Origin: an uncultured bacterium
GTDB lineage: Bacteria; Abyssobacteria; SURF-5
Assembly (NCBI GenBank): GCA_964607485.1
Contig: CAZSKP010000004.1
Span: forward strand, 1-64,000
DNA: 64,000 nt
Direction: 5' to 3'
Each line of letters begins with the position of its first letter. Positions within the stretch are counted from its first letter, which is position 1. The position numbers and the translations under genes are program-made. This document shows positions 1-64,000 of the stretch, one piece after another. The notes beneath the pieces were generated by a model. The model did no database searches, was not told where the DNA came from, and saw only the letters and a program-made list of their open reading frames with translations.

Positions 1-120
1 GCCGGGCAACGACCGGCCCTGTGAACTTGAGCAGAAACGCCGCCTTTCTCCCTCGGGGGAAGGCGGCGGATTTTTTTCGGTGAGCAGCGCGCGCACGGCC
101 TCGTTGTGCAGGCCGCTCAT
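1..120 (-). CDS. 5' part of next gene of the polysaccharide operon (runs off window), product unknown
   Basis: ATG at 120 overlaps the flippase stop (ATGA); open frame MSGLHNEAVRALLTEKKSAAFPRG... to the window edge. Confidence 0.55.
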   Translation of the reverse strand, partial: MSGLHNEAVRALLTEKNPPPSPEGERRRFCSSSQGRSLPG

Positions 121-1580
121 TCGGCTATCCCGCCTCCTGCTTCCCTGCGACGGCGGAACAAAAGGTCCCGAAAGAATTCGGTTTCCTCTCGGGTGAACGC
201 GTGGAAAAGAAACAGACAGGGAACATAGATAACGGGCCCGAGGAGGATGAGGTAGAGCAGGTTGAGCGAGTTCAGCATATACAAGACGCCGCCCATCACG
301 CCTGCGCTGAGCAGGATATTATGGTAGCCCCGGAGCAGGTTGGAGGACGGAAACACCTCCCGAAGCAGCCTCCACAGGAAAAACGCGAACAGTATCTCGG
401 CAGCCAGAGTGGCGACGCAGGGGCCGTAGTATCCCATGGACGGAATCAACAGGAAGTCCAAGACAACGTTCAGGCCGATGCAAACCCCCAACGTCTTCAG
501 AAGATACACCTGCCGGTTGACGGCAACCGCCACGAAGGCAGCCAACGCGGACGGAAACATGAACATCAGCACCCAGCTCAAAATGCGCATGACGATGACG
601 GCGGCCTCGAACTCGGGTCCGAAGATGAGGAGAACCACCTTGTCGGCGACAACGGTCAGCCCCATGCACAACGGCATCGCAAGAAGGAACATGAGCTTGA
701 TGGATTTCTGGGTTACCGTTTCAAAACGGTCCTTTTCCTCGGGGCTGTCGGCCAGTTGCGAGATGAGCGGGAAGAGAGGGCGTGAGATGAGGAACGGGAT
801 GCTTATGATTCGCAGGATCAGGTTGTAAACGCCGCTGTAGATGGCCACCTCTCCGCTCGTTCTCAGCCAGGAGAGAACGAGCGTGTCGATCTTGTTGCCC
901 GTCAGCCGCAGCGCCCTGCTGCCGCCCACGGGGAGCGATTCCCGGAGTATGTAGCCGGGCAGCCCCCTGTCGGTCTTGTCGGCGGCCGCGCAGAATTTCC
1001 ATCGCCGGAGAATCGAGGAAAACACACCGCCCAGGCTGGCGGCCATCGCGAATGCTCCCAACACCCCCGCAAGCCCCCAGTCGAGCCGCACGACGGCGAA
1101 AAGCAGTGCAAGCACAGCGGTGCCATAAAAGACCGTCACGAAGGTATCGTACTGGATTCGTTCGTAGGCGAAGAAAATCGCGCTGTTCGTCGCCATGGCG
1201 ACGCGCCCCAGTATCCAGACGGAGCCGATGCAGGCGCTCGCGCGCACACGCGGGTCTTTTGTGCTGACGAAAACGATGCCTATGACGATGAGGACAGAGA
1301 CGACGGAAAGCCAGCGCCGGACCTGGATGGTGGCTCTAAGCAGTTCCGGAACCTTCTCCCGGTCTCTCGACGCATCCCGAATGAGCAGATTATTGAGGCC
1401 GGTTTCGGGGACGATGATGGCCATGGTCACGACGGCCCACACCAATGAATACTCGCCGAACCCGTCGCGGCCGAGGTAACGAGCAAGAAGCGCGATCCAG
1501 ACCAGCGCGGTCAGGGTATCGTAGACTCTTCCGAGCACATTAAAAAGAATGTTCTTGCTGATCCGCGCTATTCCGCTCAT
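117..1580 (-). CDS. wzx: Wzx-type oligosaccharide flippase (MOP superfamily)
   Basis: 487 aa, many hydrophobic segments, ARYLGRDGFGEYS N-terminal motif, KIDTLVLS, LNVVLDFLLIP; polysaccharide context. Confidence 0.9.
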   Translation of the reverse strand: MSGIARISKNILFNVLGRVYDTLTALVWIALLARYLGRDGFGEYSLVWAVVTMAIIVPETGLNNLLIRDASRDREKVPELLRATIQVRRWLSVVSVLIVIGIVFVSTKDPRVRASACIGSVWILGRVAMATNSAIFFAYERIQYDTFVTVFYGTAVLALLFAVVRLDWGLAGVLGAFAMAASLGGVFSSILRRWKFCAAADKTDRGLPGYILRESLPVGGSRALRLTGNKIDTLVLSWLRTSGEVAIYSGVYNLILRIISIPFLISRPLFPLISQLADSPEEKDRFETVTQKSIKLMFLLAMPLCMGLTVVADKVVLLIFGPEFEAAVIVMRILSWVLMFMFPSALAAFVAVAVNRQVYLLKTLGVCIGLNVVLDFLLIPSMGYYGPCVATLAAEILFAFFLWRLLREVFPSSNLLRGYHNILLSAGVMGGVLYMLNSLNLLYLILLGPVIYVPCLFLFHAFTREETEFFRDLLFRRRREAGGGIAE

Positions 1581-1643
1581 TGAATGGTATCAGAGTGTCG
1601 CCGAACCGAATCGTCGCTGCCGGAGAAAGAAAGGCCTGATGTG

Positions 1644-3350
1644 CTACTCCAGATAACCGAGCCCTCTCAGTCGTTCTTCAATAAGCTCCTTCTCATCGGC
1701 TGAATAAATATCCTCGCCCGATATTCCCTCGTCGCCGCCCTCCTCGGGCACCTTGTTGACGGGATGGCTGCGGACGTAATCGTCCTTGAAAGCCTCCGTC
1801 AGGACTCTTCCGTCAATCGTTTCGGGAATGTCCAGGCCAAGCAAGTAAAGCGTGGTGGGGGCAACGTCGATTATCGCCGCATCCGACAGCCGATGTCCGC
1901 TCTTGAAATGGGGGCCGAGGCCGAGGAAGGCTCCGTTGATCTTATGCGTTCCGGACATGGGAGCGTCGCTGAAGAAGGCCGCTTCGCCGACGGACGATTC
2001 TTTCGAGAAGGAATCTCCGCGACAGTGGTACTCGGTAAACCCTTCGACGGTGAGGTCGGGCGCGTGTTCGGCGAACGGGCCGGAGTAGAGATCTTTTTTC
2101 CTGTGTACCTTCTTCACGATATGTCTTCCCGTCGCGGGGTCCTTTGTCTTCATGAGCTTTGTCGTTATTTCCTCGCACACTCTCTCATATTCCTCTCCCG
2201 GCGCCACGACACCATTCGGCTCGCGTCCCTTGAGATTGATAAAGATATTTCCGAACACGCCCTCGGAATAGGCCCGTGTCTTCTCCCAATCCACGCCGAA
2301 GTAAAGCCTCATGGCGATGTACCTGTCTCTGCCGACTCGGCTTTTCAACCTCTGTTTCATCCCTCGCGGAAGAATCTTTTTTCCGGTGGCGAAAAAGGCT
2401 TTTGCGACGGAGACGGCGCCTCTTTTCAGGCCGGGCCCGGAACCGGGAGAATCCCTGAGAACGAGATAATCGTTGGCCCGCAGCCAGGTGCGAAGATAGA
2501 AGACGCGGTGGCCGGCACCGGCGCCGTGGTCGGACATGATGAGCACGCTCGTGTCATCGTCGATTCGGTCCATAAGCCGCCCCAGCGCTTCGTCGCATTT
2601 CTCGTAAATCCTGCAGATTCCGTCGCCGAGCAGTTCCGATTCTTCCTGCCTGTACTGCGGATGTGAAGGGTCCGTGAACTTCCAGAACTGGTGCTGTATC
2701 CTGTCGGGCGCGACGAACACGGTGACCAGCAGGTCCCACGGATATTTCTGCATCAGGTACTCGGTTGCTCGACACCGTTTTTCCACCATCTCGGAGAGCC
2801 TGTCGAAGAAGGCCGAGTAATGGCTCATCTGCGGCCGGGCCTTCTTCGCAACTTCGTCGAAATGCAGGTCGATGATGTACTCGCCCAGAGCATCCTTGAG
2901 TTCTTGATAGAGATGCTCGGGGTAAGTGAACCGAGCGCCCGTTCCTGGCGAATCCATCCCGCTGACCATCACGCCGTTCACGCTCTCGGGTGGGTAGGTC
3001 ATGGGAACGTTGACGATGCACACCCTCCCGCCCCCATCGCTCACGCGTCTCCACATCGTCTTGCCTCGCCTGACGCCCGAGTTGGTGAAGTAAACGTCGA
3101 AGCTTTTAGGGAGGTGCTGATAGAAGTCGAATATCCCGTGTTTTCCGGGATTGACTCCGGTTGCGAACGAGGCCCATGCGGTGGTCGTGATGTACGGCAT
3201 GGTTGACCGTAATTCGGCCCATACGCCGTCTTTCATCATGCGCCCGAGGTTGGGCAGCTTGCCCTGTTCGACCCACGGAGCTATGAGCTCCATCGTGGTG
3301 CCGTCCAGGCCCACTATCATGACCTTCGGTCTGTCGCTACTTGCCTTCAT
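1644..3350 (-). CDS. Alkaline-phosphatase-superfamily (type I phosphodiesterase/nucleotide pyrophosphatase-like) protein, paralogue 3
   Basis: Start re-placed at MKASSDRPK (3350); GLDG, STMPYITTTAW..TG.NPGKHG, DRIQH, SDHG, C-terminal ERLRGLGYLE. Confidence 0.85.
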   Translation of the reverse strand: MKASSDRPKVMIVGLDGTTMELIAPWVEQGKLPNLGRMMKDGVWAELRSTMPYITTTAWASFATGVNPGKHGIFDFYQHLPKSFDVYFTNSGVRRGKTMWRRVSDGGGRVCIVNVPMTYPPESVNGVMVSGMDSPGTGARFTYPEHLYQELKDALGEYIIDLHFDEVAKKARPQMSHYSAFFDRLSEMVEKRCRATEYLMQKYPWDLLVTVFVAPDRIQHQFWKFTDPSHPQYRQEESELLGDGICRIYEKCDEALGRLMDRIDDDTSVLIMSDHGAGAGHRVFYLRTWLRANDYLVLRDSPGSGPGLKRGAVSVAKAFFATGKKILPRGMKQRLKSRVGRDRYIAMRLYFGVDWEKTRAYSEGVFGNIFINLKGREPNGVVAPGEEYERVCEEITTKLMKTKDPATGRHIVKKVHRKKDLYSGPFAEHAPDLTVEGFTEYHCRGDSFSKESSVGEAAFFSDAPMSGTHKINGAFLGLGPHFKSGHRLSDAAIIDVAPTTLYLLGLDIPETIDGRVLTEAFKDDYVRSHPVNKVPEEGGDEGISGEDIYSADEKELIEERLRGLGYLE

Positions 3351-4263
3351 CGGAAGCAATCCATCTCTCGTGGAACGTTCTCCATAAGTGCCATTGGTCC
3401 GGGTACTGGCGTATGACGGGGTCGAGGAAGTCCATGCATCTCTGTGCGTTTCGCTGAAGCACCTCTTCCTTGTCCCCCTCGGTCTCCAGCTCCACGGGCT
3501 CGGATAGGGTGAACGTCGCGGCGCCGTTCTTTTCCCGGAGAGGCGCGTAGAAGATGATGGGCGCGCCCGTTTGCATGGCGATGCGAATGGGCCCTTGGGG
3601 CGCTCGCGTTCTTCTGCCGAGGAAATCGACGACAGGGTCTTTGTCGGTCGTGAAGGCGTCGAGGAAGAGCGTGACGCTTTCGTTGCGCTTGACCGCTTTG
3701 ATGACTCCCAGGAGCGAGCCGCCCCGGCGAAACATTTTACCACTGATGCGGCTCTCATAGTAACTCAGACGTCTTTCGAGTATCTTTCTGTCGAGCCCGC
3801 TCATGTCCAGCTTGGTTGTATCCTGCGAGATGTCGTTCATCGGTACCCCAAGAATTTGCAGCGTCACCCCGGAGAGGTAGTAGGGCCCTGTATGCGCGAG
3901 CACGATGACGATGCCATTGCCATTTTCCTGGGCTTTCCTGACGTTTTCGAACTTGTTTACACGAACGTATTTCTTTACAAATTTGTCATCAACCCTCGGC
4001 AGGTAAAGAATCTCAAGGCTGTGCGTCGCATGGTTTGTGAAGTTTCGACGGCATATCTTTCGGATTTCCTCTCGGGATTTTTCGGGGAAGATTTCCCTTA
4101 TGTTGCTCTCGATCTGTTGTCTAAGGTGGGTGCTGATGAGGCAGTTCAAATTCCCGAGGATCGTGCCCATGTGACGCAAGAGCGGGAAGGGAATATAGGG
4201 CACAATTGGAGTGAAGACATAGTGAAAAATCCACTTGGCTATGTAGCGAAGCTTCCGTTTCAT
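3337..4263 (-). CDS. LpxL/HtrB-like lysophospholipid acyltransferase family protein
   Basis: N-terminal anchor, AHTG.. motif, VDFLGRRT, GP.RIA.QTGAPI, YPDQW C-terminal motif. Confidence 0.8.
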   Translation of the reverse strand: MKRKLRYIAKWIFHYVFTPIVPYIPFPLLRHMGTILGNLNCLISTHLRQQIESNIREIFPEKSREEIRKICRRNFTNHATHSLEILYLPRVDDKFVKKYVRVNKFENVRKAQENGNGIVIVLAHTGPYYLSGVTLQILGVPMNDISQDTTKLDMSGLDRKILERRLSYYESRISGKMFRRGGSLLGVIKAVKRNESVTLFLDAFTTDKDPVVDFLGRRTRAPQGPIRIAMQTGAPIIFYAPLREKNGAATFTLSEPVELETEGDKEEVLQRNAQRCMDFLDPVIRQYPDQWHLWRTFHERWIASDEGK

Positions 4264-5735
4264 TGGCTTTCCATGGCGGCCTGCCGGGTGCGGGTTTCGC
4301 GCGAATCTTTATATATCTTCACCGCTACAAAACACAGAGCGATCGCCACCCACTCGACACGGTCTTCGAAGAACATCCCGAAGGTCAGGTTCCCCACCGC
4401 CTTGGCCACCTGAGCGGCCAACAGCGTGCCATACAGCAGGTAAAGAACATAATCGCTCTTGTCAAGCAAGTATCTTGCCAGAATTCTCAAGATGCGCCAC
4501 ATGAACCAGAGGAAAAGGAGAAACCCGAACGGACCCAGCGCGATGAAGACCTCGAGGTACATGTTGTGCGCCAGCTCGGGATTCCGAAAGTATTCCATTG
4601 TGTAATCGGGCAACAGTTGTGACAAGCTGCCCACCCCGATGCCGAGCACGGGATGTTCGGTAAATAGCCGCCATATGGCGGACCAGATGTTCAGTCGATA
4701 GGCCCAGCCGGGGTCCATGCTGGGATTCTCGATAAGCTCGGTAAAACGCCTCAAGGCGAGAGCGACAAGGGTGAAAAGGTTTTGCCCGAAAAGCCCGAGG
4801 ACAAAGAAGGCCGCCACGGAGCCGACGACGCCGACCGGAATCAGCCAATGGACATAGGTGCGGAAGCGGTCGCAGATTAGATAAAGAAACAGCAGGCCGA
4901 AAGCCAGGCCCAACAACGGACCCCGCGCGGCCGAGCCCAGAACGGTGCCCATCAGCATAAGCAGTATGCTCGACAGGATAAAAACCTTGCCGAGCTTGCT
5001 TTTTGCTATCATGAACAGGCCGACGGCCATGAGAATGCTGTAATTCAGGTATTCGCCCGATTCGATGGCCGAAGTCTGGAACGATACGGCCCTTCCCTCG
5101 CCGCCTCCGATGCCGGCGATAGCCTCGGCAAGCGCAATCCCGCCAATGATTAAACCGCCGAGCAGCCAGGAATACATGGCCGTGATGAGCTGCTTCCTCG
5201 TTTTTATCAGCGCCAGAACCATGTAAAAGAGCACAATGGCGTAGGAGAACTGAAGCAGTTTAGATACGGCGGACTTGTAGCTGACGCACCAGGTGAACGA
5301 GAGAAACGCCCACCACGCCAGCGCCAGCAGCGGCAGTTCGATTCCCGTTCGCTCCAGGGGAAGCCCCGTCCTGCGCGTGAATATATCTCTATTGAGCAGG
5401 CCGATGAAGGTAAAGAGAGCCACCGGGTCGGCCAGGCGAACGACGGCTCCGCCGATGTTTGCAAGCGCGTACTGTTCGCTCCGGAACGGAAGGAGCAGCA
5501 TGAAAATGAGAATGCCCCAGAACGGATTTGCCAGCGCGATCCCGAACACAATCACCCCCGCCGCCGCGGCCAGGAAGTAAACGTAGTATTCGGGTATGCC
5601 GGTGAATTCGATTCCGACAAGCTTGCCGACGCTCATCTCAAGCAGCGGAGCGATGCCTATGAGGAAGCTCATCCCCACGGACACAGAAATTATGAACGCG
5701 AGTATGCACGTCCACTGCCTGATCTTGTTTGTCAA
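4260..5735 (-). CDS. O-antigen ligase/Wzy-family polysaccharide polymerase
   Basis: Polytopic membrane protein with R..IW...HPVLGIG and AHNMYLE periplasmic-loop motifs. Confidence 0.85.
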   Translation of the reverse strand: MTNKIRQWTCILAFIISVSVGMSFLIGIAPLLEMSVGKLVGIEFTGIPEYYVYFLAAAAGVIVFGIALANPFWGILIFMLLLPFRSEQYALANIGGAVVRLADPVALFTFIGLLNRDIFTRRTGLPLERTGIELPLLALAWWAFLSFTWCVSYKSAVSKLLQFSYAIVLFYMVLALIKTRKQLITAMYSWLLGGLIIGGIALAEAIAGIGGGEGRAVSFQTSAIESGEYLNYSILMAVGLFMIAKSKLGKVFILSSILLMLMGTVLGSAARGPLLGLAFGLLFLYLICDRFRTYVHWLIPVGVVGSVAAFFVLGLFGQNLFTLVALALRRFTELIENPSMDPGWAYRLNIWSAIWRLFTEHPVLGIGVGSLSQLLPDYTMEYFRNPELAHNMYLEVFIALGPFGFLLFLWFMWRILRILARYLLDKSDYVLYLLYGTLLAAQVAKAVGNLTFGMFFEDRVEWVAIALCFVAVKIYKDSRETRTRQAAMESQ

Positions 5736-5780
5736 GAGATAGCTGTTGATGCTGCCAGCCCCTTCTAAGCCCTTCGCGAC

Positions 5781-7829
5781 TCAGACACGATTTGCGACGA
5801 CGCCCGTTATCTCGACCCCGGCGCTCTCGAGGGCGTTCACGGCTTCCTTGAGCTTTTTCGGAGAAGGTCCCTCTATCGAAACGACGAGGAGGGCACGCTG
5901 GGCCAGGGCGGCTACCGCCAAGCCCCCGGCGAAGCAATCCAGGGCGGCGGAGTCCAGCAGGACGTAGTCGTAATTCTCCCCGAGGGATTCTATATAGTCT
6001 TCGAGGGCGGGTGAGCCCAGCTTATGGAGCAACCCCTCGCTCCCTGGACCTGCGGCAACTATGCTTAACTGCGGAAAGGCCGCATTCGTCTGGACGATTT
6101 CGGTTGCGGCCTCGTCTTCCCGGAGCAGGATGTCCGACACGCCCCTCACGTTCGAGACATCAAACACACTGTGCAGAGCGGGATTCTTAAGGTTCAGATC
6201 GACGAGGGCCACTCTGCGCCCTTGGTCGGCCAGGGCCACGGCTAGATGGCTGATAAGTTTTGTTTTCCCTTCTTTTGTCAAGGCGCTGGCCACCGCAATT
6301 ATCTTTTTGTCTTCCAGATAAGTCAGCACGTTGTGACTGATCTCCATGATAGCTCCGGCGAACTTATCCGGCGTATCGAGTTTTCTGACCTTCGAGACGC
6401 GGAGCGAACGCATCTTGGGAATCACGCCGAGCAGTCTCAGGTCAGATGCCCGTTTGATGTCGTCCACGCTCTTCACCGATATATCCATGAACTCAACGAC
6501 GAACGCCATGCCGAACCCGAACATCAGGCCGAGAACGACGGCAAGGATCAGGTACAAGGCGGGCTTCGGATAGTACGGGTCGCTGCGGTCGGGAAGCTCG
6601 GCAAACGTAATAATGGTCGCGTTGCTGTAGTTTGTGCCGGCAGCGGTGAGGGCGCTGTCTCGTTCTGCGGCAAGGGTCAGATAGGTTGTCTCCGCGATAT
6701 CTATCTGTCTCTGCAGGTCCGCCAGTTCCCGATTCGTGTCGGCAAGCCTCTCCAATTCTTTCTTGATGTCTCCTATGCTGGCCCCGAGGAGCTGCTTGTT
6801 CTTTTTTAATTCGATGATGTCGTTTTCGAGCAGCCGCCGAATCTCATCCAGTATTTGCTTCTTCATGCCGTCGATTTCAGCTTGGAGCTCCATGACATCA
6901 GGATGTTTCGGAGTCTTTCCGGTCAGCGTTGCGGCGAGCGAGGCTTCGAGCGCGATCAAGCGGCTCTGCATGTCGCGGATGTGCGGATATCCTTCGGCGC
7001 TTTTCAGCGTGGCCTGGAGCCCCTCAGAATCGAACGGCGCCTCAGAGAGTTCCCTGAGCCGGCTTTCGCGGACCATCAGGTCGTTGCCGACCGAAAGGCG
7101 CTGATTCTCAAGGTTGTTCAAGTTGGCCTGGATGTCGTTGATGCGTCCCTCGAGGTTGACCACATAGTGAGTTTCCTGAAATTTCCTGAGATTGTTCTGT
7201 GCCTCTGTGAGTTTTCCCTTGGAGGCGGCCAGATTGTTCTCTATGATTTCCAGCGCCTCGCGAGCCTTTTGCTGTTTGAGCCCGCCGGCCTGCTCCACAT
7301 AGCTCAGAGCGATCTCATTGGCCATGTCGCGCGCCTCTTCGGGGATATCGGAATAGGCGCATATTTCTATGATGTCGGAGTCCGCGATGGGGTCGACGTA
7401 CGCCTGCCGTCGCTGCAGAAATGCGCCGATGAATCCCGGCTCGACCAGCTTGTCCAGCCGGATATACTCGTCGCGGTACTCCTTGATGAGGCCGATTGAC
7501 TTCAGCAACTTATCTACTATGGTCACACGCCGCCGCAGGTTCAACTTTTTGATTACGGGTTCCATGACCATTCGGGACCGAATGACCTCGGCCTGGCTGT
7601 GGGTTGGAATGCCGCTGACGTGGTCGAGCTCGCCCCAGTTTTCGGGAATCTGCCTTTGAAGCAGCGCCTGCACGCCCTCGAACTGGAGGATTTTCACCTT
7701 GGCCGAGGCCTCGTACACCTTCGTCATCATCAAGCAGGTGATAAGTGTGGCCAGAGGCAGGATTATCACAAAAGCGAGAATTACCCACTTCCTCTTCCAG
7801 CAGGTTTTCAGCAGAGCTCTCAGTTCCAA
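5781..7829 (-). CDS. Wzc/GumC-like polysaccharide co-polymerase with BY-kinase-like C-terminal domain
   Basis: Wzz-like N-terminal TM + YEASAK, coiled coil, P-rich second TM (YYPKP), P-loop SALTKEGKT. Confidence 0.85.
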   Translation of the reverse strand: MELRALLKTCWKRKWVILAFVIILPLATLITCLMMTKVYEASAKVKILQFEGVQALLQRQIPENWGELDHVSGIPTHSQAEVIRSRMVMEPVIKKLNLRRRVTIVDKLLKSIGLIKEYRDEYIRLDKLVEPGFIGAFLQRRQAYVDPIADSDIIEICAYSDIPEEARDMANEIALSYVEQAGGLKQQKAREALEIIENNLAASKGKLTEAQNNLRKFQETHYVVNLEGRINDIQANLNNLENQRLSVGNDLMVRESRLRELSEAPFDSEGLQATLKSAEGYPHIRDMQSRLIALEASLAATLTGKTPKHPDVMELQAEIDGMKKQILDEIRRLLENDIIELKKNKQLLGASIGDIKKELERLADTNRELADLQRQIDIAETTYLTLAAERDSALTAAGTNYSNATIITFAELPDRSDPYYPKPALYLILAVVLGLMFGFGMAFVVEFMDISVKSVDDIKRASDLRLLGVIPKMRSLRVSKVRKLDTPDKFAGAIMEISHNVLTYLEDKKIIAVASALTKEGKTKLISHLAVALADQGRRVALVDLNLKNPALHSVFDVSNVRGVSDILLREDEAATEIVQTNAAFPQLSIVAAGPGSEGLLHKLGSPALEDYIESLGENYDYVLLDSAALDCFAGGLAVAALAQRALLVVSIEGPSPKKLKEAVNALESAGVEITGVVANRV

Positions 7830-7895
7830 GGCAGTGTTTATCCTTTCCTGTTATGTCCTCCCGTCCCCGGTCGGCTCGCTCATGTCGAAGCGCCG

Positions 7896-9590
7896 CTACT
7901 CAATATATCCCAGCCCCCGAAGACGGTCCTTGATCTTCGCCTCTTCTTCCTCCGAATAGTGTCCACCTGCGACGCCTGTGACAGCCGGCGCTTCGCCGCT
8001 CCTGAAACGGACGGTCTTTGTCCTCTGGTAGTCGTCGGTGAAAATGTCTGTCAGCACTTCCCCATCCATGTCGTCGGGAATGGGAACCCCGAAAACATAC
8101 AGGATCGTGGGCGCGAGGTCCACGATGCTCGCCCCCTCGACCTTCAGGTTCTTCCTGATTCCCTGTCCTTTCGCCATGAGGACGCCGTTGAGCTTGTGGA
8201 AGCCGTTCATTTCGAGCCGACTCAGCGGCATTGTCTGGACGTCGAGAAAGAGGGTGTCCTCGCTCTCGCCGAATCGCTGGCGGCTGTGGTAGGCGTAGTC
8301 GGTCCACTGAACGATCAGGTCGGGAGCCCTATCGACGAAGGGGCCCGTGTAGAGTTCTTCGCGGAAGTGAACTCGCTCCACCACGGGCTCGCCGTTGTCC
8401 GGATTCTTCAGGGAGAGAAGTTTCTCGGAAATTTCCCTCCGGAGGGATTCGTACTGCTCGTTTCCTTCGACGATTCCTTCCGGCTCGCGCCTCTTCACGT
8501 TGAGCCATATGTTCCCGTAGGCGCCCCACGAGAAGGCCCGCGTCCTTCCCCAATCGATGGCCGAGGCGAAGAGGTAGGACTCGAGCTTGTCGCGAACATC
8601 CGGCATGATTCTTTTCAGCATGGCCTTGACCGAACCCGGCAGATTGCGCTTCATGGAGGTGAAAATGCTCTGCAGAGCCTTCCGAGAATACTTTTGGATT
8701 CCTCCCCCGCGTTTCTCCCCACGTTTGAAGGCGAGGTATCCGTTCATTTCGAGCCACTTGTTGAGATTGACCACTTTTCTGAGAGGTCCGGCGCCGTGGT
8801 CGGACATGATGAATACCTTGACGTCGTCATCCAGCTTTCCGAGGATGCGGCCCAGCTCCGCGTCGATCTTCTGATAAACGTCGAGGATGACATGGCCGAA
8901 CTTCTTCGCTCCTTCTTCCGTGTAGCCGGGATGGCTCGTGTCCATAAATTTCCAGAAGGCGTGCTGAACATAGTCGGTCGCGCTGAACAGCGTTATCATG
9001 AAATCCCACGGGTGCGAGTCCATCAGGTAGCGGGTGACCTCGGCCCGATTTTCAATCATTCGATTGAGCTGTCGTATGTATTCGTCCAGCGACACGTGGA
9101 AATTCACGGTCATCACGTACTCGCCCACGTTGTCCTTAATCTCTCGGTACAGGCTTTCGGGATACGTGAAGACGCTGTCCACGCCTGGAGCGTCCATCCA
9201 ACTGATCATCCAGCCGTTGACCTCCTGCGGCGGATAATTCAACGGAATGTTCATGACTCCCACCCGCAGGCCTTCCTCGCTCATTATTTTCCAGAGCGTG
9301 TTCTGGTCGCGGATGCTGGAATCGACCAGTCGTATGTCGTAGCCGTTGTCTTTCCGGACGACGAAATCGAACACGCCGTGCTTGCCGGGATTCTTGCCGG
9401 TCATGAAGGAAGTCCAGGCGGGAGCAGTCAGGGGATGGATGACGCTGGCGAGGTCGCCGTGGACGCCGTCCCGGATGAACTGGCCGAGCACGGGAAGGCG
9501 CCCCTGCTCGACCCATGGTTCGATGAGGTCGTTCGTCGCGCCGTCCAGTCCGATGACGAAAACTCTTTCTTTGTTCGATTCGGTCGTCAA
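7896..9590 (-). CDS. Alkaline-phosphatase-superfamily phosphodiesterase-like protein, paralogue 2
   Basis: Start re-placed at TTG 9590 (GAGAG upstream); GLDG, SVIHPLTAPAW..TGKNPGKHG, DYVQH, SDHG, DRLRGLGYIE. Confidence 0.85.
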   Translation of the reverse strand: MTTESNKERVFVIGLDGATNDLIEPWVEQGRLPVLGQFIRDGVHGDLASVIHPLTAPAWTSFMTGKNPGKHGVFDFVVRKDNGYDIRLVDSSIRDQNTLWKIMSEEGLRVGVMNIPLNYPPQEVNGWMISWMDAPGVDSVFTYPESLYREIKDNVGEYVMTVNFHVSLDEYIRQLNRMIENRAEVTRYLMDSHPWDFMITLFSATDYVQHAFWKFMDTSHPGYTEEGAKKFGHVILDVYQKIDAELGRILGKLDDDVKVFIMSDHGAGPLRKVVNLNKWLEMNGYLAFKRGEKRGGGIQKYSRKALQSIFTSMKRNLPGSVKAMLKRIMPDVRDKLESYLFASAIDWGRTRAFSWGAYGNIWLNVKRREPEGIVEGNEQYESLRREISEKLLSLKNPDNGEPVVERVHFREELYTGPFVDRAPDLIVQWTDYAYHSRQRFGESEDTLFLDVQTMPLSRLEMNGFHKLNGVLMAKGQGIRKNLKVEGASIVDLAPTILYVFGVPIPDDMDGEVLTDIFTDDYQRTKTVRFRSGEAPAVTGVAGGHYSEEEEAKIKDRLRGLGYIE

Positions 9591-9598
9591 GCGTCTCT

Positions 9599-11308
9599 CT
9601 ACTCGATGTAGCCCAAGCTTCTCAGCCGCTCTTCGATCTTCTCGGCTTCTTCGTCGGTATATGCGGATTCGCCTGGCCCCCGGGTTTCGTCTCCGCCGGA
9701 TTCGATTTTCCTTACGGGATGCCCGGCGAGGTAGTCGGCCGTGACGGCGTCCTCGAGCACCTTGCCGTCCATGTCGGAGGGAACGGGCAGGTCGAGGAGG
9801 TACAACAGCGTGGGCGCGATATCGATGATTTCCGCGCCGACGAGTCCTTCGTCCGTTTTGATGCCCTCTCCCCGAATATGGAAAATGCCGTGCGGACGAT
9901 GCGTACCCGTCTGTTCGAGGCTCATCAGCTCGCCGATCTCTCCGAAACGAAGGTTGTCGTCCACTATTGCGTCGGAGCGTTCGTCTCCTTCGACTCCGTA
10001 ACTCTTCCGCGTGATGTATCGGTCGTCCTTCCAGAGCACGAGGATATCGGGCGCGTCCGGCAAAGCGTTTCCCCAATAAACCTCTTCACCCTTATAGGCA
10101 CGCGCCAACACCGGCTCCCCGGTATCCGGGTCCCTGATGTCGGCCAGCTTCGAGATTATCTCGTCGCGAAGTTGCTCGTATTCGGCGCCGGGCTCGACGG
10201 TACCCTGTGGAAAGCGTCCCTTCAGGTTGATGAATATCCGCGTGGATTCTATTCCGAGATAAAAGGCCTTCGTCTTTTCCCAGTCGATGGGAGCCATCAT
10301 GAGGTGCGACTCTATCTTTCTTCGCATCTCCGGCAGGGCGCTCTTGAGCAGGTCCTTTACGGTTCGGGGCAAGAGCTTTCTTAGCCCGACGTAAGCTCGT
10401 CTGAAAGCGTTGAACGCCATCTTCCGGACGGATGACCGTTCAATCGAGTCCCTGTATTTCAGGTAGCCCTGCTGTTTCAGCCATCTGTCGAGATACACGA
10501 TCTTGTGAAAGGGGCCCGCGCCGTGGTCAGACATGATGAAGGTCGTGGTTCCCTCAGGGAGCATCTCCAGGTATTCACCGATGAGGCCGTCTATTTTCCG
10601 ATACACCCGAAGGACGGAATCCTTCAGCGTTGCGGCTTCTGCGGGGTCGTGACGCGGGTGGGTCGGGTCGATGTACTTCCAGAAAAAGTGCTGCACCCGG
10701 TCGGTCGAACCGAACACGGCAAAGAAAAGGTCCCAGTCGAACCGCTCCATGAGGTACTTGATCGCCCTGGATTGGCTGTCGATGGTCCTCATCACCCTGT
10801 CGAGGTATTCCTTGGGGCCAACGCGCGTCCAATAGTCGCCGTGCATGTCATACTCGCCTATCACGCTCTTCATTTCTTTGTATAAATCCGGCGGATAGGT
10901 GAACTGGCTCTGGACGCCCGGCGCTTCCATGCCCGAGACGATGCAGCCATTCACCGGCTCGGGGGGATAGGTCATGGGCACGTTGATGACGCTCACGGTC
11001 TTGCCGGCCTCGCTCAGGATTTTCCACAGACTGCTTGCCTTCCTCGTGGCGGCGTTGCAGAAATACAAATTATAGCTGTTGGGCACATACTGAACGAAAT
11101 CGTATATGCCGTGCTTGCCGGGATTCTTGCCGGTCATAAACGATGTCCATGCCTGCGGGCTCATGGGAGGGACGGTCGATTTTAGCGTTCCGCGAACTCC
11201 CTCTCTGAACAAGGATGCTAAGACAGGGAGTTCCCCTTGTGCTATCCATGGGTCTATGAGGTCGAAGGTGGCCCCGTCGAGACCGATTCCGAAGAGTCTT
11301 CTGCTCAT
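9599..11308 (-). CDS. Alkaline-phosphatase-superfamily phosphodiesterase-like protein, paralogue 1
   Basis: GLDG, STVPPMSPQAW..TGKNPGKHG, DRVQH, SDHG, ERLRSLGYIE. Confidence 0.87.
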   Translation of the reverse strand: MSRRLFGIGLDGATFDLIDPWIAQGELPVLASLFREGVRGTLKSTVPPMSPQAWTSFMTGKNPGKHGIYDFVQYVPNSYNLYFCNAATRKASSLWKILSEAGKTVSVINVPMTYPPEPVNGCIVSGMEAPGVQSQFTYPPDLYKEMKSVIGEYDMHGDYWTRVGPKEYLDRVMRTIDSQSRAIKYLMERFDWDLFFAVFGSTDRVQHFFWKYIDPTHPRHDPAEAATLKDSVLRVYRKIDGLIGEYLEMLPEGTTTFIMSDHGAGPFHKIVYLDRWLKQQGYLKYRDSIERSSVRKMAFNAFRRAYVGLRKLLPRTVKDLLKSALPEMRRKIESHLMMAPIDWEKTKAFYLGIESTRIFINLKGRFPQGTVEPGAEYEQLRDEIISKLADIRDPDTGEPVLARAYKGEEVYWGNALPDAPDILVLWKDDRYITRKSYGVEGDERSDAIVDDNLRFGEIGELMSLEQTGTHRPHGIFHIRGEGIKTDEGLVGAEIIDIAPTLLYLLDLPVPSDMDGKVLEDAVTADYLAGHPVRKIESGGDETRGPGESAYTDEEAEKIEERLRSLGYIE

Positions 11309-11481
11309 ACTGGAGCTCCCAGAGGCCAGCCGGACGCGGGAAATCTCGGGCTGAACAGCGCCGACCGCAAACGGGAAGAGTATATGCCCTCATGAGGCAG
11401 GAATGACCACTGCCTTCTTATCGAATCCCCTCAAGGCTACAGACTTGGCACGTAAGTAACCGCTGAAAAATAATTTATAAA

Positions 11482-11510
11482 ATTATGTCAGACCGATGCG
11501 GAAAAGTCAA
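11482..11510 (-). promoter_or_regulatory. Sigma70-type promoter of leftward polysaccharide operon
   Basis: TTGACT-17 nt-CATAAT on minus strand followed by AT-rich stretch. Confidence 0.65.
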
Positions 11511-11541
11511 CATGAATGAGGCTCCGAGGCAGGTGTCTGGT

Positions 11542-11571
11542 TTGACATTCTCGAAGCGGCCATGCTAATAT
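11542..11571 (+). promoter_or_regulatory. Sigma70-type promoter of radical SAM/GT2 pair
   Basis: TTGACA-18 nt-TAATAT with extended -10 TG. Confidence 0.5.
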
Positions 11572-11676
11572 TCAGCAAGAGTTTCGTCTTGTGCTTACTC
11601 GTTGATACGAGCGTTGTTATCCTGAAACCAATGAGTGCGTACGTCGCTTGCATCTCGGACCAAATACGCCGGCCCC

Positions 11677-13131
11677 ATGAAAGCCCTGCTCCTGAACCCT
11701 CCCTTCTTTAGGAAATACTCGAGAGAGCAACGAAGCCCCGCCGTCACCAAGAGCGGCACGGTTTACTATCCCATGTGGCTCTCGTACGGGGCGGCGTATC
11801 TCGAGAAAAAAGGCCACGAGATACTCCTCCTGGATGCCCCCGCCGACGATCTCGATTATGGGGCCGTCAAGGGAAGGGCGAGGCAGTACGGCCCCGATTT
11901 GTTGGTCCTGAGCACGAGCACGCCCAGCATCTATAACGATGTCGAGGTGGCAAGGAAACTCAAGAGCGCCCTCGGAGGCCCATTCACGGTGCTGGTCGGA
12001 ACCCACGTGTCCGCCCGTGCCGAAGAATCCCTCGAGCTCGAGCCGGCAGTTGACGCCGTGGCCCGGCGGGAATTTGAGACGACACTGGCGGAACTCGCTC
12101 GCACGCTCGAAGAGAATCGCGATCTAAGAAGAGTCGAGGGCATCACCTATCGCAGCGACGGACAAATCGTTTCCAACCCCGACGCTCCTCTCCTCGAAGA
12201 CCTCGACGATATCCCTTTCGTCAGCAAAATTTACAAGCGCTTTCTGAGCGCCAGGAACTATTTCAACCCGAACGCGCTGTATCCAATGATAACCCTGATT
12301 ACCAGCCGCGGCTGCGCCTTCGGCTGTACCTTCTGCGTGTATCCGCAGACGTTTTCGGGGCGAAAAATCCGGTATCGCTCGGTGAAGAATGTGGTTGACG
12401 AGCTCGAATACGTGGCCGGCGCTTTCCTCGAGGTGAAAGGAATCTTTTTTGAGGACGATACCCTGACGACCAACCGCGCGCGGTGTCGGGATCTCTGCCA
12501 GGCGATAATTGACCGGGGACTTCGACTCTCATGGACGGCCAACTGTCGCGCCGACATCGACCTCGAGACGCTGAAGATAATGAGCCGCTCCGGATGTCGA
12601 ACCGTTTGCGTCGGGTTTGAGAGCGGGAGCCAGGTGATTCTGGACAGAGTTCAGAAGAATATGACACCCGCCAAGATGGAGCAGTTCACGACGGACGCCA
12701 AGAAGGCCGGCATACTCGTGCACGGCTGTTTCATGGCCGGGCTCCCGGGAGAGACTCGGGAGACGATGGAGGAAACACTCAGGCTTGCAAAACGGCTTAC
12801 TCCCGACACGGCGCAGTTTTTTCCGCTCATGACCTACCCGGGAACGACCGCTTACGACTGGTTTGTCGAGTCGGGCCTGCTCGAAGCTAAGACGTACGCC
12901 GACTGGCTCACCGACGAGGGACTGCACAACTGCGTGGTGCGAACCGAGGAGCTGACGCCCCGAGAGATAGTCGAGTTCTGCGACCGCGCCCGCAGGGAGT
13001 TCTACTTGAGGCCGGCATACATCGCCTACAAATTGCGCCAGATGATAACCCGGCCGGCTGAAATCCCCAGGACGATGAAGGCCGCCCGGACCTTCTTCAA
13101 GTACCTGTTCAGGGGCTCTTTCAAGGATTAG
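11677..13131 (+). CDS. B12-binding-domain radical SAM protein (HpnJ-like)
   Basis: LLLNPP start, YYPMWL, VGTH, TSRGCAFGCTFC (CxxxCxxC), FEDD, VGFESG, YPGT. Confidence 0.88.
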   Translation: MKALLLNPPFFRKYSREQRSPAVTKSGTVYYPMWLSYGAAYLEKKGHEILLLDAPADDLDYGAVKGRARQYGPDLLVLSTSTPSIYNDVEVARKLKSALGGPFTVLVGTHVSARAEESLELEPAVDAVARREFETTLAELARTLEENRDLRRVEGITYRSDGQIVSNPDAPLLEDLDDIPFVSKIYKRFLSARNYFNPNALYPMITLITSRGCAFGCTFCVYPQTFSGRKIRYRSVKNVVDELEYVAGAFLEVKGIFFEDDTLTTNRARCRDLCQAIIDRGLRLSWTANCRADIDLETLKIMSRSGCRTVCVGFESGSQVILDRVQKNMTPAKMEQFTTDAKKAGILVHGCFMAGLPGETRETMEETLRLAKRLTPDTAQFFPLMTYPGTTAYDWFVESGLLEAKTYADWLTDEGLHNCVVRTEELTPREIVEFCDRARREFYLRPAYIAYKLRQMITRPAEIPRTMKAARTFFKYLFRGSFKD

Positions 13132-13156
13132 CCGTTTGCACACCGGAGAGTCCGAA

Positions 13157-14140
13157 TTGGAGCGTGAAACAGAACGGATGGTTTCCGTCGTCGTTCCGGC
13201 TTACAACGCCGAGAAAACCGTCGAGGCCTGCCTGAGGTCGTTGCTGGACCAGACCGTCCCCTCATCCGACTACGAGGTGTTGCTCGTCGATGACGGATCC
13301 ACCGACCGGACGGGCGCGCTCGCACAACAGTTTCCCATCCGCTATTTTCATCAGGAGAACCGCGGACCGGCCGCCGCGCGGAATCTGGGAGTGGAAAACG
13401 CTAGGGGCGACATCATACTCTTCACCGATTCCGACTGCGTGGCAAAGCGGGATTGGGTAGAGTCGATGACGCGCCCGTTCGAGAACGGAGACATCGGGGG
13501 CGTCAAGGGCGCCTATCGTACCGAGCAGAAGGGATTGGTCGCGCGCTTTGCGCAGGTGGAGTTCGAGGAGCGCTACGAACTTTTGAACAAACACACCTAC
13601 ATCGACTTTGTCGATTCGTACTCGGCGGCATTCCGCACGTCGGACTTCCTCAAGGCTGGCGGATTCGACACGTCTTTTCCCAGGGCCAACAACGAGGACA
13701 CGGAGCTTTCATATAAATTGGCGAGGATGGGCTGCAGGATGGTGTTCGTTCCGGAGGCGATCGTGTATCATCGGCATCCCGACTCGATTTGGAAATATTT
13801 CCGGCTCAAGTTCAGCAGGGGATACTGGCGGATGGTGGTGTACCGACGCTACCCCGAAAAAATGGTGAAGGACTCGTACACGCCTCAATCGCTGAAGCTG
13901 CAGATTCTCCTCGCGTTCCTCGTTTGCTGTTCGCTGCCTCTTGCACTCTTCTCAATGAAGGCGGCGATTCCGTGGTTCTTTCTCACCCTCGCTCTGTTCC
14001 TGCTCGGATGTGTCCCCTTTTGGAAAGTTGCGCTGCTCAAAGATCCTGCGGTGGGAATAGTGGCGCCCGCTCTCCTTTTCGTGAGGGCCGTCGCGCTGGG
14101 TTCGGGGGCTCTCTGGGCCAGTTTGAAGGGGCGGCAGTAG
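13157..14140 (+). CDS. Glycosyltransferase family 2 with C-terminal membrane anchors
   Basis: SVVVPAYN, DDGSTD, GPAAARN, FTDSD, NEDTEL; start could be 13157 or 13178. Confidence 0.9.
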   Translation: MERETERMVSVVVPAYNAEKTVEACLRSLLDQTVPSSDYEVLLVDDGSTDRTGALAQQFPIRYFHQENRGPAAARNLGVENARGDIILFTDSDCVAKRDWVESMTRPFENGDIGGVKGAYRTEQKGLVARFAQVEFEERYELLNKHTYIDFVDSYSAAFRTSDFLKAGGFDTSFPRANNEDTELSYKLARMGCRMVFVPEAIVYHRHPDSIWKYFRLKFSRGYWRMVVYRRYPEKMVKDSYTPQSLKLQILLAFLVCCSLPLALFSMKAAIPWFFLTLALFLLGCVPFWKVALLKDPAVGIVAPALLFVRAVALGSGALWASLKGRQ

Positions 14141-14150
14141 GCTCCGTCCG

Positions 14151-15353
14151 CTATGCTCTCATGCCCAACGCCGCCGCGAAGCACGCCTGGATTTGTTCGC
14201 TCTGTCTCTCCAACGTGAACAGTTTCTCCACGCGCCGCCGTCCCTCTTTCCCCATTTCCAAAGCGTGCTGAGGTTCCGAGAGCAGGCTGTCCAGCGCCCG
14301 GGCGAACTGCTCTTCGTCGAGGGGATGGGTGAGGACCCCCGTCTTTCCGTCTTCTACTATTTCCGGAATGCCGCCGTTGTTGAACGCGACGACCGGTCTT
14401 TCGGAGGCCATCGCTTCGATGATGGCCAGGCCGAACGGTTCCGGCTTGGTCGAGGTGTGCGCCAGAATATCGAGCGCGCGCATCACCTGTGGCACGTCGT
14501 CGCGATGTCCCAGGAACACCACTCTGTCCTGCAGGCTCCTTTCTTCCACAATCCGGCGGAGCTCCTTCTCATAATCAGGCTCCTCCCAGAAAAGGCCTCC
14601 GACCACGACGTACCGGGCGTCGCCTTTCACACGGGATGCGGCGCGCAGAAAAAAATCCTGCCCTTTCCACCGCATCAGTCGTGCGACATGGCCGACAACG
14701 GGGACATCGGGGTCCAACCCCAACTGTTTCTTGGCCTCCCGCACGGGCATGGGCGGATAGTTCCCCGGGTCGATGCCGTTGTGGATGGTGTGGACTTTTC
14801 CGTACGGCACCCCGATGTTTACGAGTGAATCGGTCACGGCCTTTGATATCGACACGATCGAGTGGACTCCGTGCCGCAGGGCCCATTTTAGCGTGAGCAG
14901 CATGGGAAAGTTGAACGCATCGGGATTGCAGATGTCGTGCATGTGATGCGCCACGACGGCTTTTGTGCCCGATGCCGCCAGCGCCGCCAACACACATGAC
15001 TTGAGGGAATTGGTGTAGATGAGGTCGATGCTTTCCTGCGTGAGCCGGCGGCGTATCTGTCTCGCGAGGGAGACGAATTCGCCCGAACTCTTGAGCATGT
15101 ACCGAACGGCGTCCAGATTGGAGGACTCCTGAATGATGTTGGTGGAGGTGGTCGCGGGGTTGACCCGAAGCGGAAGCAGGCGGATTCCCATCGATTCGAT
15201 TTGCTCGGCGAGCGTGCCGCCGGGAACGCATGTTACCGTGACCTCGAATCGCTCGCGGTCGAACGTGGGCAGAAGCCTCAGAAGCACGACCTCTCCGCCC
15301 CCGGCCAGGTCCTGATGATGATCAACAATCAACACCCGCCCTGGTGAACTCAC
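14151..15353 (-). CDS. Glycosyltransferase family 4
   Basis: GGGE, HNGID, ARL..WKG, EPFGLAIIEAM (Ex7E). Confidence 0.9.
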   Translation of the reverse strand: MSSPGRVLIVDHHQDLAGGGEVVLLRLLPTFDRERFEVTVTCVPGGTLAEQIESMGIRLLPLRVNPATTSTNIIQESSNLDAVRYMLKSSGEFVSLARQIRRRLTQESIDLIYTNSLKSCVLAALAASGTKAVVAHHMHDICNPDAFNFPMLLTLKWALRHGVHSIVSISKAVTDSLVNIGVPYGKVHTIHNGIDPGNYPPMPVREAKKQLGLDPDVPVVGHVARLMRWKGQDFFLRAASRVKGDARYVVVGGLFWEEPDYEKELRRIVEERSLQDRVVFLGHRDDVPQVMRALDILAHTSTKPEPFGLAIIEAMASERPVVAFNNGGIPEIVEDGKTGVLTHPLDEEQFARALDSLLSEPQHALEMGKEGRRRVEKLFTLERQSEQIQACFAAALGMRA

Positions 15354-17866
15354 TCGTCATTCCTCTCAGCGTCACCTCGGTGGCTCAGTGTCGCCAGCCA
15401 ATGAAATCGAGGGCTCGGAGTAATCACCTGAATTATCTTGAAATCCAGAGGCTCGAGCGGAAACGAGAACGTGTCGTTCGAACTCGCAAACTCGGAATAC
15501 CTTCGTATCGAGTAGAATTGGCCGCTGGCGGAGAAGCTCGTTTCCTCGATCTCGTAAAGCTTCGACTTGTCGAAACCGTTCGCCAGCTTCAGCGTCACCT
15601 TCTCCGAAGTGGGCGAGTTGTTCCACAGGCACAATATATCCTCGCGATCCCGGTTGAACAGTTTCGTTACGACCGAATCATAGTTCGACCCGATGATATT
15701 CGAGTTTCGTATTCTTTCCGCCTCATATGGCACGGCGCCGGAGAGAGCGGATATCAGATGCTTGAACGCATAGAAACCGAGAGTCTTGTGATGGTTTTCG
15801 TATTTCATCAGGTACACATAGGGGCTGTCGTCGGTGGGGTAATCGTACAGGCCGACGGTGAGGATGCCTTCACCGTGCTGATGGGCTATGATCGCCGTCG
15901 TGTGGAGCACGGCCATGGCCTGGTTGACCTCGGTCGCGTCGGAGTTCCTAAAGCCGCCCGTCTCCGTCAGCCAGATGCCGGGAGGAAGATCGTATCGCTT
16001 CATGATGGCGAGCAATTCGCTCGAGTCGGCGTTTTCGTCCAGCTTTTTCCAGCCTGAGAGATCGCTCAGGCTCGGAGGTTCCGCGTTGTACCAAAGCGGG
16101 AAGTCGTGCACGCCCACCCGCTGACAGTACCACTGGATCCCCTTGTTGAAAAGGCGTTCCCATACGCTGAAGTAGAAGGGCCGGCTGGCCTTCCGAGTCT
16201 TGTTCTCGAAGCCGGGCATGATCAGCATAGCGGTGGGATCTTTTTCTTGAATGACCTCGAACGCCACCCGTGCCGCTTCGGTGATGACCGTCGTAAAATT
16301 GTCCATCACTTTTTCGGCCTCGGCGCGCTTGCTTTTCAGCGCCTTCATGCGTTTCGGCCCCAGAAATTTTCCCAGCCAAAATGTGAAGGGCTCGTTGGAC
16401 AGCTCATAGTAGTCCACCCTGTTTTTGTACCGGTCAACCATCTTCTCGACAAACAGGCGGTAGGCCGCGAGTGTGTCGGGATCGTTGGTGAAATCGTACC
16501 GGTGCGCCCACTCGGGAGGGCCGGTGCAAAAAGTCACCACGACGCGGGCGCCCGCTTTCACGGCATGGTCGATTTCCCAGTCGGAAAGCTCCCACTCGTA
16601 ACTGTCGGGGCCTTTGCGCTGGACATTGTGCCACTGGCAGCTCGCGCGGTACACCTGGATGGGGTAGTCGCTCATAAGCTGCATGTCTTCGGCGGCCTCT
16701 TTTTCACCCAGATAGACGTGGACGAATTTTCCGCTCTGCTCGAAAGGTCTGCCGGTCACATCCGGCGCGGCGTTCCGGGCAAAGTGCGAATAGCCGCCCA
16801 GAAGCGGGGTGAACGGCCTGATTCTCACAACCACGGGAATGGAAAAGCTGTGGGTGGATTCGTCGGACGCGAGCTTCAGGTCGAGCGCGTGGTCATAAAC
16901 GTTAAGGGTCTTGACCTCCATGCTGAGCGTGACGACTTCTTCGGGCGGAATCGGCCGCTCCTCGAGCCGGGCAAAGGTGTTCTTCGGCGAGATTTTCGTC
17001 AGAGTCAGCGTGTGGCTCCTGCGGTCGCGGTTGGCGACCCGGAAGGGGATGAATATGCGTTCACCCGTGAAGATCTCGATTGCCTCCGGTGATTTCTCCA
17101 CATAAATCTCTCCGTCTCGAATAGTCAGTAAGATGTGGAGGTCCCGACTGAAAGGCGGGCGGGTTGTGACTTTCTCCGCGGCAGCCTCCGGGGCCGTTTT
17201 GAGCGACACCCACTTTCCGGCCACATGCGTGGCATGATGAGAATCGGTGGTCCTCAGCAGAACCCGATATTCCACTTTGCAATCGCCGATGTCGGAGATG
17301 ATTCGACGCAGGTCGTATCGATGTCGAACCACTTTCTCATTGGAGCCGGTGTCGTCGGAAAAGTTCCACGAGTACGAGATGGGGTCGTCGTCGGGGTCGG
17401 TCGAACCGGAAGCGTCAAAAAGCACCTCGCCTTCGCGTTCATTTTCGACCGACGTCGCTATGCGTCCTATGGGCGGCCTGTTGGGTTTGACTGTGACAAC
17501 CACGGTGTCGGCGTTGGTATTGCCGTGACGGTCAAACACGTTCAGGGTGACATCGTATCTTCCCGCCTTCCAATAGGTGTGCGAGGGTCGAGGCCCCTCG
17601 CCGGGTTTGAGCATCTTCAGATCGGATTCAAAAAAAGTGGCAGCCTTGTCGAAATATTTGTGGTCGCCGAAGTTCCATCGGTAACGCGCGATGTTGCCCC
17701 GCGAGCGGCTCCCGTCAAATTTCACCGTGTCTCCGGCCGTCGCGACGATGTCATCGCCGGCGTCGGCCTTCAGCTCGCCCCTGCAAGGAGAGGTGGTCGC
17801 CCAGGAACACAGGAATACCACTAAGAAAAGGCAGAACGCCGTGCCCCGTCGTCTATGTCTTCTCAT
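15350..17866 (-). CDS. Secreted PKD-domain glycoside hydrolase (clan GH-A, GH39/GH5-like)
   Basis: Signal peptide; two PKD repeats (FDGSRS..YRWNFGD; FDASGSTDPD..YSWNFSD); YYELSNEP acid/base and IWLTETG nucleophile motifs. Confidence 0.8.
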   Translation of the reverse strand: MRRHRRRGTAFCLFLVVFLCSWATTSPCRGELKADAGDDIVATAGDTVKFDGSRSRGNIARYRWNFGDHKYFDKAATFFESDLKMLKPGEGPRPSHTYWKAGRYDVTLNVFDRHGNTNADTVVVTVKPNRPPIGRIATSVENEREGEVLFDASGSTDPDDDPISYSWNFSDDTGSNEKVVRHRYDLRRIISDIGDCKVEYRVLLRTTDSHHATHVAGKWVSLKTAPEAAAEKVTTRPPFSRDLHILLTIRDGEIYVEKSPEAIEIFTGERIFIPFRVANRDRRSHTLTLTKISPKNTFARLEERPIPPEEVVTLSMEVKTLNVYDHALDLKLASDESTHSFSIPVVVRIRPFTPLLGGYSHFARNAAPDVTGRPFEQSGKFVHVYLGEKEAAEDMQLMSDYPIQVYRASCQWHNVQRKGPDSYEWELSDWEIDHAVKAGARVVVTFCTGPPEWAHRYDFTNDPDTLAAYRLFVEKMVDRYKNRVDYYELSNEPFTFWLGKFLGPKRMKALKSKRAEAEKVMDNFTTVITEAARVAFEVIQEKDPTAMLIMPGFENKTRKASRPFYFSVWERLFNKGIQWYCQRVGVHDFPLWYNAEPPSLSDLSGWKKLDENADSSELLAIMKRYDLPPGIWLTETGGFRNSDATEVNQAMAVLHTTAIIAHQHGEGILTVGLYDYPTDDSPYVYLMKYENHHKTLGFYAFKHLISALSGAVPYEAERIRNSNIIGSNYDSVVTKLFNRDREDILCLWNNSPTSEKVTLKLANGFDKSKLYEIEETSFSASGQFYSIRRYSEFASSNDTFSFPLEPLDFKIIQVITPSPRFHWLATLSHRGDAERNDE

Positions 17867-17885
17867 TTCTTGCCGCGTCTTCCTG

Positions 17886-19004
17886 TCATTTCAAGTATTT
17901 GTTGAAGAAGCTCTCTGTTGTCTCAAAAGCCGATTCGCCTTCGTCGCCGGAATGAAAGATGAACCCATGAGGGGCGCCGTTATATGTCTTGAGAGAAACC
18001 TTCTTCTTTTTCTTTTTCAACGCTTCATACAGGCTGACGGATTCCGAATAGGGAACTACCTTGTCGCTCTTGCCGTGAATGAGCAGCACAGGCGTATTGA
18101 TTTTATCCACGTTATCGATAGGCGAGAGCGCCCGTGCTTTGGAGAAGTCGGGATTGTCGGGGTCACCGATAACGGGAGACCATGTCGCTATCTTCTTTCG
18201 GGCGATGGGGTCATCGGACTTCTTCCAATCTTCAAGCAGCGTCCGGAAATCATACCCTCCGAAATTCAGGTTTGCGGCGGAAAGCAGCGAGGAACGAGTC
18301 AGCACGTTAGCGCCGATAAACGCTCCGTGGCTGGAACCCATGAGGCCGACCTTGGTCGTCGTAGGAAGTCCGTGGGCATACTGGACGGCTTTGACAACAT
18401 CGTCGATTTCCTTCCCCGCCGGATCGGCGGCGTCTCTGTAGTTCTCTCCGTGGCCGCTGCTTCCCCGATAATCGATGGCCAGGGTGCCGAAGCCGGCTTT
18501 CAGGAACCTGAACGCGTGCCGCTCATAGGAAGCGGCCGACCCATGTTCGCCACCATGAACCAGGACTATGATCGGGAATCTCTTTTGGTCCTTGGGCTCG
18601 CTCAAATAGCCATACACCTTGAATCCGTCCGTACTCTTGAAGCTGACTTCCTTCCAGAACTCGGCATCGTACGCCTTGCCGACGGCATCCATCAGCGCCC
18701 TGTCGGCCGCCTCGAAGTCTCCCGCCTTAGCCGACTGCTCGATTCTCTCAACATATGGCCGGAGAGCGCCCGTATCCTTTCCGTCTTTCTTTATTTCTTT
18801 CACCACAAATTTCATCTTCCTGGCGAGCCGATTCGCCTCGGGATTCGGGCTCTCCTCCAGGTTTTCAACCACCGCCTGAAGCCGCCCTCTTCCCGGAACC
18901 CTCGCGCGAGGGGTCTCACCCTGGGCCGGGGCTTTACACATGACCATCAGAAAAAGGAAACACAGGGAAAGCAGGGGAGCAGAAGAAAAAGTTCTTTTCA
19001 TCAT
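17886..19004 (-). CDS. Exported alpha/beta hydrolase (S9 peptidase/esterase-like)
   Basis: Signal peptide; VHGG, DYRGSSG.G, GSSHG nucleophile, HGKSD, PHGF. Confidence 0.85.
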   Translation of the reverse strand: MMKRTFSSAPLLSLCFLFLMVMCKAPAQGETPRARVPGRGRLQAVVENLEESPNPEANRLARKMKFVVKEIKKDGKDTGALRPYVERIEQSAKAGDFEAADRALMDAVGKAYDAEFWKEVSFKSTDGFKVYGYLSEPKDQKRFPIIVLVHGGEHGSAASYERHAFRFLKAGFGTLAIDYRGSSGHGENYRDAADPAGKEIDDVVKAVQYAHGLPTTTKVGLMGSSHGAFIGANVLTRSSLLSAANLNFGGYDFRTLLEDWKKSDDPIARKKIATWSPVIGDPDNPDFSKARALSPIDNVDKINTPVLLIHGKSDKVVPYSESVSLYEALKKKKKKVSLKTYNGAPHGFIFHSGDEGESAFETTESFFNKYLK

Positions 19005-19292
19005 GAACGACCTCCTGGCCGCAGTTGCGCCGACGGCATGCGAAACCGCCGTCTCAGGCGGATCCTGACCTCATAGTCGCACGGGGATATTCGTGTATTT
19101 AGAATAGAATAACAATATCAAAGCATGTTAGGCAAGAGCTTTTCGCGTCGCGGAGGCTTGTATTCGGGACTGGCTGGCAGTGCGGACGAGCGCCCACAAA
19201 ATTTTCGAGGGAATCCTTTATGATGCGGAGGGGGTTCGATGGAACACTGGAGATACACCATCGCGCGTCATTTGGATTCAGTTTTCGCGCCG

Positions 19293-20093
19293 TCAAGTTC
19301 CCGTTGTCACGACAGCCCTGGTCGTTTTTCCTTGCAGGGCGTCCTCGACGAGCGGGCCCAGGACTATGCCGGTTTCCAGTGTGACGATTGGAAGGACGAT
19401 TGCGCGAAGACGCTGGAAGAACCGGTCCACGTTGGCAACGGTGCTGGCGGGCACATACACAATGTCTCCGCCCCGCAACGCCACATTATCGCTCACGACT
19501 CCTTTTTCAAGCGCCTGCTTCATATCCAGCAGCGCCAGTTGCGGCTCACCCGCGCCTCCCCTTATCAATACGACGCTGTTCGAGGCGGCGTCCAGGGTGA
19601 ATCCCTGCGCTCCCGATATCGCCTCGACCACGTTCATGGAACCGACGATGGGGAAGACTCCCGGCCTGTTCACTTCGCCCAGGACAAACACCTTCTGGTT
19701 TACGTAGGAACTGACGCTCACGGTCACCTGAGGGTTGACCAGATATTCGGACAAGCCTTCTGCGATGGTCTCTCTCAACTCCGTGATGCTCAGGCCGGCG
19801 GCCTTGACGTCTCCGACCAGCGGATAATGCAGCTCTCCGGCGGGGCTGACCCTCTGGGTCAGGTTGAGATCGTCGTTTCTCCACACCGTTATCGCAACTT
19901 CGTCCCCGGGGCCCAGTATGAACTTGGCCGGCCTGGGAGTTTCGGAGATCTCCTGAGCGCTGACCGGCTCCAGTCCCACAGCCTTGTCGGTCCTGGCGCA
20001 GCCATACGATGCGAGGCACAAGGCCGCCGCGACCAGCAGCGATAGTCCCCCTGAAGCGCGAAATCGTTTGAAATCCGATGGAAATCTGATCAT
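19293..20093 (-). CDS. wza: Polysaccharide export lipoprotein (Wza/Poly_export + SLBB)
   Basis: Lipobox-like ASYGC; ILGPGD, G.L.YPLVG.VKAAGL, VLGEVNRPG, LRGGDIVYVP. Confidence 0.88.
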   Translation of the reverse strand: MIRFPSDFKRFRASGGLSLLVAAALCLASYGCARTDKAVGLEPVSAQEISETPRPAKFILGPGDEVAITVWRNDDLNLTQRVSPAGELHYPLVGDVKAAGLSITELRETIAEGLSEYLVNPQVTVSVSSYVNQKVFVLGEVNRPGVFPIVGSMNVVEAISGAQGFTLDAASNSVVLIRGGAGEPQLALLDMKQALEKGVVSDNVALRGGDIVYVPASTVANVDRFFQRLRAIVLPIVTLETGIVLGPLVEDALQGKTTRAVVTTGT

Positions 20094-20416
20094 ATGCCAC
20101 CCTATCCCTAAAAAGAGACGGCAATAACCCCGGCACAGAAAATACGGTCAATACACACTACCACAAATCCTTCCAAATTTCCAACCGGGCCAAAACCAGG
20201 CTCGTCCGGCTGGGCCACGCATCGTAAGCGCACATCCGGAGATTCCGGCTTTTATCGCAGCGGCTGCTGAACCCGATGCGAAAAGTGCTTGAAATCGCGG
20301 CACTGGGCGATTATGATGTACAAAGCTCAAGGTGTTGCCCCATCCGCCCTCTATTGAGCCCGGCAAGAACAATGTCCTATTTGGTTGTGGCGCCTCCGTA
20401 GATGTCAAACAATGCT

Positions 20417-20510
20417 GTCATTCCCATGGAGGCGGGAATCCGTGACGTTTCGCCGATGCGTGGATTCCCGTTCCCCGATCGGGGTCGAGGACAAGTTTCA
20501 CGGGAATGAC
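20417..20510. repeat. REP-like palindromic element (GTCATTCCC...GGGAATGAC type)
   Basis: Terminal inverted repeats GTCATTCCC/GGGAATGAC, inner GGGAATCC/GGATTCCC and CCCCGATCGGGG palindrome. Confidence 0.8.
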
Positions 20511-20538
20511 GACAAGGGGCGGGACTTAACTTATTTGA

Positions 20539-21804
20539 ATGCACAAAGTAGGGAATTCGGGCTTGAAGAAGACGATCGTGATTATCGGAACACTCGATAC
20601 AAGAGGCGACGAGGTAAATTTCCTTAAAGGCCTGATCGAGAACAGGGGCCACTCTGTCATAACGGTGGATGCAGGCGTCATGGGCCGACCGTTGTTTGCG
20701 GGCGATTTCACCAGGGAAAAGGTCGCGGAAGCAGGCGGCGGGAGCCTTGAGGAACTTGTCAGGGCGGCCGAGCGGGGCGCCGACAGGTACGAAGCATCGA
20801 AAGTCATGATTGAAGGGGTCAGGAAGATCGCCGCCAACCTGCATTCGGAGGGGAAACTCGACGGCATAATGAGCCTCGGCGGCAGCACGGGAGCGACATT
20901 GGGAGCAGCAGCCATGCGAGCGCTTCCGACGGGCATCCCGAAACTCATAGTCACCACCTTCATCAATTCGGCTCCGATAGGCGACGCAGACATAACGGTG
21001 ATGCAGACTCCCGTGGACCTCGTCGGCCTCAACAGGATAGTAAAGAAGGCTTTATCGAATGCGGCCGGAGCCATCGCCGGCATGGTGGAACAGGAACTCT
21101 CAGAGTCAGAAGAAAAGATGGTGGTCGGAATAACGGCGCTGGGGGTGACGACTCCGGCAGTCCAGAACGTCATCTCCCGCCTTGAGAAGAAAGGCTATGA
21201 TTCGACGGTGTTTCACGCCAAGACGGCTGAGCTCGACGAGTTGATAGAAGAGGGGACGATCGGCGCGGTAATCGACCTCACGTCTTTCGAGACGGTTCCC
21301 ATGACGCTTTACTCGGACGAGATGGTTTCCCTGCTCGTAGGGTCACCCGACGTTCGCAGGACCCGGCTCGATAGTGCGAACAGGAAGGGGCTGCCGCAGA
21401 TAATCGCTCCCGGCGGGCTCGATATGCATATCTTTCCCGGGACCGGAATAGACTCCGTCCCTTCCGAATACCGCGACCGGGCATGGACCATGCATGGGGA
21501 GAACATAGTCCTGTTCCGAACCAGCAAGGATGAATTGGAGAAGATAGCGCACAGCATCGCCGAAAGGATACACAAGGCGAAGGGACCGGTGGTCGTGTTG
21601 ATTCCGCTGCGCGGCTTCTCCGAGGCGAGCAGAAGAGGCGCTCCGCTTTACGACCCCGAAGCTGACCGGGCCTTTATTGATGCGCTTAAGAGGAATGTGC
21701 ATCAAGGAATCCCGATAATTGAGATTGACTGCCATATAAACGACAATGAGTTCGCAGCTCAGGTGGAGAATACATTCGATGAACTGATTTCCGGGCGGGG
21801 GTGA
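20539..21804 (+). CDS. Tm-1-like ATP-binding domain protein (UPF0261)
   Basis: IGTLDTRG.E, GGS.G, LP.GIPKLIV, D..GLN, GVTTP, PG.LDM, PLRGFS, HIND.EFA. Confidence 0.88.
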   Translation: MHKVGNSGLKKTIVIIGTLDTRGDEVNFLKGLIENRGHSVITVDAGVMGRPLFAGDFTREKVAEAGGGSLEELVRAAERGADRYEASKVMIEGVRKIAANLHSEGKLDGIMSLGGSTGATLGAAAMRALPTGIPKLIVTTFINSAPIGDADITVMQTPVDLVGLNRIVKKALSNAAGAIAGMVEQELSESEEKMVVGITALGVTTPAVQNVISRLEKKGYDSTVFHAKTAELDELIEEGTIGAVIDLTSFETVPMTLYSDEMVSLLVGSPDVRRTRLDSANRKGLPQIIAPGGLDMHIFPGTGIDSVPSEYRDRAWTMHGENIVLFRTSKDELEKIAHSIAERIHKAKGPVVVLIPLRGFSEASRRGAPLYDPEADRAFIDALKRNVHQGIPIIEIDCHINDNEFAAQVENTFDELISGRG

Positions 21805-21808
21805 GACC

Positions 21809-22678
21809 ATGGGTGTGAAGGTGACCAGACAGCAGATACTCGACAGGCTCCGGAAGGAGAGCGACGAAAACCGGCCCATCTTTGGCGCCGGATGCAGCGC
21901 CGGAATAATTGCGAAGTGCGCCGAGCTCGGCAAGGCGGACCTCATCATCGTTTACAGCACCGGGAAGACAAGAATGATGGGGCTTCCGACGACGATAATC
22001 GGCCCTTCAAATCCCATCACGCTGGACATGGCGGATGAATTGATGAACGTCGTGAAGAACACGCCCATCATCGCCGGCGTCGAGGCCAATGACCCGTTTC
22101 ACCTTGATTTGGAGGCGTCGTTGAAACGCTTCGTCGATAAGGGATTCAACGGAGTGATAAATTTTCCGACGGTCGGCCTCTATGAGAACCTCATAGAGGG
22201 GGGGATGGCCCTCAGGAAGTTTACCGAAAACATGGCGCACGGCTACGGCGTCGAGCATTGGGGATGGCCGAGAGAGGTCGAGATGGTTCGTCTGTTGCGG
22301 GAGATGGACATATTCACCATGGCCTATGTCTTCACTCCGGTGGATGCGGCCGATATGGCCAAGGCGGGTGTCGATGTGATATGCGTCCACGTCGGACCGA
22401 CGATGGGAGGTCTGACCGGATTTGCCGAATTGGAGGATATGGACGCGCTCCTCAAGAAATCACAGGAGACGATCGAGACGGCCAGAAAGGAAAATCCCGA
22501 GGTCATCTCCCTGATACACGGAGGGCCCTTTTATGACCCGGAGAGCACGGCGGTCATATACGAGAAAACCGACGCGCAGGGATTCGTCGGCGCCTCCGCC
22601 ATTGAGCGAACCCCGATAGAAAGAGCCGTGGTGGAAACGTGCCAGGGATTCAAGAGCCATACATTGACGAGGCGCTAG
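21809..22678 (+). CDS. TIM-barrel phosphoenolpyruvate-hydrolase-like protein (partner of UPF0261)
   Basis: G.G.SAG..AK, DLII.YSTG..RM.G, F.GV.NFPTVG, H.G.T.GG, HGGP, GF.GAS..ER.P.E. Confidence 0.88.
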   Translation: MGVKVTRQQILDRLRKESDENRPIFGAGCSAGIIAKCAELGKADLIIVYSTGKTRMMGLPTTIIGPSNPITLDMADELMNVVKNTPIIAGVEANDPFHLDLEASLKRFVDKGFNGVINFPTVGLYENLIEGGMALRKFTENMAHGYGVEHWGWPREVEMVRLLREMDIFTMAYVFTPVDAADMAKAGVDVICVHVGPTMGGLTGFAELEDMDALLKKSQETIETARKENPEVISLIHGGPFYDPESTAVIYEKTDAQGFVGASAIERTPIERAVVETCQGFKSHTLTRR

Positions 22679-22730
22679 AACAGGCCATGGATATTTTCCT
22701 TCCAATCAATCTGAGACTAAGGCGGAACAA

Positions 22731-24071
22731 ATGAAACAACGCAGAGTAATCGTCAGGAAGTGCAAAGAATACGAGCCGACCGCGATAGCGGGAATAATAC
22801 GCGAGGGCATGCAGGACCTTGGCGAGAAGCCGTCCGGCAGGATATTGATCAAGCCCAATGTCGTCATGGCAAATACCGACTATGTGCACCATTCATACAC
22901 CGAACCCCGAGTGGTCGAGGGCATGGTCAACGTCCTGCGCGAGCACGATGCCGACGCCGACATCAGAGTCGGCGAATCAGGCGGCATCGGCATGCCGACG
23001 CGGCTGATGTTTACCGACTCGGGATATCGCAGATTGGCAAAGAGACTGAATGTGCCACTCAGGAATTTCAATACCGAGAGGACGGAACGAGTCGAGTTGT
23101 CCAGGGCCAAATGGCATACGACCATGCTGGTCGCAAAGTCGCTTTATGAAGCGGAATATAAAATATGGATGCCGAAGCTCAAATACCATATTGTCTGTCA
23201 GATTACGAATGCGCTGAAGCTTAATATCGGCATCCTGACACACAAGGAAAGGTTTCTCTATCACGACGACAGGCTGAACGAAAAGATAGTGGACCTGCTC
23301 GAGATGGGATATCCGAATCTGATTGTGACCGACGCGATAACCATCGGACACGGCTTCGAGTCGAGCCCGTATCCGTTCCATCTGGGTGTCATAATGATTT
23401 CCAACGACCCGCTTGCGGTGGACATGGTGGCCGCCCGCATATTGAACTATCAGCCCGAAGAGGTGCTGCACCTCGTCGAGGCATCCGCCAGGGGATACGG
23501 CTCTCTCGACTTCGACGACATAGAGATAACCGGCGATGCGGACCTCGGAGAATTAGCCAACAAGACCAGCAAAATCGAGCCGCCCTACCCGGCTCATTTC
23601 AGCCTGCATATGGTGAAGACGCCTATCAAGTTTTATGAAGGAATGAACCGCGACACAGGAAATATCTGTTATGGCGGGTGCATCTGCTCCATAAAGGGCG
23701 CGCTCGGAACAGCGGAGAAAAGATATCCCGGCACACTCGCGCATGCAACAGAAGGCGCAATCGTGATGGGTTACTACAAGGGAGATGTGATTCATCCCGG
23801 CCAGCCCGTTGCGCTCATAGGAACATGCGCCGGCGTAGAAGGCAAACTTGTGGCCAGCAGAGTCTATCGCATCAAGGGCTGTCCCCCGATGGTTGCAAAT
23901 CTGGCCATCTCGCTGCTGCACAAGTTTAACATCAAGAGCCCTGCATTCGAAATCGCCAACATTGCGAAAATCGCCTACCATTTTATGGTTGAAAAATTCA
24001 TGAGGACGCTTATTCCTTTCTCCGAGAAAATCAGCCCGAAACAAGGGGAGTGTCGGGAGCCGACGCGCTGA
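22731..24071 (+). CDS. DUF362-domain iron-sulfur protein
   Basis: LIKPNVV, VGES, PKLKYH, T.ALK..IG, D.LAVD; C-terminal CYGGC, GTC, GCPP. Confidence 0.8.
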   Translation: MKQRRVIVRKCKEYEPTAIAGIIREGMQDLGEKPSGRILIKPNVVMANTDYVHHSYTEPRVVEGMVNVLREHDADADIRVGESGGIGMPTRLMFTDSGYRRLAKRLNVPLRNFNTERTERVELSRAKWHTTMLVAKSLYEAEYKIWMPKLKYHIVCQITNALKLNIGILTHKERFLYHDDRLNEKIVDLLEMGYPNLIVTDAITIGHGFESSPYPFHLGVIMISNDPLAVDMVAARILNYQPEEVLHLVEASARGYGSLDFDDIEITGDADLGELANKTSKIEPPYPAHFSLHMVKTPIKFYEGMNRDTGNICYGGCICSIKGALGTAEKRYPGTLAHATEGAIVMGYYKGDVIHPGQPVALIGTCAGVEGKLVASRVYRIKGCPPMVANLAISLLHKFNIKSPAFEIANIAKIAYHFMVEKFMRTLIPFSEKISPKQGECREPTR

Positions 24072-24099
24072 AAGCCGCCCGTCAGAGGAGGTTCCCTCA

Positions 24100-25359
24100 A
24101 TGACGCAAGGATTGCTGTTCACACCTATCCGCATCGGCAGGCTGGAGCTGCCGGGGCGCTTGGTGAAATCTGCGACAACCGAGACTCGCTGCACCCCCGA
24201 CGGTTTCGTTACCGACGAACTCATCGAATATTATGAACAGATAGCGCGCGGCGGCACCCCGCTTCTTATCACCGGAAACGCATACTTCAACCTGTACTCG
24301 AACGCAGGCCCGCGGCAGCTCGGCGCAGACAGCGACGACAAGATTCCCGGCCTCCGCCGCCTCGCAGACGCCGTCCATCGCCATAGCTCGAAGGTATTCA
24401 TGCAAATCTACCATGTCGGCCGCCAGGCCATCCCGCGTTTTGTCGGGCGTAAGGACGCCGTCGCTCCCTCCGCCGTCTTTGAGCCGTCTCTCGGAGTGCG
24501 TCCGCGCGAAATCACGCGGGATGAGATCCAAGAAACCGTTCAGGGATTCGCCGACGCATGCGCCCGCGCGCAGGAGGCGGGATTCGACGGCATCCAAATC
24601 CATGCCGCGCACGGCTACCTGCTCAGCGCATTTCTCACGCCCCACACAAACCGCCGCACCGACGAATACGGCGGCTCGTTCGAGAACCGCATCCGCCTGC
24701 TGGTCGAGGTGTATCGCGCGATCCGCCGGCGGGTTGGAGATGAGTATCCGATCATCATGAAGCTCAACGGCTCCGACGATCTCTCACTGCGCAAAGGGTT
24801 GAAGCCGGAGGATTTGGTAAAGGTTGCCCAGCGCATGCAGGACGAGGGTGTTGACGCGGTAGAGATTACCGCGGGACATTATGAATCGGGATTTACCTTC
24901 GAGCGAGGTAATTGGAAGGGATTCTTCTCGACGGTCACGACTATCGGAATGGGAACCAACCTGCCGTGGTATCATCGGCTGTCAGCGCGCGCGATGGCTC
25001 CGGTCCTGGACTGGGGACTCAATCGAATCGCGGGGTATAGCGAAGGCTTCAACCTGCGATACTCGAAGCTTTTCAAGCAAGCGCTCGGCATTCCCGTGAT
25101 CTGCGTCGGCGGCTTCGTACATCGCGAGGCGATGGAGCAGGCGATAGCCGGCGGCGAATGCGATATGGTCTCGGTCGCCCGCGCCCTCATTGCCGACCCT
25201 TTCTTATACCGGCACATGCAGGAAGGAAGAGAAGGACCCCAATGCGACTTCTGCAACGCATGCTACGCGCGCGGCGCAATGTGGCCGGTTGACTGCTACA
25301 ATGAGGAAGTTCGTGCCCGGCGGGACCAAATGTTGCGTGATGAAGGCGAGCGGCCTTGA
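24100..25359 (+). CDS. NADH:flavin oxidoreductase (old yellow enzyme family)
   Basis: GFDGIQIHAAHGYLLS.FL.P..NRRTDEYGGS.ENR; C-terminal CDFCNAC...C. Confidence 0.92.
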   Translation: MTQGLLFTPIRIGRLELPGRLVKSATTETRCTPDGFVTDELIEYYEQIARGGTPLLITGNAYFNLYSNAGPRQLGADSDDKIPGLRRLADAVHRHSSKVFMQIYHVGRQAIPRFVGRKDAVAPSAVFEPSLGVRPREITRDEIQETVQGFADACARAQEAGFDGIQIHAAHGYLLSAFLTPHTNRRTDEYGGSFENRIRLLVEVYRAIRRRVGDEYPIIMKLNGSDDLSLRKGLKPEDLVKVAQRMQDEGVDAVEITAGHYESGFTFERGNWKGFFSTVTTIGMGTNLPWYHRLSARAMAPVLDWGLNRIAGYSEGFNLRYSKLFKQALGIPVICVGGFVHREAMEQAIAGGECDMVSVARALIADPFLYRHMQEGREGPQCDFCNACYARGAMWPVDCYNEEVRARRDQMLRDEGERP

Positions 25360-25440
25360 ATTTGACCCTCGCTCCATTCGAAACAAAGGAAAGCCTGGAA
25401 GCATAACTCTGGTTGAAGATGTTCTAGAAGGAGATTCTCA

Positions 25441-27057
25441 ATGTCGAGGATACTGATGACCAGAAGAGCTTTGATAAGAATGGGAGCGATGGGGGCTGCC
25501 TCTGTCGGGCTTGCCAGCCTCGGCGTATCTTGCTCGTCGAAGGAAGAGAATCCTGCATCACGCTTCGAATTCAGTCCCGACATCTATGTCGATCCCGAGA
25601 GAGACGCCATACCTGCGAGCGCGGTGATCAAACAGATTCAAGGCTTCAGCGGTCGCAGGCCCAACATAATTGTGATTCTTACCGATGATATGGGGTATGG
25701 GGACCTCGGCTGCTACGGGGGCGAGGCAATCAAGACGCCGAACATCGATAAGTTGGCAAGCGAAGGAATGCGCTTTACCGATTTCTATTCCTCCAGCGCG
25801 GTGTGCTCTCCCTCACGTGCAGGCCTCCTCACCGGCCGGTACGCGCATCGGACGGGAGTGACGTTCCCGATTTCCGCCGCGACGGATACGTTTGGGAGGA
25901 ATATGCTGAGGCGAATCGGGCTCATGTTTGGGTCTTTCGGCGTCCTTGACATGCAAGGCGGAAAAAATATCGCGCCGGGTCTTCCCGCCTCCGAGATCAC
26001 GATTGCCGAGGCGCTGAAACTCGTTGGGTATCAGACTGCATGCATCGGCAAGTGGCACGTTGGAGATTTTGTCAAAGACGCTCAGTATCTGCCGACGAAG
26101 CACGGGTTTGATTACTTCATCGGGTTCAACAGCGCGAACGACGACTGGCCTGTCGCCTTCTGGCGAAATGACACGGAGCTGGTCAAGGATATCGGCATAG
26201 ACCAGGCCCGCTACACCGGCCTTTTCACGAAAGAGGCTGTTGATTTCATAGAACGCTCTAAGGACAAGCCCTTCTTCCTGTATCTCGCGCATAAGGACCC
26301 GCACCAGCCATGCATACCGTCCAAAGAGTTCGAGGGCAGCTCTTCGGGCGGCCCGCACGGAGATACCGTGCAGGAGGTTGATTGGAGCGTTGCCGAGATA
26401 ATGAAATGCCTTCAAAAAAACGGGTTGGAGAACGACACGCTCGTCCTCTTCAGCAGCGATAACGGCCCGTGGTTTAACGGCAGCCCCGGCGCTCTCAGGG
26501 GAAGGAAGGGTCAGAGCTTCGAGGGCGGCTACAGGGTTCCCCTGGTCGCGTGGTGGCCCGGACACATCCCGGCGGGAAGCGTCTGCGCGGAGCCTTCCAT
26601 GAATATCGATTTCTTTCCGACTTTTCTGAGTCTCGCGGGGCTTGAGCTTCCGAGCGATCGCATCATCGACGGCAAGAATATCTGGGGGTTGCTCGCAGGA
26701 TTGGAAGACAAATCCCCTCACGAGGCTCTCTTCTTTTTCCATCACAACGAGCTTGAAGGCGTCAGGGCCGGCAAGTGGAAATACTTCAGATATGTCAATT
26801 CATACGTATGGCCGATCCCACTGGACAAGCCTCATACGTTCGTCGGCAATGTTGCGGCCGGATACGAATACAAGCCGGAAGGGTCTGATGTCGCTATACC
26901 CTCACTGGGCTCGATGCCGTTGCTCTACGACATGGAACTCGACAGTGGAGAAAACTATAATCTCATCAAGAGATACCCCGACGTCGGACAACGGCTCCAG
27001 AAACTGATGGAGCAATGGGAGAGCGAGTTTATCAAGAATCCTCGGGGGTGGCTGTAG
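25441..27057 (+). CDS. Cys-type arylsulfatase, predicted Tat-exported lipoprotein
   Basis: TRRALI twin-Arg and LGVSC lipobox; PNII.IL.DD.GYGD, CSPSRAGLLTG, GKWH, SDNG. Confidence 0.92.
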   Translation: MSRILMTRRALIRMGAMGAASVGLASLGVSCSSKEENPASRFEFSPDIYVDPERDAIPASAVIKQIQGFSGRRPNIIVILTDDMGYGDLGCYGGEAIKTPNIDKLASEGMRFTDFYSSSAVCSPSRAGLLTGRYAHRTGVTFPISAATDTFGRNMLRRIGLMFGSFGVLDMQGGKNIAPGLPASEITIAEALKLVGYQTACIGKWHVGDFVKDAQYLPTKHGFDYFIGFNSANDDWPVAFWRNDTELVKDIGIDQARYTGLFTKEAVDFIERSKDKPFFLYLAHKDPHQPCIPSKEFEGSSSGGPHGDTVQEVDWSVAEIMKCLQKNGLENDTLVLFSSDNGPWFNGSPGALRGRKGQSFEGGYRVPLVAWWPGHIPAGSVCAEPSMNIDFFPTFLSLAGLELPSDRIIDGKNIWGLLAGLEDKSPHEALFFFHHNELEGVRAGKWKYFRYVNSYVWPIPLDKPHTFVGNVAAGYEYKPEGSDVAIPSLGSMPLLYDMELDSGENYNLIKRYPDVGQRLQKLMEQWESEFIKNPRGWL

Positions 27058-27100
27058 AAGTTTCCGGCGGCCTCAAAGCGATTGTGTGCCGCTGAGAGCG

Positions 27101-28030
27101 TCACCTCAGCTTCTTCTCATACCATACCAACTCCGTCTTCGGTTTGAATCCGGTTTTTTCGTAAAGCGAACACGCTGGCTCGTTTTCGCGGTCAACGGTC
27201 AGTTCGACGGTTTGAATGCCTTTGCTCGCCAGGTGTTTCAAACCAGCCCATAAGACTTGTCTTCCTACGCCCCGACGCCGAAACTCCGGCGCCACGCCCA
27301 TCATGTGTATCCGGCCAATCGCCGCGCCGTTCCTCCGTTCCGGCCGGCGTACCTCAGCGGTCCAGCAGTAGCCGACAGCCTTTTCTCCGTGATAGGCCAA
27401 TATGACGCCGTCATGACCGTAGCCACGCGTGTTCAACTGCTGAATGATCTCACGCGTCGTATTCGGACAGAAACCCCAGGAGCCTCCGAACACATGGTTC
27501 TGAAGCCGTGTGAATTCCGCCTCCCCGCCGGCTTTCAGATGACGCAGGGACAGGCCGTCATGCTTTTCAGCAATCGAGACAGGTTCGAGCTCCAGCGTCA
27601 TTTCGGTGTATCGGCGAACCGGCCTGAATCCGAGATCGGCGAACAGATTGCGGGCGGCCCGGTTCTCTTCTCTTAGGTCAGCATGCGCCTTTGCCGCCTT
27701 GAGTTCGCGGGCTCTCTCAAGCGCGGAACGGAGCAGCCCGGCCGCCGTTCCCCGGCCGAGATAACCGGGCATGACCAACAGCCTCAGAACGACTCGGCCA
27801 ATGGCCATTTCCGGAACGACCCGGCACGCGCCAACAATTCTTCCTCCTTCCTCGGCCAGAAACAGATCCTTTTCGGAGAAATCTACGGGTTCGAGCGACT
27901 CACTCGTCAGCGAAGCGAGCAAGAACGTATCTGCGGACTGGCAGACTGATTCGCCCTCGGCATGCAGTCGGACATATTCGTCCAAATCGGCGGGACAATA
28001 GTTTCTTATGACGCAGGAATCGATTCCCAT
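27101..28030 (-). CDS. Tandem-GNAT acetyltransferase, MshD (mycothiol synthase)-like
   Basis: Two GNAT repeats (YLGRG..N.AARNLF..LGF; GRIHMMGVAPEFRRRGVG..VELTVDREN.PA..LYEKTGF). Confidence 0.75.
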   Translation of the reverse strand: MGIDSCVIRNYCPADLDEYVRLHAEGESVCQSADTFLLASLTSESLEPVDFSEKDLFLAEEGGRIVGACRVVPEMAIGRVVLRLLVMPGYLGRGTAAGLLRSALERARELKAAKAHADLREENRAARNLFADLGFRPVRRYTEMTLELEPVSIAEKHDGLSLRHLKAGGEAEFTRLQNHVFGGSWGFCPNTTREIIQQLNTRGYGHDGVILAYHGEKAVGYCWTAEVRRPERRNGAAIGRIHMMGVAPEFRRRGVGRQVLWAGLKHLASKGIQTVELTVDRENEPACSLYEKTGFKPKTELVWYEKKLR

Positions 28031-28061
28031 TGGGGCTGCTACGGGCGCTGGGGCGGTGTGT

Positions 28062-28856
28062 CTAGTCCAACTTCACAACCCGCTCGCCGGCTTTCGGGCC
28101 ATCCGTCGGTGGACCGGCAAAGCACTGTGCCTTCAGCATCCAGTCGCGGGCCGTGTCACCGACGACTTCGAGCCGCGTGTCGTCCACATGCCGCCTTTGC
28201 GCTACGACCAGGCAGAAATCTTCGGCGGGGCCGCTTATCTTTTCCGAGGCATCCTCCGGTCCCCATGTCCAGACGGTTCCCGAAGGAGCGGTGAGTTCCA
28301 CGCGCACCTGTGTTTGGGGAACCTCAAGGCCGCGGTTTGTGTAGCTCCAGCCGAACGTGGTCACGCCGAGGTGGGCGATGTGGCGCAGGCGGTCGGTATT
28401 CGTGCGCTTCAATCGGAGGGCGTCAAACACGTCCTGGCCGTGAGCCCAGGTCTCCATCAGCCGCGCCGTCGCGTGAGACAGAGCGCTCATGGGCGGACCA
28501 TACCAGGGCAGCCGGTCTTTCTTGCCGAGGGCTGCGTAGGCCTCCAGCATCTTTTTCCGTTCTCTCCGCCACCAGCTCATCAATTCTTCTATCGACATAT
28601 TCTTGCCGACGTCGTCAAGCATTTTGATGAACTTGCTGAGGTCGCTCATTACTTCCTGAAGGTGCTTGCCGAACGCATCCGCATCGGAGGCTGCAAGCGC
28701 GGCCCTATCGTCGAAATACGCCAGATGACGCACCTGGTCTTTAATGTTCCATCCCGGCGAAGGCGTCATGAGCATCCATTTCTCTTCGGCCAGGTCGGCC
28801 AGAACGGCCTCCAGGGCGTCATGTTCAGCTCTCAAATCCTCACAGATTTGTTTCAT
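28062..28856 (-). CDS. TIGR03084-like metal-binding protein (DinB/mycothiol-dependent maleylpyruvate isomerase superfamily)
   Basis: TPSPGW.IKDQV.HLA.FD, PWYGPPMS, ARLMETWAHGQD, RHIAHLGV, AQCFAGPP. Confidence 0.85.
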   Translation of the reverse strand: MKQICEDLRAEHDALEAVLADLAEEKWMLMTPSPGWNIKDQVRHLAYFDDRAALAASDADAFGKHLQEVMSDLSKFIKMLDDVGKNMSIEELMSWWRRERKKMLEAYAALGKKDRLPWYGPPMSALSHATARLMETWAHGQDVFDALRLKRTNTDRLRHIAHLGVTTFGWSYTNRGLEVPQTQVRVELTAPSGTVWTWGPEDASEKISGPAEDFCLVVAQRRHVDDTRLEVVGDTARDWMLKAQCFAGPPTDGPKAGERVVKLD

Positions 28857-28879
28857 CGCTGTCCTCTCTCTATCTGGGC

Positions 28880-29584
28880 TTAGTAACGAACCTCCACCCG
28901 ATGAAAAGCCTCGGCGAGTTCAAACGATTCCCCCTCCGCCATTTCCCGATTGCGCCGCCTGAGCCACTCCATCCATTCCGCCGGCTCGAACTGGCCGACC
29001 TGGCTCTTGTGACAACGAAGGGCGGCGACCTTCAATTCAAATGTGTCCGAAATGTCGGAGCGATAGTCTATTTCATCGGCGCCCCAGAACAGCATCTCCT
29101 TGACCTTATGCGGTTCCAGCCCCTCCTTCAACAGGTCAGGGTATGCCAGGTGGTCTCTGGCGAACGGAAAGACTGCGTCCAAAACGACCTGTCCGGTGAT
29201 CCTGTGGTCGCGGTGCCAGAGATACCGCCGATATGGGTCCGTGGTCACGACCACTTCCGGCCGGTATCTTCTGATTTCTCGCACCAGATCCTTGCGAAAT
29301 TCAGGCGTATCTTCCAAGCTTTGATCCGGGTATCGCAGGAACACGACCTCACCTACCCCCAGCACCTGCGCGGCTTCTCTCTGCTCGGCTTCACGGATTT
29401 TGGCCAATGTCTCCGGCTTCATGTCTCGGTCGCCGGTGCCCTTGCTGCCATCCGTGCAGATGACGTACACGACTTCTTTTGATTCGCGTATCCATCGAGC
29501 TACCGTGCCGGCAGCGCCTAATTCCGCATCATCCGGATGCGGGCTCACGACCATGGCATAGAACGGGGGATCCGGATTCGACAT
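28880..29584 (-). CDS. PIG-L/LmbE-family N-deacetylase (MshB/BshB-like)
   Basis: PHPDDAE, TDG.KG, R..E...A...LG, HRDH, HKSQ, AEAF. Confidence 0.9.
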   Translation of the reverse strand: MSNPDPPFYAMVVSPHPDDAELGAAGTVARWIRESKEVVYVICTDGSKGTGDRDMKPETLAKIREAEQREAAQVLGVGEVVFLRYPDQSLEDTPEFRKDLVREIRRYRPEVVVTTDPYRRYLWHRDHRITGQVVLDAVFPFARDHLAYPDLLKEGLEPHKVKEMLFWGADEIDYRSDISDTFELKVAALRCHKSQVGQFEPAEWMEWLRRRNREMAEGESFELAEAFHRVEVRY

Positions 29585-29596
29585 GGCGGTTCCTTG

Positions 29597-30751
29597 TCAA
29601 CCTGCCTTTATGTTTTCCGGCATCTGGCGGGTCAGGATATCCACCGTTTCTTCAACCATTTCCTCGAGCACCTGTCGGGCCGGTTTGATTTCCTTGATGA
29701 GTCCCGAAACCTGGCCGGAAAAAGGAGCCACGTAATCCAGTTGCTTGCCTTTGAGAAACATCTCGACAAGGCCCGAAGCCAGCGTGACCTGCGTGGGAAA
29801 CGGCAACGGCTCAAGACCGGACTGCTCCCAAAGGTCGTGGAACTTGTTGTAGATCGCTCTCGATGTCTTTCCCGTGTAAAGGTAAGTCCGGCGGGTGTCC
29901 TCATCCGTGGCATCGACGATGCGTTGCTTTTGAATGTCCAGGATTCCGCCCTCTTCGGTAGCCAGAAAGCGCGTGCCTACCCACACACCCAGACAGCCCA
30001 TCGCCAAAGCCGCCGCTACGCCGCGCCCGTCGCCGATGCCGCCGGCAGCCAAGACGGGCACGGGCGTTGCCGCGTCGATCGCCTGTGGAAGCAGCGCCAG
30101 AGTCCCTATGCGACCCGTGTGCCCGCCTCCCTCGTATCCTTGAGCGACGACGAGATCCACGCCGGACTGTGCAATGCGCCTCACGTTCTTTACGTTGCCT
30201 GCGATGCCCAGCACCTTCATGCCGTTGGCATGGGCCTCTTCCACCATGAAGCCCGGATTGCCGAGCCCGGAGCAGAACAGGGGAACCTTTTCCTCGATGC
30301 AAGCCTTCACGGCTTTAATGGGCTGCATGGTCGTCGTATCCATCCTCACCATGGTGTCAATGTCGGGAAGCTGCATTTCCGCTTTGACCTTCTGGACCCA
30401 CTCGTAGTAAGGCTTGGGAAGGGATTTCAGTATTTCGTTGAGGGGCATTTGTTTTGGGCCTTGAATATCTGTGTCGCCCAGCTCCACAAGCTGTTTGGGC
30501 AGGAGCAAGTCCACTCCGAAAGGTTTGTCGGTTCCGCTCCTGATTTCCTGAATGGCCTCCCGCATTTCCTCGATCGTGTAGCCGGCAGCTCCCAGCACTC
30601 CGAGTCCCCCCGCCTCGGATACCGCCACCACGAGGTCCACCGGGGCGCCCGTGCTCTCGCCGATAAGGGACGGCCCCATGCCCGCACTGAGAATCGGATA
30701 CTCGATGCCGAGCATGTCACAGAGTTTTGTCCGCAAGATTGGTCTGCTCAT
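29597..30751 (-). CDS. Nitronate monooxygenase/FabK-like FMN oxidoreductase
   Basis: GIEYPI..AGM, AVSEAGGLG, QGYEGGGH, AAGGIGDGRG, GTRFLAT.E; start re-placed at MSRPIL. Confidence 0.88.
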   Translation of the reverse strand: MSRPILRTKLCDMLGIEYPILSAGMGPSLIGESTGAPVDLVVAVSEAGGLGVLGAAGYTIEEMREAIQEIRSGTDKPFGVDLLLPKQLVELGDTDIQGPKQMPLNEILKSLPKPYYEWVQKVKAEMQLPDIDTMVRMDTTTMQPIKAVKACIEEKVPLFCSGLGNPGFMVEEAHANGMKVLGIAGNVKNVRRIAQSGVDLVVAQGYEGGGHTGRIGTLALLPQAIDAATPVPVLAAGGIGDGRGVAAALAMGCLGVWVGTRFLATEEGGILDIQKQRIVDATDEDTRRTYLYTGKTSRAIYNKFHDLWEQSGLEPLPFPTQVTLASGLVEMFLKGKQLDYVAPFSGQVSGLIKEIKPARQVLEEMVEETVDILTRQMPENIKAG

Positions 30752-30782
30752 ATTTCTCTCCTTGGCTCGTGTCACCTCTTTA

Positions 30783-32072
30783 TTAACATTTCGTCTCACT
30801 GCGGTTGTGCAAACCCGCTATCATCAGAGCACCCTCTCGCTCCATCAATCGCTTGTATTCAGCGACCAGGGCATCGGCCACGCTGTCCCAGGTGAACCGC
30901 GTCACCGCCTTGCGGATTTCGCTCGGCACGCTCTTCCCGTCCCCTCGGTCGGACAGGAGCTCCGCGATTTTTTCCGCGAGCAAGTCGGAGCGAGCATCGG
31001 TCACCAAACGACCCGTCGGGCCGTCATTCAGAACGTGCGGATGAATACCCACTTCCGTTGCCACCACCGGTGTGCCGCAGGCCAACGATTCCAGCCCGAC
31101 CATCCCGAAACTTTCGTAGTGCGACGGGAGCACAAGAACGTCGGCCGCGCTGTAGTAGAACGGCAATTCCTCTTGTGGCAGGCTGCCGGTAAAGATGACG
31201 GATTCCTCGATGCCCAACGTTCGAACCATGTCCTGCAACCGTTTCTGTTCGCCATTCGGCGAATCGTCGCCGCCGACAACCAATAGCTTGAAATGGAGGC
31301 GGCCCTTTAGGAGAGCGGCGGCGGCGAGCAGCCTGTCGATGCCCTTGATGGGGTCCATCCGGCTGACGCATAGCAGGATGGCTTCGCCGTTCGCGAGGCC
31401 GATTCTTCTTCGGGCCTCCTCTTGGTCTATGGGTTGGAATCTGTCGAGGTTCACCCCGCCGTGAATCACGGTGACCTTGGTCGAGTCGGCGCCATAGAAC
31501 TCGATCAGTTGCTGTTTTTCTCTTTCGGTTGGAGCGATGATGAGATCGCAATCCTCGACCAACTCCCTTTCACGAAGCAGGCGAAGTTCATGTTCGGCGG
31601 GCTTGGGCGAAAAGGCATTCTTGGCCGCACCGGTGGTGTGGAACATGATGACATGGGGCACGCACCAGTTTTCCCGAGCCCAGCGCCCCGCGCAGCCGGA
31701 CAGCCAGTAGTGACTGTGCACCACGTCGTACCTGAGGCCGGCCTCGCTTCGGAAGGCTTCCATGCCCTCGATGAATTCTTCGATATAAGGATAAAGGGCG
31801 AGCCTGGACAGATATCGGCCGTCTCCGGCCTTGATGTGGATGAGCCGAACATTCTCGCCAATCGTGAGGGCGCCCTGCTGTTCGGAACTGCGAGCGCGGG
31901 TGTAGATGTCGACCGCGTATCCTCGTTTTCCCAGTTCGCGGGCCGCCTCGCGGATATACGTGCTCATGCCGCCGGTGTCCGTCGTTCCCAATCGGCCCAG
32001 GGGATAGCTGTGGAAACACAACATCGCGACAGTGAGGCTTCCAGCTTCCATCGATGTGTTGTTTCCCGCCAC
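30783..32072 (-). CDS. GT4 glycosyltransferase, MshA (D-inositol-3-phosphate GlcNAc transferase)-like
   Basis: HSYPLGRLGTTDTGGMSTY, HSHYWLSG, FHT, R.DP.KG, ESFGMVGLE..ACGTPVV. Confidence 0.8.
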   Translation of the reverse strand: MAGNNTSMEAGSLTVAMLCFHSYPLGRLGTTDTGGMSTYIREAARELGKRGYAVDIYTRARSSEQQGALTIGENVRLIHIKAGDGRYLSRLALYPYIEEFIEGMEAFRSEAGLRYDVVHSHYWLSGCAGRWARENWCVPHVIMFHTTGAAKNAFSPKPAEHELRLLRERELVEDCDLIIAPTEREKQQLIEFYGADSTKVTVIHGGVNLDRFQPIDQEEARRRIGLANGEAILLCVSRMDPIKGIDRLLAAAALLKGRLHFKLLVVGGDDSPNGEQKRLQDMVRTLGIEESVIFTGSLPQEELPFYYSAADVLVLPSHYESFGMVGLESLACGTPVVATEVGIHPHVLNDGPTGRLVTDARSDLLAEKIAELLSDRGDGKSVPSEIRKAVTRFTWDSVADALVAEYKRLMEREGALMIAGLHNRSETKC

Positions 32073-32104
32073 GTTCGCTCCTCACCCGACTTTCGATACG
32101 TGAT

Positions 32105-33094
32105 TTACCTGAGGACGACCCGGCATCTCGACAGGCGCACTTCCTTGCCGCCCAGGTGGTACTTGTACGGCTCCGCGCCTTTCAGGAAATCGTACTTCTT
32201 CCGGCCGATCTCGATGCTGTGCTTGACGCTGAGAATCTTGCAGACCAACCCGACGCTCAACGAACTGAATCGCGGAGCGTATCCGCTGTTGTAGAGATAC
32301 ATCGTGTCCCGGTAATCGAAACAGACGGCCGCCGCGGCAGTTGTATTATTCAATCTGAGGAGAAAGAGTCGAAGAATGCCTTCGTCGGACATGGCCCGCA
32401 TCATCGACCGGAAAAACGACTCCGTCCGAGGATTCATAAAGATCGCCTTATCCGGCCGGCTCTCACGAAACATCTTCAGGAAAGAATCCAACTGCTCGCC
32501 AATTTCCCCGGCGTCATCGAGGACAATGAAACGTACCTCGGCCTCCTCGTCGAGTCTTCTCAATTTGCGCCTGATTTCGTGCCGCTGTTTTCCGTCCAAC
32601 ATTTCAAGGTATCCGTTCCAGTCGCCGGGCAACTCCATTTCCACCGACACCTCATCCGGCTCGATGGAGCATGCTCCGCCCCGATTCCGGGCTGCTTCCA
32701 CCAGGTGGGAGAGCACCGTCGATTCCGGCCGCAGACACCGAAGGTCAAGTTCCGTTACACGCCGCTTCGACAGATCGTCGAGAAGCGCGTTGTAGAATTC
32801 CTCTTCATATCCGGGCGCCACGGCGAAATCCATGTAATCGCAGACCTCCGCATCGCCCACAAAAGAGGCCGCCGCGCCCGTGATGGACAGCGGGGCGACG
32901 CCGATAGGTCTTTCGTCAATCTTAATCAAACATATATAGAGTTCGTCATCCGGCTTGAACGCCTGCCTCCATGCCTGCATCCAACGCGGCAGCATGAAAA
33001 CGTGCCGCCCCTGTTGGAGGTCTTCAAAACTGGCCGCGCAAGCGTCGATGGTGTCAAAGCTCTCTAAAGCGGCCGCGCTCGTCACCGCCTTCAA
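32105..33094 (-). CDS. CelD/BcsL-like (Acetyltransf_6) GNAT-fold protein
   Basis: CDYMDF, RHEIRRKLRRL, YLYNSGY, YDFLKGAEPYKY; TTG start overlaps biotin carboxylase stop. Confidence 0.8.
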   Translation of the reverse strand: MKAVTSAAALESFDTIDACAASFEDLQQGRHVFMLPRWMQAWRQAFKPDDELYICLIKIDERPIGVAPLSITGAAASFVGDAEVCDYMDFAVAPGYEEEFYNALLDDLSKRRVTELDLRCLRPESTVLSHLVEAARNRGGACSIEPDEVSVEMELPGDWNGYLEMLDGKQRHEIRRKLRRLDEEAEVRFIVLDDAGEIGEQLDSFLKMFRESRPDKAIFMNPRTESFFRSMMRAMSDEGILRLFLLRLNNTTAAAAVCFDYRDTMYLYNSGYAPRFSSLSVGLVCKILSVKHSIEIGRKKYDFLKGAEPYKYHLGGKEVRLSRCRVVLR

Positions 33095-34458
33095 TCCTCA
33101 TCCTCGTCGTCGTCCTCGTCCGGAACGAACTTCTTGATATATCCGGTGTGGATATCTCCCTGCTGGAACGCCGGGTCATCGACTATCCTCAGATATAGGG
33201 GGATGGTCGTCTTTATCGGCTGAATCACAAACTCCTGCAAGGCTTTCTTCAGGACGCGGATGGCGCCGTCTCTGGTCGCGTCGTGCGCGATGAGCTTGGC
33301 CACAAGCGAGTCATAATATATCGGCAGCTCGTAGCCCTCGTAGAGGTGGGTGTCCAGCCTCACCCCCGGACCGCCGGGAGGTTTGTATTCCTTAATGACC
33401 CCCGGCGAGGGCGCGAAATTGAAGTCGGGATTCTCGGCGTTAATCCGGCACTCGATGGCCCAGCCGTTGAGATTGATGTCGTCGAAGCCGTATTCGAGTT
33501 TGCCGCCGTCGGCGAGCCGGATTTGTTCCTTGACGAGGTCCACGCCCGTGACCATCTCCGTGACGGGGTGTTCCACCTGGATGCGAGCGTTGACCTCCAT
33601 GAAGTAAAAGTTGCCCTCCCGGTCAAGCAGGAATTCAACCGTGCCTGCATTGAAGTAGTTCAAGGCCTTGGCTGCGTCAATGGCGGCCCGGCCCATGGTT
33701 TTTCGCAGTTCCGGTGTCATGGCCGATGACGGCGCTTCTTCGATCAATTTCTGATAGCGCCGCTGAATCGAGCATTCCCGTTCTCCCAGGTGGATGACGT
33801 TGCCGAGTTTGTCGGCCAGAACCTGGAACTCAATGTGCCTCGGGTCCACCAGGCATTTTTCAATATATAACGAGTCGTCGCCGAAGGCCGCTTTCACTTC
33901 CGCCCGGGCCACGGCGAACTCTTCCCTCAGAACCTCTTCATCCGGGCAGATGCGAATGCCGCGGCCGCCGCCGCCGGCCGCCGCCTTGACCATTACCGGA
34001 TAGCCTATCTCAGAAGCGAGGGCGACTGCCTCATCTATTGAGCCCACTCCATTCCGGCTCGAAGGAACGATGGGCACCCCGGCCTGCCTGATGAGCGTCT
34101 TGGCCTTGATCTTATCGCCGGCGAGAGCCAGGTTTTCCGGAGTCGGACCGACGAAGACCAGGCCGGCGTCGTTACATGCACGGGCAAAGCCACCGTTTTC
34201 GGCCAGATAGCCGTAGCCGGGATGGACGGCCTCGGCGCCTGTTTTTTTTGCCGCCTCGATGATGGCCTCGATGTTCAGATAGCTCTTGGCGCTCATCGGC
34301 GGGCCGATGCAGACGCTCTCGTCGGCGCGGCGAACGTGGAGACTGCGCTCATCGGCCTCGGAATAGACTGCCACGCTTCTTATGCCGAGGTCTTTGGTCG
34401 CGCGTATGACCCTCAGCGCGATCTCGCCTCTGTTGGCTATCAGTATCTTCGAAAACAT
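33091..34458 (-). CDS. accC: Biotin carboxylase subunit
   Basis: KILIANRGEIA, HPGYGYLAEN, GGGGRG, RECSIQRR, EVNARIQVEH, ECRINAE, YYDSLVAK. Confidence 0.95.
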   Translation of the reverse strand: MFSKILIANRGEIALRVIRATKDLGIRSVAVYSEADERSLHVRRADESVCIGPPMSAKSYLNIEAIIEAAKKTGAEAVHPGYGYLAENGGFARACNDAGLVFVGPTPENLALAGDKIKAKTLIRQAGVPIVPSSRNGVGSIDEAVALASEIGYPVMVKAAAGGGGRGIRICPDEEVLREEFAVARAEVKAAFGDDSLYIEKCLVDPRHIEFQVLADKLGNVIHLGERECSIQRRYQKLIEEAPSSAMTPELRKTMGRAAIDAAKALNYFNAGTVEFLLDREGNFYFMEVNARIQVEHPVTEMVTGVDLVKEQIRLADGGKLEYGFDDINLNGWAIECRINAENPDFNFAPSPGVIKEYKPPGGPGVRLDTHLYEGYELPIYYDSLVAKLIAHDATRDGAIRVLKKALQEFVIQPIKTTIPLYLRIVDDPAFQQGDIHTGYIKKFVPDEDDDEDED

Positions 34459-34504
34459 CGCTTCCTACCCTTGTGGGATTTCACATCCCGACAGGGAATA
34501 AGGC

Positions 34505-34753
34505 CTATTCGGTTTCGATAATAAACATCAAATCCTCGTCCTTAAGCGGGGTCTCATTCTCAGCTACAATCTCGACGACCTTGCCTGCCGTCGGTGACTT
34601 GATCTTCTGGAAAACCTTCATCGTTTCCAGCAGGGCAAGAATCTGCTTCTTTTTGACCGTATCGCCCACCTCGACGTATGGCGGCTGATCGGGAGCCGGC
34701 TTTCTGTAAAACACTCCAGACATGGGCGCTCGCACTTCGATCTTTTTGCTCAT
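34505..34753 (-). CDS. Stand-alone biotin carboxyl carrier protein
   Basis: APMSGVFYR.P.P, GD.V, ETMK biotinylation motif (usual EAMK). Confidence 0.92.
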   Translation of the reverse strand: MSKKIEVRAPMSGVFYRKPAPDQPPYVEVGDTVKKKQILALLETMKVFQKIKSPTAGKVVEIVAENETPLKDEDLMFIIETE

Positions 34754-34809
34754 TCCTCATTTGCTCCTGAACGAATCTGGGGTTGGTTTTCAGTTAAAAT
34801 GGGGCGTTA

Positions 34810-35595
34810 CTAGCGTCCCTTCCACACGGGGTCGCGCTTCTCCATGAAGGCGGCTATGCCCTCCATCAGGTCCTCCACCTGCGTGTTGACGGTCAATTGT
34901 GAATGGAGGTAGCTCAGAGCGTCCTCCATGGCCATGTCCGCTATCTGGTAGAAGGACGACTTGCCAAGTCCCATGACGGCCGGACTGTACGACGAGAGCT
35001 TCTTGGCCATCTCGGAAACCTTCTCATGGAACGAGTCCTTGGACACGCAATAGTTAATCAAGCCGATGCGCTCCGCTTCGGCCGCGGGGATACGGTCTCC
35101 GGTCATGCACAGCTCGGCCGCTTTCTTGCGGCCCACGTTGCGGATGAGCACGGCCGTGACCATGTAGGGCCAAAGCCCGCGCTTTATCTCCGGCAGGCCG
35201 AACTGGGCGTCCTCCCTGGCCACGGCAACGTCGCTGGACAGGCAGAGCCCCATGCCTCCGGCCAGGCAGTATCCTTCGATGGCCGCCAGGATCGGTTTTT
35301 TGCATTTATTCATCTTAACCAAGAGGTCGACATAATGGAGCCGGTCGTAGTGCATGTCGAGAAACGACTGCGCAGCGCCGAAGCTGCCGCCCAGGTCGGC
35401 GCCGGAGCAGAAATTGCTCCCCGCCCCGGTCAGGATGATTGCCGAAACGTCAGGGGCCGCCCCGGCCTGGTCGAAATATTGATTCAGGCCGGCCATGACG
35501 TTGGAGTTGATTGAATTGCGCCTTTCCGGCCGGTTGATGGTGATGGTGGCCACCTTGTCCTTGACGCTATAAAGAACCTCTTGGTTCTCGCTCAT
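34810..35595 (-). CDS. Enoyl-CoA hydratase/isomerase (methylglutaconyl-CoA hydratase-like)
   Basis: INRPERRNS, FCSGADL, AGGMGL, FGLPE, F.EKRDP.W; start re-placed at MSENQEV. Confidence 0.9.
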   Translation of the reverse strand: MSENQEVLYSVKDKVATITINRPERRNSINSNVMAGLNQYFDQAGAAPDVSAIILTGAGSNFCSGADLGGSFGAAQSFLDMHYDRLHYVDLLVKMNKCKKPILAAIEGYCLAGGMGLCLSSDVAVAREDAQFGLPEIKRGLWPYMVTAVLIRNVGRKKAAELCMTGDRIPAAEAERIGLINYCVSKDSFHEKVSEMAKKLSSYSPAVMGLGKSSFYQIADMAMEDALSYLHSQLTVNTQVEDLMEGIAAFMEKRDPVWKGR

Positions 35596-35621
35596 GGTCG
35601 TCCCTCCTCGTTCGTGGCGTG

Positions 35622-36488
35622 TTATTTCTTGAGCCCCAGGATTCGGCGCGCTTCCTCGGCAGTGGCGATCTCCCGACCCACCTCGCGCGTGATCTTGGCC
35701 AGGGCCTCGACCAACTCCCCGTTGCTTTGGGCCTTCTCGCCGCTGGGCAGGTAGAACGTGTCTTCCAACCCGGTGCGTACGTTGCCGCCTTCTTCCAGCG
35801 CCTTTCGCTGGAGGTCCCAGACTTCCTTCCGGCCGACGCAGATTACCTGCCAGTGGGTACCGGGCAGCATCTCCTTCTTGAGGAGCGGCACCCATTCGGG
35901 TTTCGCTGGCTGGCCGCTTGCCACGCCCATGACCAGCGAGATGTGCGGGTCGCCCTCGAACATCCCGGCCTTCTTGTACAACGCCACACTGCGCACGATG
36001 CCCGAATCGAAGCACTCGAACTCGGGGACGACGTCGTTGGCCGTCATCACGTCGAGGAATGCCTGGACCTTCTCCACCGGGTTATCGAACGTCATCGGCG
36101 GCCAGGCCCAAGTGCCGTCTCCCTTGAGCTTGAGGTAGTTCAAAGACCCGGCGTTGCATGCGGCCATCTCGGGCTTGATCGCCTCCAGGCAGGCCACCGG
36201 CCCGGAAATGTCGGGACCGACCACGCCGGTGCTCTGGTTAATGATGATGCCCGGCACCCGCTCTCTGATGGCGTCGATAATCGACCTGACGACGCCGACG
36301 TCCCACGTGGGATATGCGCCCATGCCCGGATTCTGATCGCGGAAATGGCAGTGCACGATGGAGGCGCCCTGATTCCAGGCCTGCTCCGCGGCGTCGGCCA
36401 TCTGCTCGGGTGTGACGGGGATATTCCCCATATTCGGATTGGTCAGAACGCCGGTAAGGGCGCACGTCAGTATGGCTTTGTCGCTCAT
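35622..36488 (-). CDS. Beta-keto acid cleavage enzyme (3-keto-5-aminohexanoate cleavage, DUF849 family)
   Basis: ILTCALTG, PVTPEQ, GASIVHCHFR (HxH), PEFECFD, G.VRTGLED; start re-placed at MSDKAIL. Confidence 0.9.
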   Translation of the reverse strand: MSDKAILTCALTGVLTNPNMGNIPVTPEQMADAAEQAWNQGASIVHCHFRDQNPGMGAYPTWDVGVVRSIIDAIRERVPGIIINQSTGVVGPDISGPVACLEAIKPEMAACNAGSLNYLKLKGDGTWAWPPMTFDNPVEKVQAFLDVMTANDVVPEFECFDSGIVRSVALYKKAGMFEGDPHISLVMGVASGQPAKPEWVPLLKKEMLPGTHWQVICVGRKEVWDLQRKALEEGGNVRTGLEDTFYLPSGEKAQSNGELVEALAKITREVGREIATAEEARRILGLKK

Positions 36489-36543
36489 GCAATACCTCCT
36501 GTCATTTGATAAGGCTCGGCTGCGCGTCTGGTCGGGATGTCTA

Positions 36544-38100
36544 TCACGCGGGAGAAGTGCCGTGTTTCTTCGCTCTGCGCGGCAACTTCTCCGCCTTGTT
36601 CCTGGTAATATCCAGTGCTTCGATAATTTTCTTTCGGGTATCCTTTGGCTCGATGATCTCGTCAACCACCTGGGCGGTCCAGGAATGGGCCGCGTCGAAC
36701 ACGTCCACTTTTTCGCGGGACCGGTTCAGGTATACTTCATACGCGTCTTCTTCGATTCCTTTGCCATAAATCTCGTTGTATTTCAGCTCCGACGCCTCGA
36801 CGGCGAATCGGGCGATGGGCCAGGCATACGTCAGGTCCGCGCCGAGCCCTTTCACGCCGCTCATGACCATGCTGCCGGAATCGGCGTACGCCTCGCGCAG
36901 TACCACTCCGATTTTGGGGACCGTCGCCGTGGCGTACACATCGACAATCTTGCCGATATGCCGGAGCAGTCCCTTGGCTTCCTCTTCCTCGCCGGGAACG
37001 AGGGGCGGCGTGTCCACCAGGTTGACCAATGGCGTGCTGTAGGCCTCGAGGGTCTGCAGAAAGCGGTAATACTTGTCGCAGGCGTTGATTTCGTAAATGC
37101 TGCCCGGCTCGGCGGGATTATTGGCGACCAATCCGACCACCTCGCCGTTGAAGCGGCAGTATCCGGCGATGAGCTGCTTGGCGTATTCGTTCTTGATCTC
37201 GAAAAAGTCGCCGTCGTCAACCAGTTCCCGGATGACGTCGTGCATATCGTACTTACGATCGAATTCATCGGGCACGATATCGACCAGCTTTCCCACTTCG
37301 CGGCCGGCGTCGTCGGTCCGCTCCCAGGCGAGCGGTTTCTCGCGATAATTCGCCGGCAGGTACCGCAGCAATTCGCGGCAGGCCAGAATGGACTCCTTGT
37401 CGTCGTCGCCCACCACATCGCACGTTCCGCTCAACTGCATGTGATAGTCGGCGCCGCCCACGTTGCGGTCGATCTTTTCCGAGGTCGCCGCCGCGGTCTG
37501 GCGCGGGCCGCCCAGCCACAGGTTGCCGGAAATCCGGCTGATAAACAGGAAATCGCACAGCGTCGGAAGGTATGCGCCGCCGGCAATGCAGGGCCCCATC
37601 AGCACGGTAATCTGTGGAATCACGCCCGAATATATGGATTCGAGGTAAAACATCCAATCCACGCCGGCCATGGCCACGTCGCGGTATCCCAGGCGGCCGC
37701 CCGACGAATCGAGCAGGTTCACAAGCGGGATGCCCCATGCAGCCGCCATTTCGAGGACGCGGCAGTATTTCATGATATGCTGCTGGCCGATGGAGCCGCC
37801 AAGGACGGTGAAGTCGGAGGAATAAATCATGATGGTGCGGCCATGCACCTTGGCCGTGCCCACGACGGCGCCGTCGCAGGGCGCGTCGGTGAAGCGGCCG
37901 TCGATGCGGATGCCGGTGGTGTTCACACAGGAGCCCAGTTCGGCGAACGTGCCTTCATCAATGAGGACGTCGATCCTCTCCCGGGCGGTCAACTTGCCGC
38001 GGCCGTGTTGCCGCTCGATGTGCTTGATGCCGCCACCCAGCTTGTTCTTCTCCTGTATTTCACGATAGCGTTTGAGCGCTTCTTCCATTCGGTTTCCCAT
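36544..38100 (-). CDS. Acyl-CoA carboxylase carboxyltransferase (beta-like) subunit B
   Basis: QH.RGKLTARERI, DFTVLGGS, DSSGGR, GPCIAGGAY, DTP, DEIIEP..TR. Confidence 0.92.
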   Translation of the reverse strand: MGNRMEEALKRYREIQEKNKLGGGIKHIERQHGRGKLTARERIDVLIDEGTFAELGSCVNTTGIRIDGRFTDAPCDGAVVGTAKVHGRTIMIYSSDFTVLGGSIGQQHIMKYCRVLEMAAAWGIPLVNLLDSSGGRLGYRDVAMAGVDWMFYLESIYSGVIPQITVLMGPCIAGGAYLPTLCDFLFISRISGNLWLGGPRQTAAATSEKIDRNVGGADYHMQLSGTCDVVGDDDKESILACRELLRYLPANYREKPLAWERTDDAGREVGKLVDIVPDEFDRKYDMHDVIRELVDDGDFFEIKNEYAKQLIAGYCRFNGEVVGLVANNPAEPGSIYEINACDKYYRFLQTLEAYSTPLVNLVDTPPLVPGEEEEAKGLLRHIGKIVDVYATATVPKIGVVLREAYADSGSMVMSGVKGLGADLTYAWPIARFAVEASELKYNEIYGKGIEEDAYEVYLNRSREKVDVFDAAHSWTAQVVDEIIEPKDTRKKIIEALDITRNKAEKLPRRAKKHGTSPA

Positions 38101-38139
38101 ATTTCAATAACCCCCTGATTCGACCATTCGGTTTCCCAT
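38085..38139. repeat. 16-bp direct repeat duplicating the first codons of carboxyltransferase B
   Basis: CCATTCGGTTTCCCAT at 38085-38100 and 38124-38139. Confidence 0.85.
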
Positions 38140-38161
38140 GCTTCGAAAAACCCTGACACGA

Positions 38162-39712
38162 CTACGCGGGTTTGATGTAGCGTCTCTTCTCAGGCCTCTC
38201 TTCATGCTTGTTGGCCGATGCGTGGAGCGCCTTGATGATGCGCGAGCGAGTGTCCCTGGGGTCGATGACCTCATGGACGGTGTACCATGTCGTAAAGAGC
38301 TTGCCCATCGTCATGACACTGAACATTTCACGAAGAATGCCCACGTAGAAATTGAAGAGGTCATCGTAGTTGCCCGCTTCCTTGGCCTTTTCCAGTTCCT
38401 TATGGAACACGGCATGGACCATCATCTCCGGGCCTGTGGGGGCAAACTCGGTCGTGGGCCAGCCGTAAATGAAATCCGGCCCCATCTTGCTGCAGCCCAT
38501 GACGATATTGGAGCCGCCGTAGGATCGCCGCAGCACCATGGTGACCTTTTGTGTCGTCAGGTTGGTATAGCCGTGCAGGTTCTTGGCTCCGTGGCGGATA
38601 ACGCCCTTGCGCTCCCATCGGTCGCCGGGGGGAAAGGCCGTCGTGTCGGACATGGTCAGCAAGGGGATGTTGAAGCAGTCGAGAAACATCAGAAAGCGGT
38701 CATATTTATCGGACGAATCCGGTTCCATGATGCCGCTCAGCTCGTCCGGATTGTTGGCGGCGATGCCCGTGACCATGCCGTCGAATCGGGCGAAGCCAAT
38801 GACCATGTTGGGGGCAAAATCCTCCTGGAGTTCGAAAAATTCGCCGTTATCCACAATCAGGTCGATGATCTCGTGCATGTCGTAGGTGAACCGGACATTG
38901 TCGGGCATCACATTGAGCAGGGCCTCTTCACGCCGGTTGGGATCGTCGGTCGGCTCGATTGCCGCTGGCCGCTCCCAGCAGTTCTGAGGGATAAACTCGA
39001 GGACCTGTTTGCAGAGGTCGAGCGCCTTCTCGTCGCTCTCGGCCACGAGGTGGCACTGGCCGGATTGCGTCATATGGAAATCGGCCGAGCCCGCGTCCTC
39101 GGACTCGATCGGGCCGCCCAGCCACAAGAACCCCGTCTTGCTGTTCATGATCAGGAAATCCGACAGCACGGGCACCTTGGCCATCGGTCCGGTACACGGC
39201 CCCAGCACCAGCGCAATCTGGGGGATTACTCCGGAGTAGTAGCAATAATTCTTGAGCACACGGGCGATACCGTACTGTCCGACGTATCCCTTCTCCATGC
39301 TGACGCGGCTTCCGGCGGAATCGAAGATGCCGATAATCGGCATTTGTTCCTGCCCGGCCATTTGGACAAATTCGGCGATCTTCCATACGCCCTGATCGCC
39401 GAAGGAGCCGGACATCACCGTGAAATCCATCGAATAGACCATGACCGGCCGACCGCCCACCTTGATCATGCCCATGATCACGCCGTCCCCAGGGCTCGGT
39501 TTGGTGCTGGAATCCGGAAACGCTCGAAACTCCCGGACCAGCGAGCCGATTTCCTCAAAAGTGCCGGGGTCGGCCAGATATTCGATGCGCTCTCGCGCGG
39601 TGAGCTTGCCTAGGCTGTGCTGTACCTCGACGCGGTCCGGCCCGCCACCCGCGAGGTTTTCCTGCCGGATCGTCTCAAGCTTCGCAAGATAGCCGTCCAT
39701 CCATTCGCCCAT
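38162..39712 (-). CDS. Acyl-CoA carboxylase carboxyltransferase (beta-like) subunit A
   Basis: QHSLGKLTARERI, DFTVMSGS, SGVIPQI, RRSYGG, EVIDPRDTR; AAGGAG RBS, start 39712 or 39718. Confidence 0.92.
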   Translation of the reverse strand: MGEWMDGYLAKLETIRQENLAGGGPDRVEVQHSLGKLTARERIEYLADPGTFEEIGSLVREFRAFPDSSTKPSPGDGVIMGMIKVGGRPVMVYSMDFTVMSGSFGDQGVWKIAEFVQMAGQEQMPIIGIFDSAGSRVSMEKGYVGQYGIARVLKNYCYYSGVIPQIALVLGPCTGPMAKVPVLSDFLIMNSKTGFLWLGGPIESEDAGSADFHMTQSGQCHLVAESDEKALDLCKQVLEFIPQNCWERPAAIEPTDDPNRREEALLNVMPDNVRFTYDMHEIIDLIVDNGEFFELQEDFAPNMVIGFARFDGMVTGIAANNPDELSGIMEPDSSDKYDRFLMFLDCFNIPLLTMSDTTAFPPGDRWERKGVIRHGAKNLHGYTNLTTQKVTMVLRRSYGGSNIVMGCSKMGPDFIYGWPTTEFAPTGPEMMVHAVFHKELEKAKEAGNYDDLFNFYVGILREMFSVMTMGKLFTTWYTVHEVIDPRDTRSRIIKALHASANKHEERPEKRRYIKPA

Positions 39713-39897
39713 GCTCACTATCTCCTTTCGCTCAGTTTCAGCCCGTCCAGGCCGCATTCAAGCGCGGTCAGCGGCATCTCGTTGAGAAACCCGACCTGTT
39801 CGGGCAGTACGTACGGGTCAGGGATTCCACGGCATGACGGACGATGTCGGCATTGAGCGCCTCTTCGTCGTTGCCGTATTAGGGGCAGTCCCGAGCT

Positions 39898-39925
39898 AGT
39901 ATATCATATGCCGCAGCCGTTTCAT
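39898..39925 (-). promoter_or_regulatory. Possible extended -10 promoter for the carboxylase/Msh-like operon
   Basis: TGaTATACT on minus strand, weak -35 (ATGAAA). Confidence 0.4.
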
Positions 39926-39939
39926 ACGAATAATACGGG

Positions 39940-41643
39940 CTATATGCCGGAGTACACCACCCCGAACATATCTGCTGCGGGCGGAATCAGGTTTGAGGTC
40001 TTGTCCGTGGCGACGTGCACGACAGCCGGCTCATCGGCGTCCTTCGCCCTCTTGATCGCATCGGGCAGGGCGTCGATCTTGTCCACGTATTCCGCGTAAC
40101 AGCCGATTCCTTCGGCCATCTTGTCCCACCTCACGGGGTGCTGGGCGCATCCAACAACTTTGGAAGGATCGCCGAACTCCATTATCTGGGTGGCCTCTTC
40201 CATGCACCAGGAGCGCTCCGCATGGATCATCACGGTGATCTTCACCTTCTCACGGACAGCCGTTTCGAGTTCCATGAAGTTGAAACCGGCGGCTCCATCT
40301 CCATTGATTACATAGACGTCCTTGTCGGGATTGGCAAGCTTCGCGCCGATGGCCTGCGGTATGCCGGTGCCCAGATGTCCGAACTCGAAGATGCCGAGCG
40401 CAGTTCTCGGTTTCGTGAACGTGGTGAACAGCGTGTTATAGAGGCTGGTATTACCGCCGTCGCCGACATTGATGGCGTCCTCTCCGAATACCTGTCTTGC
40501 GGCCTCGACAGAGTGGGCGGGGTGAATCAGCTCTCCCTCGTAGCTTCTTATGGGCTGCTTCATCTCCGCCTCCCAATCCTCATCAAGCTTCTTGTACCTC
40601 TTGACGATGCTCCCGTCGAACGGCTTCACCTTTTTCTTCTTCAATTGGCCGATGAGTGCCTTGAGGGTCGCCTTGGCGTCTCCGACGATGCCCATTGCGA
40701 TGGGTCTGTTGACGCCGATATTCGCCGGGTCGATGTCCACCTGGATAATCTTCTGCGTTTTCCTGTCGCCCCAATACGGGTCGAATGGAAGGTCGAGCTC
40801 GCCCAGCCGCGTCCCGATGGCCAGGATGACGTCGGCCTCACGCCTCGCGGTCATCGCCCCGTCGCCCCATGTGAGCAGGCCGTTGGGATGCCGGTCGGAG
40901 ATGGCTCCCCGCGAGCTGGCGGTGGTGGTGCCGGGACAGTTCAGATACTCCACCAGTTCAGCAAATTCTCCCCACGCGCCCGCGTTGAGCACGCCGGTGC
41001 CCGCCATGAGCAGAGGATTCTTCGCGTTGGCGATGAGTGCCGCCATCTCTTCGATGTGCTCCTGGGCGGGCGCGGGGACGGGTGCTCGATACTGGCTCGG
41101 TTCGAGTATCGTGACCGTCGAATCGTCTCCTGTTTCGTAGAATATCGTATCCGGTATATCCACCTGGACTGGCCCGGGCCTGCCCGCAGTCGCCATGCGA
41201 TACGCCGTCTGGATAAGCTCGGGTATTCTCTCCCAGCTATGCACAACCGCGTTCCATTTTGTGATCGGTTTGAATAGGTCATACTGGTCAAGCCCCTGAA
41301 ACACGCCCGACTTGGCCGGGTATATCACCCCCGACCGCCGCTGAGCAGTGATTGCGATAACGGGAGCGCCCTCCTCCTTCGCGCAGAGAATTCCCGGGAT
41401 AAGGTTTGCCGTTCCCGGGCCCGCGCCTGCCATTACCACCGGAATCTCGCCGCTTGTCTTGTACACCCCCTGGGCCATGTGCGCAGCCGCGGACTCGTGA
41501 CGAGGGGGCACCCATCGTATCCCGTATTCCGCCACCTTTCCCATGACCGGATTGTACGCAAAATCCGGGAGGGCGAAGATTCGCTTCAGTCCCTCTTTCT
41601 GCAAACACTTCAGGAGCAGTTCGCCTCCGGTAATCTCTGCCAT
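39940..41643 (-). CDS. Thiamine-diphosphate-dependent enzyme (acetolactate synthase/2-hydroxyacyl-CoA lyase-like)
   Basis: RHESAAAHMA, GPG..N, GRPGPVQVDIP, DGG, G.LG.G.P.AIGAK, GDG. Confidence 0.92.
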   Translation of the reverse strand: MAEITGGELLLKCLQKEGLKRIFALPDFAYNPVMGKVAEYGIRWVPPRHESAAAHMAQGVYKTSGEIPVVMAGAGPGTANLIPGILCAKEEGAPVIAITAQRRSGVIYPAKSGVFQGLDQYDLFKPITKWNAVVHSWERIPELIQTAYRMATAGRPGPVQVDIPDTIFYETGDDSTVTILEPSQYRAPVPAPAQEHIEEMAALIANAKNPLLMAGTGVLNAGAWGEFAELVEYLNCPGTTTASSRGAISDRHPNGLLTWGDGAMTARREADVILAIGTRLGELDLPFDPYWGDRKTQKIIQVDIDPANIGVNRPIAMGIVGDAKATLKALIGQLKKKKVKPFDGSIVKRYKKLDEDWEAEMKQPIRSYEGELIHPAHSVEAARQVFGEDAINVGDGGNTSLYNTLFTTFTKPRTALGIFEFGHLGTGIPQAIGAKLANPDKDVYVINGDGAAGFNFMELETAVREKVKITVMIHAERSWCMEEATQIMEFGDPSKVVGCAQHPVRWDKMAEGIGCYAEYVDKIDALPDAIKRAKDADEPAVVHVATDKTSNLIPPAADMFGVVYSGI

Positions 41644-41714
41644 GATCTCATCTCCTTATCAGACAACAACAAGCTACACCAGTTAGATTCCCTCGGTTGC
41701 TTCAGCCCAACGCT

Positions 41715-42485
41715 CTACAGTATCTCCATCAGCGGCATTATCAGCCCCATGCTGAGTCCCGCCGTCATGCCGCCGTCGATGCAGATGGCCTGGCCGGAAA
41801 TAAACGGACAGTCGTCGGCACACAGAAAATGAAACAGAGCGGCCACCTCCTCCGGTTTGCACAGGCGTCCGAGCGGCATCATCAACGATGCCAGCTTCAA
41901 TTCCGTGTTCGCTTCGTCGCTGTATGCCATCGGTGTATCCACCGTGCCGGGGCACACGCAGTTGACGCGGATATTCCGAGGCGCCAGTTCGAGCGCGGCC
42001 GTCCGTGTGATCCCAATCACGCCCGCCTTTGATGCAACATAGGGACCGTACGTGGGCGCTCCCTGGTAGCCGGCGATGGATGACGTGTTGACGATGGACC
42101 CGCCGTTCGTCATGTGATCGACCGAATGCTTTATTCCAAACACCACTCCCATCAGATTGAGCCTGTAAGAGCTCTCAAAATCCTCCGCCGGCAGGAACTG
42201 TATGAAGTTCGGACCGCTTCCCTCCCCGCCACCGGCATTGTTGATTACGATGTCAATGCGTCCGTACGCCTCAGCCGTCTTGTCCATGAGCGCCTTTACG
42301 TGCTTCTCTTGGGTGACGTCGGTCTTGATAAACAAGCCGTCCACCTCTTTCGCCACGCTGTCGGCGTCGGTTATGTCGGCAATGACAACCTTCGCACCGG
42401 CCTTTGCAAAGCGTCTGACGGTTGCGAGCCCGATGCCCGATGCTCCGCCGGTCACCACCGCAGTTTTCCCTTCAAGCGAGAACAT
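41715..42485 (-). CDS. Short-chain dehydrogenase/reductase
   Basis: TGGASGIG, NNAG, YVASK, NCVCPG.V.T. Confidence 0.93.
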   Translation of the reverse strand: MFSLEGKTAVVTGGASGIGLATVRRFAKAGAKVVIADITDADSVAKEVDGLFIKTDVTQEKHVKALMDKTAEAYGRIDIVINNAGGGEGSGPNFIQFLPAEDFESSYRLNLMGVVFGIKHSVDHMTNGGSIVNTSSIAGYQGAPTYGPYVASKAGVIGITRTAALELAPRNIRVNCVCPGTVDTPMAYSDEANTELKLASLMMPLGRLCKPEEVAALFHFLCADDCPFISGQAICIDGGMTAGLSMGLIMPLMEIL

Positions 42486-42527
42486 CGATAGCGCCTCCTT
42501 TCCCACCAGGGACATTCAGAAGTATTG

Positions 42528-43145
42528 TTAATTCCTCTTTGGTTTGCGCACCATATGATAATTGGGAGTTCCAAATTGGTCGGTTTCGGAAATTATCCGA
42601 AATCCGAACCTCTCGTACAGGGGGAGGGCGAGCGGTTCCGTTGTGCTCAGGTATCCCAATACTCCCTCTCCGTCGCACAGATTTGTGAGATATGAAAGCA
42701 TCATCGAACCGATACCGCGTCCTTTGAGGTTGGGCTCGACCCCGAGAGTCTCGAGATAGTAGTTTGGCTCTGCCGGTCGATGATTTCCGTCATCCAACGA
42801 TGACTTCAGCGCCCGATATATGATTGCCGGGCTCACGTAAAGGACGGACCGACACAAGAGTCTTATCAGATCAAAACCGCTCACGGTCTCCTTCCCGGGA
42901 GCCGATATCTGCATGACCCCAACAATCTTTCCATTGAGAACGCCGACTCTGGAGACCCCCTGACAAAGATTCATTTCCACATATGTCGCATAGTGCCTGC
43001 GCAGTATCTTAAGCCGCTTTTCAGGAGTTCCTCTCACGACGGCAACCACTCCGGGCTCTTCAAGGAACGCATTGGCGAGCAAATCCGCGATGTTGTCGAT
43101 ATCGGACTTCTTTATGGGAGATATTTCGATGTGAAGCTCATCCAT
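42528..43145 (-). CDS. GNAT family N-acetyltransferase
   Basis: YYLETLGVEP..KGRGIG, YL.T, LYERFGF. Confidence 0.85.
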   Translation of the reverse strand: MDELHIEISPIKKSDIDNIADLLANAFLEEPGVVAVVRGTPEKRLKILRRHYATYVEMNLCQGVSRVGVLNGKIVGVMQISAPGKETVSGFDLIRLLCRSVLYVSPAIIYRALKSSLDDGNHRPAEPNYYLETLGVEPNLKGRGIGSMMLSYLTNLCDGEGVLGYLSTTEPLALPLYERFGFRIISETDQFGTPNYHMVRKPKRN

Positions 43146-43203
43146 GTTGAACCTGCGCGTCCTTCAACCGAATTCAGATGTCCCGGTTCATGCCTGGGAA
43201 AGT

Positions 43204-43830
43204 TCAGTCTCGCCGATTGCCTTCGCCCTCAGCTTGCTTTTCTTCCAGATAAGCTTCGACAAAACGCTTCGTGAGGCGTGCCATCTTCTTGAGATCGACA
43301 TTCTCCGGGTCCATGTCCCACTGAACCGACACGCCGTCCTGAATTGCGATAATCATGTTGGCCAGCTCCTTCACCTCAGCCGTCGATAACCCGGCCGATT
43401 TATTCGTTTCGGCGAGCAGGTCAATAATCGCCTCACGAAAACGCTTATACAACATCGCGAAACTCTCGCGGACCCGGTCGTTACGTTTCGCCTCCGCCCA
43501 ACAATCATAAAAGAGCCCGGAGTGTTCACCGTTTATGAGCTCCGGACCGAACAGAAACTCGACGGCCTTGTCGAAACGGGTTTTGGGATTTTCATATCTG
43601 CCCATCTCGGCCAGGTATTTTTCGGTTATCCGGTCAACGATATCCTTGACCAATTCCTCGATCATCTCATCGCGGTCTTTGAAATAGTGATGCAGGATGC
43701 TGGGCTGGACGCCGGCCTCTTTTGCGATCGAGCGGGTCGAAGCGTTTTGCAGTCCATCCCGGGACATGCATCTATAGAACGCGTCGATAATCTGAGCGCG
43801 TCTTTGTTTGGCGAGGCTTTTCCTACCCAC
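43204..43830 (-). CDS. TetR/AcrR-family transcriptional regulator
   Basis: RR.QII.A...G...STRSIAKEAGV....LHHYFKD HTH; start re-placed at GTG 43830. Confidence 0.9.
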   Translation of the reverse strand: MGRKSLAKQRRAQIIDAFYRCMSRDGLQNASTRSIAKEAGVQPSILHHYFKDRDEMIEELVKDIVDRITEKYLAEMGRYENPKTRFDKAVEFLFGPELINGEHSGLFYDCWAEAKRNDRVRESFAMLYKRFREAIIDLLAETNKSAGLSTAEVKELANMIIAIQDGVSVQWDMDPENVDLKKMARLTKRFVEAYLEEKQAEGEGNRRD

Positions 43831-43849
43831 GGTGACTTTCCCGATTATT

Positions 43850-43898
43850 TTGTGTGGTCGCCCGTACAATATATATCACTTGAACACTGCCTTGTCAA
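43850..43898 (-). promoter_or_regulatory. Sigma70 promoter of tetR with downstream imperfect palindrome (candidate operator)
   Basis: TTGACA-17-TATATA (43898-43870); TTGTgtGGtcgcCCgtACAA at 43850-43869. Confidence 0.6.
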
Positions 43899-43924
43899 GT
43901 GAAAAACGCCTCAGAGAATGCTCA

Positions 43925-43955
43925 GGTCGAGTCCGTGATTTCCCCTCGCAATGAC
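43925..43955. repeat. Half copy of the palindromic element at 45794-45892
   Basis: 26/31 identity to 45862-45892, ending CCTCGCAATGAC, same orientation. Confidence 0.65.
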
Positions 43956-43988
43956 TCCCAACCATTTGGGCAGCAAGATGTTACGTCT

Positions 43989-45173
43989 TCATTTCGGGCC
44001 GTCGGTGTGGTAGCACCTCATCGGATTGTAATGAACCACGATCTCGAACGCGCACCGATTGCAGTTCGTGCACGAAATCGGATCTGCGTCACCCTTTTCC
44101 ATCAGGTTCACAAGATTTGGCTGCCGGATAAAGGGCCGGCTCAGCGAGATAAAGTCGGCTTGGCCGCTCTCGAGGGCGCGTTCCATCGTGGCGCGACGCC
44201 GCATTCCTCCTACCGCCATGACCGGCGCTCTTACGTTCTTCTTAATCGCCGCCGCTTGAGGGAGGAAGTATGCTTCTTCGAAACGAGCCGCCTCCCGTAT
44301 GCGTTTCTCGACGAAGAGCCGCATCAATATGCGCTCGGGCAGTTTGCGGTTTCGCATGGCAAGGTCTCTCGGTACATCCCCCCTGACATTCATCAGCCCC
44401 TTTTCCGCGATCCCGCCGCTTACTTCTATGGCATCTATGCCCATTTCATCGAGCTTCCTGCACACAGTGATGCACTCGTCAAGCGTCACGCCGTTGGAAA
44501 TAAAGTCTTCGGAATTGATCTTGATAAGCACCGGGAAATCGGTCCCCACGATGGAACGAATCAACTGGTACACCTCGAGCAGGAACCGCATCCGATTTTC
44601 CAGAGGCCCGCCCCATTCGTCACTGCGTCGATTTGTGTGGCCGGAAAGGAACTCGTTGATCAGATAGCCATGCGCCGCATGTATTTGCACCCCGTCGAAT
44701 CCCCCCTCTTTCGCGCGCCGGGCGGCGTCTCCGAAGGCGGTAATGCTCTCTCTTATTTCGGCGCCGCTCATTTCGCGTGGCTTGACCATGCTGAGCATGT
44801 CACGCACGGGCGATGGCCCTACGGGTTGGGCGCCGAGAACCTTCGGGTCGCATTGCCGCCCACCGTGGTTCAACTGAGCGACAATCTTCACATCGTTTTC
44901 GTGAACGGTCTCCGTGAGCCGTCGGAGATCGTCGATTATCTCGTCCTTGTCGAGGAGCATAACACGAGGCACCGCGCGTCCCATACGATGCACATAGTAG
45001 TTGCCCGGAACAATCAGGCCGACGCCTCCTCTTGCCAACCGAGCATAGGCCCGCAGATATCGGTCGGTGATGCGGCAATCGTCCGATGCGAGGCATTCAA
45101 CGGTCGCGGAGCGCACAAAGCGGTTTTTCAGTTGCATTGTTCCAATTGAGCCGGGCTTGAATAGTTCCGACAC
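43989..45173 (-). CDS. NADH:flavin oxidoreductase (old yellow enzyme family), second copy
   Basis: NRFVRSAT.E, GFDGVQIHAAHGYLI.EFLS, NRR.DEWGG.LENR, CTNCNRC...C. Confidence 0.92.
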   Translation of the reverse strand: MSELFKPGSIGTMQLKNRFVRSATVECLASDDCRITDRYLRAYARLARGGVGLIVPGNYYVHRMGRAVPRVMLLDKDEIIDDLRRLTETVHENDVKIVAQLNHGGRQCDPKVLGAQPVGPSPVRDMLSMVKPREMSGAEIRESITAFGDAARRAKEGGFDGVQIHAAHGYLINEFLSGHTNRRSDEWGGPLENRMRFLLEVYQLIRSIVGTDFPVLIKINSEDFISNGVTLDECITVCRKLDEMGIDAIEVSGGIAEKGLMNVRGDVPRDLAMRNRKLPERILMRLFVEKRIREAARFEEAYFLPQAAAIKKNVRAPVMAVGGMRRRATMERALESGQADFISLSRPFIRQPNLVNLMEKGDADPISCTNCNRCAFEIVVHYNPMRCYHTDGPK

Positions 45174-45283
45174 CTTTCTATCCTCCTCTTGAAAACAGAA
45201 TGAGCCTGCCTTGGCGCTGCTGTATGCGAACCGTTGGGGGGAAGCGGAGCGGGCGGTATTGCAGGGACGTTGGCTTGTGAAAG

Positions 45284-45312
45284 AGTATAGTACCGAATCT
45301 ACAGCGTGTCAA
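45284..45312 (-). promoter_or_regulatory. Sigma70 promoter of second flavin oxidoreductase
   Basis: TTGACA-17-TATACT. Confidence 0.75.
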
Positions 45313-45388
45313 CCTTGAGAGCCCACCTGGCTCGTCGGGGGGATAGGGAAGGAGAGAACCCGCCTGATGTCGTCAGCGGCGGGTGTCT

Positions 45389-45619
45389 TCACTCTGTCTC
45401 TGAGGATCTCCGGTCGGAGGATCTCACGCGCCGCTGCCACCTGAGGTAGACCTCGCAGAACTCACAGGTCTTCGGGGTTCCCGATAGCTTGCTGCACTGG
45501 GTGTCCGACATCTCCCAGCATGGAGCATCGCTCTGATTGTACGCAGAACAGTTCAGGTAAAGCAGGGGGGAACAATCCCTGATTTCCCAGCACTTTGGCC
45601 TTTTATCGGACGACTCCAT
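45389..45619 (-). CDS. Small Cys-rich protein with two CW motifs (probable metal-binding)
   Basis: 76 aa, CWEIRDC..C.AY..CWE...TQC..CEFCEVY; GGGAGAG RBS and own promoter. Confidence 0.8.
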   Translation of the reverse strand: MESSDKRPKCWEIRDCSPLLYLNCSAYNQSDAPCWEMSDTQCSKLSGTPKTCEFCEVYLRWQRRVRSSDRRSSETE

Positions 45620-45706
45620 CGCAGACTCTCCCTCGTCCTGTATCTGAAGAGGGGGCCGCCCCATCTCATGCAACTTTGCCCGGGAGCTTAAACCGACCGT
45701 ATCTCC

Positions 45707-45735
45707 ATTCTATGGGAGAGAGGGCGCTTTGTCAA
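45707..45735 (-). promoter_or_regulatory. Sigma70 promoter of the two-CW protein gene
   Basis: TTGACA-17-TAGAAT. Confidence 0.75.
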
Positions 45736-45793
45736 TGACAGGCCTCACCGACCTCTTGCCCAAATGGTTCCTTACTTAACAGCGTCCTGCCTC

Positions 45794-45892
45794 GTCATTG
45801 CGAGGAGCAAAGCGACGTAACAATCCCGATGGAAAGGAGGAATCGCCTCCGAGATTGCTTCGGTCGAGTCTTTGACTCGCCCTCGCAATGAC
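45794..45892. repeat. REP/RPE-like palindromic element (GTCATTGCGAG...CTCGCAATGAC type)
   Basis: 12-bp terminal inverted repeats GTCATTGCGAGG/CCTCGCAATGAC, inner CAATC/GATTG and GAGTC/GACTC stems. Confidence 0.85.
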
Positions 45893-46045
45893 TGCGAACC
45901 ATTTACGCAACGGAGGCCTCAAGGCCGAAGGGAAGGCAGGAATATTGGGTTGAGCCGGGAGGATATGGATGTTCCCCCCATGCTGATGTGAGGATGTGAG
46001 ACATCTGGAAACCCGGAAGCGGAAAAAACGCACCCGGCATCTCGA

Positions 46046-46363
46046 CTAAGAGGCGTGTTGGTTTCGCCAAGCATCTGCTGAATAATTGAAGGCGCCCTTC
46101 ATGAACAGGAGGTCGGGAAGCCGCTTGAGCGCGAGTTCCGAAGGGCAATTTACCGATACCACCTTGTGAAGAGGGATCTTCGCCCCTTTCTTCTTCAACC
46201 ACATCACCTGGTTTAGCCGGGGAGCATAGCAGAGGTCGCCCTCTTTCACCTGCTCTCTTGGATTGACGAGAAGGTCAACATGGCAGGACTCAGGCGGCAC
46301 ATCCGGGAAATCATACTTCTGAAGCTCCAGACGAACCGAATACTTATGAGGTACAGTCGCCAT
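46046..46363 (-). CDS. Hypothetical protein (105 aa)
   Basis: ATG with GAAGAGGGTGAG RBS; upstream TTGTCC-17-TACAAT at 46553-46525; no family recognised. Confidence 0.6.
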   Translation of the reverse strand: MATVPHKYSVRLELQKYDFPDVPPESCHVDLLVNPREQVKEGDLCYAPRLNQVMWLKKKGAKIPLHKVVSVNCPSELALKRLPDLLFMKGAFNYSADAWRNQHAS

Positions 46364-46718
46364 TGTCTCACCCTCTTCCTTTGGTAACAATGCAAACTGC
46401 ACTGACTACCACTTATCCTGCTTAACCGGGAAGCTGAAAAAGGTAGGCGCTCAGGACGGAATCGACTTCTGATATCTCGGATTTACGCAGCGAGTTCTTC
46501 TGACGAGCCTCCTTCGTTATTCTTATTGTAACATCCTTTTTTCGATCGGACAATACCTACGACAATCTTTTTCTTGGTCCATGGTCGAAAGCTGGCGACT
46601 TCCAAAAATGGAAGGCAGGATTTCTGTAGGAAACACATCTTGCGAAGGCGGGCAGTCGGGGGAAAAGATGTGTTGCCTGAACGCACGCGACGAAACAGCG
46701 GTGCACACGCGCCTTGGT

Positions 46719-47060
46719 TCAGGTTTTTCTTATAGGCGGCCCATCGGTTACCGTTCGATGGTTGAAGGTGAGGGCATCGGAAACGCCCGCGACCTTCAAG
46801 GCCTTATACATTTCGGTTCGCATCCCGGATATGACAACCCGTTTCCCGCCGGCGCCCAATTGTTGCGTGAGCCACTGAAGCGCTTGCATACCGCCCGCAG
46901 TGATGTGAGCGGCCTCGGAAAAATCAAGCACTGTTCCGGGGGAAGAAGCTTCCTCGAGTTTCGGCTTCAGCTCTTCGAGAATGCTGAGTCCCGTTTTCGA
47001 GTCGAACGTGCCACTGATCGAATGTCTCACGTAGTCGGATTTCTTCGTTTGTTTCGGCAT
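46719..47060 (-). CDS. STAS-domain (anti-sigma factor antagonist-like) protein
   Basis: ISGTFD, VLDFS....I...G...L, G.RVVISG......ALKVAG. Confidence 0.75.
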   Translation of the reverse strand: MPKQTKKSDYVRHSISGTFDSKTGLSILEELKPKLEEASSPGTVLDFSEAAHITAGGMQALQWLTQQLGAGGKRVVISGMRTEMYKALKVAGVSDALTFNHRTVTDGPPIRKT

Positions 47061-47074
47061 TTCCCCTTCTCCTC

Positions 47075-49672
47075 CTATAGCCGCCCTTGATACGCGCGGC
47101 GGAACAGTTCCTCGATCTCATCGACCATCGGGAAGCGCGGATTCGAGCGGCTGCTTGGGTCATCGAATGCCTTATCGATCAGGTCCGGCAGCGATTTTTC
47201 GAAATCCTGCTTGGAGATGCCCAGTTCTTTCAGTGTGGTCGGCATCTTGCAGCTTTTCAGCAGGCTGAGGATCGCCTCTATGAGCGCGTCCACTTTCTCG
47301 GCCGTCGTGGAACCTCCCAGTCCGACGAATGTCGCCGCTTCCGCATATTTCTTGTCGGCGACGTATGCTTTTATGTTCGGGTGAGGCATGAACTTTGTCG
47401 GAGTGGTCGCATTGTACCTGACCGTATAAGGCAGAAGCACGCCGTTGGCGCGTCCATGGGGGAGCTTGAAGGTCGCCCCCAAGCTGTGAGCAAGCGCGTG
47501 GTTGACGCCCACGAAGGCGTTGCTGATTGCGATTCCCGCGATGCACGAGGCGTTGTGCATGTTCTCCCGCGCCTCGTAGTCCGACGGATTGCGGAACGCG
47601 CGCTCAAGATACGTGAACACGAGCCGTATCGCCTGCAGCGTGAGCGAGTCGGTATAGCGGGAAGCCGCAATCGACACGTGTGCCTCGAGCGCATGAGTGA
47701 GCACATCCACACCCGTGTCGGCCGTCACGGACGGCGAAAGATTCATGACGAGCGTCGGATCGACGACGGCCATGTCGGGAACGAGTTGATAGTCGCTGAG
47801 CATTATCTTGCGATTGCTTTCGCAGTCGGTGATTACGGCAAACGGAGTCACCTCCGACCCCGTGCCGCTCGTCGTCGGCACCGCGATGAGCCGAGGCCGG
47901 TCGGGCGGGGGAGTCGGGTACTCGGTCACTCGCTTCCGGGGGTCGAGGAACGGAAGCGACAGTTCCTCGAACTTGGTCTGGGGATTCTCGTAGAACAGGC
48001 GCATTGCTTTCGCGGCGTCAATGACCGAGCCGCCGCCGACCGCGATAATATGGTCGGGCTGGTAGTTGTTGAGGACTCTCACGCCGTTCAGCACGGTGGC
48101 AAACGAAGGCTCGGGTTCGACTTCGGAGAACGTGTGCACATGCGTGCTCGGGTTGAGGAAGTTGCGAACCATGTCCACGTGTCCGCGCTTCTCCGCGCCT
48201 TTTGTGCTGATGATGACCGTGGTCTCGGAGTCTACGCTCCTGAGGTTTTCGAGCGATTTGAAGTTGAAATAAATCTGGTTTGGCAGCCGGAACCACGCAT
48301 TGCCGGGCGTCCGGCGGGCGACCCGCTTTATGTTCATGTAATGATAGATGTTCAGGTTATCCATCGTGATGTTGCCTCCACCGGTTCCGCATCCGAACGA
48401 AAACGTGGGAGAGAGGTCATTGTACACGCCGCCAAGTCCGCCGATGGTGGCCGGCGAATTCACCACGATGCGGCCGGCGTTCAGCGCGAACGCAAATTTC
48501 CTTATGACATCCTCATCCGTGGCGAAGACGGATGCCGTATGGCCGAGGCCGCCGTTGTAGCTGATGTCGAGGCACACGTTGATGGCCTCGTCCACCGAGC
48601 GGACGGGCAGCACGCCGAGCACGGGGAACAGTTTCTCCACCGAGAGCGGATGCCCGTCGCCGACGCCCTTCAACGGCGCGATTATGAGGCGCGTGTTCGG
48701 GGAGACCTTCATGCCGCATTGCTTCGCTATGTCTTGTGCGCTCTGTCCGACTGCGAGCGGGTGCATCATGCCCGTCTCGGGATGGATGACCGTCTGCTCG
48801 AGCAGCGCAACCTCGTCTTCGCTCGCAATATGCGCGCCAAGATCGGCGAATTTCTTGATAACCGTGTCGTAGATTTCCTCGTCTATCGCAATCGTCTGCT
48901 CCGACGCGCACACCGTGCCGTTATCGAACGTTTTCGACACGATCACGTCCACGACGGCCATGTCGATGTCGGCGCTCTGGTGCATATAGCAGGGAGTGTT
49001 GCCCGCGCCCACGCCGAGGGCCGGCTTGCCCGTGCTGTACGCCGCTTTCACGAGACTTGTTCCGCCGGTGGCGTCTATCATTTGAACGTCGGGATGGGTG
49101 AACAGATACTGAGTGTCCTCGATGGTCGGCTTTTCGATGCACGCGATGACCCCCTCCGGCGCGCCCGCCCTCTCGGCGGCTTCGCCCATAGTCCTGGCCG
49201 CCTCCAGGCAGCAGTTGGCCGTGCGGAAATGAGGCGAGAAGATGAGCGTGTTGCGCGTCTTGAGGCACGTGATGCATTTAAACAGGACGGTGCCGGTCGG
49301 GTTGGTGATCGGCGTGATTGAAAAGATGACGCCGATGGGCTCGGCGACTTCGACGAGGTTGCGTTCGGGATATTCCCGAATGACCCCGACCGTCGGTTTG
49401 CCTTTGATGTGATTCCAGACAAACTCCGTCGCAACGAAGTTCTTGAGCACCTTGTCCTCGAAGATGCCAAGCTTGCTCTCATCGACGGCGAGGCGCGCCA
49501 GCCGTTTCACGTTGCGAAGGCCGGCCATCACCATCGCCTTGGCGACGCCGTCCACCTGTTCCTGCGAAAACTGCGCAAACTCGGCGGCGGCAAGCCTGGC
49601 TCGTTCGACCAGATTGTCAAGGTAGGCTTTGCGTTCAGCGGTGATAGTGCGTCTTGACTGACGAAGACTCAT
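47075..49672 (-). CDS. adhE: Bifunctional acetaldehyde-CoA dehydrogenase/Fe-alcohol dehydrogenase
   Basis: P.TNPT, GVGAGN, SKTFDNG.VCASE, EKL.P, GCGT.GGN; GGGS.IDAAK, PTTSGTGSE, D.LTHA.E, H.LAH, PHG. Confidence 0.96.
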   Translation of the reverse strand: MSLRQSRRTITAERKAYLDNLVERARLAAAEFAQFSQEQVDGVAKAMVMAGLRNVKRLARLAVDESKLGIFEDKVLKNFVATEFVWNHIKGKPTVGVIREYPERNLVEVAEPIGVIFSITPITNPTGTVLFKCITCLKTRNTLIFSPHFRTANCCLEAARTMGEAAERAGAPEGVIACIEKPTIEDTQYLFTHPDVQMIDATGGTSLVKAAYSTGKPALGVGAGNTPCYMHQSADIDMAVVDVIVSKTFDNGTVCASEQTIAIDEEIYDTVIKKFADLGAHIASEDEVALLEQTVIHPETGMMHPLAVGQSAQDIAKQCGMKVSPNTRLIIAPLKGVGDGHPLSVEKLFPVLGVLPVRSVDEAINVCLDISYNGGLGHTASVFATDEDVIRKFAFALNAGRIVVNSPATIGGLGGVYNDLSPTFSFGCGTGGGNITMDNLNIYHYMNIKRVARRTPGNAWFRLPNQIYFNFKSLENLRSVDSETTVIISTKGAEKRGHVDMVRNFLNPSTHVHTFSEVEPEPSFATVLNGVRVLNNYQPDHIIAVGGGSVIDAAKAMRLFYENPQTKFEELSLPFLDPRKRVTEYPTPPPDRPRLIAVPTTSGTGSEVTPFAVITDCESNRKIMLSDYQLVPDMAVVDPTLVMNLSPSVTADTGVDVLTHALEAHVSIAASRYTDSLTLQAIRLVFTYLERAFRNPSDYEARENMHNASCIAGIAISNAFVGVNHALAHSLGATFKLPHGRANGVLLPYTVRYNATTPTKFMPHPNIKAYVADKKYAEAATFVGLGGSTTAEKVDALIEAILSLLKSCKMPTTLKELGISKQDFEKSLPDLIDKAFDDPSSRSNPRFPMVDEIEELFRRAYQGRL

Positions 49673-50102
49673 TTCCTGATCCCCCCCATTTGATAGGAAT
49701 AAGCCCCGGTTTCACTCAGCGCACGGACATTGGCTGACACGCCCCCGAATCGAGCGAGACATCGTCTGGCCTGCCCATGAACCAGGAGCCTAACAGAGAG
49801 CCTATCACGTTTCTCATGGAAACGTCAATACTGGCCGCATTGAGGCCGCGACTGCCACCTATCCGATCGTTTAGCCATCGCTCCGGGCGACTCAATATCG
49901 CGTTTTCAGGCCGCCTTCGGACCCACGCGCCGGCGCGGGCTGCTTGGAAGCCGGAACACCGATGATGTATACTTGCCTGAGGGACGAAGAAGGGAAACTC
50001 CGGCTGACTGTGGTCTCGACACGGGGGGAAGCGTGTATTTGGTCGGTTGCAGTACGTTGTTCTGTTCCACAATGAGCGCGATTTCATAAAGGAGAGAAAC
50101 TC

Positions 50103-51329
50103 ATGGGCTCGGAGAAAGTGATTGTTCTTGGCGGTTGTGGCGCGGTGGGCAATGTTGCTGCAAGGACGCTCGCGGCGCAGGATATGTTCTCCAAGGTTAT
50201 CATAGGCGACATGGACATGGCCAAGGCCAAAACCATCGTTGCCGAAATCGGCCCGAAGAAGGCCTCGGCGGTGAAGGTCAACGCCGAGGACCCCAAGAGC
50301 GTGAGAAAAGCGATTGAAGGCTGTGACATCGTGCTGAATTGCGTCGGGCCATTCTATAAGAGCGTCAAGAGTGTTCTCACCGCGGTGATTGAGTCAGGGA
50401 TCAACTATGTGGACATATGTGACGACGTCGATGTGACCGTGGACATTCTGAAAATGGACAGAGCCGCAAAGAAAGCCGGGATTACCGCGCTCATCGGCAT
50501 GGGGGCGTCTCCGGGGGTCACGAATCTGTTCGCAAAATTCGTGGCGGACACGCTCCTCGATGAGACCGAGTCGATAGATATTTTCCATACCCACGGTGGC
50601 GAGCCCATAGAGGGCCCCGGCGTCATCGGCCACCGATTTCACTGCATGAGCATAGACATACCAATGTTCCTCGATGGAGAGCTGAAATACGTGAAATACT
50701 TCCGGGAGGACGGAATCGCGCTCAGACAGACCTTCGAGTTCCCCATCGTGGGCGAGGTTCCCCTGTACCCATATCCGCATCCCGAGCAGGTAACGCTGCC
50801 GAAATACATAAGAGTAAAGCGCGTCACGAACAAAGGCTCGGTGTTGCCGATCGAGTACTACACTCTCACCGGTGAAGTGTGCAGGCTGGGCCTCGCCGAC
50901 AGGGAGCCGCTCGATGTAAAGGGCAAGACAATCATTCCGTATGACTTTGCCATCGCCTATATCATCAGAGAGCGGGACAAAATCCTGAAGAGAACGAAGT
51001 TCGGCGTCCAGCGCGGTGCGATGGCGGTTGTCGTAAAGGGGAAGAAGAACGGAGAATATCAAGAGTATAGAGTGCATATGGCTTCCGAGGGGGCGGGACT
51101 GGGCGAAGGCACGGGCGAGCCCGCCGCCATGGGAGTGATTCTCATGCATCAGGGGAAGGTCACGGCCAAGGGCGTGCTGCCACCGGAGGGATGCGTGAAC
51201 CCCAACGACTTGATCAATCTGCAGGGCAGAATGAAGCGTGCCAAGATAAGAGGCAGGAAGAAGGCTGAACGAGTTCTTTACGCGGAAAAGGTCGATTCAC
51301 AGGGAAACGCGACGAGAATCGACTTTTGA
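50103..51329 (+). CDS. Saccharopine dehydrogenase-family NAD(P)-dependent oxidoreductase
   Basis: LGG.GAVG, NCVGPFY, YVDICDD, GMG.SPG.TN, HPEQVTL, GVLPPE. Confidence 0.88.
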   Translation: MGSEKVIVLGGCGAVGNVAARTLAAQDMFSKVIIGDMDMAKAKTIVAEIGPKKASAVKVNAEDPKSVRKAIEGCDIVLNCVGPFYKSVKSVLTAVIESGINYVDICDDVDVTVDILKMDRAAKKAGITALIGMGASPGVTNLFAKFVADTLLDETESIDIFHTHGGEPIEGPGVIGHRFHCMSIDIPMFLDGELKYVKYFREDGIALRQTFEFPIVGEVPLYPYPHPEQVTLPKYIRVKRVTNKGSVLPIEYYTLTGEVCRLGLADREPLDVKGKTIIPYDFAIAYIIRERDKILKRTKFGVQRGAMAVVVKGKKNGEYQEYRVHMASEGAGLGEGTGEPAAMGVILMHQGKVTAKGVLPPEGCVNPNDLINLQGRMKRAKIRGRKKAERVLYAEKVDSQGNATRIDF

Positions 51330-51386
51330 TCAAGAAGGGCGCTCTTCGCCGCCCTTACACATTCTCTACGATGCAGGAATGAATCA

Positions 51387-52964
51387 TTGAAGAACGACGT
51401 ATATATCCTTGCCTACGACCACGGCACATCGGGCGTTAAGACTTCCATCGTATCGAAACACGGGAAGGTAGTCGCCTCCGATTTCGAGAAGACACCCATA
51501 TACTTCTTGCCGAATGGAGGCGCCGAACAAGACCCGCAGGATTGGTGGAACGCCCTGCTCGCGACATCGAAACGGCTGGTGAGAAAGGGTGTGGTGCCTG
51601 CCGAAGACATTGCCGCAGTGTGTGTCTCAAGCACATTCTCCAGCACGGTCGCCGTGGACAGGCAGGGCAATCACCTCATGAACTCGCTCACGTGGATGGA
51701 CTCCCGTGGGACCCCATATGTGAAGAAGGCGATGGCCGGATTCCCCAGCGTCATGGGCTACGGGCTGTTCAAGGTCTTGCGATGGATTGCCAGGACCGCC
51801 GGAGCCCCGTCGCTGACAGGCAAGGATGATATTGCCCACGTGCTGCTTTGGAAACACGAGTTCGCACACGTATATGGAGACGCATACATGTTCCTCCCGA
51901 GCAAGGATTACCTGAACCTCAAGCTGACCGGTCAGTTTGCGGCGTCGTATGACTCGGTGCAACTGTTCTGGGTGACCGACACAAGGGATGTCAACAATAT
52001 CCGGTATGACGACACACTGATATCTCTGCTGGACATTGACAAGAACAAGCTGCCTCCTCTCAAAGCGTCCACCGACATACTCGGCACGCTGTCTCCCGCG
52101 GTGGCCGAAGAAATGGGCCTCGGCGCGGGCGTGAAAGTGGTGATGGGTTCGCCCGACCATCAGTGCGCCCTGATCGGCTCCGGCGCCGTCAGGGACTACG
52201 AGGGGCATATCTATATTGGCACTTCATCGTGGGTACAGTGTCCGATACCCTTCAAGAAATCCGATGCGTTCCATGCCATCGCCTCCTTCCCGACGGCGAT
52301 ACCGGGAAGGTATCAGAGCGTCAATGAGCAGGACCTTGCGGGCGGATGCCTGGGGTTCCTTGTGGACAACATCCTCTTCCACAAGAACGGTCTCGTCTCC
52401 AGCGAACCTCCTGAGAATCCTTATCAGCTCATGGACGAGATTGCCGAACGTGTCCCCGCCGGCAGCCACAAGCTCATCTTCACACCGTGGCTCAACGGGG
52501 AAAGGACGCCCGTTGACAGCGCCACCCTCAGAGGCGGGCTGTTCAACATTTCAAAAACCACGACTCTCGACCATATTATTCGAGCTTTCATGGAGGGAGT
52601 GGCATACAACACGCGCTGGAGCCTCAAATACGTGGAAGCATTCGTGAAGCGCAGCTTGAATCCGCTCAACATCGTCGGCGGCGGCGCAAAGTCGGACGTG
52701 TGGTGCCAGATTTTTGCGGATGTGCTCGACAGAGAGATTAGACAGGTACAGGATCCTTTGCAGGCGAACGCTCGCGGCGCGGCCTTCATCGCTTTGGTTG
52801 GATTGGGCGAAATTAGGTTCGACGATATTCCGAAATTGATTTCATACGAGAAGAGCTTCTCACCAAATCCGGGAAACCGTCAGCTTTACGATGAACTATT
52901 CGAGTCTTTCCTCCACATATACAAGAACAATAAGCGAATGTACCAGAGGCTGAACCGGCAGTAG
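51387..52964 (+). CDS. FGGY-family carbohydrate kinase (xylulokinase-like)
   Basis: D.GTSGVK, EQDP.DWW, W.DSR, KDYL...LTG, GTS, PWL.GERTP, EGVA, GGGAKS.VW.QI.AD. Confidence 0.92.
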   Translation: MKNDVYILAYDHGTSGVKTSIVSKHGKVVASDFEKTPIYFLPNGGAEQDPQDWWNALLATSKRLVRKGVVPAEDIAAVCVSSTFSSTVAVDRQGNHLMNSLTWMDSRGTPYVKKAMAGFPSVMGYGLFKVLRWIARTAGAPSLTGKDDIAHVLLWKHEFAHVYGDAYMFLPSKDYLNLKLTGQFAASYDSVQLFWVTDTRDVNNIRYDDTLISLLDIDKNKLPPLKASTDILGTLSPAVAEEMGLGAGVKVVMGSPDHQCALIGSGAVRDYEGHIYIGTSSWVQCPIPFKKSDAFHAIASFPTAIPGRYQSVNEQDLAGGCLGFLVDNILFHKNGLVSSEPPENPYQLMDEIAERVPAGSHKLIFTPWLNGERTPVDSATLRGGLFNISKTTTLDHIIRAFMEGVAYNTRWSLKYVEAFVKRSLNPLNIVGGGAKSDVWCQIFADVLDREIRQVQDPLQANARGAAFIALVGLGEIRFDDIPKLISYEKSFSPNPGNRQLYDELFESFLHIYKNNKRMYQRLNRQ

Positions 52965-53352
52965 CTTTCGACGAGAGGTTCTTGGAGAAGGTCTGGCGGT
53001 CAGCCGGCTCTACCATTGTTGCCTCGCCCCGTGCACGGAAAGGATTTCGCATGCTGCCAAGAGTGCAGCTTTCACCCATCCGACCGCATAATCTCGCTCT
53101 CAGAGAGCGAATATTTCGCTTTCGATCCTGCACGATTCTGTCCTTCCATGAATGTCGATTCTTGGCGCATCACATGTTGTAGAACTTCTAGAGAAGCGAA
53201 TATGTGGCAACCCCGGCCGAAAGGGGCAAGATTTCCGTTTCTGAAGGATCTCTTCTGCCGGCTTATGGGAAATAACCGTCGCGGAATTGGGGAAGAACAA
53301 ATGAAATGTCCCCGGCTATGACGCACTCGACCTCGGCTTAGGGAAGGGCACT

Positions 53353-54624
53353 CTAGAAACAGAAATAGTGGACGATCTCTTTTGTCACGGTCACGAGGTC
53401 TTCGACGTAAACGAATTCGTCGGCGGCGTGAGCGCGAAGGTCGAACGCTCTGGCCACACCAAAATGGGCCACATTCAATTTCTGGGGACGCAACGCGTCG
53501 GCCACGCAGGCGAGGTCGGTGGAACCGCTCATACCGCCGAATACGAGGCTGTCGTACCCTTGGACAGTCTTGATCGCCTCCAGCATCTTGCGCACAGCCG
53601 GGGTGTCAATGTCCAACTCGACAGCACCATAACTGCGAATCGTCTCGAGCCCTAAGTCCAGAAGCTTGGACTTTTCTTTTCCCCTTCGAACGGCCTCCTG
53701 AACCTCGGCGACAACTTCATCGGGTTCTTCGTCCGGAATATAGCGACGGTCGATTGTGAGCGTGCATTCGGCAGGAATGATATTGACCTTCGTGCCGCTA
53801 TGCATGATGGTAAGGTTGAACATGGGAGTCATTTTGCCATGTTCAAACGGCGATTCCGGATTGGGAAAAGCAGGCACACGGGATTGCCTCTGCTCCACCT
53901 CTTTCTTCAGGGCAGTCAATTCGACAAGTATCGGCACCATCTCCTCCAGCGCGTTGACCCCGAGAAAATTCATGCCCGAATGACAACTCTTGCCCATGGC
54001 CGTCATCTTGAACTGTATGCTGCCTGCCGCCCCCATAGTATATGCAGGCTCGACCGCGGCAAGGTCAAGCCAAATCAGATGGTTGGAGAAGTATCCGTTC
54101 TTGGCCAGATAATCCGCCCCGCACTGATACTCTCCGCCTATCTCTTCGTCCGTGCACAGAAGCGTATCAATTGAAAACTTGGATTCGAGCCCAAGCTCGT
54201 GCATTACTTTGAGCGCGCCCAACACGCAGGCGATCGGCCCTTTGTCGTCGACCGAGCCGCGGCCATAAAGCTTGCCGTCTGCGACCTCGCCGCCGAAGGG
54301 ATCATGAGTCCATGAGCTGTCAGCCGGAACCACGTCGATATGAGCATAGACCGAAACTTTAGGTTTGTCGTTTCTCAGGCTGGCTATCAGGTTCTCTCTT
54401 GGGCCGAAAAGCCCCGCGGCATCCATCTTCTTCTTATCTTCCGGCACGAGGACTCTTTGAGTTTCGCACCCAAATTTTCTGAACTCAGGCGCCAGAAGGT
54501 CAAGAAACGGGCCGTAATTGCTGCCGGGCGGAACCGACGTGTCGATCCTGATCATCTCGCGCAGGATTTCGACCAGATAATGCTTTTCCATCTCAATTTT
54601 TCTTGAAACATCTTGCCAATCCAC
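53353..54624 (-). CDS. M20-family metallopeptidase/amidohydrolase (ArgE/DapE-like)
   Basis: HIDVVP, GRGSVDDKG, DEE, G...HS...G.NA, NIIP, HAADE; AGGAGG RBS before GTG 54624. Confidence 0.9.
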   Translation of the reverse strand: MDWQDVSRKIEMEKHYLVEILREMIRIDTSVPPGSNYGPFLDLLAPEFRKFGCETQRVLVPEDKKKMDAAGLFGPRENLIASLRNDKPKVSVYAHIDVVPADSSWTHDPFGGEVADGKLYGRGSVDDKGPIACVLGALKVMHELGLESKFSIDTLLCTDEEIGGEYQCGADYLAKNGYFSNHLIWLDLAAVEPAYTMGAAGSIQFKMTAMGKSCHSGMNFLGVNALEEMVPILVELTALKKEVEQRQSRVPAFPNPESPFEHGKMTPMFNLTIMHSGTKVNIIPAECTLTIDRRYIPDEEPDEVVAEVQEAVRRGKEKSKLLDLGLETIRSYGAVELDIDTPAVRKMLEAIKTVQGYDSLVFGGMSGSTDLACVADALRPQKLNVAHFGVARAFDLRAHAADEFVYVEDLVTVTKEIVHYFCF

Positions 54625-54708
54625 CTTGACTCCTCCTAAAGTGTGCAAAGCCTCAGGTTAGATCCGTCTGTTTCTGCCACACGCAGTCCGCCACGGATGC
54701 GGCCGGGG

Positions 54709-55896
54709 TCATCTTCGCTTGGTAATCGTCAATTTTTCTACAAGGCTGAGTCCCCTCTTGCGCATTTCGGTGACGAACAACGGTCCGGGCACTCCCACCT
54801 CAACCGGTTTGACTCCCCTTGGAGTCTGGCCCTTGGCGTTCATAATGGTTACTATTGAGCCGTGCCAACCGGTAGTCCTCTCCATGGCTGTGAAGCCCAG
54901 CCGCTCATCATAGTAATCGATCATGTCAAGAAGAACCTCGGACGGGTTCCCATCTTTTTCACCAATAGCCTTGATCCTCACGATGACCAGGTCACGGTCG
55001 GTTTCGGTCGCCCTGATTTTTGGCTCGACACAGGCGTGCAGCACGTCGCGGGGACAGACCTGCATTCCGTTTACCTCAACCGGTTCGAGGTCCATCAAGC
55101 CCATGTCGATGACCGTTTTCCACTGGGCAAAGTGTCCCTTCCAACGCAGAGTCTTGTTCTGGTAAGTCTTGATTTTCCCCTCAAAGGTCCACGGAGCGGT
55201 TGAGGTACCGCCACCTGCCACAAAGGCTTCCATCTTGCCGATGGGCTCGGGGAACTCAAGCACTTCGTAGTCCTCCTCGCGGAAGGTTGGGACCCTTGTT
55301 ATCTTGTGGTCCTTGAGGAATATGGCCTCTCCATAGTACTCATTGGTCAAGCCTGCGATGTTGAAGGTTAAGATGTAGTTGAAGGGCGGTCTGGGATTCT
55401 GGTCGTTACCTCCGTCCCACATATAGATTTCTTCCGTCTTGTCCAATAGAGACATCGCATAGACGGCCAGGGAGGTTCCCATTCCCGGCACCTGGCCGCA
55501 ATCCGGTATGACCGCAATGCCGGCTGCCTTGGCTTGAGAATCGAGTTTCATTTGCTCAAGAACCAAGTCGGTGTTTCCACCCAAATCGCACATACAAGCC
55601 TTCGCGGCGATGGCCGCTCTGGTGATGTCGGGATTGAGCCAGTATGGGACTGCCGAGAGGAAGGAATCCACATTCTTCAAGAAGTCGTTAAGCTGAGGCT
55701 CATCCCTCACGTCGAGTCGCGCCGGATGGGCGATTTCTTTGCCCAAAAGCTTATTCACACGTCGGGCAGAAGCCTCAGCAGCCATGAGGTCTATATCGGC
55801 GATGAAAACCTTTTCGGCATCACCGAACTTGCCCATATCATAGGCTGCTGCCGTGCCCTGTCTTCCACCGCCGATCACCGCGTATTTGTAACTCAC
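54709..55896 (-). CDS. Saccharopine/lysine-6-dehydrogenase-family protein
   Basis: IGGGRQG, SAVPY, DLGG, DCG..PG, GL.NEY, KTLRW.GH, TAM.RTTG. Confidence 0.88.
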   Translation of the reverse strand: MSYKYAVIGGGRQGTAAAYDMGKFGDAEKVFIADIDLMAAEASARRVNKLLGKEIAHPARLDVRDEPQLNDFLKNVDSFLSAVPYWLNPDITRAAIAAKACMCDLGGNTDLVLEQMKLDSQAKAAGIAVIPDCGQVPGMGTSLAVYAMSLLDKTEEIYMWDGGNDQNPRPPFNYILTFNIAGLTNEYYGEAIFLKDHKITRVPTFREEDYEVLEFPEPIGKMEAFVAGGGTSTAPWTFEGKIKTYQNKTLRWKGHFAQWKTVIDMGLMDLEPVEVNGMQVCPRDVLHACVEPKIRATETDRDLVIVRIKAIGEKDGNPSEVLLDMIDYYDERLGFTAMERTTGWHGSIVTIMNAKGQTPRGVKPVEVGVPGPLFVTEMRKRGLSLVEKLTITKRR

Positions 55897-55981
55897 CTCA
55901 AGCTCCTATCTGTGCTCCGCTTCGGATCTTTTCTCGTATTCCCTCAGGATTTCGAGAACCGTGTCCTCTCGTCTCCCCACC

Positions 55982-57322
55982 CTATTTGAATCTGGGAAGA
56001 CACTCGGCGTGGGCCGCGAGTAATTCATCGAGCATCTTGTCGATGTCGGCGCAGTTGCGGGTCAACGGGTCGCGAGTCAGAAACTCTCGCGCGCTCGAAC
56101 GGTCGCCTTCAAGCGCGGCTTTCACGACGAGGAACTGATTCTCGGCGTGAGGATTGACGAGCTTGCAGATTTCCTCAGGCAATTCAATCGGCTCGAGAGG
56201 CGAGACCTCATCCGCCGAGAACTGGGCCAGTGTTTCGACTACCGCGCCGGCGGGCAGATTCGCAACTTGCCCCTCGTTGGGAAGATTCACAACATCCACA
56301 AGCGTCGACCCTTCTCCCGCGAGAGAGGCTATTACGTCTGAGATCGCTTCGTTGGATTTCCCGGCGGGCAGAGGGAACGTGCCTTCGAGCATGCCTTCCG
56401 CGTATGCCTTCACCGCAGCAAACCATGAATCCCTACGCTCCTGGATCGTTGTCGGCTTGACGCCGTACCTGTCCTCGGCCTGCTTCACATCCTTCAAATA
56501 GCCGTCGAAGAACTCGGCGATGTGCCTGTCGCCTGCGGCCGGGAGGCAGCCATACTGCTCGAAGAGTTCGAGCTTGAGTCTGGCTGCGTCTATCAAAGAG
56601 GGCGCAAACATGAGCTTGGCATCTTCATCATCGACATGAAATTCGGTTGGATTTTTCATCCATTCTCGAAGCATCTCGAAGCCGTCGCGTCCTTCGAACG
56701 AAAGGCTGAGAAGCCAGATGAAATGATTGACCCCTGCCACCTTCAGCTCAGTCGGAACGTCTTTCGGAAGCTTGAACATGTCACGCAGAACGTAAAGCAC
56801 TGCTCTTAGTTCGTGGCAGAGCCCGATGTTCTTCACCTTGGCGGCCTGATTGAGAGCGAGACATATCGCGGACATTGGGTTGGTGATGTTTACGTACCAT
56901 GCGTCCGGACAGAGCTTCTCCATTCTTCTTGCGATTCCAACCATGACCGGAATGCTTCGCAATGCTCTCGCCATGCCGCCCGGTCCGACGGAGTCTCCGA
57001 CGGTCTGCGTGACGCCGTACTTGAGTGGAATCTCAAGGTCCTTCTCCATGCTTGCAAAACCGCCCGTGGAAATCGTGACGACGACGAAGTCCGCTCCTTC
57101 AAGCGCCTCGGCCTCGTCGGTGGTCGAGGTCAGCGTGCAGTCCGACTTCTTGGCCGCAATCATTTCTTCACCCAGCGCCCAGATTGTTTTCAGGGGTTCG
57201 GGCGAGATGTCCTCCAACACGATGTGGCTCCCACGGAGGCCCGGAGTCAAGAGGATGTCGTTGATGATCGTCGGAGCCCAGTTATAGCTTCCTCCGCCGA
57301 TGATCGCTATCCTTGGGGGCAT
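55982..57322 (-). CDS. Family 4 glycoside hydrolase (NAD+-dependent alpha-galactosidase-like)
   Basis: IIGGGS, AL.GADFV, GDSVGPGG..RALR, NITNP, GLCH, GVNHF.W, DRH.AEF. Confidence 0.92.
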   Translation of the reverse strand: MPPRIAIIGGGSYNWAPTIINDILLTPGLRGSHIVLEDISPEPLKTIWALGEEMIAAKKSDCTLTSTTDEAEALEGADFVVVTISTGGFASMEKDLEIPLKYGVTQTVGDSVGPGGMARALRSIPVMVGIARRMEKLCPDAWYVNITNPMSAICLALNQAAKVKNIGLCHELRAVLYVLRDMFKLPKDVPTELKVAGVNHFIWLLSLSFEGRDGFEMLREWMKNPTEFHVDDEDAKLMFAPSLIDAARLKLELFEQYGCLPAAGDRHIAEFFDGYLKDVKQAEDRYGVKPTTIQERRDSWFAAVKAYAEGMLEGTFPLPAGKSNEAISDVIASLAGEGSTLVDVVNLPNEGQVANLPAGAVVETLAQFSADEVSPLEPIELPEEICKLVNPHAENQFLVVKAALEGDRSSAREFLTRDPLTRNCADIDKMLDELLAAHAECLPRFK

Positions 57323-57376
57323 GCTTCCTTCTCCGTTGCACAGATCCGACTGGCGGGCGAGGGCCTGCTGCTTGAG

Positions 57377-57550
57377 CTAGGCTCTCTTTTCCCATATCTC
57401 CCCATTTTTGTCGAAGTATATATCATCAGGCGCCACGTCTCCAAGGACGTCTTCCGTTTCCGGCCTCTCTTGTGACCCCTCGACGACGTAATACCTCAAC
57501 CGGGCCGACCCGGCCGAGAGCGGTTCCTCAAAGGAGAGTCGGCGGCTCAC
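57377..57550 (-). CDS. Possible 57-aa small protein (not in ORF track)
   Basis: GTG overlaps upstream stop (GTGA); MSRRLSFEEP...DDIYFDKNGEIWEKRA*. Confidence 0.35.
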   Translation of the reverse strand: MSRRLSFEEPLSAGSARLRYYVVEGSQERPETEDVLGDVAPDDIYFDKNGEIWEKRA

Positions 57551-59109
57551 AGGACAAGATTCAGATATCGGATAAAGGCATTGATATCCGGGAAGCTCAG
57601 GTCGGCATTCGGGCTGCAGATGTGTTTCTCATCAAAAAGGATGCACACCCAGCCGCATCCCGCCTCCCGACACGCGATGATGTCGTAAAGAGAATCCCCC
57701 ACGCACAGGGTCTTCTCCCTCGGAAAGTTCAGCCGCCTGACGGCCTCCGCCACAGGCGCGCCCGACGGTTTGTAGAGACCCGAGTCGCGCGTGACCACAA
57801 CATCGAAGCGAAGCCCGAACTTCTCCATAAGGTAAGAGACATTGCGATCTGAGTTATTTGTGACCAGCGCGGTCTTGATCCCTTGGCGTCTAAGGAGGCT
57901 GAGTAGATCCGAGGCAGCGGGCTTGGCCTTCGCAGTCTGAGTTGCTTTTTGTTCGAACTCATGCAGCCGTTGCCACTTCTCCTTCTGCTCCTCGCCTTTC
58001 AGATTGTCCAGGTGCTCGAGGATGGATGCACCGCTCACGCCGAGCGCGGACCTGATGGCCTGCCAGTCATAGTTGGAATCGATCAAGGTGCCGTCCATGT
58101 CGAAGACGCAGGCTTCCAAGCCTTCAAGCAGCCAGACCTTCAGTATCTCGTCTCTCTCGTACCGCGGCAGTGTTGAGGAGGGTTCATCTTCGGCGCACTT
58201 GACCTGACCTATCCATGAAAAGGGGATGCCACGCTCGGCGAGCGCTGCCTCCAGCGCTTCTTTTCCCTCCTCTGCACACCCGACTAACAGGCTTCCGGAG
58301 CCGATAAGTCCGAACGGCTCTATGCCGAAATCGGAGCACAGAGTCTTCGTTGCGGGCAGGATCGGCACTCGGCCGGGTTCCACTCGAATGTGCAGACCCG
58401 AGGCCACCGCCATCTCGTATAACGCCTCGCCGACACCTCCCTCGGTCACGTCGTGCAAGGCGCTCACCTGAGGGCAGGCCGCGGCTATGGTGGCGTCGGC
58501 GACCACGCTGAGCCAGTCTTTTCCGAAAACATCCTCGGCCTCGCGAAACACGTGCGGGCCATGAAATTCATGCAGGCGCTCGGCGAAGTCGTTGAGAAGA
58601 ATCGAGGTTCCCTCCATCCCGGCCCACTTTGTCATACCGACGATGTCTCCCTCGCGGAGACCGCCGCTGGTTATCGGGCGTGTCGTCACCTTGCCAAGCA
58701 TGGTGCCCGCGATTATGGTATGCGGCAGTCCGGGAGCCACCTCGGTATGCCCCCCGATGAGCGCGATGCCGAGGTCTTCGCAAGAGCTGCGTATTTCGCG
58801 CAACAGGGAACTGACGGACTCATCGTCTGCCTGGTCGGGAGAGACGAGCACTACCGCAGTGTAATAGAGGGGGGTTGCGCCGCGCACGGCGACGTCGTTG
58901 GCGTTGACGATAACCGAGAGCCTGCCTCCTTGTGTGGATGTGAACGTGATCGGGTCCGAGGCCACCGCCCATATCTCGCCGCCAATCTTCACGAGGGCCG
59001 CGTCCTCGCCACAGGCGGGACCGAGGAGAACCTCGGGCGGCAGCGCTTCGCGGATGTGTTGCGCAATGTGGTCCCATGGAATTTTGCCCGGCGGAAACTT
59101 TCTCATCAC
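57547..59109 (-). CDS. AIR-synthase (PurM/HypE/ThiL)-like domain fused to HAD-family phosphatase
   Basis: GEDAA, SDPIT, NANDVA..GA.P, GGHTE, HDVTEGG; then FDMDGTL, VTN, KP, GDSLYD. Confidence 0.88.
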   Translation of the reverse strand: MMRKFPPGKIPWDHIAQHIREALPPEVLLGPACGEDAALVKIGGEIWAVASDPITFTSTQGGRLSVIVNANDVAVRGATPLYYTAVVLVSPDQADDESVSSLLREIRSSCEDLGIALIGGHTEVAPGLPHTIIAGTMLGKVTTRPITSGGLREGDIVGMTKWAGMEGTSILLNDFAERLHEFHGPHVFREAEDVFGKDWLSVVADATIAAACPQVSALHDVTEGGVGEALYEMAVASGLHIRVEPGRVPILPATKTLCSDFGIEPFGLIGSGSLLVGCAEEGKEALEAALAERGIPFSWIGQVKCAEDEPSSTLPRYERDEILKVWLLEGLEACVFDMDGTLIDSNYDWQAIRSALGVSGASILEHLDNLKGEEQKEKWQRLHEFEQKATQTAKAKPAASDLLSLLRRQGIKTALVTNNSDRNVSYLMEKFGLRFDVVVTRDSGLYKPSGAPVAEAVRRLNFPREKTLCVGDSLYDIIACREAGCGWVCILFDEKHICSPNADLSFPDINAFIRYLNLVL

Positions 59110-59297
59110 CTTCAGCCCCTATCGCATTGAGCCAGACTCGTTGCCAGCAGTTCCGAACGCTTCAAAGAGTATATCAGAAAAGAGACAGGAGGTCGCCGGG
59201 TTCGCGCGCTTTTCCATGATAGGAATACGCAGCGAAATATGCTATATTGTGGCAAGATTCTACCTGACTTGGTTGCTTGATTACAGACAGACTCGGC

Positions 59298-60611
59298 ATG
59301 ATGGAGCAGGGACACTCGTCGCCTTCGGTCGAAGAAATGATCTTCGACGAGGACGTTCGAAAGAATTTTCGCTGGAATTTCACCGTCAACCTGCTGTATG
59401 GATTGTTCGGCACGACGGGGTGGCGTCTCATCATGGCGCCCACGTTCGTGCCGGATTATATCTACAAGCTCGGCGGTTCAAATCTCATTGTCGGGATCCT
59501 GCTGTCAGTCGGCGGGCTGTCCCGATTCATCACGCCGCCGCTCATCGCAACCTACGTCGAGGACCAATCCCTGCTCAAGAAGAAAGCTGTCCTCATCGGA
59601 ACGCTCATGCGTTCTCAGGTGTTGCTCATCGCGGTTGCGGGGTTTCTTTTTCCCACTGATCTCAATCTGATATCGTTCTTCATCTTCTTTTCATTATTCA
59701 ATATGTTCCTGGGAATGCAGAACGTCGTGTACAACACCGTCATGGCCAAGGTCATCCCTGTCGAGCGGCGCGGGCGCTTCATAGGACTGCGCGAGTTCGT
59801 AGGGGGAGTCACCGCAGCGCTCGTTGCGCTCGCCGCGGGGTCGCTCATCGAAAACCTGAAATTTCCGCAGGGATATGCCTCCACCTATATGCTTGCCTTT
59901 GTCCTTACCTTCGTGGGGCTTCTGTGTTTTGCACTCTCACGCGAGCCCGCTACCCCGGTTGTTCTCAAGAGACTGCCACTGATTGAGCGCCTTCGTTCAA
60001 TGCCGTCGCAGATCAGGGAAGACAGAAGTTTCGCCAACTACTGCTTGTGCCGCGCAATCGGTTCTCTGGCCCTCATGTCGAACCCATTCCTGATTCTCTA
60101 CGCGGGCACCAGGATGTCGATATCGGGCCATCAGCTCGGCCAGCTCACCTTCTGCTATTTCATTGCCCAGACATCCATTAACCTCTACATGGGACGAATC
60201 GCCGATACGAGTGGTTTCAGGAAAGTATTCATAATTTCGGTGGCGATTTGGACGGTAGCGTTGCTGGCGCTGGTGTTGATTCCCGCATCGTATGCCCTCG
60301 CTGTCATCGTCTTCCTCATGCTTGGCGCCGGTGTCGGGGGATTCAATATGTCCATGTCCAATATGGTGCTCGAGTTTGGCGATACCGCCGGGATGCCGAT
60401 GCGCCTTGGCATTGTCAATTCGATCGGCGAAATGGCGACTTCCGTCGGCCCCCTCGTCGCCGGTCTGTTGGCCGACCACGTCTCATATGCCTCGGTGTTT
60501 CTCATCTCAAGCGTGTGTACTGTCTCGACCCTGGGTATTATGTATTTTCGCGTCACCGAGCCGAGATATCGCTACGACGAGGGACCCGACACGAGGACCC
60601 CACCCGGCTAG
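59298..60611 (+). CDS. MFS transporter
   Basis: About 12 hydrophobic segments, KVIP.ERRGRF.G, G.IAD..G.RK. Confidence 0.88.
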   Translation: MMEQGHSSPSVEEMIFDEDVRKNFRWNFTVNLLYGLFGTTGWRLIMAPTFVPDYIYKLGGSNLIVGILLSVGGLSRFITPPLIATYVEDQSLLKKKAVLIGTLMRSQVLLIAVAGFLFPTDLNLISFFIFFSLFNMFLGMQNVVYNTVMAKVIPVERRGRFIGLREFVGGVTAALVALAAGSLIENLKFPQGYASTYMLAFVLTFVGLLCFALSREPATPVVLKRLPLIERLRSMPSQIREDRSFANYCLCRAIGSLALMSNPFLILYAGTRMSISGHQLGQLTFCYFIAQTSINLYMGRIADTSGFRKVFIISVAIWTVALLALVLIPASYALAVIVFLMLGAGVGGFNMSMSNMVLEFGDTAGMPMRLGIVNSIGEMATSVGPLVAGLLADHVSYASVFLISSVCTVSTLGIMYFRVTEPRYRYDEGPDTRTPPG

Positions 60612-60812
60612 AGGTCTCGCCATCCGTCCGGATGCACGACACAATGGAATTTGAGAGATTGTTCGAACCGCCCGAAACCTGAACATCTCGTCGTTTTTCT
60701 GTTATACTCTTAATCGTTGCTCCCGGAATTGCCCTTTCAAGCATTGAGAATGGTTCTTACAGTTCTTCCAAATTGATAGTTGACGCATATACAATTGAGG
60801 GAGGAAATACGC

Positions 60813-61601
60813 ATGGGATTCGTGAAATCGCTTGAAGAAATCATGGCGGCGTATCATGAGAAGGCGGAATTTTATGATGCCGAGATGCTGACCGTCGCAT
60901 GGGAAACAAAGCCGGAGATCGTCGAACGGCTGTTGCCGCCGCCACTGAAGCCGACGGAAAGGCCGCTCGCGCTCGCCTTTGTCGCAAACTATCCACGCAC
61001 GAATTTCAACGTAACATATCTGGAGGGTGCATTATTCCTGATGGCCGAGTACGACGGTGTCCCCGGCGCGTACTGTCTCGCGATGCCGGTGACGAACGAT
61101 ATAGCCATGGCGGGAGGACGCGAGGTCTTCGGTTATCCCAAGAAGATGGCGGTCATCGAGCTGAAGCGGGACGGTGATGACGTCGAGGGATGGGTCGAGC
61201 GGCGCGGCATACGCTTTTTCGAGGTGCGCGCGAAGCTTACCGGCAAGTTCAACACCGAGGACGCCGCGGAAATCCTGTCGGGCATAACCAATCCGGGCGC
61301 CGATTCAGTCGCCGTTTCCTACAACTTCAAGCATTTTCCTGCGCCCGAAGGCGGAGTATTCGACTACAATCCACGGCTCGTCCGCGAGGAAGTGGAACTC
61401 TCGCCGACATCGGCCGAGATGGGTGAGGCCGAGGTAATCATGAAACCGTCGGATTATGACCCTTGGTCGGAAGTCGAGATTGTCAGGCTGTTGGGCTCGA
61501 TCTATACCGTGGGCAATAACACGATGCGCAGGGGAAAGGTCGTTGCCGAGGCCGACCCCGCCGCCTTCGCGCCCTATGCGTTCCTGAAATGGGATGTGTA
61601 G
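60813..61601 (+). CDS. Acetoacetate decarboxylase family protein
   Basis: LLPPPL.P, Y.E, GRE..GYPKK (Schiff-base Lys); GGAGG RBS. Confidence 0.88.
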   Translation: MGFVKSLEEIMAAYHEKAEFYDAEMLTVAWETKPEIVERLLPPPLKPTERPLALAFVANYPRTNFNVTYLEGALFLMAEYDGVPGAYCLAMPVTNDIAMAGGREVFGYPKKMAVIELKRDGDDVEGWVERRGIRFFEVRAKLTGKFNTEDAAEILSGITNPGADSVAVSYNFKHFPAPEGGVFDYNPRLVREEVELSPTSAEMGEAEVIMKPSDYDPWSEVEIVRLLGSIYTVGNNTMRRGKVVAEADPAAFAPYAFLKWDV

Positions 61602-62162
61602 GGGGTTTTTTGCTGACAAGTGGCGCGAGTGATGTCGATTCAGGGACGCGCCCGCCGCCTTATCTCGGATCACGCGGACGCGATAGGCGCCGGAATAACA
61701 TCATTCTGAAGCGCCAAACCGACAAGGTTTTCCGCATCCGACCTTTCAAATACCGCTCCCCGTTGGTCGTGAGCTCGTCTTCGAAGCTCCATTCTCTGGA
61801 AGCACGCTTTTCTTCTGTCTGCCACGCGCTTCGGTCAAGACGCTGGCCCATCAGAAGGCGTTCTAGTAAGCAGAAGGATCCTGCAGCAGTGACTGGAGAG
61901 GGGAGCATGGAATCCAGAACCGATTTTCGCTTTCAAATTGCCCGACTTCTCGACCTCAAGACTAAAGCAATAGAATCCTTCCTAGTAAGTTCATTGCGCC
62001 TGTTCCCAATCCCGCATTGTGAAAAACCGCCTGCTTTTTGATATACTGGATTTCCCGAGACACCAAAAAGTACCTGCACTGGACAGGTATCCTCACAAGC
62101 GATTCAAAGACGGGTCTTCATGGATATCGAGCTGACCGGTGCCCACAATAAAGGAGACCTCA

Positions 62163-63827
62163 ATGTACGACAAAGAGGATATCGACAAACTTCGCAAAGC
62201 GAGGGAGAAATGGGAGAAGGGACCCCTTCAATTTGTGCTTGATAAATGGGCGGAGCGACAGGAAAAATTCGAGACTATTTCGGGCAGAAACATCAACCGC
62301 ATATACACGCCGCTTGATGTGGCCGAGAAGGATTATGTTGAAGAAATAGGCTTTCCGGGAGAATACCCGTTCACAAGGGGCGTCGTGCCGACCGGCTATC
62401 GAGGGAAGTTGTGGACCCGAAGGCAGGTGTCCGGGTTTGCCACTCCGGAAGAGACCAACAAACGCCTCAAGTTCCTCCAAGCCGAGGGACAAACGGGCAT
62501 CAATATAGTCTTCGACTCGCCCACTCACTATCACTATGATTCCGATAATCCCCTCTCCGAAGGCGAAGTCGGCAGAGACGGGGTCCCCGTCGATACGCTC
62601 AGAGATGTCGAGGTCATCTTCGATGGAATCGACATCGAAGCCACTTCCACTTCCATCATAACCTCGGGTGCGGCGGTGTTGTCGATGTATCTCGCAATGG
62701 CTGAGAAGAGGGGCGTGCCGTTTGATCGCCTTCGGGGAACCCTGCAGAACGATATGATATCTCAATTCTATACGGCAAATCCCAAGCGTATGGACCTCCC
62801 GTCAATTTTCCCGATATCGGTGGACGTCATCGAATATTGCGTCAGGAACATTCCGCGCTGGAATCCCGTCAGTTTTATCGGATACCAGATTCGGGAAATG
62901 GGGTCGACCGCGGCCCAGGAGATCGCCTTCACCCTGGGAAGCGCTGTCGAGTACGCGAACGCGCTTGTGGAAAGGGGTCTCGATGCGGATGACTTCGCTC
63001 CCCGTTTCTCATTCTTCTTCAGCGCGCACAATGATTTCTTTGAGGAGATAGCCAAGTACAGGGCCGCAAGGCGGCTCTGGGCCCGCCTCATGCGTGAGCG
63101 GTTCCGCGCAAAGAATCCGTTGAGCTGGCTCCTTCGTTACCATGTTCAGACAGCGGGCTCGTCGCTGACTGCGCAACAACCTATTAACAATGTTGTACGT
63201 ACCACGATACAGGCTTTGGCGGCCGTTCTGGGAGGGACGCATTCCCTGCACACCAACTCGATGGATGAGGCCTACGCTCTTCCCTCCGAGGCAGCGGTGC
63301 GAACCGCGCTCCGAACCCAGCAGATCATCGCTCACGAGAGCGGTGTAACGAATACGGTGGACCCATTGGGCGGCTCGTTTTTCATCGAGAAGCTCACCGA
63401 CGACCTCGAGGAAGAGGCCAGGGAGATAATGGCCGCGGCCGATGCGCAGGGAGGCATGGTACAGGCCACAGCGAAGGGATGGGTTCAAAGACAGATACAC
63501 GAGGAAGCCTACAAATACAACAGGGACATCGAGGAGGGGAAACGCCTCATTGTCGGGGTGAACTGCTTCAAGACCGAAGAAGACGAATTGCCCATAGAGG
63601 TGCTCAAGATCGACGGTTCGTTTGAGGAACTTCAGAAAAAGAATCTTGCCAAGGTGCGAGAGAGCCGGGACAATCGCGAGGTGAAAGAAACACTGGAGCG
63701 ATTATGCGAGGCCGTGGGGTCGGGACAAAACGTCATGCCTCCATCCATCAAGGCATCCGCCGCATACGCCACGATCGAGGAAATGATGAACGCATGCAGG
63801 CAGGGAATGAGCAGCAGATGCGAATAA
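62163..63827 (+). CDS. B12-dependent acyl-CoA mutase, substrate-binding (large) subunit; non-canonical specificity residues
   Basis: PG.YPFTRG, GEVGR.GV, GTLQND, F.PR.SFFF, FFEEIAK.RAAR, LGGT.SLHTN..DEA, DPLGGS; AAGGAG RBS before 62163. Confidence 0.93.
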   Translation: MYDKEDIDKLRKAREKWEKGPLQFVLDKWAERQEKFETISGRNINRIYTPLDVAEKDYVEEIGFPGEYPFTRGVVPTGYRGKLWTRRQVSGFATPEETNKRLKFLQAEGQTGINIVFDSPTHYHYDSDNPLSEGEVGRDGVPVDTLRDVEVIFDGIDIEATSTSIITSGAAVLSMYLAMAEKRGVPFDRLRGTLQNDMISQFYTANPKRMDLPSIFPISVDVIEYCVRNIPRWNPVSFIGYQIREMGSTAAQEIAFTLGSAVEYANALVERGLDADDFAPRFSFFFSAHNDFFEEIAKYRAARRLWARLMRERFRAKNPLSWLLRYHVQTAGSSLTAQQPINNVVRTTIQALAAVLGGTHSLHTNSMDEAYALPSEAAVRTALRTQQIIAHESGVTNTVDPLGGSFFIEKLTDDLEEEAREIMAAADAQGGMVQATAKGWVQRQIHEEAYKYNRDIEEGKRLIVGVNCFKTEEDELPIEVLKIDGSFEELQKKNLAKVRESRDNREVKETLERLCEAVGSGQNVMPPSIKASAAYATIEEMMNACRQGMSSRCE

Positions 63828-63861
63828 GAGAATTCGAACCGGCACCTGTCAGAAGTGAGAA

Positions 63862-64000
63862 ATGGGAGACGAAGGAAAACAGATAAGAGTACTGCTGGCT
63901 AAGCCGGGACTCGATGGTCATGACAGGGGCGTTCGTCTGGTGGCGCGCGCACTGAGAGATGCGGGAGTCGAGACAATTTTCCTCGGGCTTCAGGTAACTG
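63862..64000 (+). CDS. Cobalamin-binding small subunit of the mutase (partial)
   Basis: [23 protein letters not shown]... contains DxHxxG; runs off window. Confidence 0.92.

Follow-up and report, generated by a model that had tools for sequence, protein, structure and literature searches.

A module of four enzymes, comprising an MshA-like GT4 glycosyltransferase, a PIG-L family de-N-acetylase, a FemX-fold protein (here GNAT6) and a tandem GNAT, is widespread, common in uncultured bacteria, and present as a complete copy in the host of the 64,000-nt stretch of DNA analysed here (the window). We tentatively suggest, with somewhat less than even confidence, that this module makes a mycothiol-type N-acetyl-aminoacyl-glucosaminyl-inositol, that a FemX-type tRNA-dependent ligase replaces MshC, and that the product is a second system beside bacillithiol. 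GNAT6, which is directly upstream of the GT4 gene and was overlooked in the initial annotation of the window, most likely fills the MshC gap. No published description or characterisation of the gene set was found in literature searches.

We infer a pathway of five steps. The GT4 would use UDP-GlcNAc and inositol phosphate, the latter generated through the host ino1, to form GlcNAc-inositol-P. The phosphate would be removed by a phosphatase encoded elsewhere, and PIG-L would strip the N-acetyl group, converting GlcNAc-X to GlcN-X. In place of the ATP-dependent Cys ligase MshC, GNAT6 would use an aminoacyl-tRNA as donor and load its amino acid onto the glucosamine amine so exposed; Cys-tRNA(Cys) is a possible donor, in which case cysteine would be added. 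The MshD-like tandem GNAT would then N-acetylate the added amino acid with acetyl-CoA.

Organisation of the locus

Six genes are present on the minus strand at 27101..33094. The first of these, GNAT6 (32105..33094), encodes a PF13480 (Acetyltransf_6 / FemAB-like) double-GNAT protein of 329 aa. It is followed by the GT4 (30783..32072, 429 aa), an NMO/FabK-like FMN oxidoreductase (29597..30799, 400 aa), the metal-dependent PIG-L (28880..29584, 234 aa), a metal-binding DinB/MDMPI_N protein of the TIGR03084 family (28062..28856, 264 aa), and the tandem GNAT (27101..28030, 309 aa). All six are full-length against their models. With intergenic gaps of between -17 and +32 nt, they have the look of a single operon. 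The initial annotation described the GT4, PIG-L, tandem GNAT and TIGR03084 genes, all four of which are indeed present, intact and co-directional. The NMO/FabK-like and PF13480 genes also fall within these coordinates and were left undescribed.

Upstream, family matches at 33091..39757 on the same strand identify a biotin carboxylase (BC; 33091-34458), a BCCP (34505-34753), an enoyl-CoA hydratase (34810 to ~35600), a BKACE (35622-36665) and two carboxyltransferases (CT; 36544-38100 and 38162-39757). The GNAT6 start overlaps the BC stop codon by 4 nt, and these carboxylase genes apparently belong to the same operon as the stretch from GNAT6 to the tandem GNAT. The gene order on the BC side of GNAT6 is the same in all six loci from relatives of the host. 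A Wza locus had been reported in the window as well; no Wza (Poly_export) gene is present among the ORFs scanned, where the polysaccharide-type genes are of the Wzx, Wzy and Wzc types only, and that claim is not confirmed.

Conservation across phyla

Synteny was surveyed around the 80 best relatives of the GT4 (36–50% identity), which come from Desulfobacterota, Chloroflexota, Nitrospirota and Methylomirabilota. None of these 80 is from Actinobacteria, and the host is likewise not an actinobacterium, in keeping with the earlier proposal that the set lies outside this group. GNAT6 is directly upstream of the GT4 and co-directional with it in at least 59 of the 80 loci, PIG-L is downstream in at least 40, and the tandem GNAT adjoins GT4/PIG-L in at least 18; these counts are lower bounds because many contigs end within 1–2 kb. 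The host PIG-L shares 45–70% identity with its counterparts at those 40 loci. Within a sample of 151 Desulfobacterota genomes, GNAT6 is present in 20 of the 22 with the GT4 versus 6 of the 129 without it. The survey therefore associates the GT4, PIG-L and the GNATs beyond chance, but not TIGR03084, which is found in none of the 80 loci.

Two of the other neighbours are thiol-related: in 8/80 loci the gene after PIG-L encodes a glyoxalase-II-like MBL protein, and one locus (L064) has a mycothiol-transferase-like DinB gene. GTP cyclohydrolase I is directly upstream of GNAT6 in 19/80, which may point to a different chemistry or simply reflect synteny bound to taxon.

The GT4 and its acceptor

The best NCBIfam match of the GT4 is MshA (TIGR03449; 332.3 bits, cut-off 462.5), followed by glgA_Coryne (134 bits), BshA (112 bits, cut-off 273.7) and the sucrose-phosphate synthase N-domain (97 bits). 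In the PDB its best matches are MshA of C. glutamicum (CgMshA; 3c48/3c4q, 242 bits) and then SPS 6kih (201 bits), while the PI-using PimA or PimB' reach 46–58 bits. Both MshA signatures quoted in the initial annotation are in the translation, HSYPLGRLGTTDTGGMSTY and HSHYWLSG, the latter at residues 119-126. CgMshA K78, Y110, T134 and R154, which we take to be the inositol phosphate-binding residues, align with GT4 R90, a position that holds K in the majority of relatives, and with Y122, T146 and R164. CgMshA R231, G263, G319 and E324, whose roles are given in PMC2628429, correspond to R238, G267, G323 and E328; alignment A1 shows no variation at these four positions.

In the host phylum, for which the set holds only 11 species genomes, ino1 and the MshA-like GT4 are each present in one, and it is the same genome, that of the host. 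In the Desulfobacterota sample ino1 is present in 21/22 GT4 genomes versus 71/129 others (p = 2e-4, uncorrected for relatedness). In Chloroflexota it is nearly universal, and the difference (102/112 GT4 genomes versus 31/39 others) is not significant (p = 0.08); 10 GT4 genomes there show none. In three loci (L159, L160, L162) ino1 abuts GNAT6-GT4 pairs and in another (L034) it is 1.4 kb from the cluster. An inositol acceptor for the GT4 is plausible.

The deacetylase and the tandem GNAT

PIG-L scores 121.9 bits against PF02585 and has the motifs PHPDD (residues 15-19) and HRDH (124-127). Its best NCBIfam match is BshB1 (95.7 bits, cut-off 182.5), with 47.8 bits against the MshB model (cut-off 224). 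The best PDB matches are the archaeal diacetylchitobiose deacetylase 8bgn (133 bits), LnmX, BshB (62 bits) and MshB (27 bits); judged by sequence, PIG-L is nearer the archaeal enzyme than MshB or BshB. Of 21 families, the tandem GNAT matches MshD best (TIGR03448; 100.5 bits, cut-off 163.1), as it does in the PDB (2c27/1ozp, 46 bits), and its C-terminal domain carries RRRGVG at 251-256. The GT4, PIG-L and tandem GNAT fall short of the Msh equivalog cut-offs and so, by membership, do not count as MshA, MshB and MshD. The set proposed earlier is genuine: its members are conserved together, form a functional unit and are related to the Msh enzymes.

GNAT6 as a candidate tRNA-dependent ligase

Which enzyme would add the amino acid? 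The predicted model of GNAT6 has a pLDDT of 95.6. Its sequence similarity to solved FemABX-type members is undetectable. It has an invariant aromatic-Lys pair, Y310-K311, near its end and an invariant or near-invariant basic stretch at residues 169-180, inside model helix 168-184. According to a review (PMC12945691), FemX relies on Lys305 for catalysis and on a helix of positive charge for tRNA binding, and Orf11 uses Gly-tRNA(Gly) in the conversion of streptothrisamine. Crystal structures of Sbb17/Sba18 contain this amino sugar. From its model and conserved positions GNAT6 looks like an aminoacyl-tRNA-dependent transferase, with conserved residues that are not alignable to those of FemX residue by residue.

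A further link comes from a protein of ~420 aa, S51-CysS_C, which adjoins GNAT6 in 9/80 loci. Its profile hits CysRS in the anticodon-binding region at the C-terminus (8qhp, E 7e-8; 3tqo, 4.5e-7; 1li5/1u0b, 2.6e-6) and, at the N-terminus, a cyanophycinase-like S51 peptidase (6nqc, 7.8e-7). In Desulfobacterota the GT4 or GNAT6 is present in 18/19 genomes with S51-CysS_C versus 10/132 without it. In these other phyla, the partner points to a connection between GNAT6 and tRNA(Cys). It is absent from the host genome, so cysteine as the added amino acid is suggested there by homology only.

Alternatively, GNAT6 may be an acyl-CoA-dependent N-acyltransferase and the product a non-thiol N-acyl-glucosaminyl-inositol, serving as a solute or signal, which we consider unlikely. 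In the host lineage the neighbouring acyl-CoA carboxylase, hydratase and BKACE genes might supply the acyl group, and the position of GNAT6 immediately after BC, conserved in the relatives, fits this, as does a GNAT6-PIG-L pair near acyl-CoA dehydrogenase and hydratase genes in two genomes (G060, G098). The sole NCBIfam match of GNAT6 is also to an acyl-CoA user, the crotonyl transferase BspF, but it is weak (21.7 bits; 31.3 bits in L024). However, tRNA-dependent enzymes score 5–7 Z units higher against GNAT6, with lower rmsd, and the acyl-CoA P-loop motif (Q/RxxGxG/A) is missing from its C-terminal domain. The carboxylase genes adjoin the GT4 in 0/80 loci of other phyla, so their link to it is lineage-specific. 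The CysRS anticodon-domain partner points to tRNA, and the module already holds a separate, classical acetyl-CoA GNAT.

Thiol genes elsewhere in the host genome

As stated in the initial annotation, neither an MshC nor a BshC gene is present in the window. In the host genome as a whole, the proposed search for a second cysS/MshC found neither, the single CysRS-like match scoring 289 bits against an MshC cut-off of 485, while that for BshC was positive. A bshA-bshB1-bshC operon, with all genes above the cut-offs, is present at C13:99166-102570. Because this canonical bacillithiol operon is complete, the cluster product would be a second system and not the only GlcN-thiol. The earlier inference of mycothiol or an N-acyl-glucosaminyl cofactor is partly supported: the Msh-related set and a plausible inositol acceptor stand, while membership of the Msh families does not.

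Could the classical mycothiol pathway, as first envisaged, operate with a Cys ligase encoded outside the cluster? The ligase would be BshC in the host and a CysRS paralogue elsewhere, leaving GNAT6 an accessory role such as second-residue addition or salvage; we regard this as quite improbable. The host does have BshC (473.9 bits), and an extra CysRS paralogue, which could itself be the ligase, is present in 4/5 cluster-bearing genomes of other phyla: one catalytic-only protein of 412 aa, an MshC-like architecture, two CysRS-GT2 fusions and one cysteine-synthase-CysRS fusion. Msh enzymes (Bsh for PIG-L) are also the best NCBIfam matches of the other three proteins, and an Msh enzyme is the best PDB match of both the GT4 and the tandem GNAT. 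Yet bshA and bshB1 share the operon of bshC, and BshC is matched in all 11 genomes of the phylum (10 above the cut-off) with or without the cluster, and is found in 0/5 carriers of other phyla. The host lacks both MshC and a second CysRS, the paralogues elsewhere differ in form and show no linkage to the cluster, and no other gene accompanies the GT4 as constantly as GNAT6 (59/80 loci, 20/22 genomes).

Relatives in the phylum and interleaved genes

Within the host phylum the module is not kept whole. A protein search found the MshA-like GT4 in 0/5 relatives and a PIG-L orthologue in one only. In the loci of four relatives, GNAT6, TIGR03084 and the tandem GNAT are nevertheless still side by side (57–86% identity), and in one of these (G009) GNAT6 is split between two frames. 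Since GNAT6 and the tandem GNAT stay adjacent in relatives lacking the GT4, neither strictly needs the GT4 or PIG-L. They may act there on another amine, such as GlcN-malate from the bacillithiol pathway.

The NMO (PF03060, 216 bits; FabK TIGR03151, 229 bits, cut-off 453) is in the cluster in 2/4 relatives with loci extending beyond GNAT6 (L119, L120), and near the GT4 in 1/80 loci of other phyla, there ~5 kb away; its insertion between the GT4 and PIG-L is lineage-specific. TIGR03084 (348.4 bits, cut-off 247.95; MDMPI_N 98 bits) is enriched genome-wide with GNAT6 (11/26 versus 6/125). In Desulfobacterota it is beside BC, CT and BCCP genes in 3/10 loci, and the host BC and CT are 79–80% and 68–74% identical to these neighbours. 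By synteny, NMO and TIGR03084 are phylum-specific in the cluster and belong with the upstream acyl-CoA carboxylase genes. The DinB protein had been counted in the proposed gene set but is not part of the conserved one. Given its absence from the 80 loci and its place beside carboxylase genes across phyla, its position is of little support for a thiol product. A relative of the mycothiol-dependent maleylpyruvate isomerase, it may employ the product as its cofactor.

Are the host genes then the remains of a decaying or mosaic cluster that has no coherent product, brought together by insertion into the carboxylase operon? The loss of the GT4, PIG-L and NMO in different combinations among relatives, the broken GNAT6 of G009 and the interleaving of two modules suggest this, but we give it still less weight: the six host genes are full-length, the GNAT6-GT4-PIG-L order is that of other phyla, ino1 has been kept in this phylum only by the host, and another metagenomic contig carries a GT4 67% identical. 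Least probable is a GPI-like membrane glycolipid, for which the GT4 would act on phosphatidylinositol like PIG-A, PIG-L would deacetylate, and GNAT6, in the manner of MprF on phosphatidylglycerol, would attach an amino acid from aminoacyl-tRNA to the lipid; a GT4 and a PIG-L also initiate GPI synthesis and ino1 is common in carriers, but soluble MshA is a far closer match to the GT4 than PimA or PimB' is, no membrane-helix-type hydrophobic stretch is present in the six proteins (maximum 19-residue Kyte-Doolittle mean 1.64), and no lipid-synthesis genes recur in 15 loci scanned.

Comparison with known systems

The module most resembles mycothiol synthesis in Actinobacteria (MshA, the MshA2 phosphatase, MshB, MshC and MshD). 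The two share a GT4 that is nearest MshA and keeps the UDP and acceptor-orienting residues, a deacetylase of the PIG-L family, and a tandem GNAT whose nearest match is MshD. A DinB/MDMPI-like protein nearby and a dependence on ino1, suggested here by co-occurrence, are further points in common. In contrast to that system, the three host proteins miss the Msh equivalog cut-offs, MshC is absent from the genome, the constant partner is a FemX-fold PF13480 protein, and PIG-L is nearer the archaeal deacetylase than MshB. The module is carried not by Actinobacteria but by Chloroflexota, Desulfobacterota, Nitrospirota and the small phylum of the host.

Bacillithiol synthesis (BshA, BshB, BshC), also encoded canonically in the host, shares the logic of a GT4 forming GlcNAc-X, deacetylation by PIG-L and addition of an amino acid to the amine. 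It differs in that the window GT4 and PIG-L score below the BshA and BshB1 cut-offs, the likely acceptor is inositol phosphate instead of malate, and an N-acetylating tandem GNAT is present, for which bacillithiol synthesis has no counterpart. The GPI first two steps (PIG-A GT4, PIG-L) and the GT4-PIG-L pairs of aminoglycoside synthesis likewise add GlcNAc to inositol or a cyclitol and then deacetylate it, but in the module the proteins look soluble, the GT4 resembles MshA, and neither lipid nor aminocyclitol genes recur near the module. The FemABX-type enzymes (FemX, FemA, the MprF synthase domain, and Orf11/Sba18/Sbb17 of the BD-12 streptothricin-type pathway) are tRNA-dependent and act on amino sugars or lipids. 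GNAT6 differs from these in belonging to PF13480, not PF02388, and in its cross-phylum, primary-metabolism-like context, as opposed to cell-wall or antibiotic clusters.

The gene cluster and its surroundings

The minus strand at 27101-33094 carries six tightly packed open reading frames, with intergenic gaps of -17 to +32 nt. In transcription order these are GNAT6, a protein of PF13480 (Acetyltransf_6, FemAB-like; 32105-33094), the GT4 glycosyltransferase (30783-32072), an NMO/FabK-like FMN oxidoreductase (29597-30799), a PIG-L deacetylase (28880-29584), a DinB/MDMPI_N protein of family TIGR03084 (28062-28856), and a tandem GNAT protein (27101-28030). The initial annotation described four genes here, encoding the GT4, PIG-L, tandem GNAT and TIGR03084 proteins; all four, and both of the GT4 motifs that it quoted, are present in the translations. 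GNAT6 and the oxidoreductase lie within the same interval, yet were absent from that description. Upstream of GNAT6, and overlapping it by 4 nt, is an acyl-CoA carboxylase set at 33091-39757, comprised of biotin carboxylase (BC), biotin carboxyl carrier protein (BCCP), enoyl-CoA hydratase, BKACE and two carboxyltransferase (CT) paralogues. There are no tRNA genes within the window.

The region 117-19004 of the window is an exopolysaccharide locus. It contains a Wzx-type flippase, a Wzy_C protein, a Wzc-like chain-length and tyrosine-kinase protein, GT2 and GT4 genes, a PKD-domain protein, two PF01663 phosphodiesterase-family proteins of approximately 700 aa, and an HpnJ-like B12 radical-SAM enzyme. 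The Wza locus previously claimed for this DNA was not recovered, no Wza (Poly_export) gene being present among the window ORFs scanned.

Conservation of the module across phyla

The window proteins were compared by tblastn with the loci of the 80 best genomic relatives of the GT4. These relatives are 36–50% identical to it and come from Desulfobacterota, Chloroflexota, Nitrospirota and Methylomirabilota, with none from Actinobacteria, so that the original placement of the gene set outside Actinobacteria is borne out for the host and for all 80. GNAT6 is directly upstream of the GT4 and co-directional with it at no fewer than 59 of the 80 loci, PIG-L is downstream at 40 or more (45–70% identity), and the tandem GNAT is present at a minimum of 18; these counts are lower bounds, as many of the contigs are short. 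The oxidoreductase was found at one locus, there about 5 kb from the GT4, and the carboxylase genes at none. Of the gene set first described, the GT4, PIG-L and tandem GNAT genes do co-occur at the surveyed loci. The TIGR03084 gene does not (0/80 by tblastn), and is ruled out as part of the conserved module.

Among 151 sampled Desulfobacterota genomes, 22 contain the GT4 and 26 contain GNAT6, with GNAT6 in 20/22 of the genomes that have the GT4 versus 6/129 of those that do not. Of the 151 Chloroflexota genomes sampled, 112 carry an MshA-like GT4 (110/149 when genomes G203 and G310 are left out), and this GT4 is also found in Nitrospirota.

GTP cyclohydrolase I is directly upstream of GNAT6 at 19 of the 80 loci, all apparently Chloroflexota (L044, L050, L067, L075, L077, L087 and 13 more), and directly abuts the GT4 in locus L081. 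The arrangement may reflect synteny within one taxon, or it may hint at a pterin link. An MBL-fold protein follows PIG-L at eight of the 80 loci (L024:13025-13738, L027:12054-12692, L074:10772-11419 and five more); its top NCBIfam match is glyoxalase II (hydroxyacylglutathione hydrolase), at 84–102 bits against a cut-off of 200.

Msh-like families of the glycosyltransferase, deacetylase and tandem GNAT

By HMM and PDB scores, the GT4 is placed near MshA. MshA (TIGR03449) is its top family at 332.3 bits, below the equivalog cut-off of 462.5, followed by glgA_Coryne (134 bits), BshA (112 bits) and the sucrose-phosphate synthase N-domain (97 bits). The MshA cut-off is reached in 0/151 of the Desulfobacterota and 0/151 of the Chloroflexota genomes sampled, where the top score is 417 bits. 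The best solved relative is C. glutamicum MshA (CgMshA, 242 bits), and the second is cyanobacterial sucrose-phosphate synthase (201 bits), an enzyme that likewise binds a phospho-acceptor. Residues K78, Y110, T134 and R154 of CgMshA are taken here to contact the phosphate group of the inositol phosphate; at the aligned positions the GT4 has conserved residues, R90 (K in most relatives), Y122, T146 and R164. CgMshA residues R231, G263, G319 and E324, described as UDP-binding and acceptor-orienting in PMC2628429, correspond to R238, G267, G323 and E328 of the GT4 and are invariant in 14/14 sequences of alignment A1.

The deacetylase passes the Pfam gathering cut-off for PF02585 (121.9 against 28.2 bits) and is below those of MshB (TIGR03445, 47.8 against 224.35), Mca (TIGR03446, 64.8 against 277.15) and BshB1 (TIGR04001, 95.7 against 182.5 bits). 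Its closest solved structure is archaeal diacetylchitobiose deacetylase (133 bits), with MshB at 27 bits. The motifs PHPDD at residues 15-19 and HRDH at 124-127 are present; the HPDD and HxDH motifs of PIG-L/LmbE proteins are presumably metal-binding.

The tandem GNAT has two PF00583 stretches, with the acetyl-CoA motif RRRGVG at residues 251-256 in the C-terminal domain. MshD (TIGR03448) is the top among 21 families, at 100.5 bits against a cut-off of 163.1, and the orthologue in locus L024 scores 105.6 bits on the same model. The best PDB match is also MshD (2c27/1ozp; 46 bits, residues 60-292). Because their scores are below the curated cut-offs, the GT4, PIG-L and tandem GNAT are classified as Msh-like and not as Msh equivalog members. 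The TIGR03084 protein is alone in the cluster in passing its NCBIfam cut-off, with 348.4 against 247.95 bits over model positions 1-253 of 253.

GNAT6 as a predicted FemX-fold enzyme

GNAT6 scores 122 bits on PF13480, a large family for which E <= 1e-30 gives 6355 representative clusters, and 25.2 bits on FemAB_like PF04339, below the cut-off of 27; there is no match to Pfam FemAB PF02388. Searched against the PDB by sequence, as a single sequence and as a 56-sequence profile, it gave no meaningful match. The structure predicted from the 56-sequence alignment (pLDDT 95.6, pTM 0.91) has a double-GNAT fold, and the solved structures that it most resembles are those of Fem, MprF or Sbb17.

According to a 2026 review (PMC12945691), FemX has a catalytic Lys305 and binds tRNA through a positively charged helix of its second GNAT domain, and Orf11 uses Gly-tRNA(Gly) to convert streptothrisamine. 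GNAT6 has an invariant K311 near its C-terminus, preceded by an invariant Y310. Residues 169-180 fall in the helix that opens the second domain (168-184 in the model) and include invariant or near-invariant K, R and H; an acyl-CoA P-loop motif was not found in this second (C-terminal) domain. Y310-K311 and the basic helix are candidate equivalents of Lys305 and the tRNA-binding helix of FemX. A search of longer proteins turned up no GNAT6 fusion, although this evidence is weak; an apparent GNAT6-GT4 fusion in locus L061 proved to be two genes in different frames.

Two further PF13480 paralogues are present in the host genome, at G000:C12:78714-79682 and G000:C23:61873-62820 (L114), with about 130 bits each on the GNAT6 profile. 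The copy on C12 is set among glycosyltransferase genes. The PF13480 family may generally decorate amino sugars.

A second system in a bacillithiol-lineage host

The host genome (4.7 Mb in 93 contigs, 97.5% complete) contains a bshA-bshB1-bshC operon at C13:99166-102570, all on the minus strand, and each product is above its cut-off (BshA 460.3, BshB1 270.9 and BshC 473.9 bits). All 11 species genomes of the phylum in the collection have a BshC match, which is above the cut-off in 10. The Atlas clusters nearest to the host BshC are from Ignavibacteriota, Bacteroidota and Acidobacteriota, and the named homologues nearest to the host TIGR03084 protein are from Candidatus Abyssobacteria, Hydrogenedentota and Desulfobacterales. 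The host is a bacillithiol-lineage non-actinobacterium and, since it has the canonical bshA-bshB1-bshC genes, the cluster in the window amounts to a second system. The lack of MshC first remarked on for the window extends to the whole genome, in which neither MshC (TIGR03447, cut-off 485.1 bits) nor a second CysRS was found. The best match to the MshC model is the lone CysRS on contig C16, at 289.4 bits, and the others are at 25 bits or less.

The GT4 is found in 0/10 of the other genomes of the phylum. Among relatives within the same family, G007 and G012 have the gene order ...BC-GNAT6-TIGR03084-tandem GNAT, and G015 has ...BC-GNAT6-NMO-PIG-L-TIGR03084-tandem GNAT, NMO being the oxidoreductase. 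In relative G009 neither the GT4 nor PIG-L is present, and GNAT6 is divided between two frames; the two parts, at G009:C72:9976-11099 (L120), correspond to positions 3-127 and 109-325 of the profile, which points to a frameshift or to an error in assembly. These partial clusters indicate that GNAT6 and the tandem GNAT have been kept without the GT4. Either they act on another amine in these relatives, for which the GlcN-malate of the bacillithiol pathway is an obvious candidate, or the copies are decaying.

The TIGR03084 protein and the carboxylase operon

In the host phylum TIGR03084 is present in 8/11 genomes, exactly those with GNAT6, a perfect co-occurrence that arises because the genes are neighbours. 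At ten Desulfobacterota TIGR03084 loci, close homologues of the window carboxylase genes adjoin the gene in three (BC 79–80% identical, in L145 and L146; CT 68–74%; BCCP present). Two of the loci have only hydratases next to it and two have a distant PIG-L, with GNAT6 or the tandem GNAT beside it in 0/10. As the carboxylase homologues are beside TIGR03084 in Desulfobacterota, synteny assigns it to the upstream carboxylase operon. Compared with L143, L145 and L146, the window carboxylase set (33091-39757) is unusually conserved between the host phylum and Desulfobacterota, and it travels with TIGR03084 in both.

Genome-wide, TIGR03084 is enriched in the GNAT6 carriers of the Desulfobacterota sample (11/26 versus 6/125). 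By analogy with maleylpyruvate isomerase and mycothiol, it might be speculated that the TIGR03084 protein is an enzyme that uses the product of the module. Searched against the PDB by sequence, the protein matched nothing at E <= 0.01, and a full-text literature search for the term TIGR03084 found no paper.

The probable acceptor: inositol phosphate and ino1

In the host phylum the MshA-like GT4 is present in 1/11 genomes and ino1 in 1/11, and this is the same genome, the host, which has one ino1, on contig C32. In Desulfobacterota ino1 is present in 21/22 of the GT4 genomes versus 71/129 of the others (p = 2e-4, uncorrected for relatedness). In Chloroflexota it is near-universal, at 133/151 genomes, and the difference between GT4 genomes and others is not significant (102/112 versus 31/39, p = 0.08); without G203 and G310 the figures are 131/149, and 100/110 versus 31/39. 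In addition, ino1 abuts the GNAT6-GT4 pairs in L159, L160 and L162 and is 1.4 kb from the cluster in L034. The pairs at L159:5155-8535, L160:4801-8126 and L162:6848-10168, from three Desulfobacterota genomes, combine a divergent GNAT6 branch with a more distant GT4, whose match to the MshA model is poorer than E 1e-60.

The amino acid: the S51-CysS_C partner and extra CysRS paralogues

A protein of approximately 420 aa, S51-CysS_C, is encoded beside GNAT6 in 9/80 loci (alignment A3: L092:7664-8935, L027:4897-6150, L034:7501-8745, L031:2232-3482 and five more loci), its copies being 47–76% identical to each other. The C-terminal part of its profile matches four CysRS structures in their C-terminal anticodon-binding region (E 7e-8 to 4e-5), and the N-terminal half matches a cyanophycinase-like S51 peptidase (E 8e-7). 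Among the 151 Desulfobacterota genomes, the GT4 or GNAT6 is present in 18/19 of those with S51-CysS_C versus 10/132 of those without. Because S51-CysS_C was not found in the host genome, cysteine as the amino acid in the window's pathway is an extrapolation. Two proteins of about 810 aa, considered as possible GNAT6 and S51-CysS_C fusions, are instead tandem GNAT6 duplications.

Two Desulfobacterota whose genomes contain no MshA-like GT4 have S51-CysS_C adjacent to GNAT6, together with PIG-L and, after it, a carboxylesterase (L157:3076-6419; L158:6719-8446 with G098:C12:69485-70726). These gene sets resemble the partial clusters of the window's relatives.

The ligase in the carriers from other phyla could be a different enzyme. 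An extra CysRS paralogue is present in 4/5 of the carriers of the module's conserved core that were examined there (L153:1819-4080, L154:1541-3829, L155:1991-3229 and L156:1012-3348), and could be the real ligase in them; all of these paralogues are unlinked to the cluster. In two Dehalococcoidia genomes the CysRS catalytic domain is fused to a GT2 glycosyltransferase (753 and 762 aa), in a Nitrospirota genome there is a catalytic-only CysRS of 412 aa, and in a Deltaproteobacteria MAG a PALP (cysteine-synthase-like) domain is fused to a full CysRS (778 aa).

Proposed pathway and comparison with known systems

In the current view, ATP-dependent, CysRS-like or BshC-type ligases make glucosamine-based thiols such as mycothiol and bacillithiol, and mycothiol is regarded as an actinobacterial hallmark. 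In the module, the GT4 step would be followed by deacetylation by PIG-L, amide formation on the glucosamine amine by the predicted GNAT6 ligase, and N-acetylation. We give this tRNA-dependent GlcN-inositol reading slightly less than an even chance. We consider it less likely still that a cysteine-containing thiol is made. We propose only with considerable doubt a route, widespread outside Actinobacteria, in which cysteinyl-tRNA would be used to make mycothiol or an AcCys-GlcN-inositol analogue close to it, with a FemX-fold PF13480 ligase replacing MshC and a CysRS-anticodon-domain helper in some phyla.

Aravind and co-workers (PMC2922099) give it as a general principle that charged tRNAs are the substrates of Fem/MprF-type ligases, and that MshC is paralogous to CysRS; the module does not appear in the passages concerned. 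Full-text searches of one paper library found nothing on a FemX-type enzyme in cofactor synthesis or on this gene set. According to a commentary (PMC6336425), unidentified low-molecular-weight thiols have been detected in Chloroflexus aurantiacus and several anaerobes. The module would be a concrete gene set with which to trace them.

The GlcN-inositol reading, if true, would mean that inositol-glucosamine cofactors reach into large uncultured groups, the module being conserved in Chloroflexota, Desulfobacterota, Nitrospirota and the small host phylum. It would also show aminoacyl-tRNA in a new role, that of making cofactors, and provide a first functional handle on PF13480, the S51-CysS_C proteins and TIGR03084. 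Were the cysteinyl-tRNA route true, the long-unidentified thiols of anaerobes and Chloroflexus would be identified, and the TIGR03084 protein would be a cofactor-dependent enzyme of an acyl-CoA pathway. If the product is a non-thiol, the module would still define an undescribed N-acyl-glucosaminyl-inositol metabolite.

The mycothiol and bacillithiol pathways share with the module the same logic of a GT4, then a PIG-L deacetylase, then an amide on the glucosamine amine, and mycothiol synthesis also shares the final N-acetylation. Both pathways differ from it in the ligase, which in the module is predicted to be of the FemX type. For a FemX-type enzyme acylating an amino sugar, the precedent is the BD-12 antibiotic pathway.
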